A stretch of DNA of 63,140 nucleotides, the filler included, from Collodictyon triciliatum (Eukaryota), in assembly GCA_043381765.1 (NCBI GenBank). It is 6 parts of 6 records of this genome, joined end to end, with 100 filler letters (N's around TTAATTAATTAA, not from the genome) between each part and the next. Parts side by side here need not be neighbours in the genome. Positions count along the whole stretch, not along the records: positions 1 to 23,189 come from JBHJMP010000599.1; 5 more parts are not named here. The stretch is one strand, 5' to 3'. Under the pieces are notes generated by a model. It was not told the DNA's origin and did not search any database. It worked only from the letters and a program-made list of their open reading frames with translations. The position numbers and the translations under genes are program-made. Positions 1 through 63,140 of the stretch are shown piece after piece. How positions within the stretch are numbered: position 1 is the stretch's first letter; every line of letters starts with the position of its first letter.

Positions 1-711
1 CTACTCCCGAAACACCGCGCCCTACTTCTCAATATCTCCAACAGAGAGCTGTGGATAGGTGCGCGCGTAGTCCATGCAGCAACGACCTCTCCAGAATGCA
101 CCATGTGCCATAGTGGAGATGACTCTATCGAACACACATTTGTGAAGTGCTCTCTTGCTCAAAAAGTGACAGATTCTAGCCACAAGATGCTCTCTGAGCT
201 TGATTATGCTCCCAATCGACTCAGCGCGTCTCACATCCTGTTTGGCCCACAATACCAAATGACCCACGACTCTAGAATACTCTGGACAGTCACAAGAGGA
301 CATATGCTGTGGTCCTTATGGAGTGTGCGTGCATTCTCTCGCTGTAATGATTCACCCGAACGAGAAATCAATGTATCCATGTTGAAAGCCTCGTGCAATA
401 CAGCTTCCTGAACAGCCTGCTGAAACACGCTCGCATTCTTCGCTACTCTGACCGCAAGCGAAGAGAGATGTGGGAATGGGTCATGCGATATCTCCCACAG
501 CATATCCAACATCTGCTACCCACGCAGCCAATCAACTAGTTTGGGATGCCCTCCTGACCAACTCGCTATCGCTGACCTCTTTCCAGTGCTACCCTCTCCA
601 CAGTAGTGTCTTCCCCTACTCGCGTTTGCTCTCTACCATGCGCTCCCATCCCGCCCCTTGTATGGCATAACCTCGCTGTACTTTGAACCGAATAAAGATA
701 AAAAAAAAAAT
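1..711 (+). mobile_element. 3' end of non-LTR retrotransposon (L1/Tx1-like LINE), zf-RVT region, decayed
   Basis: CTMCHSGDDSIEHTFVKC is a CCHC zf-RVT motif; ends in AATAAA + A-run (~691-711); highly similar to 32522-33200; frameshifted. Confidence 0.85.
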
Positions 712-979
712 AATTATTTCCCGTGCACCAGGCATATATAGTTTCTTCTGGAACGAAATCGTGTTGAATACCAAAACATATAAGATTATACTTCATGGGT
801 AATAAACCACATGATATCAAATGATGAAATAAACGGGTTAAATAGCAAAGACAGAGAGAAATCAATTTTGATGGAAATATCTTACAATCTAATTATACTT
901 TAGATACGTGCCCAATAAAGGCAAACATCACAACAAATACTCATATCAAATAACTAAATAACTAGATAAATAAGGAAGG

Positions 980-1112
980 AAAAAGAAAAAAGAAAAGAAA
1001 AAGAAAAAGAAAGAAAAGAAAGAAAAAGAAAGAAAAGAAAGAAAAGAAAGAAAAGAAAGAAAAGAAAGAAAAGAAGGAAAGAAAGAAAAGAAAGAAAAGA
1101 AAGAAAAGAAAG
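980..1112. repeat. (GAAA/GAAAA)n simple repeat
   Basis: Seen directly. Confidence 0.95.
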
Positions 1113-1482
1113 GAATAGAATTCGATTAATATTAAAATGAACACAATTTTCAACCGCACGTATTATGATAGCTTGTCCAGAGCGCGACACGGAAAAGGCT
1201 GCAAAGAGTGTTTCGATAAGAAGTCGAGTTGCCTGCCTTCGGTATTTGCCGCGCGACAAGGAACATTTACACGGCAAATAAAACGAGTGCGCCGATTCAG
1301 CACGGGCAGCATTGGTCTCGCTGCGCACAACAAAGACAAACCCACCCAGTCCGCCGGGGTTCAACACACCCTTTCCCGTTTGCGAGGCCGCTTTACCCGC
1401 TTCCAATCCACAAACCCAATAAAGCCCACAGCCGCTTTTCTTCTTCTTGCTCCTCCGCACTTGCAGCGCACAAAGACGCGGC

Positions 1483-4400
1483 ATGGAGGGCGATCAGCAA
1501 GAGGAGCAGCCACGCCGCCCACAGACCGCCCCGCAAGCAGGCCCGTTTCTGACTTACCCCCGCACACAAGCGACGGGCAAACCCGCAAAGACATCCAACG
1601 CCTCAAGCACGTCGCCGTCTGCGCTGCTTCCACACCTGCCAACCTCTGCGCGCACAACACCCACGTCTGCGACAAGTGTGGCACATACACCTGCAGCCGG
1701 CCACCACGCGCTTCCCATGCCGCTTTCTGCACGCAATGCTGCGCCTTCGCCGCGTCGGGCCTTTGTGGAGCGGAGTTCCCCGTCTGCGCGACGGACATCG
1801 CAATCGTCATCTGCAAAGCCGCCTGCATCGGCCGCAACTGCCGCATCGCATCAGCGTCTGCGCACTCGCACAACTGCCACTGACTCCCTGGAAATCACTC
1901 TGCTCCCTTGCACACATCAGTCTCTGCCGTCCCAGCAGCCACAGTCATCTCGCATGGCTCTTGTATGGGCACCACCGCAGCGCAGAGACCAAAGTATACA
2001 GTCCCACGCCCCCGGCTCTCATCAGGCTCATCCTCACCGCAGTATCGAGGCCTTCATTCTCGCGTATGTGTTCTGTATCCGTATATACATTAACTATCCA
2101 TGGCTTGCAAAAAAAAAAAAAGGCGTATGTACTTACCTCGGTATGGCAAGACCACCGCGCTGCAGTTCTTGCTTTTATCTCATTTTTTTTAAAACAGGCT
2201 GGTGAACATCTTTGAAATATATTAACGTGCAGGAATGCAGCCCAACTGACGGCTCCGTCATCCAGAATACCATCAAAGCTGCACCTGTCAAATTCAACTC
2301 CTTTTGCTGCTGGTTTGGATGGAGAAGATGTTTGCAATTATACACTTATGCAATATTATGAGTCGATACTGTTTTATCATAAAAGATAACTCTTGTAGTA
2401 AAAATATTGCTCGAGTTATTGACTCTTATGATTCATCATACCACATATCCTTTTAAGTATGTAATCTCTATGAATTATAGGTATATTTTAACGAGCAGCA
2501 TAGAGTGTGGCAAACTCTTATATTTCCTAGTAAGTTTCCAAATAGTAGAAGTGAAGTTATGTATCTTTGTCAAGCAGTAGATGTCCTTTTGGGTGAATAT
2601 CAAAAATCAACGAAAATTAAAATGGCCAGGTTAATGCTGTATTTATTTTCTATCCCTCTATCGATTGTCATAAAACAGTTTAAAAAGGATAACATATTAA
2701 AATCGAAAGGAATAATTTTTTTTTAAAAAAAGAATGATAGCATATTGAAAATAAAATAATTTGCTTGATAGATTCAGTTTTATCTTTTCTTTTCTTGCTG
2801 TTAGTGAAAAATATCTTTGTAGTATATGGGATGCCACATCACATTCTAGAGAATCTGTTCACCACTCAAACGCAATTGAAATGGCTATCGCTCCAGAGTT
2901 TGAAATATGGAATACCACTCTTCATGAGTTAGTTAGACATGTAAGCATTTAGGCCGTTAATACATTATGTGAATGTTCAGTCCATTATATATACTCATCA
3001 TTTTTACCTATACTAACTGTAAGATGAAGAAACATGTTAGTGTTAACATTCATTTCAGTAATTCGACCTGATGGTTCATATTCCTTATTATAGGATACAT
3101 ACTGTGTTCTAATATCGTTGGTGTAATCCAGGTTTATTGTGGATGTTCTGAGAGAGGAATACTTCTTGAACTTGTTCAGACTAGAATACAGGACCTCTGG
3201 GGCTCCCTCTTTTCAGAATACCAGAAATTAAGAAGCGCTCATGGATCAATCAGGTTTCTCCTGGTCTTCAATTTAAACCGTCTATGTTCAGATAGGAAAC
3301 AAAGCATACTTTTTTTGCAAGATATATACCATATCATAAAATATCATATTACTGTACCATATGATGCGGCAAATAATAGATTTAACAAATAAAAAACCCC
3401 TTTTTTTGACTTTAATTGATTTGTATAGTCCTTCAAATTTGAATCAAACCACTGAGGGAGATACAGATAATCGAGAAGCAAAACATTCCTCAAGTGAAAA
3501 AGAAAAAGTACCAGTGATTTCCCCCATATTTTATTTACTGATTATTTTCCCCTTCTTTCAATATATTCGCTGATTATAGACATTTCATATATCTTAATGC
3601 ATGAATTGGTTTATATGATTCTGTTATTCAAAAATCACACATGTACTTGCAAAAGGTACGCACTCACTGAAGAACTTCATTTTTAAGACTTTTTTAAATA
3701 CCCTACGCAGGGAAGTACAATCACAAAAACTAGGAAAGACAGCATGTCCCTTTCAAAATCAGATTTCAGACGAGAAAGTGAATCTGAAACCATTCATAAA
3801 AGATCTGGTATTATCGAGGAAAATTGTAGAGAAAGCAACACACCATCAAATGCAGATAGTGAACTAAATGATTTTGTTAGTGGTCGAAAAGATGAGTGGC
3901 AGGTTATCTATGATTCCCCACCAGACAGTGACTCAGATGATTCAACTGTAGCCAGAGAACGAGATTTAGCCGAACTTAAGGCCTTTTATAACCTCCAAGC
4001 GAAACATAAGTAGGATAATCATGATAATTGGTCTATAGAACTGTTTTGTCCCTTTTAAGATTCGATTTACAGTTACTTTGAATGGTTACTGATCAGACTA
4101 TATTATTATTTTTCTCTACTCGATCTCATGCATAAATAGGCACCTTAAGGAGGAGGAAGAATTAAAAGCAAAAAGTGCGTCAGAAAAGGATAAAAAAGAT
4201 GAATCTCCTATTGATTGGTTTTCGGTTGGGGAAATCATTAAAAATGTACAACGAACTATCATGGACGTCCACATGAAGATATGCTTGAAAGATGTAAAGT
4301 ACATGAATATACATATGAATATACTTTGTGATAAGCCACCGGAGTTATTTAATTCATGATGTCCGGTATGCAATCACGGTTAATATTGTCTAACGACTTG

Positions 4401-7400
4401 TTTGCGGTTAGGGTAAACTATTTACAGCAGATGACCAGATTCATTACACAGAAATTCTTGATTCAATCGTTGTCGATCCGATAACTCTAACAGCACGATT
4501 GAGGGACACCCGTGAACTTTTAAATTACCTTCAAAATGAATTAATTAAGGAGAAATCTAAGGATAATGTAGCTACCGATACGATTGACCTCGCAGAATTC
4601 ATGAGCGAGGATAAGAAAGTAAATTTAGAGACTCATTCCGAGCAGACTGATTCAAAAGAAGCTGGCTCAAAAGAAGGACCAGATGCCGATAATTATTTAC
4701 CTCCCATATTTCAAACACCTACTGCGCAACGTGCAATCACACCTCTATCAGAGATTCATATGGTTGATAAATATATACAAGTGAATATAGGAAAGGTAGT
4801 TGGTTTATATTCGCTAGTTTTCATTTTAATATGTATTGTTGAGCAAATCAGCCAAAGAAAATATGACGCTAAAGTACCTTTTTCTTCTTCATTTTGGTTT
4901 TTTTTTTTTGAATGCAACATGAAGAAAAAATCGATATTCAAAGAAGACACCGAAGTTTTCACACAAACAGAGCAAATTGCAGAGGAGATAGCGATACAGG
5001 TTATATATGAATATTTCTCAATTTTCATACAACTGTCATCGCCGATATTTTTTTCACAAACTGCAGAAGGAATATATCTGTTATTAAATGTATAATATTA
5101 TTTCTCCCTAGACCTCCATCTGCGGGATAAATATGGATATTGATGTGCAAAAATGCAACTTAAGAAGGATTGGGTCATTTGGAGAATTTAGAGATAGCAC
5201 ATCTCCACTCTCGGTTGAGGGTATAGGGATTCTAGAAAGTCGGCTAAGTCCCACGGGGTTCGAGCTGAAAGACTATCTAGAAAGCATCGATTTATTTTCA
5301 GACGAATCTGTGGAAAGGCGTGAGACGGTTCGATTTTGACAACAATCACGAATAGAAAAATTATTTTCCTGATACATCCAACTCCATCTATAAATCCTGT
5401 ATCTTATGCTTCTTATATCGTTACATATGCTCCATTATCCTAGAGTTTGCAGGCTTTTTATCAAAAGTATGGAAAGAGCGCACATGATTTAGATATGTCA
5501 ACACAAAAAGACCTCATTCACCTTCAACACATGGACTTAACTAAGAGTGGCGATGGTTCACAATTACCCAGTTCAAATTCCTCTGAAAGCTCGTTCTGTC
5601 AGGCTGAGGCGGGTTATTTAAATGAGAGTAGCGATCAACTTTTATCACATACGAAAAAGAAAGCTCATAATCCTAAAAGACTTGCACCCGCCCCACCAAA
5701 AAGAAAGCAAAAAGAGGTTTGATTTTCATACAAAGTTTGATTGCTTAGTCTTAAAATGAGATAATCAAGTATTACTAGTTATCATTTATCTGATTTTTTG
5801 CTTTATTAAATTGCTTTAGTTTTTTTTCTTTCTTTCAGGAGCATAACTTAATTTTTTGATATACTCGATTTAAAATTTGGTTATCTTATGTAAGGCTCAA
5901 GCTGATATTGGATGCCAAGCTGACCCGCCTATTGAAATGCTTGGAAAAGATGAGCAGGAAATCATTGAAAAAAAAGTTCAAAACACACTCACAAACATAG
6001 TAGAGCGTTGGAAAAAACTAAAGTCGAGAAAACCCATCGAAGTTAAAGAAGTGCATGAGACCAAATCCATAGAAGTGAATACAGAGAAGGATGAGACGAT
6101 GGCTTCCTCTGACCTACCCATTCCAATAACAATAGATGAGCATGCATTTCTATGCGTACTATGCAGCAGAAGACTATCTTCATTAATGGACATTCAAACC
6201 CAAGTAAAAAAAAAAATCATTTACTTTTCCCTTTTCTTTTAAAAAAATCCAAAGATATACCCGCCATCTTTCACAAAATTGAAAGGGATAATTAAAAAAA
6301 AAAAGAAGGAAAGATATAGTGTCTTTAAACGCCGATATTGACCTGCTATATGATTTTTTTGTGTGACAAAATTGTCTACAAAGGTAGATAACCAGTAAAA
6401 AAAATTTATGAACGCGTTTTTTTTTTGCTTTTGTGCAATAGACTGAAGTAGCCGAGACACTTACACAAGAGGCGATTACCATCAATTTAATTGACAACCA
6501 AACTAAACCTACCTCTCCAACCTTACTTGGTATAATGGGTGGTCGGGAGTCACCAGAACGAATTAAAGAATCTGCTTTTGATCCTTTAGAACCTATCCAT
6601 CGAGTTTCCGTGGTACTGAGACAGGTTTCCTTTCCTATTATTTTTGGTGCAGAATTTTCTCAACGAAGTATGATAAAAGCAAAATAAAAAAATGCATGTT
6701 TTAAGAACCACAACGCGTCATATCATTAGCAAATGGCAGTAGAAAAGGTTCCTCCAGTGAACGATGTATCAAAAATTGTCCTGCTCAATACACGAGATGA
6801 CTCCAAAACAACAAGCGCCATGAAATCAGCGCGCAAATTCACACCTGAATCCATCGAGTTGGGTGAAATTTTGGCAAAGCACGCAAATTCCCCACAGCGC
6901 CCACCTAGGACGAAGCAGTGGATCAAAAAGTTTATCAAGTATTGAATGAATAATTTGCACATCGGAATCATTTTCCCTCAAACCATCCAAACGGACTAAC
7001 GTGTGCATATCGCAGAGATCTTTATACTTCGAAACAACAATCCGATTCAACATCTGATCTGCATAACATAGACCACATCCCTATGCCGCACTTTTTCCTG
7101 TTGTTTTTAAAGGTTTGTGTGCTTGAAAGGAAATGAATCCGTCTCTAATTTTCTTCTTCCTTTATTCGATTCATAGAATACGGCTCTAAGTTGGTGGATT
7201 TAGTATAAATATATTGAATTCATCCTTATATGAATGGCTCTATTTTTCTTCTATTTTCTTCTTTTTTAAAGAATCATTATGGCACCCGAAAGCTGGTTGA
7301 GCAACAATGTATGAGTGTCATACAAACTACACAGGTTATGAACTTTGAATGATTTGTCCTATGGTTTCCGTTTCTATCACGCTAATTCATAATAAAATAT

Positions 7401-10220
7401 CTATGATTAAATCATACCATGTGGATACTAATACAATCTATAGAACATTATTATATGCAGCAATGTGGCTGTATATGGTAACACTGTTTAGCCTAACCAA
7501 TTTTGCCTTTTTCTACACTATCAACTTCGCTCCCTTCAGGTCTACAGAGCCACCGAAGTTTTCGTGGACATTTTTGCCAGGTTTTTGGATGAATCATGGA
7601 GTGTTCACACATTGAATGCTTTTCTCAAGGTTTTTTTTTATGACGCACCACTTATTCAAACCTATTAAACATTATGTAATTTATTCAATATGCGCTGGAA
7701 TCCCAGTTTTCTTTTCGTGTAATCACATTTAATTACGTGCAGGAAACAGACCACTTATAAGGAAAATTTCTACTATATTTTTTCATTTTGATTGTTTTCC
7801 TTTTACAATAGGCTTTGATTTATACAGAAATATCCCAAGTAGGATATACTTATCCGAATTATCCCCTCGATTCAATGTACACCCGATACATTTGTTTTTT
7901 AAGATGTGAAGATGTATCAAGGTCTATTGAATGCCATCCATTTACCATTAATCAATATCTCAATCGGTCACTTTTATTTTGAAACATTATTGTGTTCAGT
8001 TCAACTTACATATGTGCATGAAGGAGAATATTTGGAGAGAGGCATCGAAAAGCAGATGACCAATACTATCAAAAGCTTATGGAGAAAACTGTGATTGCTG
8101 GTTCATCTCACTCTGTGGACCCGAGACAAACAGTATGATTAGATTTCTTGTTCATGTTTATTTTTTCCAATGAGGTTTTTCTTGAAAAAAATTTATGTTT
8201 GACTTTACTCTTAATGTTATTTTTCATCAATATTTGCCTTGGACTCAAAGAGAATCAGCCAAAAATTAAACTTGTCTTACACAGAACCTGCATTTAACAC
8301 GTTTGTGGATCTTTCCCCTTTCTTTCTTTCGATGTATTTATATGAACCTGCTTAATGCATCAAAATTGAGGGTTTATTTCTCGTGATAGCTCCTCTTTAC
8401 GATCATTTATTTTAGGGTCGAGCTTGGAGGAAACATCTTGAAAATTATTTTTTCAGATTTTCTATTCATATTGTGCTCTGAATTTTCTTTAATGCACCGG
8501 GATTACGTACGATGGCTGAAGAAATATTTTGACGATGTAGATAAAGATAGGTGATGCTACCATACAATCTTGAGGAATGAAATTTATTGAAGGGAAAAAA
8601 AAATATCTTGTACGAATGAAAAAAAAAAAACAACAAGATTTTAAAATGCTCGACCAATCTACTAAACCGCCCAAATTTATGCAGCGATGGTTACATAACG
8701 TATGACGAGTTGATAAATATGATCGGGCTTATTCTAAAATACTCTATCTTTGATCAGACGGAGGTTTGAATTTTATTGGACGGGAATGTTAGTGTGATTC
8801 GTTGGAAACCAGCTCTTGTATTCATGAATGATTGACTATTTATTCATTTTTCAGGTTCAAGCTTTCTGGAAAAGATATTGTGTGACACACTCCAGTAGTC
8901 CGGTCGAAGTTTGGCGCGATTCTTTTTTCCTTTTTTTTTTTTTTTGAAAAAAAGTAATTAAATCTTGTCGTTCTTTTCGGTTTGTATATTTGAATGCTGA
9001 TGCTACTGACCGACAAAATTGTTATATTTAAATACTTGAAACGTACTATTCACCGTGTAAATTGATTATTAAACATATATTCCAATATAGCTAATATCTT
9101 ACGATATCTTGAGAAATGCGCAAACCCCACTTCAAATACTTGTGGTCACTTTTCGAAGGTATCACATAAACTAATATGCATGACCCTTTATCAGAAAAAA
9201 GAAGTATCATAATCAAACACTTGGGGCAAAAAGTGAAAGACAACTCTTCAAGAAAAATACTCTTGGTGTAATCTAGAATAATGTATTTGATTATTTTGCT
9301 GAAGTTATCATACTAATTCATTTCATCATCAATCTGAAAGAACATGGGTTGCACCTGATGAACGAGAAGTATACATCCCAAAAAATTTTAGGAATCCCGA
9401 ATTGAACAACGTGATTAAGTGGGAAAGTGTATACATTGATTAAAAGCCATTCAAATTCACTTTATGTAGACCTAACCCCCGCTTTAGGGAGCGCTGGTCC
9501 AACATTGAGGGCAAAATAACATCCCACTTGGCAACTTTTACACAACTTCCTGGCCTTGGGAGTGAATGCGAGTTTATAAATGGGTATTGCCTTCTACAAT
9601 AACGAGAAAACAAAGGAAATAAAAATATATAAACAAAACGACCCATGTGTCACGTCCTTTTCATCAAAAGACAATAAAAAGAAAGGAAACACTCCGACGT
9701 AATTTTTGATTTATTTTTGGTTTAACTATGCGATTAGCCTTCAGAGAAACCTGATAACGCTCCTTAATTCCAAGGAGGATGGAGGAAAGGCTCTGTCGCT
9801 CTATCGCAAAATGCTATCGATGTTTGGGGGGCTCGTTATCCAGGTCAGTTGCTTTGGTACTTCATTTTCTTTATTTTTTGATAATATTTATATACAAAAT
9901 CATTTATTTGAATAAGTTATATTTTTTTCTGTATCTTTTTTTTTGGTAATTTTTTCCGAAAGGGAAGGTAAAAAAGAATTAAAAAGAAGAAAGAAGAGAA
10001 GTTGAACGCAATTGATTCATTCTTTTGCACCCGAACCACGTGACACAACAATTCAACCAGCATCACGTAACAACCACGATCCTTGTATCAGGGGCACCTG
10101 CATCACGATTTTCCTGGAAACCCATCGGACGATGACTCTGCATTGTACTCGTCCTGGATTCAACAGGAAGAGGATATAATCTGGAGGGTGGTTGAGCTAC
10201 TCGGCTCTCCACCGCGTTAG
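1483..10220 (+). CDS. Large multi-exon protein with axonemal dynein light chain (p28/AXDND1-like) domain, TQT-like motifs and C-terminal EF-hand
   Basis: Spliced exons 2824-2940 + ~3132-3253 give EFEIWNTTLHELVRH|VYCGCSERGILLELVQ, matching the p28/DNALI1 motif (ELIRQV..C.ERG.LL); exons ~8490-8763 give FDDVDKDSDGYITYDELINMI (canonical EF-hand); S/T/P/A-rich first exon 1483-2064; last exon 10092-10220. Internal exon structure partly inferred; could be two genes. Confidence 0.65.
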
Positions 10221-11349
10221 GGAAAGACCTTGGAGAAGTGTATCTTTAAGGATTCCAGGTTGAATCCTTTGAGAAAATTGGGTTAGGTTTGTCTGCAGTG
10301 GTCCTAGTGTTGTTGGTTGTTGCTGCATCATGCCTCCGAGTACTAATCAACCAAGCTCAAGCCTCCATGTCCATAAATCTGAGGTCTCCTGCTGATTGAG
10401 AGGGGAACAAAAAAATGATGGTGGCTGTGCTGTTGCGAGCGTTTTGCGTTTGCGAAGGGTTTCCTGATTAGGAATTTTTGATGTATTACATATGTGGAAA
10501 ATAATATATAATATGGTAATGCTGTTGTAGACTTGCACAAAGACTATGCAATAATATATTAAGCTAATAATGTAACTGTATGAATCTGGTCATCTTCGGT
10601 TAAATTCAGATACCCAGCGTCACCATGACGACTTGGTGATTCAATTTGCATCACCACGTTAGCTGTTATTGTCCCAGTATAGAAATTCCAGGTTAATTTT
10701 ATCCATATGAAGAATTTTGGAACAGATTTAGGTAGATGGTGCTAATAGAAAATTCCAGATATGACTACATCTGGTGACACACCTTTTCGTCCAATTGCAA
10801 GTTAGGCGATAGTTCTGCACAGTACGCATTTTCAACCGTGAGTGATTATTTTCTCATAAAGTTCCAAGGGTGGAGTGCTGGATGGTGTTGTGCAGATAAG
10901 GGATGGGGTGAAGAAAAAGCGCCGGGAAATATATCCAAAAGAAAGCGGCAGGGGAAACAACGCGTGCCCCAGCGAAGCACTTTTTTAAGCGCGGACGTCA
11001 TTGCGTTTTGCAAGTCAATTAGCAGGAGGCACCGAAAGGCTGTGATTCAGTGTTGGTTGCCAGCAAGTGGAGCCGGGTGGCAGAAGGAAGTGCAGCCGAG
11101 GCCAATCGATCACACTAGATCGAAGAGCGGTGGCAGCAGCAAAAGTGACACTTGTGCTCATCCCCATAAGCCGTCAACCAAATTATTGTCGGCACGCACA
11201 GCAAGCCAGCGTTGTGCGGGCATCGACTCCGCCTGCTCCTTTTACTGTTTCTCCTGCATTCGCCCCATATCCTCCTGGCTGTGCGACCTGCCACCACACG
11301 GCTGACAGACACACTCACGCCCACGCTTTTCTCTCGACAACCCGGCAGG

Positions 11350-12130
11350 ATGCAAAGGACATCACACACGCCAGCACAGGAGGAGAACAAGCCGCACCAC
11401 CCACCCGGCGTCAAGATGGCGTGTCCAAAGTGCGTGCGCGGCCACCGCGTGGGTTCCTGCACCCACTGGGCAGACCAGTCCATCCCGCTGCGCAGACGCG
11501 GCCGCCCACGCGCAGACGACGTCTCGCTGGCCACCATCAAAAAGTCGCCTTTGTTTCTCGCTGACATGCCACATCGTGATACTCTGTTTTGATGACCATC
11601 GCTCACGCAGAGTGTGTTTCTTGCAGGAATCTGTGTGTCCACTGCTGCGACAAGCCCGACCAGATCCAGTGTACGTGCGACCAAAGCCCCCTGCAAAAGA
11701 CGCAGCCTCACCCACGCCCAGGTCCACGCCTGCGTTTGCGTCTGCCACATATCCCCGCCCGTGCAGTGCACTCCGCGTCCGCTGCCCGTGACAGCCAGCG
11801 AGGTTGTTCCCTTCTCTATTGAGCACACATACGCACACAACCGCGAACAGAGCAAAGAGCAGAGAGCAACACACAAACCCGCATTAACCCACGCTCTTTC
11901 CAGGGGAGGACGAGACGCCGTCGCCTGATGCTAAGGATATCGAGGCCAAAGCACCCGAGCCATCTGCACCCCTGCGCATGTGCCCCTGTGACTGTGCCTA
12001 CACGCTGTGCCCCTGCTGGACATGCATCGCCTCGCAGTGCCCGTGCCTCGACTCGTGGGACCTTTCTGCCCTGCTCTCGCCCGCTGCGACCACCGCCCCG
12101 TCCTCCCCGTCTTCTGCAACCACTATCTGA
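11350..12130 (+). CDS. Copper-fist DNA-binding transcription factor (Mac1/Cuf1/Ace1 family)
   Basis: Exon 11350-11543 GVKMACPKCVRGHRVGSCTH...LRRRGRP; exon from 11627 NLCVHCCDKPDQIQCTC; last exon 11904-12130 CPCDCAYTLCPCWTCIASQCPC; splice phases consistent. Confidence 0.85.
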
Positions 12131-12401
12131 GCATCCTTGCTCCCTTACTCTCTGCTCTCGTTCCCTGTTTCGGCTCGCTCTCCGAAATCCGCCCTCCCAC
12201 TTGCACATGCCCCTTCTCTTTCTCCTCTTGCTGTCTTGCACTCGTCGCCTCTTGTCTTGTTCTTTCTTCAGAGTAATTTGTCCCACCTGCCTAGCTCTCC
12301 ATTCTCCAAACTACCATTCATAAACAGAACCTGCTGTCCCCTTGGTGTTTGCAATCGGTCTCTATTTATGACGGGACGCAAGTCGGCCTGGGTTAGGCTG
12401 A

Positions 12402-12617
12402 TCAGAAGCAGTCGAGAACTGCGATAGTGTACGCTCCGTGGGCCAGCGCTGTCAATATTGCTCCGCCAAATAGTCTTCTCTGCAGGACTGGGTTCTTGCG
12501 GAAGCCGATCCGGATCAACGGCAGCAGCGGTGCATACGCCAGTGGGGCAAGAAGCAGCATGTTTGGGCCTCGCTTTGGTGGCTGCTCTCTATCTTTCACT
12601 TCCGGCTGCTTCTCCAT
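12402..12617 (-). CDS. Small hydrophobic protein of unknown function (paralog A); may extend to an upstream exon
   Basis: PLAYAPLLPLIRIGFRKNPVLQRRLFGGAILTALAHGAYTI; ungapped 31/55 aa identity to 13547-13789. Confidence 0.75.
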   Translation of the reverse strand: MEKQPEVKDREQPPKRGPNMLLLAPLAYAPLLPLIRIGFRKNPVLQRRLFGGAILTALAHGAYTIAVLDCF

Positions 12618-12725
12618 CTGTGTGATATGCTTTTCTGCTCTGGCTCTTTCTAAAGCTGCCCTGTCGGTGACTTTTGTGGGTCAGAGAGAGGAAGGTGGGA
12701 TGGATAGGTGGACAAAAGGGGATGA

Positions 12726-12901
12726 AAGAAAAAAAGAAAAAGAAAAAGAAAAAGAAAAAGAAAAAGAATAAAAGAAAAGAAAAAAAGAAAAAAAGAAAAA
12801 AAGAAAAAAAGAAAAAAAGAAAAAAAAGAAAAAAAAGAAAAAAAGAAAAAAAGAAAAAAAAGAAAAAAAGAAAAAAAGAAAAAAAGAAAAAAAGAAAAAA
12901 A
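12726..12901. repeat. A-rich (GAAAAAAA)n simple repeat
   Basis: Seen directly. Confidence 0.95.
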
Positions 12902-13546
12902 GGGGCTTATGTCCGTTGTGGAGTGATTTGTGACGGAATAGTGGTTGTACCAGAGGCCCTTGCTGGGCAGCTCAATAAGGACAATACTCTTTTTCTTTCC
13001 TTTCTTTTCTTTTATTTGCGCTCTAAAGAAACTCGCAGTGGTTGTTGGCTGACGATAAGTGTTCAAACTATTACAAATGACAACAAAAAAATACTGAAAA
13101 AAAAGGATCTGGATATCATTTCAACCTTGCTGCCGGTTATTTCCGCCTTTAAAATCAGGCTAATTAAGTGGGTCCAAGGGCAGAGCAGAACTCTCGTGTT
13201 TTACAAGCAGGTCACAACCAACATCGCTGGCGATGCGCCTCAATGTGATTGTCTTTATTACCGCCCATGTTTTTTTTTTTGAAAGAAAAACAACAATGAC
13301 TCCGCAGGATTTTAGAGCAAAGTTCTTTCTCGCATAGAAGAGCCACAAATCAAAGATTCGTACGCCAAGAAAATCTAGAGGGTGCCCCAATATCATTTTA
13401 TTTTGGCTGGCTGAGTGTTTTACTTGGGGTGATATATACTTGTCCAGACTGAATGCATGCAGATTAACAGAGAATGAGGATTGAGAAGAAAAAAAAGACA
13501 GTGATGTAAAGCTGTGCTCATCTTTGTTTCGTCTGAATAAAGTGAA

Positions 13547-13789
13547 TCAAAAGCAACGTAAGTGTAAAATGGTGTATACTCCGTGAGTAAATGCGCTGCA
13601 TATTACCGTCGCAAATCCAACCCTTTGGAGAATCGGGTTATGCCTCAGGGTAATGCGAGTCAGCGGTAGCATGGGTGCATAAAAAAGGGGGACTACCAGC
13701 AGTGGACTTGGACCTTGCTTCGACAGTTGGTATTGCTTCTTTGCCAGTTGGCGCTCTGCTTCTGCATCTAGGACTGTATTGGCGCTCAT
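13547..13789 (-). CDS. Small hydrophobic protein of unknown function (paralog B)
   Basis: PLFYAPMLPLTRITLRHNPILQRVGFATVICSAFTHGVYTI; protein-level conservation with paralog A despite DNA divergence. Confidence 0.75.
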   Translation of the reverse strand: MSANTVLDAEAERQLAKKQYQLSKQGPSPLLVVPLFYAPMLPLTRITLRHNPILQRVGFATVICSAFTHGVYTILHLRCF

Positions 13790-14848
13790 CCTCGAAACTG
13801 ATTCGGCGTATTTTAAGTTTTAATAATGTTAAAAAGATATCGAAATCGCAAGTGTTTGGACGATATGGCTTAGGATGGTGACAGAATCAGCCACTGATTA
13901 CTAGCGGAGTCTGCAGCATCATCTCCTGACATAAAAAGTGTCTCGAATCTAATCATTTCGCATTTTTGATTATGAAATGCGACTTTATCTTATAAGTGGG
14001 GCCATTAACTATTTGTTGCAAACACAAAGACACCCCAAATCCCGCTCGAAGGCTCCTCTGCAGCCCATATACCGGCGTCAGGGGTTTAACCGCCCGCTAC
14101 AATTAGCCTATTGGGTGGATGATTTCCATTTACGGAATTATTAGAATTAAGATTATATATTAATATTAATCGGATTAATGGATAGTATAGACATAAATCA
14201 TATGAGCATATAATAATTGTATATATACATAATGTTTCCATTACTTTGTGGTTTTACATAATTAGTAAATTTCACTGAATCTACCATGAGTGCGTCCCAA
14301 AACACCCAGTCAATACATGATTTTGAATTTCCACGAGAATACTCCAGTGATCAAACACATCAACGCGTCGAATACACTGGCGGACGTGGCCTATTATGTG
14401 CGGGTGGCGGAGTGGCTCCGGTGCGGGGGTGCGATCGGCGATGGGCAGAGAGATTTTTATATACATGCAGAGAGAGAGAGAGAGAGTGGCACACACTCGG
14501 AGGGCCCCTTAAGCGACGCGGACGACTCTTCGTCGTGTTCTCGGATCATGTTAGAGCGATCCAGCCCACACGGACAGGGCGATCACCTGTTGCGCAGCCT
14601 CTGCATGAAGCCTTGCCAAAAAAAAAAAAAACAAAAAACAAAAACTTTGTCGGGCCACAAGGCCGGCATTCAGAGTCACAGCTCTTGTTGTACCCTGTAA
14701 ATGTGTTCCCGCTTACTTCTGAGGCAGCTTGAGCCGCGCTCTATCTCCTCCTGCTTTGCTCCTCCCTTTTCCTTTCTTCTCGGCTTGAGTCTGCGGCACC
14801 CGCAAAAACTCACCTGCACGTGACACAGATCCTTTCGAAATCATCAGC

Positions 14849-16710
14849 ATGGAGTCCAACGGAGCCGGTAAACAAGGCCGCATCAAACAAGTGGAAAAGA
14901 TCCTCGCCAACAACAAGGACCTTGTGAGCTGACTTTGATATTTTTGCCTCTATTTATCTTGTCAGTGGTAACGCAAACACTTGTATATGCAGAGGTACTA
15001 AACTGGTTTCTCCACACTCCCCAGGTTCTCTTCTTGCAGGACATTCTCCTGTGGAATCTCCCTGGCCTCTTCTTGGGCCTGCTTGCTGCTTTTACCTTCT
15101 ACTATGTGTAAGTCTCAGACTTTTCCTCTGATCTGTAACCACTCGTTTGGTCGTTTTCGCTTTGCCTTGTGCTTCACCAATCGGCTCTGGGGACTCAGTC
15201 ACAATGCTTTCTGACACACTGTGCTTACTTTACTGCAGGTCGCTATTCTACTCAGAGTCCACCATCCTCAGCAACCTTACGCTCCTGATCATGTTTGGCC
15301 TGATCGTTCGTTTCCTCTACGACATCTCTTTGGTCTCGCACAAGAAGCAGCTCGTATGCTAATCTCGATCCTACCTGCCTGTTTTTTTTTTTCTTATGTG
15401 TGTAATCTTGTGCCAACATGCCGTGACACTTTCTCTCTCGTCAAGGGCGAACAAAACAAAACAAAACAAAACAAAACAAAACAAAACAAAACAAAACAAA
15501 ACAAAACAAAACAAAACAAAACAAAACAAAACAAAACAAAACAAAACAAAACAAAACAAAAACGCGTCTTGGATGCCTACCATAACTCCTCATCTTTTTC
15601 TGCCAGAATGCTGCGATTGTTAACTTCCACAAGTCCCATGCTCGTAAGAATGTCGACCCCTACTCCATCTCTGAGTTGGCTGCTATCGCTATCAAGATCG
15701 AGGAGCTCCCAGTTCAGATCGTCGGCTACTTTGACGGAATCAAGAGCAAGAGCAATTCTTTCGTATGTTATCTATGAAACATGTATGTGTATACGTTTCT
15801 TATTATGTTTCCTATTTGGATGAGCTGATTTCGTATGTTCACCATATCAATGGTACTTACAATACTGTCAAATACATAGTTTTCTGGACTCCTCATTCTG
15901 ATCCTTTATGGGCTTTCCTTCTTGTTTGACCTTCTCCCTGGTGCTATTTTCTTCTACTTAGTGGGTAAGTATGATATAAAACTGCTTATAAGTGCTCCAT
16001 TCTCCAGCCACATAGAGTATCAATCGTATTTTTGTAATACGATGCACCCACCCAAAGCTGAAAGCGTGCCTTTATACCCTGCTTTCATACAAAGTCATTC
16101 TAAATCTGAATCTCCCAGACGTATTTACCTTAGCAATTAAAGCTAACACGCTTTTCTGAACAGGAATCTTAGTTCTTTGCACCCCTCGCATCTACCGCAG
16201 CGACTACCACCTCGTCTTCTACAAGTACACTACATCGGACCCTAACAGATATGAATACACTTTCAACACCACGCAACATATCAGCTCACTTGACACTATC
16301 ACAGGAAAACCGTGGATGCCATTCTTCTGGCCGACAGCTTCATCCCCCGTGCCGCAGCCGTCAGCGGAAACGTGCAGCAACGCACACTCAAGGATCTCCA
16401 ACAGATGGCCACTGAGGGCATCACAAACGCTTCGGCCGCCCTTCAGGAGGGGTACCAGCAGGCCCGCCACCAGATCGAACACGTGAAGGATAACCTGCCC
16501 CAATACATCGAGCAGGCCCAGCGCGAGGTCAAGGAGCAATCCAAGATCATCGTTCAAGACCTGCAGAAGCAGGCCGAAGTCCTAGCCCAGAACGTCCAAC
16601 AGGAGGTCCAGGAGCAGCTTTCCAACCCAGAGAACCAGAAGGCGCTCTATGAGGCCGCCATTTCCATTGCGCAGACATCCTCTGCCCAGCCCGACGAGGA
16701 ATCCAAGTAA
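14849..16710 (+). CDS. Reticulon-homology-domain ER-shaping protein (ARL6IP1/RETREG-like), 7 exons, Q/E-rich helical tail
   Basis: KQVEKILANNKDL|VLFLQDILLWNLPGLFLGLLAAF..., two long hydrophobic hairpins, then LVLCTPRIY; GT-AG phases consistent. Confidence 0.75.
15450..15563. repeat. (AAAAC)n intronic microsatellite
   Basis: Seen directly. Confidence 0.95.
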
Positions 16711-17393
16711 GGGAGATGCTTCATGCATGTCTCTGCTGCCCTTCATCCCGCCGCACCAGAAACCGCAGCCAAAAGAAAATCGCATCCATCCATCCAAAAT
16801 GCATATCTCCTCCACTCTTTATTTCCCACTTTCCCTTCACGCCCCTTATCCTTCACTCCATGGCCATGTTCTTGTGTCTTCTCCTTGCATTCACGAGCAA
16901 CTTGAGGACGCCGGTCAGAAGCCACGCAAAGACGCGGCGGGCGCATACACACTCTTTTTTAGCCGGGCCCTTGGATTTTGCCGTTCAGGAAGAGGAGAAT
17001 GCTTGACTTGGCCCCTCTCGAGGTCACCCGAATAAACTCTCCATCCCCTGAGTTCCCCCTCGTGTCCAGTGCATCAACCCTTCCTGGTGATGCCGCGCCC
17101 AAACACCACGCACAGCAGCAGATTTTAGAAGGGTTCCTTGATTCAAGCTGCTGCCACGAGTGCGAGATTGGGAGCGTTCTGCCTACGCCGACAATCATCA
17201 CCCTACCGAAAGAACGTGAATTGGCCTAGAATATGCTTTTATGAATGCATTCACTAAACAGCAATCATTCTCGCGTCAAATAGTCCGCTGGTCGGGCGCA
17301 GACAGCGCGTCCTCTCCTCTGCAATCGGAATCCGCGGGTAGAAGTTGCCGTTTGTACATGTCCTGTGGCTGCATCGCACAGAGAGGCGGGGTG

Positions 17394-18439
17394 TTATGGA
17401 TGCGGTGAATATGACAGAAAGGCAAGCGGAAGCTGATCGAAGGAGGCGGGCGGCTCTCCTGCGCAGCACAGATATTTGCCGCCGTCTTCAAAGTCCTGTA
17501 GTGTCCGGATGATAGTTGAGCGATCTTGCCGGTAGACCTACATGCGTGTTGCAGATTTGAACGGGCATCCAGAAAAAAATACCACATAAATAAGAAAGGT
17601 CAATGAGGCATATCATAGTACACTGCGTTCTATGAATGATACTATGGAGAAAGGAGGTGGAGAAAAGATTTGGCTAGCATGATGGTAATATATGCCAAGA
17701 TTATTGTTGCTTTTATTGCCTACTTTTTTAACTGCTCCGGTGCACAATTTCAAAATCCTCGTCATGTCATCCAACACCTGCTGGAGATTCTTGTAATGCC
17801 CCTTGACTATCATAGACTCACCTTCGTGATGCTTGTCACCTTACATACAAGGAAAAGAAAATAAAAATAAAAAAAAGACAAACTCCGTAAAGGTCTTGTT
17901 AGCGAATGCGTGTCAAGTGCATCTCAGCCATCCAATATATAAATTAAATAAAAATGAATAATCAGGGGAGGATGAAAGCGCAGTCAGGGAAAGTACCGTT
18001 TCGGAAGATTGTTACCACAGGCGGCTTTTTTACAACGGAGCCACTCCGCGGCTTTTGAATTGGGGAGGAAAGCCCACCCCGTTTTCTATCGAGCCGCGAA
18101 GTGGACTGGACATAAGGATCACGAGTTGCAGAACACGTCCAACCTGTTGAATTATCGCCAGGCTTTAGAGACTCATCCTGGCTTCAAAGTGGCGGATGCA
18201 GCAGGCTGGTGAGACACAAACCCGAAAACTCAACCACGTCCTCTCGGCCGGCCAAGCCTCGTCCGTGTCCCTCGTGGTCGAACCGCTCCCTGTGAGAGCC
18301 CTATACAAACGCTGTCACTCTAAGAAGCACAATAACCAACAGGACAGACAAAAGCGTCCACACACAGCAAATCAACTAGGCAAACCGTGAAAGAGGCAGG
18401 ATCTGCGAGCCGCTCAAAGATGCTTGCCTTTTGGGACAT
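17394..18439 (-). CDS. Apicortin (partial p25alpha/TPPP domain + doublecortin domain), 5 exons, 179 aa
   Basis: Exons 18439-18386, 18300-18222, 18143-17997, 17839-17724, 17537-17394 splice in frame: SIFERLADPASFTGSHRERFDHEGHGRGLAGRED ... TIFRNGDKHHEG ... TGAVKKVY ... FEDGGKYLCCAGEPP. Confidence 0.92.
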
Positions 18440-19325
18440 AAAGCTCCCTGGTGCGCTCGTGTATTCGAAGGAGGCTTGGGTTTGCGAAGAGGAGCGAGCA
18501 AGGAACAAATCTGGCGTGGGCAACGAAGAGTCACTCCATTAAGTCGAGAGTGCCACTTGCTGAGGTTGGCCATCCACCATCCTGAACTCCATGTTGCTTA
18601 TCCCCAATTTTTTTCTTGATTGTTTTGTTTTGCTTGACCCTTGGATCGAGTTCTGGACTCAGTGTAAGTCACGGACGGCTCGGTGAGAAAATACCAGTGC
18701 TGCGGCCAATTTCTAATGAGCTTCGCGCAATAATCTGCGTACAGCAGTGATTAACACCTTCTCATAGTTTCTTTTTTGATAGCAATTTATCTCATGGTTA
18801 AATAGATTTATAAGTAAATCAAGGAAGGAAAGAGAAGTGGAAAAGAAAATGATAAACGGGTGATGAAAATAGAACAGTGGATTCCCCCGACTATCTTGAT
18901 TATCTTTGAGATTTTGAAGCTTGTGTTTCAAGTGGAGTAGGTAATATAGGGAAAGGAGCATGACAACGAGTGAGCGTGTTTGGAAACGATTTCGGTTCCA
19001 TGTTATTTTTTGTCTCCTTTTCTCGGGACAAAACTCGTAGTCCTGCCGAATAGCAAGTGTAGGAGAATAACAACACGCCACGAATTTTTCTGGCGAGGCG
19101 AGAGGGAAAGACCGATAAACAGCTCTCCATAAAGCAGAAGCAAAGAGCTAGGCGCCGCATTTTACATTCCGTCTGCTATTTTCGTTATTTTTCTCTTTTT
19201 TTAAAAAAGGATTATGTGTTTTCATAGACGTCATTAAAAATGACCGAGTGATATTAATAGATACTTGGTATGGAGAATATGTTAAAATGGCAAACAAAAA
19301 AACAAAAAAGAAACAACAAAATACC

Positions 19326-19867
19326 CTTTCCCTCTACTCCAGTTCCAGACGTCATATTTAATCTACCAGAGAGCGGGCTGTGATGTTCATTCGTCTCTTG
19401 TAGCCTAGGCAGGGTTCGCATTCTTTCTGATTCATGCAGAGACACTTGATGGCGAACTCTAACGTGGTTTTCATCCCACCATTTAAGGCAAGCCTGTTTT
19501 ATGTGGGTCGTAGGGATTAGAAGGGGAAATACGAGTTTTTTTTCTTATTAATTCAAAATATTTCTTGATATATATGACAAATCCTCTATCGTTATGTTTT
19601 TATTTCCTTTTTTTTTTATGGCAGATAGACTTCCTTAGAACCATCTAAGGGGTTGATATAATACCTCTTCTGAGTATATATTTTTGATGAAGCCAACAGC
19701 TTGTATGGTGAATGAATGCCCAGGTATGTCGTATGCAACGTAGGCGATGATGGAGTCCTTCAAGAGAAATCAACGCCATTTAAACATATGCAATGGAACT
19801 TGAATCCTGCAACTAAAATATGGACGCACTACGGGTAATATTGGGACATATAAACATCTTAACCAGT

Positions 19868-19966
<99 letters not shown>

Positions 19967-20066
19967 NNNNNNNNNNNNNNNNNNNNNNNNNNNNNNNNNN
20001 NNNNNNNNNNNNNNNNNNNNNNNNNNNNNNNNNNNNNNNNNNNNNNNNNNNNNNNNNNNNNNNNNN

Positions 20067-20162
<96 letters not shown>

Positions 20163-22529
20163 CTCGAAGAAATGCGGTTCCAAATACATAAATACTTCTT
20201 GTGTGAGTTCTCTAAATGTGGCGACGTTCAAAAGCCTCCAATTCACTACTTTTGGGAGGTACTCAAATCTATACGCTGGTAACTGTACCCATAAAGAATA
20301 CTTAGAAGATGACGTGGACATATCAATTCAAGATAAGTTATGCCAAAATACAATGCTTTCATATATAAATTACAGGCTTTTTAGGCAACCTACCCCATTA
20401 TGTTGCATATGGTCGGTATGTTCCAACGCCACCATCTCATTGGTATATAATGATTGTTGAGTGAGTTGCTGTTGGTTGTGTATATGTTGTATCTGCTTTA
20501 TTTGTTGAAACTGTTGGAGTTGTTGGAGCTGTTGGAGTTGTTGAAGATGTTGGAGCTGTTGCTGCTGTTGCATCTGTAACTGTAATTGTTGTTGGAGCTG
20601 AAGCTGCTGTTGATGCTGCTGGGAAATAGATTGCTCCGACATTTGAGCCAGTAGATGCCCCTGGATGGCGGCGTGACGGGGGTCAGGTGTCATCGATGAG
20701 TGCGTTGGGAGGCCACCCATAATACCGTCTTGAGTTCTTCGCGCCCGATTTTGAGATAAAGATGGGGGATCTGGCTTCGAGTACATGGTCATTGAGTCTA
20801 GCGTGTATTGTGGCAGGGACGAGCGCTCCGCGTAAGTAGGTTCCGGTATGGGCTTTTGTAAGGCCTTTGGTTCATCTGACCTTTTAGCTAGAAAGATAGA
20901 GTCCTGTGATGTGTAATGGCTGCTAATATTGCCATCCTCATTTCCTCCATCCGAGGAAATCGCTGTTTCACTAATACCATAGCGGAATTCATCCGAGCCA
21001 GATCTTTGACCGAAATCTCTGGTCTGACTCAAGGGGACCAGATTTGAAGATTTACTTGTCGAAACCCTAGCAACTCCAACAGAAGTCACAGGCGAGGATT
21101 CAATAGCTGAGGGTAAGTTTGTGATTGACGTCCCATACGGAAAATCAAGACCACCGGAAATGGCACCAGCTGAGGCGGTGTGGTAGTCCTCGGCGTGGTA
21201 GATGTTCCTTCCGACTGATGTGGTTAGCAGCTTTTCCTTAAAAAAATGTTAAAATTTGTGTCGGTTATTATTATTTTTTTAAAAAAAGCACCATTGAATC
21301 AAGATATTATATTAGATATTCGTGGCTTTACAGGGGCTACTTGGTGATGCGAAGTAGATGCAATTTCTTCTTTTGAGGCAACATATTCCCTCCATACACT
21401 GATAACCTGAATTGAATTTACAGATTGACAATGGTGAGTTGGACTTTGTCTTACTCATGAAAAAATAGGACCTTACAATTCTTGTTTTAAAATAAACCAT
21501 TGATTATTTCAATGAAACAACCTCTGGCTTGATTCGCGTGAAGTAGGAGGCATTAGGTTCTAGAACAACAAATCCATTGACTACACGCTCAGGCTTTGTA
21601 CTTCCTTCCTTCAAGATTTCTACAAATGGGCTCCACCTTGATGAAAAATCAAGTCGACAGCCATTTATAAGATAACAACAGAGTAAATAGTGTATCAATT
21701 TAGCGAGTTTATGCAAGCTGTGCGAAAAATTCGAAATATATCCTGAATGTAGATGATTTTTACAGCAAACGTTTCAAAGATACCAATATTTTCATGCATT
21801 ATCAGAAGGGAATAAAGAGAGGGTGTATAATTTTGGCGTGTGCAAGAATATGACGAATACAATTCACAATGTCCGGGCCGAATTAAATAAATTTATAAAG
21901 TTATAAAGTTTTGATTCCAACTATTGCGTAAGTGGAATATTAACTGAAAAAAAAGTACCTCCCAAACTGTTTAGCAACGAACAGGCGATTCTTTGTAAGT
22001 AAGCGGAATCGATCACCATCAATACTCACGGTGAATTGCTTTGTAACTCGAGTTTGTATTTTTGGCGTGCGATTGCGCTTGGGTGATAAGTCTATGACAA
22101 ACATACATTTTCATAATATATACACAGGGAAAAAAAGTTAATGAATTCACAATTATTTGAAAGTAGCGGCTAAGCTATATGTATCCAACAAAAAGGAAAA
22201 TGAGGTAGCAAAATCCAAAGCGGTGTAGGTGTGTTTTTGTGAGGATGGAGGACATGTGGCGCGCGAATGATTTATGCTTTCATACAGGCTTCGGTGGTGG
22301 GGTTCATAGGTGAAAAGAATGTGGAAGGGAAAACAGAGAAAACAAATATACGCGTCGCCTTCGTACTTTCAGCTTCATCTTTTTGACTCTCAATCAAGAC
22401 ATGATCGGGCTTGTCCTGTGAATCGGCGTTGCTTCTTCTTCGAGCCCCTTCATGCGGTATGGCACTTGCTGCTTCCAGCGGCAGAGGCTGCTCGTCTGCT
22501 GTGTTGGGCAGAAAGGCAATATTGTCCAT
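19326..22529 (-). CDS. Multi-exon hypothetical protein with S/P-rich region and polyQ tract; 3' end uncertain (may reach ~18700)
   Basis: Long exon ~21237-20392 with QQHQQQLQLQQQ...; flanking GT-AG exons with open frames; no recognised domain. Confidence 0.6.
19869..20158. repeat. (AAC)n and poly(A) flanking a gap, intronic
   Basis: Seen directly. Confidence 0.95.
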
Positions 22530-23289
22530 CGAAGACCACCGGCTAAAAGAAAAGGTAGGATGTTGCGAATTGACGGGGCGATGATAGGTTCGGTAGAATA
22601 ATACAGCATAGCCGCTTTAAAGCCCGGGCGTATTGTGTTTACAGAAGTGATGCTTTTTTTTTATTAATGTATTATGAATAAAAAAAAAAGCATCAAGAGG
22701 CGAGTGAAAAAAAACACAAAGAATGGCGCGGCACTCTAATGTTTAGACGCGTTCGGATGGCTGACAAAAGCGCCTTTTTCATTCACAGTCACTCTTGCTC
22801 TTCACGCCGACTTGTATGCCAGGCAACTCAGGAAGCGCACATAAATAAACGCTTGTCTGGATGGTCTGTGTCTCCGTGGCTTTTCTCCGTATCCTGCGAT
22901 TCTCGCCCGTTCTTCCCTTGTGATGAAAACGATCAAAAATCAAGAATCAAAAGGAACAAAAAATAGGACGAACATTTTTGGAATATATAATTAATTGGAA
23001 AATGTCTGTGTGCGGTGGCATTTTCTATGTTTTCATTCTTTGATTCGCAAATGAAAGCTCCAATTTCAGTCGCGGCGGGCACCGTGATACAACAAATCAA
23101 AAAACAAATAAAAAAAACACAACAAAAAAACACAAATAAAAAAAAACACAAATAAAAAAACACAAATAAAAAAAAACACAAATAAAAAANNNNNNNNNNN
23201 NNNNNNNNNNNNNNNNNNNNNNNNNNNNNNNNNTTAATTAATTAANNNNNNNNNNNNNNNNNNNNNNNNNNNNNNNNNNNNNNNNNNNN

Positions 23290-23502
23290 CTGTATTCTAT
23301 TCTGTATTATATTCTGTATTATATTCTGTATTCTATTCTGTATTCTATTCTGTATTCTATTCTGTATTCTATTCTGTATTCTATTCTGTATTCTATTCTG
23401 TATTCTATTCTGTATTCTATTCTGTATTCTATTCTGTATTCTATTCTGTATTCTATTCTGTATTCTATTCAGTATTGTATTCAGTATTGTATTCAGTATT
23501 GT
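23290..23502. repeat. (TATTC/TGTATTC)n microsatellite
   Basis: Seen directly. Confidence 0.95.
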
Positions 23503-23594
23503 AATCGTGAATCACACCTTCAACAAAACAATTATTCTTTTCACAAGTAAACAGTGCTCTCTTTATCTATTTTCACCTCCTTCGAACGATATAG

Positions 23595-30707
<7,113 letters not shown>

Positions 30708-31362
30708 TGCTACCATTGACAAAGTCTGCCAAACAACCAAGGGCTTGTGGGCGTTTGACTCCTCCAACGCATGGGCCATCAAGGACAACATGGAAACGAA
30801 ATCGTGAAATGGAATAAAATTCAAGCTCTCATCACAAAAAAAAAAAATACTATGCGTGTTTGGCGATGTTGATGCAATGTATTTCCCAGATATGGCATCG
30901 ATTGATATTTAACCTAATCAGATTATCATATGTGGAATTCTCTGGTTTTGGGGTGGATGTTTGGTATGACCTCAGACTGTGTTGGAATGCAGGCCAGACA
31001 CAAATCACCACAAATCACAATTGTGGCAACGCAAATGGCACGGCGACTGGCGGCTCTCGTGTTTGCTCAAGTGGCCACATGCGGGTCTCAGAGGAGTTCC
31101 CTGCAGCCCAACGATATTGACTCTCATATTTCTCTTTTTTTCTCATATTCCTCTTTTTCTTTTTTTTTCTCTTTTTTTCTCTTTTTTTCTCTTTTTTTCT
31201 CTTTTTTTCTCTTTTTTTCTCTTTTTTTCTCTTTTTTTCTCTTTTTATTTTCTCTTTTTTTCNNNNNNNNNNNNNNNNNNNNNNNNNNNNNNNNNNNNNN
31301 NNNNNNTTAATTAATTAANNNNNNNNNNNNNNNNNNNNNNNNNNNNNNNNNNNNNNNNNNNN

Positions 31363-33215
31363 TCATCTTGCGGTCTCCCGAAGGCGCCACACTCGCCAAC
31401 AAATGCATGCAAGAATACACACGAGCTGTCGGCGGGAAAATCAACTACGACAAGACAGATGAAATTCTTTTTGGGTTTCAGGATGGACTTATGTTTCTAG
31501 GAAACATTTTGTGGAAGCCACCGTCACATCCACTCAATTATCTTGGCATCATCTTCGATTCACAATCGGATAGCAAATGGACAAGCCTGGTTGAGGACAT
31601 CAAGTCGAAAATATCAGTGTGGAGCAACTTTCATCTTTCGGACGTTGGGAAAGTAAGGTTGTCGAACCAAGTGATGCTGTCGACCCTTATCTACAACATG
31701 AAAGGCACTTTGCTGAATCTCAAGAGGCTGAAGGGGCTGGAAGATATCTGCCGCAACTTCATCACTACGAATAATCAAAAATATAAAATCAAGACGCTCT
31801 TTAAGCCACCTACAGAGGGAGGACTGGGACTCATAACGCCTGTCATTGCATGGACATCACTCACGATGAGATGGTGGACAGATATGCTTACTCATCCGAA
31901 AGAGTTTTGGCAGCGTGGAATGTGGCATCTTATCCACCGCTTATGCCTGAACTTCAAGGCACAGCTCTGTGAGAGCAGAATCCCATCACCTTTGCCAAAC
32001 ACGCCCGAGCCGCTACTAGCGCGGTGGAAGATTCCGAATACAAACTATGAAATGTGCGAGTATATCCAACTACATGCTGGTACAGGCCAACTTTGCTGGG
32101 ATAGAGCAAAAGGCTTCTGTATCATCAAGTCGAGAGAAGGAAACAGCTCATTCATCCTGCAACAAGTCACTTTTCAAAAGGATGGAAGCTTCACACTGCC
32201 GAAAAATGCAACGATATTTCACTCCTCGAATGCAGCCCCAACCACAGCCGTCCTGAACAACAAAGGAGAATGGCGCTCACGACGTCCCATCTCATACGGA
32301 GCGTCGTCGCCATTTTTCTTTCCCCTGAAGAACCAAAGGCGGTCCATTACGCCTGATTCTCCGCAATTCTCGATGGCCACGACGTATTCTCCAAGCTGTT
32401 TCGATATAAAATCATCAGCCCGAATCCCTACAAACCGGAGAAAATGAGTCGCTGGGCCGAAACTATAGGCATTATAGCCCCGCCGATAGTCAAAAGCTGG
32501 AAGCAAGCCCGTATGCCTCAGCTACTCCCGAAACACCGCGCCTTTTGCCCAATATCTCCAACAGAGAGCTGTGGATAGGTGCGCGTGTAGTCCATGCAGC
32601 AACGACCTCTCCAGAGTGCACCATGTGCCATAGTGAAGGTGACTCTATCGAACACGCATTTGTGAAGTGCTCCCTTGCTCAAAAAGTGACAGAATCTTCC
32701 CACAAGATGCTCTCTGAGCTTGATTATGCTCCCAACCGACTCAGTGCATCTGACTTCCTGTTTGGCGCACAATACCAAATGACCCACGACTCTAGAATAC
32801 TCTGGACAGTCACAAGGGGACATATGCTGTGTCCTTATGGAGTGTGCGTGCATTCTCTCGCTCCAATGATTCACCCAACGAGAAATCAATGTATCCAGGC
32901 TTGAGAGCCTCGTGCAATACAGCTTCCTGAACAATCTGCTGAAACACACTCGCATTCTTCGCTACTCTGACCGCAAGCGAAGAGAGATGTGGGAATGTGT
33001 CGTAAGATATCTCCCACAGCATATCCAACCCCTGCTACCCACGCAGCCAATCAACCAGTTGGGTCGCCCACATGACCAGCTCGCTATCACTGACTTCTTT
33101 CCAGTGATAACCTCTCTTCACAGTGGTGTCTTCCCTTACTCGCGTTTGCTCTCTGCAATGCACTCCTATCCCGCCCCTTTGTATGGTACCTCGTTAACTT
33201 AAAATTGAATAAAGA
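31363..33215 (+). mobile_element. Decayed L1/Tx1-like LINE: RT C-terminal/thumb, zf-RVT and C-terminal tail; 5' part lost in gap
   Basis: KINYDKT, LNYLGIIF, LSDVGKVRLSNQVMLS, LFKPPTEGGLGL, CTMCHSEGDSIEHAFVKC; several frameshifts; AATAAA at ~33209. Confidence 0.9.
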
Positions 33216-46001: not shown

Positions 46002-48017
46002 TTTCTGTTTGATCTATGCAAAGTGTTGTATTATTATGGTCCTCTTCCTTTCTTCCTTTCTTCCTTTCTTTCATTTTTTTGTCCGCTCGATCTTTTCGAC
46101 TTCTATCGTTACTCTTTTCCTTTGGCTTCAAGAAAATGTATTGAGGACAAGCTGCCTCACAGATAGAGGAAAGGCTGAGGGCGGTGTTCGTGTGCTATAC
46201 ATATTACAGGAGCATCCATATGCGACGGCAAGTTACTAAGGAAGGATTTGATTTGTTCTCTTGTGTTGGAACAATGTCTGTGGGGAGCGATCATAGACCA
46301 ACCCAATAACCCTACCTCTGCCAGGAGGCCTTTACTTGCTTTGTTCATTACCCCTCTCTCTCTTCAGCAACTAAAGGCCAGGGGACAACTTGTTCTTTTC
46401 TTATGGTCGAATCATCTTATGACAATCTCGCTTTTGTGTGTGAGTGTGTTGTGGTCGGTTCGACTTCTACTCTGAAACACCAGGGACAATAGGAAGAGAA
46501 AAAAAAAAGACAGGATAAAAAAAGGAGTGGGGGTCTTTGCACAAGTGAATCGTATTCCTTTTCTTTTCTTTCATTTTTTTTTTTTGCCTCGTGTATCATG
46601 CAAAATATTTCAAAGTCTCTATAACTGAATAACAGAGTCAGTATTACTTTGTTATTTACACCCACAAAGCAAGAGGCAACCGAGGGATCCAACAAAACAA
46701 AGTGCGAACTTTTCGATCCTTCTGCGAATATCGAAGCCACTGGAGAGAAGGGACAGTGGGACAGTGGGACAGAGAGAGTGTGTGAGATGTACACGCTTCT
46801 CACTTATTACTTGTCTACTTTCCTCCACTGTGCGAAGAAGCCTTGTGCGAGAGTTCAACTCGTATTCTCCCTGCAGAACGCAGCAGAGAGCCACTCAGCC
46901 TTACAATAAAATTTCTTGGGTCATTCGCTTCGAACCCGTGTTTTATTTGAACAGCCCACCCCGATGACGTCACAGGATTGCAAACCAAAATTGCGTCACA
47001 CACCAACCGCACATAAGGGGTTCCGTACAACTTTCACAGTCACCAAGTATTAATCTTCATTTACTGGATAATACATATAAATCTATTATATATATTCATG
47101 TACAAACAATGAGGAGATTATATAGTAATTGTATCATTTTGTATGTAAATTCCAATTATATAGTTTTTCATGTAATGTCGGATTCTCTATATGTCCTTTT
47201 CAGTCGATTTTCATAGAATATTTTGTCCTTTTTCATTTGATAGGGCGGTGATCAAATCAAACTATCAGGCAGGCATCCAGACAGCCTATGGGAGCAACAC
47301 ACAGGCCAAAGCAAGCGCAACAGAACAGAAACCCAAGGCGTGAAGAACACAGACATGATTACGCAAACAAATCCAGTCAGCAACCAGAGCTACTTTTGAC
47401 AGCTTTCCGAGCGTCTGTTTATGCCCTGGAAACTCTGCAACCCTTTTTTNNNNNNNNNNNNNNNNNNNNNNNNNNNNNNNNNNNNNNNNNNNNNNNNNNN
47501 NNNNNNNNNNNNNNNNNNNNNNNNNNNNNNNNNNNNNNNNNNNNNNNNNNNNNNNNNNNNNNNNNNNNNNNNNNNNNNNNNNNNNNNNNNNNNNNNNNNN
47601 NNNNNNNNNNNNNNNNNNNNNNNNNNNNNNNNNNNNNNNNNNNNNNNNNNNNNNNNNNNNNNNNNNNNNNNNNNNNNNNNNNNNNNNNNNNNNNNNNNNN
47701 NNNNNNNNNNNNNNNNNNNNNNNNNNNNNNNNNNNNNNNNNNNNNNNNNNNNNNNNNNNNNNNNNNNNNNNNNNNNNNNNNNNNNNNNNNNNNNNNNNNN
47801 NNNNNNNNNNNNNNNNNNNNNNNNNNNNNNNNNNNNNNNNNNNNNNNNNNNNNNNNNNNNNNNNNNNNNNNNNNNNNNNNNNNNNNNNNNNNNNNNNNNN
47901 NNNNNNNNNNNNNNNNNNNNNNNNNNNNNNNNNNNNNNNNNNNNNNNNNNNNNNNNNNNNNNNNNNNNNNNNNNNNNNNNNNNNNNNNNNNNNNNNNNNN
48001 NNNNNNNNNNNNNNNNN

Positions 48018-48498
48018 GTTTTTTCGATTCCATTCTGGACTGGTTCCGCAGGTTCTTGCTCTCTACTTGACATGATTTCTTTTATAAATTTCCCGATTGT
48101 GTAAACAAGGCCCTTTTCTTCTTTGTGTGTGTGTAGGGTATAGCCCAATACACTATTTTCTCTCAGTATTTTTGTACTTAGGGAGTACATTATTTTTTTA
48201 TAAAATTTGTTTTTTTTACAAACAAACAAACAAAACACAAACAAAAAATATTTTCCTGAGCGTTCTCTCAAAGCGCAATAAAAAAAACTTATAACCGAAC
48301 TATTCCTACATACAAACTCATTTGATCTGCACAACCAAAGCCTCTTCTGGAAGCAGGAGATGGAACTCACCTTGGTTGGCCTTCAAAACTCGGGAAAGAC
48401 TACCCTCGTCAATGTCATTGCTGTATGTTACCATCATGCACTGAAATAACCCAGAGTCCCATTTTGTTCATGTACTCTAAAAATGGAGAACAAAATAC

Positions 48499-48557
<59 letters not shown>

Positions 48558-49824
48558 GAAGGATGTCACATATTCAACCTTTTCTTGAAGAATTTCAATA
48601 ATTACTACCATATCAATACTTAAGCGCATGTAAACAAGGAAATCGTTTTCTTCTGAATATTTTGCCCGTAATGTACTGTAGTAAACAGGGTCGCCACAAT
48701 CTATTTTCAATCTTGGGACCCATCTAATCAACAAAATTCTATTATTTGCGTTTGTAGTCAGGCCAGTTCCATGAAGATATGATTCCAACCGTGGGCTTTA
48801 ACATGCGCAAAGTGACCAAGGGAAATGTGACCATCAAGCTCTGGGACATTGGAGGCCAGCCCCGTTTCAGAAGCATGTGGGAACGATACTGTCGTGGCGT
48901 GAATTCAATCGTGTATGCTCATATATACTCAATAGTGATTTAAATAGCAAGATAATATACACCTAAGAAAACCATAGACTATAATCCGAACGAAGCGGTC
49001 ACAAATGGTGCTGTTTGATAAACCCCATGAATCCTCCTTCACTTTCAAACAAATGCTTCAGATATTGTCCTGATTCTTATCTAACATGCCAAATGATAAG
49101 TCACATTTGTCACATCATATCACCGTATCTTCAAAAGCTATGTTGTTGACTCTGCTGACCGTGAAAAAGTGGAGCAGTCCAAGAAGGAGCTCCATGATTT
49201 GCTCGAGAAACCGGCTGTAGCAGGAATTCCTTTGCTCAGTATGCCTTTGCCATGAAATTCTTTGAATTTACTGAATGAATCAATTGGTTTTTTTTCTTTT
49301 AAATAATGCATGGCAGTATCCATGTAGAACGAACAGCAAAACTCATGTGCACTCCTTAATCCATTCCTTTTTGTCGATGCTGATGAATAGTACTCGGAAA
49401 CAAGAACGACCTTCCTGGAGCTTTCACAGTCGACGAATTGATCGAGCAACTGTAATACCTTCGCATTCCATTTCCAATCGTATATATCTTTATCATTATA
49501 TTTCTCATAATACTCAGCATAGATGATATGAATGAACTAAAGGACTTTCATATCAGTTCCCGATGTAAAACAAAAACAAAAACAAAAACAAATTGACAAA
49601 TGAAGCATATGCTTGTAAAGCCTTTCTTTTGTATTATTTCACTCTCCCAAAGCCTGTGATATCTAAGATGGTTTGTTAATATACAAATCACACACATATG
49701 ATGCAGTGACTTAAAGTCCCTGAAAGGGAGAGAAGTGTGCTGCTACAGTATTTCTGCCAAGAACCAAGTAAATATTGACATCACCATGGACTGGCTCATC
49801 AAACACTCCAAGCGCCCATCATAA
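48018..49824 (+). CDS. ARL8: ADP-ribosylation factor-like GTPase 8; start codon in gap
   Basis: Exons 48018-48051, 48341-48422, 48758-48912, 49138-49238, 49391-49451, 49707-49824: [52 protein letters not shown]. Confidence 0.97.
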
Positions 49825-51264
49825 GTAATGACCATATACTATTCTGAAGGAAAACATACCGGTTTCTTGTTCGTTCTTGTCCCTATTTCTTCAAACTGTA
49901 CGCACTCTAAACGATGCATACTATTTTCCTCCAAAAAAACCTAGATGCAGCAGTTGCCCAGCAAAGCCCATGTTTGTATGGCTCTCGATGCCAGATTAAA
50001 TCATAAAAGTATGGGACATTTCTGCACCATTTCTCATGCTACAAAACCTCTCCTTTGCGTTGCTTACAACAGGAACCCAGGATTCTTTCTCTCGGCACCT
50101 TCTCAAAGGGTCTTGCGGGGGATTCCATCTTGGGTGTGAACCAGACTCTACAGATTAAACCCCATCAAAACAAAACAAACCCCACCTACCTACTATGCAT
50201 TAAAAAAAAAATGAAAAAAGAAGCGCCTACACCACTCCACTCCTTCTCCTTTCTCTTCTTTCAGATAAACAACTGCATGGGGAGCAGCTGACCAGGATAA
50301 ATAAAAGGCCGATTGGAAATTCTTTACAACATGGCGCGTTCAATGTCACTCGCGCTACCTCTTCTGCATGACAAAGGAGCGCAGCGTAGTTTTTCTCTAC
50401 TTTTCCCTTACACTTTATATTGAAAATTTGCAAAATAACCAAGATTGTAGTTCTCTTTGCACTTGGAGCGAATCGAGGTTGCAGATAAACAAGATATGAA
50501 CTGAAGAGACTTTGAATCGAATAAAGGAAAAAAAAAGATATGAACTGAAGATGCGAATCAGCGCGCAACCCATCAGCAACGCTACTTTGGGATGTTGGTT
50601 GGCCCACGAAGCAAAGCAGTAGAGGGGCAGGGCGGAGTGTATACCGTAGCGTAGAAGAGGAGGAGTGTGGCCAGTGCATATCGCCGGCTATGAATTGTGT
50701 CGCCTGGCAGCGCGAAGAGATTCGTTCTCTGCTCGAAGCCTTGCGTACCTTTCCTCTAACGCAACCCGCTCCTGCCTCCTGGAGTCCTCTCTGTGAGTCT
50801 AGTTTATCGGAGGGTCCTTTGGTCAATGCTTGTCATCGAGGTGGGCGATAGAGTCTGAAATATTCATTTTGAATGTTGAAGATGAAGTACAAGTTCGGCT
50901 TCATTTTGGGCGAAGAGATTGATAAATATCGACGCGGTTCCTTGGACGTGGGATGAGATGGTGGAGACTCCAGAACTAATAACGTTTCATTTTTTAAAAA
51001 TAAATATATCCCGTCTCCCAATGTGGCTTTGTTTGTGGATTAAAGATACAAGAATTCAATGGGCTCATCACCTAATATTGTCTGACATTTGTCGAATTTT
51101 TGGTGGTATCCCGGCGGGCAACACACAACTGCATAATTAGGTTAAAAAAATCGATTATCCACTGAGCTGCTAGATTGTAGGAAGAATCATCAGAGAAAAA
51201 ATGTGATGGGAGGAACGAACTGCGAAGATGATTGGGGGCGGTAAATCCTAGTTAGGTGAACTGT

Positions 51265-52481
51265 CTAGATGAATACTATGATTAGCGCCACGATACCAAA
51301 TAGCCCACCCCAAAGAGACCACCGGCACTAAAATTGAGAAAAGTGTCGCAAAAGTGTTCATAAAATCAAACAAACATCGTTCGAAGGATTTGGTAAGGTT
51401 GGATGAGGTTCCTCCGAATCTGCATTCCGCTTTGGATGCTTCATAGTTTCTTCTCTTGATTTTAGCTCTTTCTTAAGAGCCTGTATTCTGATAGAGTCAT
51501 AGAGGAGCTGTTGCTTTGTTACCTACGATACATGGCCTCTAAATACCCGGTTGACCAATATCTACGGAAGATATATGGGCTCAATCAACATGAGAAACAC
51601 AAACAACTCACATTGAATTGGCATTCCCTTACTCGATGCACTTCTATTGCATCATGAAATCCGCGGAATCTACAGCCTAGCATGGAGTTTGGACAAAGTT
51701 GTTCACACTCCCTTTTTATACCGCTGACTATTCCCGTTTGCTTTTGGATATGGTTGGTAGCTCCTCTGTGCTTTACATATTGACACGATGCGATGTGCGT
51801 CTCATATTCACTGATTGGGATTATACAAGGGCACCCATTAGGGTCGACATCAAGAATATCAAAGCCATTCAGAAGAACCTTTCGTGTGCCATTCGGGCAG
51901 TGTACAAGGAGGGTTTCGATCTACTTAACCCAATTCAATAAAGTTTTTGTTTACAACAAAGACATCACTTTATTGAGGATGAACAAAAAATTGTAATATT
52001 ACCAATCGTCTCAGATACACACATCTTATTCAATGAAGGGAAAACAAAAAAAAAACTACGAATTATACCTGATCTTTTACACATCTGTTTATAATTAGAC
52101 TTCCTGGTTGGAATATTTCGCGGTCTACAGGACATCTTGGTGTTCGATGGATGGATTTCATGATACAGTCTCTACAAAATGTATGTCCACATGGCAAAAT
52201 AACAGGGTCTGTGATACGGGAAAGCTTATTGTTGGTTGGTTTGTCGGTTGGTTGGTTCTCTTAAAGAGTTAAATGGCGATGACAATTATAGAAGGGTGTT
52301 ATTCTAAAATAGTAATAAACTTTACATAAAATCAAAAGGAAATTATGTGCTATCGTGCTCTATTTAAATGGCGAAAAAGGAACAAACTTACCCTCGTAGA
52401 GTCCGCAGTGCAAAGGACAGGTTAGAGCATCAGGAGGCTCGGATATGAACAGATGCATCAAAGCACTAGCAAAGATGAATC
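51265..52481 (-). CDS. TRAF7-like RING finger + TRAF-type zinc finger E3 ligase; both ends uncertain
   Basis: Exons 52481-52392, 52208-52069, 51920-51612, 51507-51376, 51327-51265: [30 protein letters not shown]...CPVDR...IETLLVHCPNG...VDPNGCP...HIASCQY. Confidence 0.8.
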
Positions 52482-53106
52482 CTGAGGTGATACAATAAAT
52501 TCATCTATAATTAATAGAGTAGACATACTTTTACTTTTAAGCTAAAACGTTTTTTTCGTAAACTTTTATATTTATGGCCTAAGAACAGTTTCCAGCAACA
52601 TTTCAAAAGCCTCTCATTTAAATTATATAAAGTTGTCAAAGAAGTTTTATTCCACTGTTTTGCTTTTCTTCTTCTCCCTTCTCCCCCACCCCTGTCATCA
52701 GAGGCGACGAGCGAAAATGATTCTGTTCTGAACAAGTTGTGTCCAGTGATTCTTGTGTTCCAAATATATCGTTTTGTGACCCAAAAGTATGAGTTCTTTT
52801 AAACTATGGCTGATGCTGATATAAAAACCAAAAAACCAAAGAACCAAAAAACCAAATAGCCAAAAAACCAAGGTGGTGATAGCCTAAAGAAGAGCGGGCA
52901 AAGGGGCTTCCATGTGTTCGCTGATCTTGTCCACTTGCTTTAAATATCCTTCAATTTCAAATATTGATAGAAGCATGCTTCTATAGAAAGAAGTATATGT
53001 CGAAAGCAATCGAAACCTGTTTCGATGATTGCAAAGTATAAAAACCGCAAATCAAAATCAGTCAGTCACGAGCAAAAGAAATACCTCTGGCACGTAGGCA
53101 GACTGA

Positions 53107-53148
<42 letters not shown>

Positions 53149-53154
53149 GAGGAG

Positions 53155-53189
<35 letters not shown>

Positions 53190-53363
53190 NNNNNNNNNNN
53201 NNNNNNNNNNNNNNNNNNNNNNNNNNNNNNNNNTTAATTAATTAANNNNNNNNNNNNNNNNNNNNNNNNNNNNNNNNNNNNNNNNNNNNAGTGAAAGAAC
53301 AGTCTCCTTAGAGCTGCTCTTTATTTGTGAGAAGGGATTTAATTGGTTTGGTATTTTCTGTAG

Positions 53364-53658
53364 TGTTTGCTGGACTGATGGCCTACAAGCCAAACCCTAC
53401 GCAGCAGAGACCTGCCCAGCCTCATGCCCAGCCTCACGCCCCAGCCCCAGCCTCTAACTCTGCCTCTCTCGTGGTAAGACTTACTCTGTAATCATACGAC
53501 AATAGTTAATAATAAAACAACAACAACAATAACAACAATAACAACAAACAACAAAAAAAGAAGAAAAGAAAGAAAAAGACCCCAGGTCATCACTACAAGC
53601 AGATACATCAGCACGCACTCACTTTTACAACCCGCAGGACTTCAACCCCTTCGATTAA
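53364..53658 (+). CDS. Two orphan terminal exons ending in an NPF motif
   Basis: Exons 53364-53473 and 53638-53658: FAGLMAYKPNPTQQRPAQ...SLV|DFNPFD*. Confidence 0.65.
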
Positions 53659-54132
53659 CGCACCAGGCGGCTCATTATACGTGCGTATTTTCCGCCAAAC
53701 GCAAACCACCCACCGCCCCCCCCCCCTTCAACATCACGCTCAGTACCCAAATTCCCACTTTTTTCTCTTCTTTTTTTGTTTCCTCTCCCTTTTTTATTTT
53801 TTAATTTTTTTTAATTCACATTCATTTCATTTCAGACATACCCCAGACCATCTTTTCCTTGCCCCAACTTTCTGGGGTGCCTTCTTCGCACGCAAAGCAA
53901 GGGGTTTCGGGTGTATACCAATCAAGACAATCCGCCTCCTCAAAACAAATTAAAAACAACAGCTCTCACGCACTACGCTCCTCGTTGCCCTTGGCGGTCC
54001 CCACCCTCGACCGTGCAGGCTTTCGTCTCTCCTCTGCCTATATTCTGTGCGTGTTCGGTTTTCCCTTGTGAATGGAAGCCTTTTCGGCTCGCTTCTCAAC
54101 GGGCTATTTAATGACCCAAGGAAAATGGTGGT

Positions 54133-56603
54133 TTATCGTATCAAAGCTAAGATGTGGTGGGTGAGGCGCTGCTGGGATGGGGGGGGGGGAGGCGTGATCC
54201 AGTGAGGAATCGAAGTGAATAATAGAGCAAAAGATAACAAAACAAGAGAGAACAAAAATAGAGAGAAAGAAAAAAAAAGAGAGAAAAAAAAAAAAGAGAG
54301 AAAAAAAAAGAGAGAAAAAAAAGAGAGAAAAAAAAGAGAAAAAAAAAAAAAAAAAGAGAGAAAAAAAAAGAGAAAAAAAAAGAGAGAGAAAAAAAAAGAG
54401 AGAGAGAAAAAAGAGAGAGAGAGAGAAAAAAAAAGAGGGAGAAAAAAGAGAAAAAAAAAAGAGAAAATCGTAGACGCACTAACCACCTTATCAAACCACA
54501 CAAGATCTCGCTTGCCACCGATGGAGAGGAGACCAAAGACTACACACAGCCCCGAGCGCGACAAGGGCACCGTCCTCAGTGAGCTCTCATTCTCCAGGTA
54601 TGTCCAGCTGTCAGAGGAGGCCTTCCTCGGTCGGACGAGGGTGCGGAGCAAAGTTGAAGCAAAGGCAGGTTCCGTAGACGAAGAAGTCTCTTCAAGGAAA
54701 ACCATCCGTCCGGGCCGAGCGAAAGCAAAGGGTGNNNNNNNNNNNNNNNNNNNNNNNNNNNNNNNNNNNNNNNNNNNNNNNNNNNNNNNNNNNNNNNNNN
54801 NNNNNNNNNNNNNNNNNNNNNNNNNNNNNNNNNNNNNNNNNNNNNNNNNNNNNNNNNNNNNNNNNNNNNNNNNNNNNNNNNNNNNNNTTTTTTTTCCTCC
54901 TCAGACCTCTAATTTTGAAGTGTAACAAAAGCTGTGCGAAAGGGAAAAGAGAATTGAAGGATAACATATGTCCTCTAAACTCACGGCTCTGTGAGGGTTT
55001 TACGAAAGGGTTGGCTCAGATAAGTTTAACCGAATACCAATCACTTGAAAGTATGATCCTAATTAAAAGCACAACACAAGAAAGTACCAAAGGAAAGTAG
55101 CGTTAAAGAACGAATGACAGACGCAGCCAAGCAGATCAAAGTGGAGCTGACTGAGCGCAGTGCCATGGTTTAACTGGACTCCATAATACTTAACCTCACA
55201 CATACCAACATACATCCAAAGTTGATCTTTTGTGATAATACCAGATCTGTATCTTAGTAGACTTTTCTTACTTTTCAATAAGCTTCCTTTCAGCTCTTTT
55301 TTTTTTTGGAAATAAATAACCAACTCAATAACTTCTCATACCATCGCAGATCGTCAACGAAATCACAGCAATAGTCCAGAAATCCTCTCGAGGCACCGAG
55401 GCTCAGGAGGTTTTATTTAGACGATAATTTTTCTTTTATTATCAATCTATTTATCATTTTTCTTGTTGAGTCGTGTTTGAGAGGATGTCTTTTTTTCTTG
55501 GTTTGCGATTCATTTTGGTATTCTTTGACGAAAATACTTAAGATGCATACTTCAAAGGAATTGTTAAGGACTGCTAAGGCGTTCGCTCCCCTTGAAGATG
55601 TTGTCAAGGCAACCGAAGATGTATAATTCAATTTACTTGCTTTAAAAATATTGTGATGTTGTGAGAGACTCACTCGTGACCTTTTTAATACATCTTTATT
55701 TGCTTATATCAGCATCTAGCGAATATTTTCCATGCCTAATGTCATAATGAACTATCTTTCCAGTATGTTCTACGACAAACTTTTCAATCACTCCAGGAAT
55801 TGAAGCAACAGTAGTATTTTCATTCCCGAATTTATTTTATCTTGTGATATAATTTTAAAATGTGAGTCAAATGAGATAATCTAATTTAAAAAAAAAAACG
55901 TTTCTTTCTCTTTATCGCAAAGTAAACCAACCACCTCTATTTTTTTCCTTTATTCGATTCAAAGAACCAACCACCTCTATTTAATAACCTTTTCAATTTT
56001 AGGATTCAATACGCCACCGTCAGGTTCAGCTTGAAATATATATCCCTTATCCTTTTTCCCCTTTTTTTCCCCCATCGATCGATTCAACGCAGTCTAAATC
56101 TATTCAAATTTTATCATCACAAAAGAAAAAAACTATTAGTAGTGATACAGGTATCACATTACTAAAATCGACACAAACCATCTGCAGTGCTGTTACAATT
56201 CCTGGGGCAAATTCCCAAATGAAGGAGACAATCCGATTGTTTTATGCCAATCCTAATACTTTTGAAGATTCGTCCCAGGCCACACAATCACCGCCACAGT
56301 AAGCAATGGCCGTCACGAACGCATGGAAAATAAACGCGACTTCACCTAATCATCCCATCATCACATTATAGCACAATCACACGACCCAACAGCACATAGC
56401 TCTGTAATTACAAATCTGGAATACATTTATTTATATATATTTAACTCCATTTTATTCCTTATTATATAATATAGTATATAAATGTCAATCAAAATATATG
56501 AATAGCATGCGTGCTTCTTTCTGGACTGTTCGTCACCCACTACATGTCATAACGGTCATATGGCCGGTTTCTTGGTTCATATCCAGGAAAACACAATTCT
56601 TTT
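54133..56603 (-). CDS. Multi-exon hypothetical protein, weakly APC4-like
   Basis: GT-AG-bounded open exons (CVAWDESSKVLG; DLRWYEKLL; VPLSRSGLCVVF...LVWFDK|QRLTHHILALIR*); APC4 resemblance is loose; 5' end may lie near 57250. Confidence 0.35.
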
Positions 56604-57380
56604 CTATGTATGGAATTTTGTCGTGTATTCATTCAAATATGTCCTAATAAGTGTAAATTATATGAATTAATATGTCTCTTTTATTCTATCCCTCATCTCC
56701 AGCCGGTCACCCAACCACACGCGATTGATCTCGATCACGAATCGAAGCTGAGCTTTCCTGCAGCAAGTGCAAAAGGAGGAAAAAAAAAGAAAATAAAAAA
56801 GAAAATAAAAAAGAAAATAAAAAAGAAAATAAAAAAGAAAATAAAAAAAATAAAATAAAAGAAAGCAAAAAGAAAAGGAAAAATAAAAAGAACAAAATAG
56901 AAAATAAAAAGAAAACATAAATAAAGGAAAAAACAAAATAGAAAATAAAAAAGAAAAAGGAAAAGAGGATAAAAAAGAAAAAAGAAGCTGAGCCAAATAG
57001 AATACTTTGAAGTAGCTGAAGCAGACACAAATCGCAAACAATGCCAGCACGATCAAAACACACAGTCAAGAACCCTGCAAGCCAGAAGCTCAACAATAAT
57101 TTTTTTGAAGAGACGCAATATATTGTTTGAATGAGAGTATATTAAATATTATGCTGAACAAAGGAAAGACAAAGTCTCTGTAATGCCCGCTGATTGTCGT
57201 GTACAAAAGAGTTCGCTGCAGACCAGCATATACACCCACACAAACCCTGTTGACACGAACCCTTCCTTTATCGATCCAAGACACCTAGCATCTCAATTGC
57301 ACACAACTACCCAGAAGGCACATTTTTTTTCCCTCCTTGTGTTCTAGGAGTTTACCCAGAAAGAATCTTTCAGTCCTCCA

Positions 57381-60249
57381 ATGGCTCTCGCCAAAAAGCA
57401 AGAAGAGAAGAATCTCGCCACGATTCGCAAGCTCTTATCCCTCCCTGAAAACAAAAAGTGTTTTGACTGCACAGAAAAGGTAACCTTGCAATATCCTCCT
57501 CACAGCGCCTTCTCTACAATCCTAGCAAAATGTCCTTGTTCGATCGAATCAAGGGAAACACCATATATATGTCGAATTATCTTCAAATTATGTCTTGATC
57601 ACAGAGGTAGTTTCCTCACTACGATTTCATCCTCTTTTTTTTTTTATTTGGTTTTATTTGACTGTATGACTGTTTCGAAAACAGGGCCCAACCTATGTGA
57701 ATCTTACGCACGCCACCTTCATCTGCACGACCTGTGCAGGAATTCAGTTTGTTTCTTGTTATTTAGTCATGACGAACACATTCGATTCTCATCGGCACTC
57801 AAAGCACGCTACGTGCGAAGATGTGACAGTTTAACCCAGTGTCTTTTTATTTATCTGCTTCCTTTATTATCCTTATTTCCTTACTTTTTTCTCTTTTCAC
57901 ATTCAGCCGAGAAATAAACAGCAGGGTCAAGTCTATCTCAATGGCCACCTTTAACGAGGAAGAAATGGAGAAGATCAAAAAGGGCGGAAATGAAGTTAGA
58001 ATATTATTAATTTACAATATACATATTTTGTCCATATATAATGGATGTATAATAGCGGGGCGATAATAGATTCGAAAGACTGGCTATGTTTCTTTGTAAT
58101 ATTTTATTTTCATCATGCATTCAAACCTAGCGCGGTCGCAAAATCTGGCTAGCAGCCTACAAACCAACCGACTTTGTAGAGCCCAACAGCTCCGAGCGAG
58201 ACCGTATCCGGGAGTTTATGAAGCTGAAGTACCAAGAAAAGGTATGGTACAGAGACGTTCGGGAAGTTGATGAGGAGGAGCGCAGAGCCAAAGAGAAGGG
58301 AGGGGCACAAGACGTATGTTTCTGGTTCTATACCTCTATACATGAATATATATCTAAAAGAGAAGTAAAATGTATCACTGCAATTGAAAGCGCTCATCCA
58401 ATCACTTCTTGCATGAATATCAAACTGTTACTGCCGATGATTTCCTCATCTTCTTCACTGCCAACAACTCACTTATATACTATTTCTGCAGACCGCTCAT
58501 ATTTCACAACTGCTTGGTAATGACGTCCCCAAGCTCGTTGTGAATCCTACACAACAAGCAACTGCAGCAGCGGCAAAGCCCGTAACAGCCTCAGCCGCTC
58601 CTACCAAGGTTGAAATGACATGAAATGAAAAGAAAAAGAAAAAAGAGCTGTTTTGGTTCAAATAAAAAGAATTATATCCTGTTCTAAATGAATTGAAATG
58701 AATGCTCCAAATTTCCCAGATGAAAGCTTATTACAAATAGCCCAATACTTTAACTGAAAAATACTAATGACGTGTAGAGTACTGCAGATGATATTTTCGG
58801 ACTTGATTTCTTGAGTACCCCCGCTCCTGCCACCCACCAACCAGGTATCATTTTTCTCTATTTCTACTAGAGATTTGATGCCCATGTTCACACAACCTTG
58901 CAGAAGACCTAAAAATGATATCTGTTTTTGAGTTTCTCTTTGACTTGAATACAACATGGACCTGTTCATGATTTTACTGCGTAATAGAGATACTCTTCTT
59001 TGTTTTCCTTTTCTTTAATACGATAAATATCAGCCCCTGTTGCCGCACAGACTGCGGCATTTAATCCCTTTGGAGACACAAACACTCAACCCGCGCCACA
59101 AGCAACATCAGGTAACACTGTACTTGTCAATATGATGTGCTCAATCTATTCAGATATCTTATTTTTACCTTTCAGGTTTACTTTTTCATACCTGCCGCGA
59201 TAGACATCTTTGCAGTTTATACAAAACTGAATGCATACATAATCGCTTGATAGGAGACTGGTTCAGCACCGCTCCTGTTTCAGCTCCTGCACCAGTGCCT
59301 GTAGCTGCAGTGTCTAACCAAACCGACTTCTTCAACGCTTTCAATTCCACACCAGCACCAGGTGAGTAACCCTAAAGTCTGGCATCAGTATTAGAGGTTA
59401 AATGGCAGATTGACACATCTAAATTGTTTTCTTCTCGGTATTTCTACTTTCCTTCTTTTCTTTAAACGAGCTCAGCACCGGTGCAAACTTCCGCCCCTGT
59501 TGCATCCGGTCTGGACTTTTTCAACCAACCTGTTCAGACCGCAGCACCCGGCCATCCACAAGCCGACGCCCTGAAGCCGAAGCCCAACCCCATGGCGAGT
59601 ATCCAGGCGGTCATGCAGTCTGCTTACTCATCCACACCCGGGGGAAGTAACTACAACGCCATTGCCCACGACCCATACTCTAATGCATTTGGTGGGATGA
59701 ACCAAGCTCAGCAAATGAGCGGCTTCCCAGGCATGACTCAACCTCAGATGGGCGGATTCCCGATGATGGGACAGCCTCAGCAAGCGGGTGGATTCCCTGG
59801 TATGACTCAATCTCAGATGGGCGGCTTTCCAGGCATGGGGCAGCCCCAACAAGCGGGTGGATTCCCTGGCATGACTCAATCTCAGATGGGCGGCTTTCCA
59901 GGCATGGGGCAGCCCCAGCAAGTGGGCGGATTCCCTGGTATGACCCAGTCTCAGATGGGCGGCTTTCCAGGCATGGGGCAGCCCCAACAAATGGGTGGGT
60001 TTCCAGGCATGACTCAGTCTCAGATGGGCGGCTTTCCAGGCATGGGACAGCCTCAACAAATGGGTGGATTCCCTGGTATGACTCAGTCTCAGATGGGTGG
60101 ATTTCCTGGCATGACCCAGTCTCAGATGGGTAGCTTTCCAGGGGCCGCACCAGCTCAACAGTTGTCTGATCCGTTCGGCTTGTCGTCATCGACAAGTGTG
60201 TCTGTCGCACCTGTTCAGCAGGCACCAGTCCAGCCCCCAAAGCCAGATG
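57381..60249 (+). CDS. ArfGAP of the AGFG (Hrb/RIP) subfamily; 3' end not found downstream (gap)
   Basis: ENKKCFDCTEK|GPTYVN...FICTTCAGI.REINSRVKSISMATF...GGNE...KYQEKVWY; ISQLLGNDVPKL; NPF/DPF motifs. Confidence 0.9.
59718..60143 (+). repeat. Coding tandem repeat, 69-bp unit GGFPGMTQSQM-GGFPGMGQPQQx
   Basis: Seen in translation and DNA. Confidence 0.9.
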
Positions 60250-60678
60250 GTATGGTGCATGCATCTATGTTTCGTATTATGAAGAACTATTTTGGCGGTA
60301 TTCTATTTATTGCTTTTATATACGCAGTTTTTTTTATTTTCTTCGAGTGTGATTTGCACATTTCACGAAAACGCACTTGTTGCTTGGGCGCATTCTTTAT
60401 GCAAATCTAGAGATGAGAACCACNNNNNNNNNNNNNNNNNNNNNNNNNNNNNNNNNNNNNNNNNNNNTTAATTAATTAANNNNNNNNNNNNNNNNNNNNN
60501 NNNNNNNNNNNNNNNNNNNNNNNCACCGAAGTGAGCAGTCAACAAAAGAAAAAAAAAAGGGGGGGGGGGGAGTTAAAAAAAAAAGGTTAAGAAATCAAGA
60601 AACAATAAATACAGATTCTAGATAGAGAGAAAATACAAAAATGTATATATGGGACCTAAAATGTAAGAAAATCCATAC

Positions 60679-61728
60679 CAGAGGTTCATATGTCATGCTG
60701 TCTAGCTGCCTTTTTAAGGTGGCGTGAATGTATTTGGAAGACTATGTGGAAAGGAACATATCGGTACCAGTAGATAAGTTTCTAATTTCGAATGGCACAA
60801 CAAAACTAAAAGTTGCAATGAAATTAATAAACATACCAAAATTTGCTTTCCAAAATGACCGTATACTTGGGCCAGATAATAAAGAGTCAGCGTATGAATA
60901 TTCTCCGTCCTTTGTGTCCTGTTGTGATGTGTTGTTTCATTTCATTTTACTTTATTTTTGTTAGCAGTGAAAACAGTGCACTATTCTTAGAAAACTAGGC
61001 ATTCAGTTACTTTCCATGAACATATTTGAAACATAACATTAGTCACATCTTACGTGGTTGAAGCAAATGCTTTATACTTCTTATACATTTTCCTAGCTGA
61101 CATCAAATAGGAGTAGGCTTTTCTGTTCTCGCTTCGGTTGGCCCACAATATACCCAACTGATTGTTCGTGTCAATCAATTCATCAACAAATCTAAATTAA
61201 TATGAATCTTGATTTAATAATACGTTTGTCTTTTTTTTTTCTTTTATAGAAAAATGTAGCATAGAAGTATAGAAACACAATTTGATATGATGGTGGTATT
61301 TTCACACAGGTAGTTTGTAGACTCGGTCACTTGCTCTACAAGAACTGCATGAGCTAATTGCAAAACTTTTTCAGCGTTTGAATTTTCCTCGGTTTCTGAG
61401 TAATTGACCCCTAATCGATGATTCAAAACAGCTGTGTAGAGTTCAACTCTCTATTCCAGGTTAAAGAAAGCATGAGAAAAGACCGGCTATGTGTAAAATT
61501 ACGGACTCATTTCAAGGATACGTGCAATATATAAAATCATTAAACAGTCATAAAGTTGGAACGTGTCTGCATTTTGGCAAGATAGGATGACATAGCTCCG
61601 TGCCGTGTTTCATGCCTTTTCATTTTCGGTGCTATGGAACTCTTCGATGCGGTCTTTTAAGTTCTCCTGGAAAGTTCAATCATAATTAACATCCGCACAA
61701 TAAACATAAAAATAAAAGCAATATGCAC

Positions 61729-61761
<33 letters not shown>

Positions 61762-61954
61762 CTGGGGGGGGTTTTTGTTTTTTTTTTTTTTTTTCTAATA
61801 AAAAAAAAAAGAAAGAGAGAGAGGAAAANNNNNNNNNNNNNNNNNNNNNNNNNNNNNNNNNNNNNNNNNNNNNNNNNNNNNNNNNNNNNNNNNNNNNNNN
61901 NNNNNNNNNNNNNNNNNNNNNNNNNNNNTTTTTTTTTTTTTTTTATTTAATTTA

Positions 61955-62005
<51 letters not shown>

Positions 62006-62496
62006 CTGGAGGTGCTAGGTCATAAGGTCATGTAATACCAGATAAAGTAACAAGACAGAGGAGAGAGGAAAATATAAGATGTAAGCGAATGAGAGAAGGG
62101 GAGAAGAGAGAACGGAGAAAAGACAGAGAAGAATAGTAGAAAAGAAGAAAGAAAGGGCCCACAAACCAATAGCGCCCGCGCAACATAGCGATACTCGAAG
62201 GGCCGGTCCTGCGGCGCCTCACGGCAGTAAACCTCGTCGTAGAACCGGAGAAGATCCGACCAGAAGGCCGGCTCGGCCAGTTGATCAAAGTCGCCTGCTT
62301 GGCGGAGCAGCTTCTGAAAGCGATCCTGTGTCTCTGTGCGGAATCGCAGCAGTTCTCGGGCATCGCTGCTGTTCTGGCCGACTTCTCCGCCCGCATCGTG
62401 TGTCTCACTCAGCGTCTCGACTTCGGCCGTCTCTGTGGCTGGTTCTGTCTGCGCGGTCGTGTCAAGTGCAGAAGTGTTCTCGTTTGCTGCGTCCAT
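60679..62496 (-). CDS. KIFBP: KIF-binding protein (KBP/KIF1BP), N-terminal half; remainder in gap
   Basis: PFEYRYVARALL; LGVNYSETEE; NNQLGILWANR...AYSYL; HTLTLYYLAQVY; HATLKRQL; order and spacing as in KIFBP. Confidence 0.88.
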
Positions 62497-62859
62497 GGGG
62501 TTTGTTGGCAACTGCTCGTTGTTGCGTTGGATCCTTTCCTTCTTGGAGTCGGCCTCGAGAAGTGGCTGCCCTGGGGATGAGTATGAATGAGAGGAAGGGA
62601 GAGGCGATGGAAAAAGAAAAAGAAAAAGAAAAAGAAAAAGAAAAAGAAAAAGAAAGAAGGCAAAAGCGAGAGTGAACCGCAGGGCAGTGAAAACAGCTGT
62701 TTCTTTGAGGTAGCTGACTGATCTTTTCACCTTTTTTTTAAAGATGTGCCGGTTGAGCAGCGACTGAGTGTGAGTTTGTAAATGTGGCGATGTTGCCATA
62801 GGCAGCACTTTGTGTTTTTGTTAGATTTGCTTTATTATTTCTTTCTTTCTTTAGGTTCT

Positions 62860-63140
62860 TATTTATAGTTTGATTATATTAGATTTTATTGTATTTATCT
62901 ATATTATTCTTTTCTCTTTGAACAAGATGTTGGGAATGGTTAGGCTTTGGTTCGCTAGCCATCGTTTGCATGGACGCTACTTGGTGGCCGGGTGGCGGAG
63001 AAGTAGTCGGTAATCAGGAATTGCATCCTGCGATCTGGCCTGTAGCCTGGGTCTTGTGCTTGCATGAGACATACAAGGCGAGGTTTAATATCTTTCTCAG
63101 CCTCTTTCCACATGTCTCTTCTCATGGGGTCGGGGTCGGA
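62860..63140 (-). mobile_element. 3' end of a second, diverged LINE family (truncated by window end)
   Basis: Open frame 63140-62955 SDPDPMRRDMWKEAE...QFLITDYF aligns to SDRKRREMWECVV...QLAITDFF of the 31-33 kb LINE; followed by A-rich tail with AATAAA. Confidence 0.6.

Follow-up and report, generated by a model that had tools for sequence, protein, structure and literature searches.

The window, a 63,140-nucleotide stretch of DNA, carries at 11350..12130 on the plus strand a gene for a compact copper-fist transcription factor of 198 amino acids. The gene call is secure: a profile score, a match to a solved zinc module, the positions of the family motifs and a spliced, polyadenylated transcript agree on it, and with it the first-pass annotation of this locus, which had proposed such a factor from the sequence, was confirmed. 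We think it fairly likely that this is a functional, transcribed nuclear gene, the public runs that cover it being read as cDNA, and that its product is, by analogy with known family members, a metal-responsive, Cu(I)-sensing factor, probably of the Mac1/Cuf1-like, copper-off kind. The family is regarded as fungal, and the evidence on the host leans modestly in favour of a non-fungal organism.

The gene consists of three exons on the plus strand (11350-11543, 11627-11802 and 11904-12130). The coding part of exon 1 (11350..11543) begins with the ATG at 11350-11352 and covers residues 1-64 together with two bases of codon 65, encoding a 19-residue N-terminal extension and then the copper-fist domain. 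Intron 1 (11544..11626; 83 nt, GT..AG, phase 2) is followed by exon 2 (11627..11802; residues 65-124 in part), which contains the first cysteine group behind the fist and a Pro/Arg-rich linker. After intron 2 (11803..11903; 101 nt, GT..AG, phase 1), the coding part of exon 3 (11904..12130; residues 124-198 and the TGA at 12128-12130) encodes an acidic stretch, an eight-cysteine cluster and the tail. Starting at the first ATG that follows the 5' junction, the spliced frame stays open over exactly 198 codons. These limits are exactly those annotated at first pass, and the length falls within the ~170-200 aa that had been estimated.

Both introns are absent from contigs of two public runs. X1 and X2, both from one study, have small contig sets, and their RNA nature is a software guess only, no listed run being on record as RNA. 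Each run has one contig on the gene, and both contigs are without exactly 11544-11626 and 11803-11903, with GT..AG borders. Past 12338 the X1 contig ends in 23 unaligned A, at a place where the genomic sequence is not rich in A, and letters at three contig ends presumably derive from a template-switching cDNA oligo. Because of the GT..AG joints, the poly(A) and the oligo-like ends, we take the contigs to be cDNA derived from an mRNA that was spliced and polyadenylated. The contig joints fix the reading frame, and the frames that had been joined by eye proved to be the real ones. The sole difference within the gene is at 11660, where both cDNA-like contigs have A and the window has C (D76E).

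Downstream, the 3' UTR (12131..12338, plus strand) is 74% pyrimidine on the coding strand and has an ATAAA at 12320-12324, with poly(A) added after 12338. It faces the 3' end of a convergent minus-strand gene (12348..12680), which was covered by X1 record 2 and X2 record 4 with 20 loose T before 12348. No Pfam family was found on the last ORF of this neighbour, which is separate from the copper-fist regulator. The two poly(A) sites are 9 nt apart (12338-12348), each with a CATAAA-like signal upstream, a tight packing of 3' ends compared with the long AT-rich spacers elsewhere in the window.

The copper-fist DNA-binding domain spans residues 20-53 (11407..11508, plus strand), as delimited by PF00649, PDB entry 1co4_A and motif positions. 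In the profile check that the first-pass annotation had proposed, exon 1 (11350-11541, 64 aa) scored 47.1 bits against Pfam PF00649 Copper-fist (E 1.6e-12, profile positions 5-38/39), compared to a curated gathering cut-off of 25 bits; longer versions of the ORF scored 46.6 and 43.9 bits. Among 300 window ORFs scanned with Pfam, namely the first 300 of 483 listed, covering 1-37 kb, Copper-fist matched one ORF only and zf-RVT two. Exon 1 also matched 1co4_A, the zinc module of Candida glabrata Amt1 (E 2.7e-4), with three Cys, the His and the GRP aligned. The zinc site C25, C28, C37 and H39 has the spacing C-x2-C-x8-C-x-H and aligns to the Amt1 ligands, and the family motifs R30-G-H-R33 and R50-G-R-P53 are both present. 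The entire signature noted by eye, K22-x-A-C25-x2-C28-x-R-G-H-R33-x2-S-C37-x-H39, R50-G-R-P53, C68-x-H70-C71 and C80-x-C82, was recovered letter for letter.

Excerpts of PMC6354809 describe the fist as C-X2-C-X8-C-X-H plus (R/K)GRP, link (R/K)GRP to minor-groove binding, establish through mutagenesis the need for the Cys, RGHR and GRP residues, and place the textbook domain at residues 1-40. Here the fist lies at residues 20-53, not at the extreme N-terminus, and profile positions 1-4 are unmatched; this is a difference in position, not in fold. From its sequence, the module is predicted to bind DNA. A single-sequence AlphaFold2 model of exon 1 had a mean pLDDT of 49.2 and was set aside. No orthologue was obtained at E <= 0.01 among 39 candidates from a word-index search of longer proteins, which is weak evidence, and a pattern search for exon 1 confirmed 0 of 598 pattern matches in JGI metagenome contigs. 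One of 21 matches was confirmed in IMG/VR, on contig L001 at 3001-3108; it falls within a phage tail gene in the wrong frame, the contig has no PF00649 match, and it was rejected as a false positive.

The 198-residue protein (pI 8.6) has 16 cysteines, all of them in three groups. Residues 1-19 form an extension that is absent from textbook copper-fist proteins, and the first group of cysteines follows in the fist itself. The group behind it, the first outside the fist, C68-x-H70-C71-C72 ... C80-x-C82 (11634-11678), comprises five Cys and one His; it begins 15 residues past RGRP and lies within 30 residues of it. A Pro/Arg-rich linker (residues 83-123) and an acidic stretch (residues 125-142) lead to the C-terminal cluster C150-x-C152-x-C154-x4-C159-x-C161-x2-C164-x4-C169-x-C171 (11981..12046, plus strand), located by regular expressions on the spliced translation. 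Within it, the REP-like core C-x-C-x4-C-x-C-x2-C has one match, at residues 152-164. The full REP pattern with His has no match in the spliced protein, residue 167 being Ser; C169 is the next ligand, where the sixth REP ligand could be. The tail after C171 is acidic-hydrophobic and then Ser/Thr/Pro-rich.

These groups resemble elements of two kinds of copper sensor, for both of which we draw on excerpts of PMC6354809. Mac1 REP motifs consist there of five Cys and one His (in A. nidulans AnMac1, C339, C341, C345, C347, C350 and H353 for REP-I, with REP-II residues at 470-484), and those of yeast Mac1 bind Cu+ and bring about intramolecular repression induced by copper. In the Ace1/Amt1 type, a Cys-X1-2-Cys run right behind the fist builds a polycopper cluster.

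By analogy, a Mac1/Cuf1-like copper-off activator is the most likely single mode of action, with a probability that we put somewhat below even. It is favoured because the largest cluster is C-terminal, REP-like and placed within the probable activation region. On this model, Cu(I) would be sensed by cysteine thiolates, and the eight-cysteine C-terminal cluster C150-C171 would be the main sensor; the acidic stretch 125-142 and the acidic-hydrophobic tail, which flank the cluster, would be the likely activation region. When copper is scarce the protein would activate copper-uptake genes, as Mac1 and Cuf1 do, and once Cu(I) occupied the cluster, the C-terminus would bend back over the fist, turning off activation or DNA binding. 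The group of C68, H70, C71, C72, C80 and C82 may additionally alter DNA binding in response to copper, as happens in Ace1/Amt1, and the Mac1-like and Ace1-like modes may be combined in one protein. The missing REP histidine and a length far below that of AnMac1 weigh against this reading. So do a fist that starts only at residue 20, the lack of a recognised copper-related gene beside it among the window ORFs scanned, and sites for the yeast Mac1 consensus, TTTGCKCR, that occurred in the window at chance level (12 matches compared to 11.9 expected). Nor is a REP-like cluster proof of it, because the REP motifs of Aspergillus Mac1 are dispensable for the low-copper response (PMC6354809, in excerpt).

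Two other readings accept the protein and differ on what it senses or when it is active. Its small size and the cysteines directly behind the fist also fit, at the level of sequence, a detoxification activator of the Ace1/Cup2/Amt1 type, switched on by excess copper and acting on metallothionein-like or efflux genes. In such a protein a polycopper-thiolate cluster would organise the DNA-binding region, and the C-terminal cluster would be extra capacity or part of the sensor. The length of 198 aa, the Cys/His group from 15 residues past RGRP and the fact that the only solved relative is Amt1 all favour this alternative. Ace1-type proteins have eight cysteines behind the fist, whereas merely five Cys and one His are found here, and the largest cluster is instead C-terminal with the REP-like spacing that is a hallmark of Mac1/Cuf1; we therefore regard an Ace1/Amt1-type activator as fairly unlikely. 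We give a distinctly smaller probability to a copper-fist protein that has ceased to sense copper, or that responds to Zn, Cd or Ag, with clusters serving as structural zinc sites or as a metallothionein-like buffer. Yeast Haa1 is a family member that responds to something other than copper, the REP histidine is absent, and no copper-related gene was recognised beside the copper-fist gene among the window ORFs scanned. However, sixteen Cys in CxC/CxxC arrangements are typical of Cu(I)-thiolate binding, and the spacing of the REP core is kept.

That the gene is neither native nor functional, and represents fungal contamination, a recent unexpressed insertion or a chance frame in GC-rich DNA, appears very improbable. 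Its coding sequence does form a GC-rich island (65% GC, GC3 0.73) amid flanks of 37-38% GC, as a foreign or spurious gene might, but other genes in the window are GC-rich islands too, such as the HADHA exon at 71% GC. The assembly runs without a gap from 1 to 19966, which ties the gene to ~11 kb of unbroken sequence upstream and 7.6 kb downstream, and the same two runs hold spliced, polyadenylated contigs of both the gene and its convergent neighbour. A chance frame might be suspected from the spliced mRNA (11349-12338), in which frame +2 is stop-free for 262 codons with an Arg/Pro/Ala/Ser-rich, low-complexity translation. Against this, the alternative exon-1 frame had 2 low-scoring matches among 1.84 billion proteins in an exhaustive HMMER search, and no Pfam family was found on the alternative-frame ORF 11306-11788. 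We read the second frame as a by-product of GC-rich, pyrimidine-rich composition, and we retain the native copper-fist gene.

The 5' end of the transcript may bear a spliced leader. An AG acceptor after a pyrimidine tract lies at 11347..11348 on the plus strand, to which a leader of 26 nt is attached, one nucleotide short of the ATG; the 26 loose letters stand ahead of 11347 in X2 record 3, that is, in one contig of one run. With up to 3 mismatches allowed, the window, whose 11.3 kb upstream of the gene are free of gaps, gave 0 matches to the leader. Neither a 23-mer of it in JGI metagenome contigs nor the full 26 nt in prokaryote genomes or in the literature searched gave a match, and these leader searches of JGI metagenome contigs and prokaryote genomes found no SL RNA gene. 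The leader differs from those given for Guillardia and Paulinella in PMC5619915 and PMC6053224, and in Guillardia leaders that land 0-1 nt ahead of the ATG are common (PMC5619915). The X2 contig stops after the 26 leader letters, while adaptor-like contig ends stop 21-22 letters in; such a stop appears to fit a de Bruijn assembler that meets sequence common to many molecules. The 26 nt may reflect spliced-leader trans-splicing, in a host for which none has been described; a far upstream 5' exon is also possible. To our knowledge, spliced-leader trans-splicing is not found in fungi.

Whether this gene is unusual depends on its host. The statement in the first-pass annotation that the domain is generally regarded as fungal has backing in the literature: in excerpts, PMC5415576 calls the copper fist exclusive to fungal genomes, and PMC10406608 lists it among families originating within (early) fungi. 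The copper-fist row in the supplementary data of PMC10406608 has 0 for each of its first 11 clade columns, followed by 0.125, 0.5, 1 and 0.583; the species list, with 8 chytrids, 2 blastoclads and 1 Olpidium, fits these fractions, from which we infer the identity of the columns. Literature searched for copper fists in Holozoa, opisthokonts, amoebae and algae returned fungal transcription factors only; Pfam/InterPro may list non-fungal members. According to the same excerpts of PMC10406608, Velvet, Gti1/Pac2 as well as STE-like families were once considered "fungal-specific" and occur in Capsaspora, Salpingoeca, Corallochytrium or Fonticula. The copper fist would undergo the same kind of correction if the host is non-fungal.

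For the host itself we turned to other genes in the window. As annotated at first pass, HADHA is present, as a large minus-strand exon (43288-45132; 615 aa, 71% GC, GC3 0.91) with ECH and 3HCDH domains. ARL8 and DCTN1 were upheld at domain level, by an Arf-family exon (ARL8-like, 45414-45878, minus strand, GC3 0.56), which lies 4 kb from the HADHA exon, and by a CAP-Gly exon; no KIFBP or flagellar gene turned up among the window ORFs scanned. The best relatives of the HADHA exon have 49-57% identity in pairwise or tree alignment, with none above 57% among the matches listed. Of the 120 matches listed, 48 could be named (35 by source organism name, 12 by EukProt accession and one by what we take to be its gene prefix), and none of these 48 was fungal. 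They include Rhodelphis, two amoebozoans, choanoflagellates, Cafeteria, oomycetes, Corallochytrium, Chromosphaera, Pigoraptor, Ancoracysta, animals and one bacterial MAG. A quick ML tree was built from the window sequence and 38 of the 120 listed matches (all EukProt-named, some NCBI-named and 14 top unnamed ones). In it the window joins Squamamoeba and three metagenome sequences with an SH-aLRT of 92, not starred, on a branch 0.73 long and with a composition that departs from the alignment. The window HADHA groups weakly with an amoebozoan, apart from the clade formed by animals and other holozoans. This tree is no placement; it shows only that the database contains no close relative with HADHA.

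Two freshwater or lake metagenome runs each contain two 151-nt pieces identical to the window, indicating that the organism occurs in fresh water. Taken together, HADHA, the possible leader and an AT-rich, microsatellite-rich genome lean away from ordinary fungi, on thin evidence. A zoosporic fungus is slightly less probable than another opisthokont or amoebozoan protist, or than another eukaryote; the latter two are equally probable, and none of the three reaches an even chance. We tentatively entertain, at slightly less than an even probability, a gene native to a non-fungal freshwater protist with a spliced leader, in which case the family would not be a fungal invention and the protein could resemble an undivided ancestral sensor.

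If the host is non-fungal, either the family is older than Fungi or an inter-kingdom transfer was followed by domestication, with introns and host-type processing. A host that is not an ordinary fungus would therefore shift the origin of this copper-sensing switch or document a transfer, and one small protein with Ace1-like and Mac1-like cysteine groups could resemble the ancestor of both fungal sensor types. It would also be a minimal natural sensor of 198 aa, convenient for biochemistry and biosensors. If the host is a zoosporic fungus, the result is the ordinary annotation of a rare but expected gene.

Several other features of the window were observed. It is AT-rich with GC-rich gene islands, full of microsatellites, and has 19 N gaps, many beside microsatellites. 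Paired 44-N gaps 12 bases apart occur at 23190-23289, 31263-31362, 39357-39456, 53190-53289 and 60424-60523; the others are 100-N gaps and one of 568. The microsatellites that many gaps abut are long and include poly-A/T, CT and pentanucleotide repeats. Gaps abutting microsatellites point to an assembly limited by simple repeats. Pfam identified zf-RVT in retroelement ORFs at 1-411 and 32410-32904 on the plus strand. They belong to two non-LTR retroelement tails (1-411 and 31311-32904, plus strand) with translations near-identical over ~100 residues, and this retroelement was probably active recently because the translations of its two copies are nearly identical. At 57348-60410 (plus strand), ORFs that on visual inspection look like an ArfGAP zinc finger are followed by GGFPGM(T/G)Q repeats in a long series, an arrangement like that of AGFG; two ORFs of this region had no Pfam match at E <= 0.01. 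No Rfam family reached the gathering score, and a PDB search with two neighbouring ORFs gave 0 matches.

Among known systems, the low-copper activators of the copper-fist family are Mac1 (S. cerevisiae, Aspergillus) and Cuf1 (S. pombe, Cryptococcus). They share with the 198-aa protein an N-terminal fist, C-X2-C-X8-C-X-H, RGHR and (R/K)GRP, and the C-terminal five-cysteine REP spacing within a probable activation region is Mac1/Cuf1-like as well. The protein is far more compact, with 198 aa in total, whereas REP-II of AnMac1 already lies at 470-484 (PMC6354809, in excerpt). It has one cluster, not two, with the REP His replaced and extra C-x-C pairs flanking the REP core to give eight cysteines, and its fist starts from residue 20, after the 19-residue extension. 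Unlike Mac1 and Cuf1, it comes from a host that is not a known fungus, and its function is predicted from sequence.

The high-copper activators of metallothionein genes are Ace1/Cup2 (S. cerevisiae) and Amt1 (C. glabrata; PDB 1co4). Five Cys and one His stand behind the fist in the 198-aa protein, compared to eight cysteines in Ace1, and we know of no Ace1/Amt1 protein with an additional eight-cysteine C-terminal cluster. What it has in common with these proteins is its small size, the zinc module, the GRP and the direct match to 1co4_A, and its cysteines and histidine close behind the fist are likewise Ace1/Amt1-like.

Follow-up and report, generated by a model that had tools for sequence, protein, structure and literature searches.

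LINE remnants in the window

The window, that is, the whole stretch of DNA that was analysed (63,140 nucleotides), consists of AT-rich eukaryotic DNA from Collodictyon triciliatum, in which linkers (44 N, 12 bases, again 44 N) connect the contigs. A Pfam scan of 144 stop-to-stop frames of at least 90 aa, covering the entire window, revealed retroelement domains at two places only, and both of them were zf-RVT. The domain at 1-408 was recovered with an E-value of 7.6e-7 (30.1 bits, cut-off 27.5), while the one at 32410-32904 (PF13966, E 1.6e-5) scored 25.9 bits and thus slightly below the 27.5 cut-off. The surrounding DNA is 89.9% identical between the two places over 721 aligned columns, and both copies belong to one LINE family, here called family A. 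A third piece at the far end of the window represents a diverged family, here called family B. The features are listed below with their strand in brackets.

1..~715 (+): LINE family A copy 1, truncated by the window start, retaining zf-RVT, the tail and a poly(A)-bearing 3' end
559..582 (+): QLAIADLF, the copy 1 form of the motif, decayed by T>A and F>L; PVLPSPQ and a stop codon come next
31363..33234 (+): LINE family A copy 2, a 5'-cut ORF2 remnant with the RT end, thumb, linker, zf-RVT and tail
32410..32830 (+): copy 2 ORF2 segment with the zf-RVT (CCHC; Pfam PF13966), in the frame whose codons start at 1 mod 3
32830..32877 (+): losses of a single base after 32830 and again after 32876, both private to copy 2, which together move the frame from zf-RVT to tail by -2
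32879..33076 (+): ORF2 tail of copy 2 on the 5' side of the motif, with helices (…LESLVQYSFLN…, RREMWECVVRYL) that give way to a linker rich in proline
33077..33100 (+): QLAITDFF, the TD-type PIP-box-like motif of copy 2 (CAG CTC GCT ATC ACT GAC TTC TTT)
33101..33126 (+): final seven ORF2 codons of family A (PVL-x-SP-Q/R) and the family stop site, disturbed in copy 2
33208..33234 (+): AATAAA and the A-rich stretch that closes copy 2
62958..63140 (-): final 61 codons of the family B ORF2, whose body continues beyond the window end; RRDMW precedes the motif by 28 residues
63000..63023 (-): QFLITDYF, the family B motif, followed by SATR…; 14 codons separate the motif from the stop at 62955-62957

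Copy 2 begins directly at a contig-joining N linker and terminates with a short 3' UTR and an A-rich end. In family A this UTR spans about 100 bases and closes with AATAAA and an A run. Copy 1 is decayed: aligned with copy 2, it lacks one base near 381, has gained one near 540 and contains a TAG in frame. Altogether, four copies document family A (copy 1, copy 2, the protein P0151 and the metagenome contig L001), while family B is represented by its single 61-codon fragment.

A 360-aa piece of copy 2 (31365-32447) matched 261 proteins at E<=0.001 among 1.84 billion representatives. The closest matches were short fragments, and the full-length ones were at most 32% identical. Four full-length relatives were scanned for domains (P0008, P0010, P0011 and P0015), and Exo_endo_phos and RVT_1 were found in all of them and zf-RVT in three. 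The architecture of these relatives is that of the L1 type. The 360-aa piece itself gave no Pfam match to RVT_1, because it starts behind the RT core. A search of the ESM Atlas returned solely unnamed or zinc-binding RT fragments of eukaryotic origin and was uninformative on the motif. The elements are L1-like in that the RT and thumb are related to L1-type ORF2, a zf-RVT lies behind the RT and the insertions are of the TPRT type; this assignment refers to the 3' portions of the family A copies present in the window, the APE endonuclease and ORF1 regions lying outside it or its contigs. Two tiny 3'-end insertions of family A, near 50509-50536 and 55964-55940, carry poly(A), and each is bordered by a target-site duplication of about 15 bases. 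Family A has been mobilised by TPRT. For the family B piece, the in-register similarity to family A (p ~0.003, shuffling) and an A-rich 3' flank suggest that it is a LINE ORF2 tail as well.

Reading frame and end of the family A protein

The original prediction had placed a p21-type PIP box, QLAITDFF, downstream of zf-RVT at the C-terminus of a LINE ORF2. Translation of 33077-33100 confirmed that this peptide fits the PIP pattern including the p21-type TD. The position behind zf-RVT also held, but in copy 2 itself the frame of the motif differs from the frame of zf-RVT. DNA alignment of copy 2 with copy 1 located the cause of this shift: copy 2 is one base short after 32830 and another one after 32876. 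Each of the four public runs (aligned to 32400-33240) has contigs with an extra G at both deletion sites. The protein P0151 (118 aa, 89% identical) reads MLWSLWSVRAF…RLESLVQYSF…RREAW…DQLAITDFF in a single frame. Likewise, 552-950 of the metagenome contig L001 can be translated without a frame change over 133 codons, which begin with LCSQRLSASD…, include QLAITDFFPVLASPR and end at TAG. In both sequences the frame is uninterrupted from the post-zinc-finger helix to QLAITDFF. Consequently, the frame breaks are private to copy 2 while the other copies read through, and the motif belongs to the ORF2 frame of family A, as seen in P0151, L001 and the contigs of the four public runs. QLAITDFF is thus located behind zf-RVT at the C-terminal end of the family A protein.

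The end of the protein could be defined in the same way. Family A terminates with a TAG seven codons past the motif in copy 1, in L001 and in nearly all public-run contigs. Copy 2 again deviates, as it carries a private 2-base insertion past the motif (two bases at 33117/33118 are absent in the aligned contigs) and a TGG at 33124-33126 in place of the TAG (nearly all contigs read A for G at 33125). The 33 residues by which copy 2 continues to 33199 are therefore an artefact that arose through decay.

The peptide patterns that retrieved L001 lie upstream of the motif. Using the alignment of the A and B tails, the metagenome scan gave 344 pattern matches, one of which was confirmed (L001); the same alignment gave 17 pattern matches in the viral scan and 51 in the scan of prokaryote genomes, with none confirmed in either. 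A near-identity protein search with the tail retrieved one protein, P0151, and word-indexed protein searches with the tail and with the RT piece gave no match among longer proteins. Public-run contigs from RNA libraries were not accepted as proof of transcription, the RNA label of one library being a guess. Freshwater metagenome runs showed shares of 0.16-0.18, from which we did not infer a habitat.

The motif is preceded by a linker rich in proline, with six prolines among the 30 residues before it in family A copy 2. An AF2 model of L001:552-950, built from a 5-row alignment (mean pLDDT 56.7, low throughout), revealed three long helices up to residue 96, and the last 37 residues were devoid of regular structure (pLDDT ~43-52). 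As the confidence is low throughout, the model hints only weakly at a free or disordered ORF2 tail.

Conservation of the motif in two LINE families

Both QLAITDFF (in copy 2, P0151 and L001) and QFLITDYF of family B conform to the canonical PIP consensus Q-x-x-[LIMV]-x-x-[FY]-[FY], and the TD of p21-type PIP boxes is present in both. A strict version of the pattern, Q-x-x-[ILM]-x-x-[FY]-[FY], has ten matches when the whole window is translated in six frames, and hence a single match is weak evidence. Two of the ten matches are the tails of A and B, which share an identical register with the motif 28 residues after RR[ED]MW. The earlier claims that copy 1 contains a decayed QLAIADLF and that the diverged element at the window end has QFLITDYF at the equivalent place (63023-63000, minus strand) are correct as well.

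We compared the two families within and around the motif, a contrast that had been proposed together with the motif and that turned out in its favour. Five of the eight motif residues are identical and two further ones are conservative changes (L/F and F/Y), whereas only 7 of 39 flanking residues (18%) are identical. With the register fixed by the motif, the score of the flanks was reached by 667 of 200,000 shuffles. Shared register and shuffling together support homology of the A and B tails; a BLAST comparison of one tail against the other was not significant (E 0.9-1.6). Four of the five identical motif residues (Q, I, T and the final F) have differing codons in A and B, which argues for a constraint on the peptide and not on DNA or RNA. 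Conservation at the RNA or DNA level was accordingly rejected, since the two families differ at synonymous positions. As judged from this alignment and for the two families seen, the motif is conserved between diverged LINEs while its flanks vary.

Variation within family A was analysed by codon annotation of the public-run contigs; these data pool family A copies from at least four samples, and all counts cover the variants listed. Between 32930 and 33100, 11 variants are among those listed. Eight of these are polymorphic (share 0.46-0.95 in one run), and all eight are synonymous. Two synonymous variants fall inside the motif itself, 33079 G>A (CAG>CAA, Q) and 33094 C>T (GAC>GAT, D), and both are common. 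The three non-synonymous ones among the 11 are found in all other contigs and thus are mutations of copy 2 itself. In the region from thumb to zinc finger further upstream, polymorphic sites of family A are mostly non-synonymous among the variants listed. Past the motif, position +4 of family A varies between T, P and A. Between copy 2 and L001, five synonymous and four non-synonymous codon differences were counted over 74 codons. On the basis of these substitution patterns, the motif is under purifying selection.

Full-length relatives lack the tail motif. In 27 full-length relatives (>=1000 aa) the strict pattern occurs once per 33,231 residues and is absent from the last 80 residues. A relaxed pattern was likewise found in the last 80 residues of none of 48 relatives of at least 600 aa and none of the 27 full-length ones. 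When the C-termini of 12 relatives were aligned with A and B, the CCHC and the helices were common to all, while the endings were unrelated. The proline-rich linker and the motif are therefore specific to the A/B group. A C-terminal PIP-like motif in at least two related LINE families is, in summary of these analyses, real, in frame, conserved and selected.

A putative clamp-docking tail and competing readings

Canonical PIP boxes and PIP degrons, the latter defined by TD plus K or R at +4, are described in PMC3973308 and PMC6881253. According to these sources TD raises the affinity of a PIP box, and the p21 peptide is given as RQTSMTDFYHSKRRL (PMC6881253). The same account places PIP motifs mostly in disordered regions, with the very C-terminus as a possible site, and states that basic flanks raise the affinity of the p21 PIP (PMC6881253). 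Basic flanks of the p21 kind are not present around the family A motif. We propose that the proline-rich C-terminal tail of the A/B elements carries a short linear motif of the PIP type, which is under selection and probably serves as a PCNA dock, a reading in which we have moderate confidence. The ORF2 protein of these LINEs would end in a flexible proline-rich tail with a TD-type PIP, Q-x-x-I-T-D-[FY]-F. Its glutamine would occupy the Q-pocket of PCNA, and the isoleucine together with the two aromatic residues would insert into the hydrophobic pocket under the interdomain connector loop. In this way, clamps that have been loaded at primer-template junctions may hold the LINE ribonucleoprotein by its tail. 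Such a tether could direct the element to suitable target DNA, for example forks or nicks, or it could bring RNase H2, polymerase, flap nuclease and ligase to the TPRT site, by analogy with what has been proposed for human L1. We infer both PCNA binding and a role in retrotransposition for the A and B tails.

Several other readings have to be weighed against PCNA docking. PIP motifs overlap with RIR and MIP motifs (PMC6881253), so that the partner of the tail could be a protein other than PCNA, and the conservation and selection data reveal constraint without naming the partner. The peptide might hence be a selected dock for Rev1 (an FF-based RIR), Mlh1 (MIP) or an unknown host protein. We regard this as unlikely: Q1, I4 and the aromatic residues 7 and 8 are all kept in both families together with TD, whereas a RIR or MIP needs only the FF part and the downstream flank, and this flank differs (PVLASPR in A, SATRPPS in B). 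A reading of DFFPV as a LIR (Atg8-binding) was dropped, since DYFSA of family B does not fit. Conservation and synonymous-only variation would also suit a peptide that belongs to the ORF2 fold or makes an intramolecular or RNA contact, for instance if the tail packs against the C-terminal domain; the resemblance to a PIP box would then be coincidental. The synonymous-only polymorphism indeed extends beyond the motif over all of 32930-33100, among the variants listed. However, the linker in front of the motif is rich in proline and not the same in A and B, the motif lies 7-14 residues from the stop, the 27 full-length relatives of the same domain order do without it, and the low-confidence AF2 model reveals no packing of the motif. 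Such a structural role thus appears improbable to us.

A PIP degron would go beyond docking, as CRL4-Cdt2 would ubiquitylate ORF2p on chromatin-loaded PCNA and thereby limit its dose or dwell time in addition to the recruitment. Family B, with QFLITDYF-SAT-R, presents the full signature Q/N-x-x-psi-T-D-theta-theta-x-x-x-R/K (PMC3973308), and the TD kept in both families is described as rare outside CRL4-Cdt2 substrates (PMC3973308). Against this stands the non-basic +4 residue of family A (T, P or A), by which a basic +4 fails as a feature of the group; moreover, TD alone is reported to be insufficient for degradation (PMC6881253), and selection would hardly favour a self-destruct tag in a selfish element. 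We consider it very unlikely that the motif acts as a degron in this group. Just as unlikely is a functionless chance resemblance, in which A and B share the peptide by descent and have not yet lost it. Few sequences have been seen, the BLAST comparison of A and B is not significant, and the strict pattern occurs ten times in the six frames of the window. Nevertheless, the motif is retained at 5/8 residues through synonymous codon changes while the flanks have dropped to 18% identity, the eight polymorphic sites listed are all synonymous, and the base rate in relatives is one match per 33,231 residues. PCNA docking is, on the sequence evidence, the best explanation of the A/B tail motif, and we lean towards it being correct.

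A clamp-binding PIP box at the C-terminus of a LINE ORF2 protein had been thought undescribed, and our literature search retrieved none; it returned human L1 and the pogo-type transposases. Like human L1, families A and B probably belong to the L1-type elements with APE and RT, and their ORF2 proteins carry a clamp-binding site, which is putative in A and B. Human L1 ORF2p binds PCNA, and its retrotransposition needs PCNA (PMC7617806, PMC10830420). Where the clamp binds is disputed for human L1. A PIP box was proposed at 407-415, within a helix (404-419) that lies between EN and RT and packs against palm and fingers (PMC10830420), while a 2025 study questions this canonical PIP box and places PCNA on a "PUB" surface of the wrist domain (PMC7617806). 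Thus, the human sites are a packed internal helix or a folded wrist surface, whereas A and B have a linear TD-type peptide in a proline-rich tail behind zf-RVT. The predicted contrast to human L1 stands in so far as the motif is C-terminal, 7-14 residues from the stop; it covers the 3' half of the A and B elements, the 5' half, in which a human-type internal site would lie, being outside the window. If the proposal is true, a second, distant L1-like lineage with an exposed C-terminal PIP would be an independent sign of a general need for clamp recruitment, and it would offer a simple peptide-level system for testing this need in retrotransposition. A bolder version is speculative and in our view has little chance of holding in full: L1-like LINEs of a deep-branching protist may have gained a TD-type PCNA tag of high affinity at the very end of ORF2p, in an event independent of human L1, so that clamp recruitment would be a recurrent requirement of L1-type TPRT, and the family B tag would be a complete PIP degron through which CRL4-Cdt2 destroys ORF2p on chromatin-loaded PCNA, as a brake that is either built-in or host-imposed.

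Mobile-element enzymes with clamp-binding motifs are already known, and the putative C-terminal dock on a LINE ORF2 falls within this kind. The primary paper on PIP boxes in pogo-type transposases is reportedly that of Warbrick in 1998. In the review PMC5371812, the PIP boxes of the pogo, Tigger and Lemi1 transposases are seen as convergent use of the sliding clamp, and the function of the pogo motif itself is called unclear in that text. These transposases resemble the A/B proteins as mobile-element enzymes with a PIP box (a PIP-type motif in A and B), but they are cut-and-paste DNA transposases, whereas A and B encode the reverse transcriptase/endonuclease of a non-LTR retrotransposon. If PCNA docking is correct, a retrotransposon would join the mobile elements that converge on sliding clamps (PMC5371812).

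In the host proteins POLD3 and FEN1 and in archaeal clamp partners, a PIP likewise follows a folded domain and sits at the extreme C-terminus or close to it (PMC6881253); they are replication proteins for which binding has been measured, while the A and B tails are putative clamp partners. In the peptide itself, the A and B motifs resemble those of p21, Cdt1 and Set8, which have Q-x-x-psi-T-D-theta-theta near the C-terminus in a disordered tail (PMC3973308, PMC6881253). These are host cell-cycle regulators destroyed by CRL4-Cdt2, whereas the carrier in A and B is a retrotransposon enzyme. Compared with them, family A is without the +4 base and without basic flanks, and family B also shares the basic residue at +4.

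Minimal insertions of LINE family A

Two tiny insertions of LINE family A, the L1-like LINE whose ORF2 tail carries the PIP-box-like QLAITDFF, were found in the window, each with the last ~19 bases of the family and a short A run:

50470-50580, plus strand, tiny family A insertion
55900-56010, minus strand, tiny family A insertion

Only the terminal ~19 bases (…CTTTGAATCGAATAAAGG) of the element are present before the A run, and direct repeats of ~15 bases flank both insertions (GATATGAACTGAAGA; TAGAGGTGGTTGGTT). Both resemble products of target-primed reverse transcription (TPRT), the LINE insertion route, with extreme 5' truncation.

Comparison with contigs of public sequencing runs (X1-X20) revealed parts of family A, at shares of 0.06-0.18, in many metagenomes of lake or freshwater origin, drawn from 15 studies. 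One organism-labelled run also contained family A parts (165 contigs). The host of this LINE, or relatives of the host, may be widespread in fresh water.

Probable contig junctions

A pattern in which 12 bases separate two stretches of 44 N recurs at five sites:

23190-23289
31263-31362
39357-39456
53190-53289
60424-60523

The central 12 bases, read at one of the five sites (31307-31318), put a stop codon into each of the three forward frames. The pattern looks like a contig-joining linker, and hence adjoining blocks of the window are possibly apart in the genome. Further N runs in the window span 79-568 bases.

Open frames and simple repeats

Three regions outside the LINEs hold open frames or exons:

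11170-11589, plus strand, open frame that matches PF00649, the Copper-fist DNA-binding domain (E 1.7e-11)
29034-29366 and 30000-30272, plus strand, coiled-coil-like coding exons (…EELKDKATYVSFEIGNAVGYRVETERTKTQLTQVVESLREKERIIKHIQSQLH…) of an intron-containing host gene
42805-45234, both strands, GC-rich island (GC fraction 0.51-0.60) containing very long open frames

The Copper-fist frame sits within a GC-richer block at 10-12 kb. The island holds open frames of 809 aa (minus) and 647 aa (plus), which reflect either a genuine gene of high GC content or a composition that keeps frames open. No Pfam match was obtained for these frames or for the coiled-coil-like exons; the latter lie on the contig preceding LINE copy 2, the family A copy at 31363-33234 (plus strand).

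CT-rich (TTTCTT-like) simple-repeat arrays, mutually related, were also observed:

12725-12903
31100-31262
48478-48563
54217-54467
56779-56983

One of them reaches the contig end immediately before LINE copy 2.
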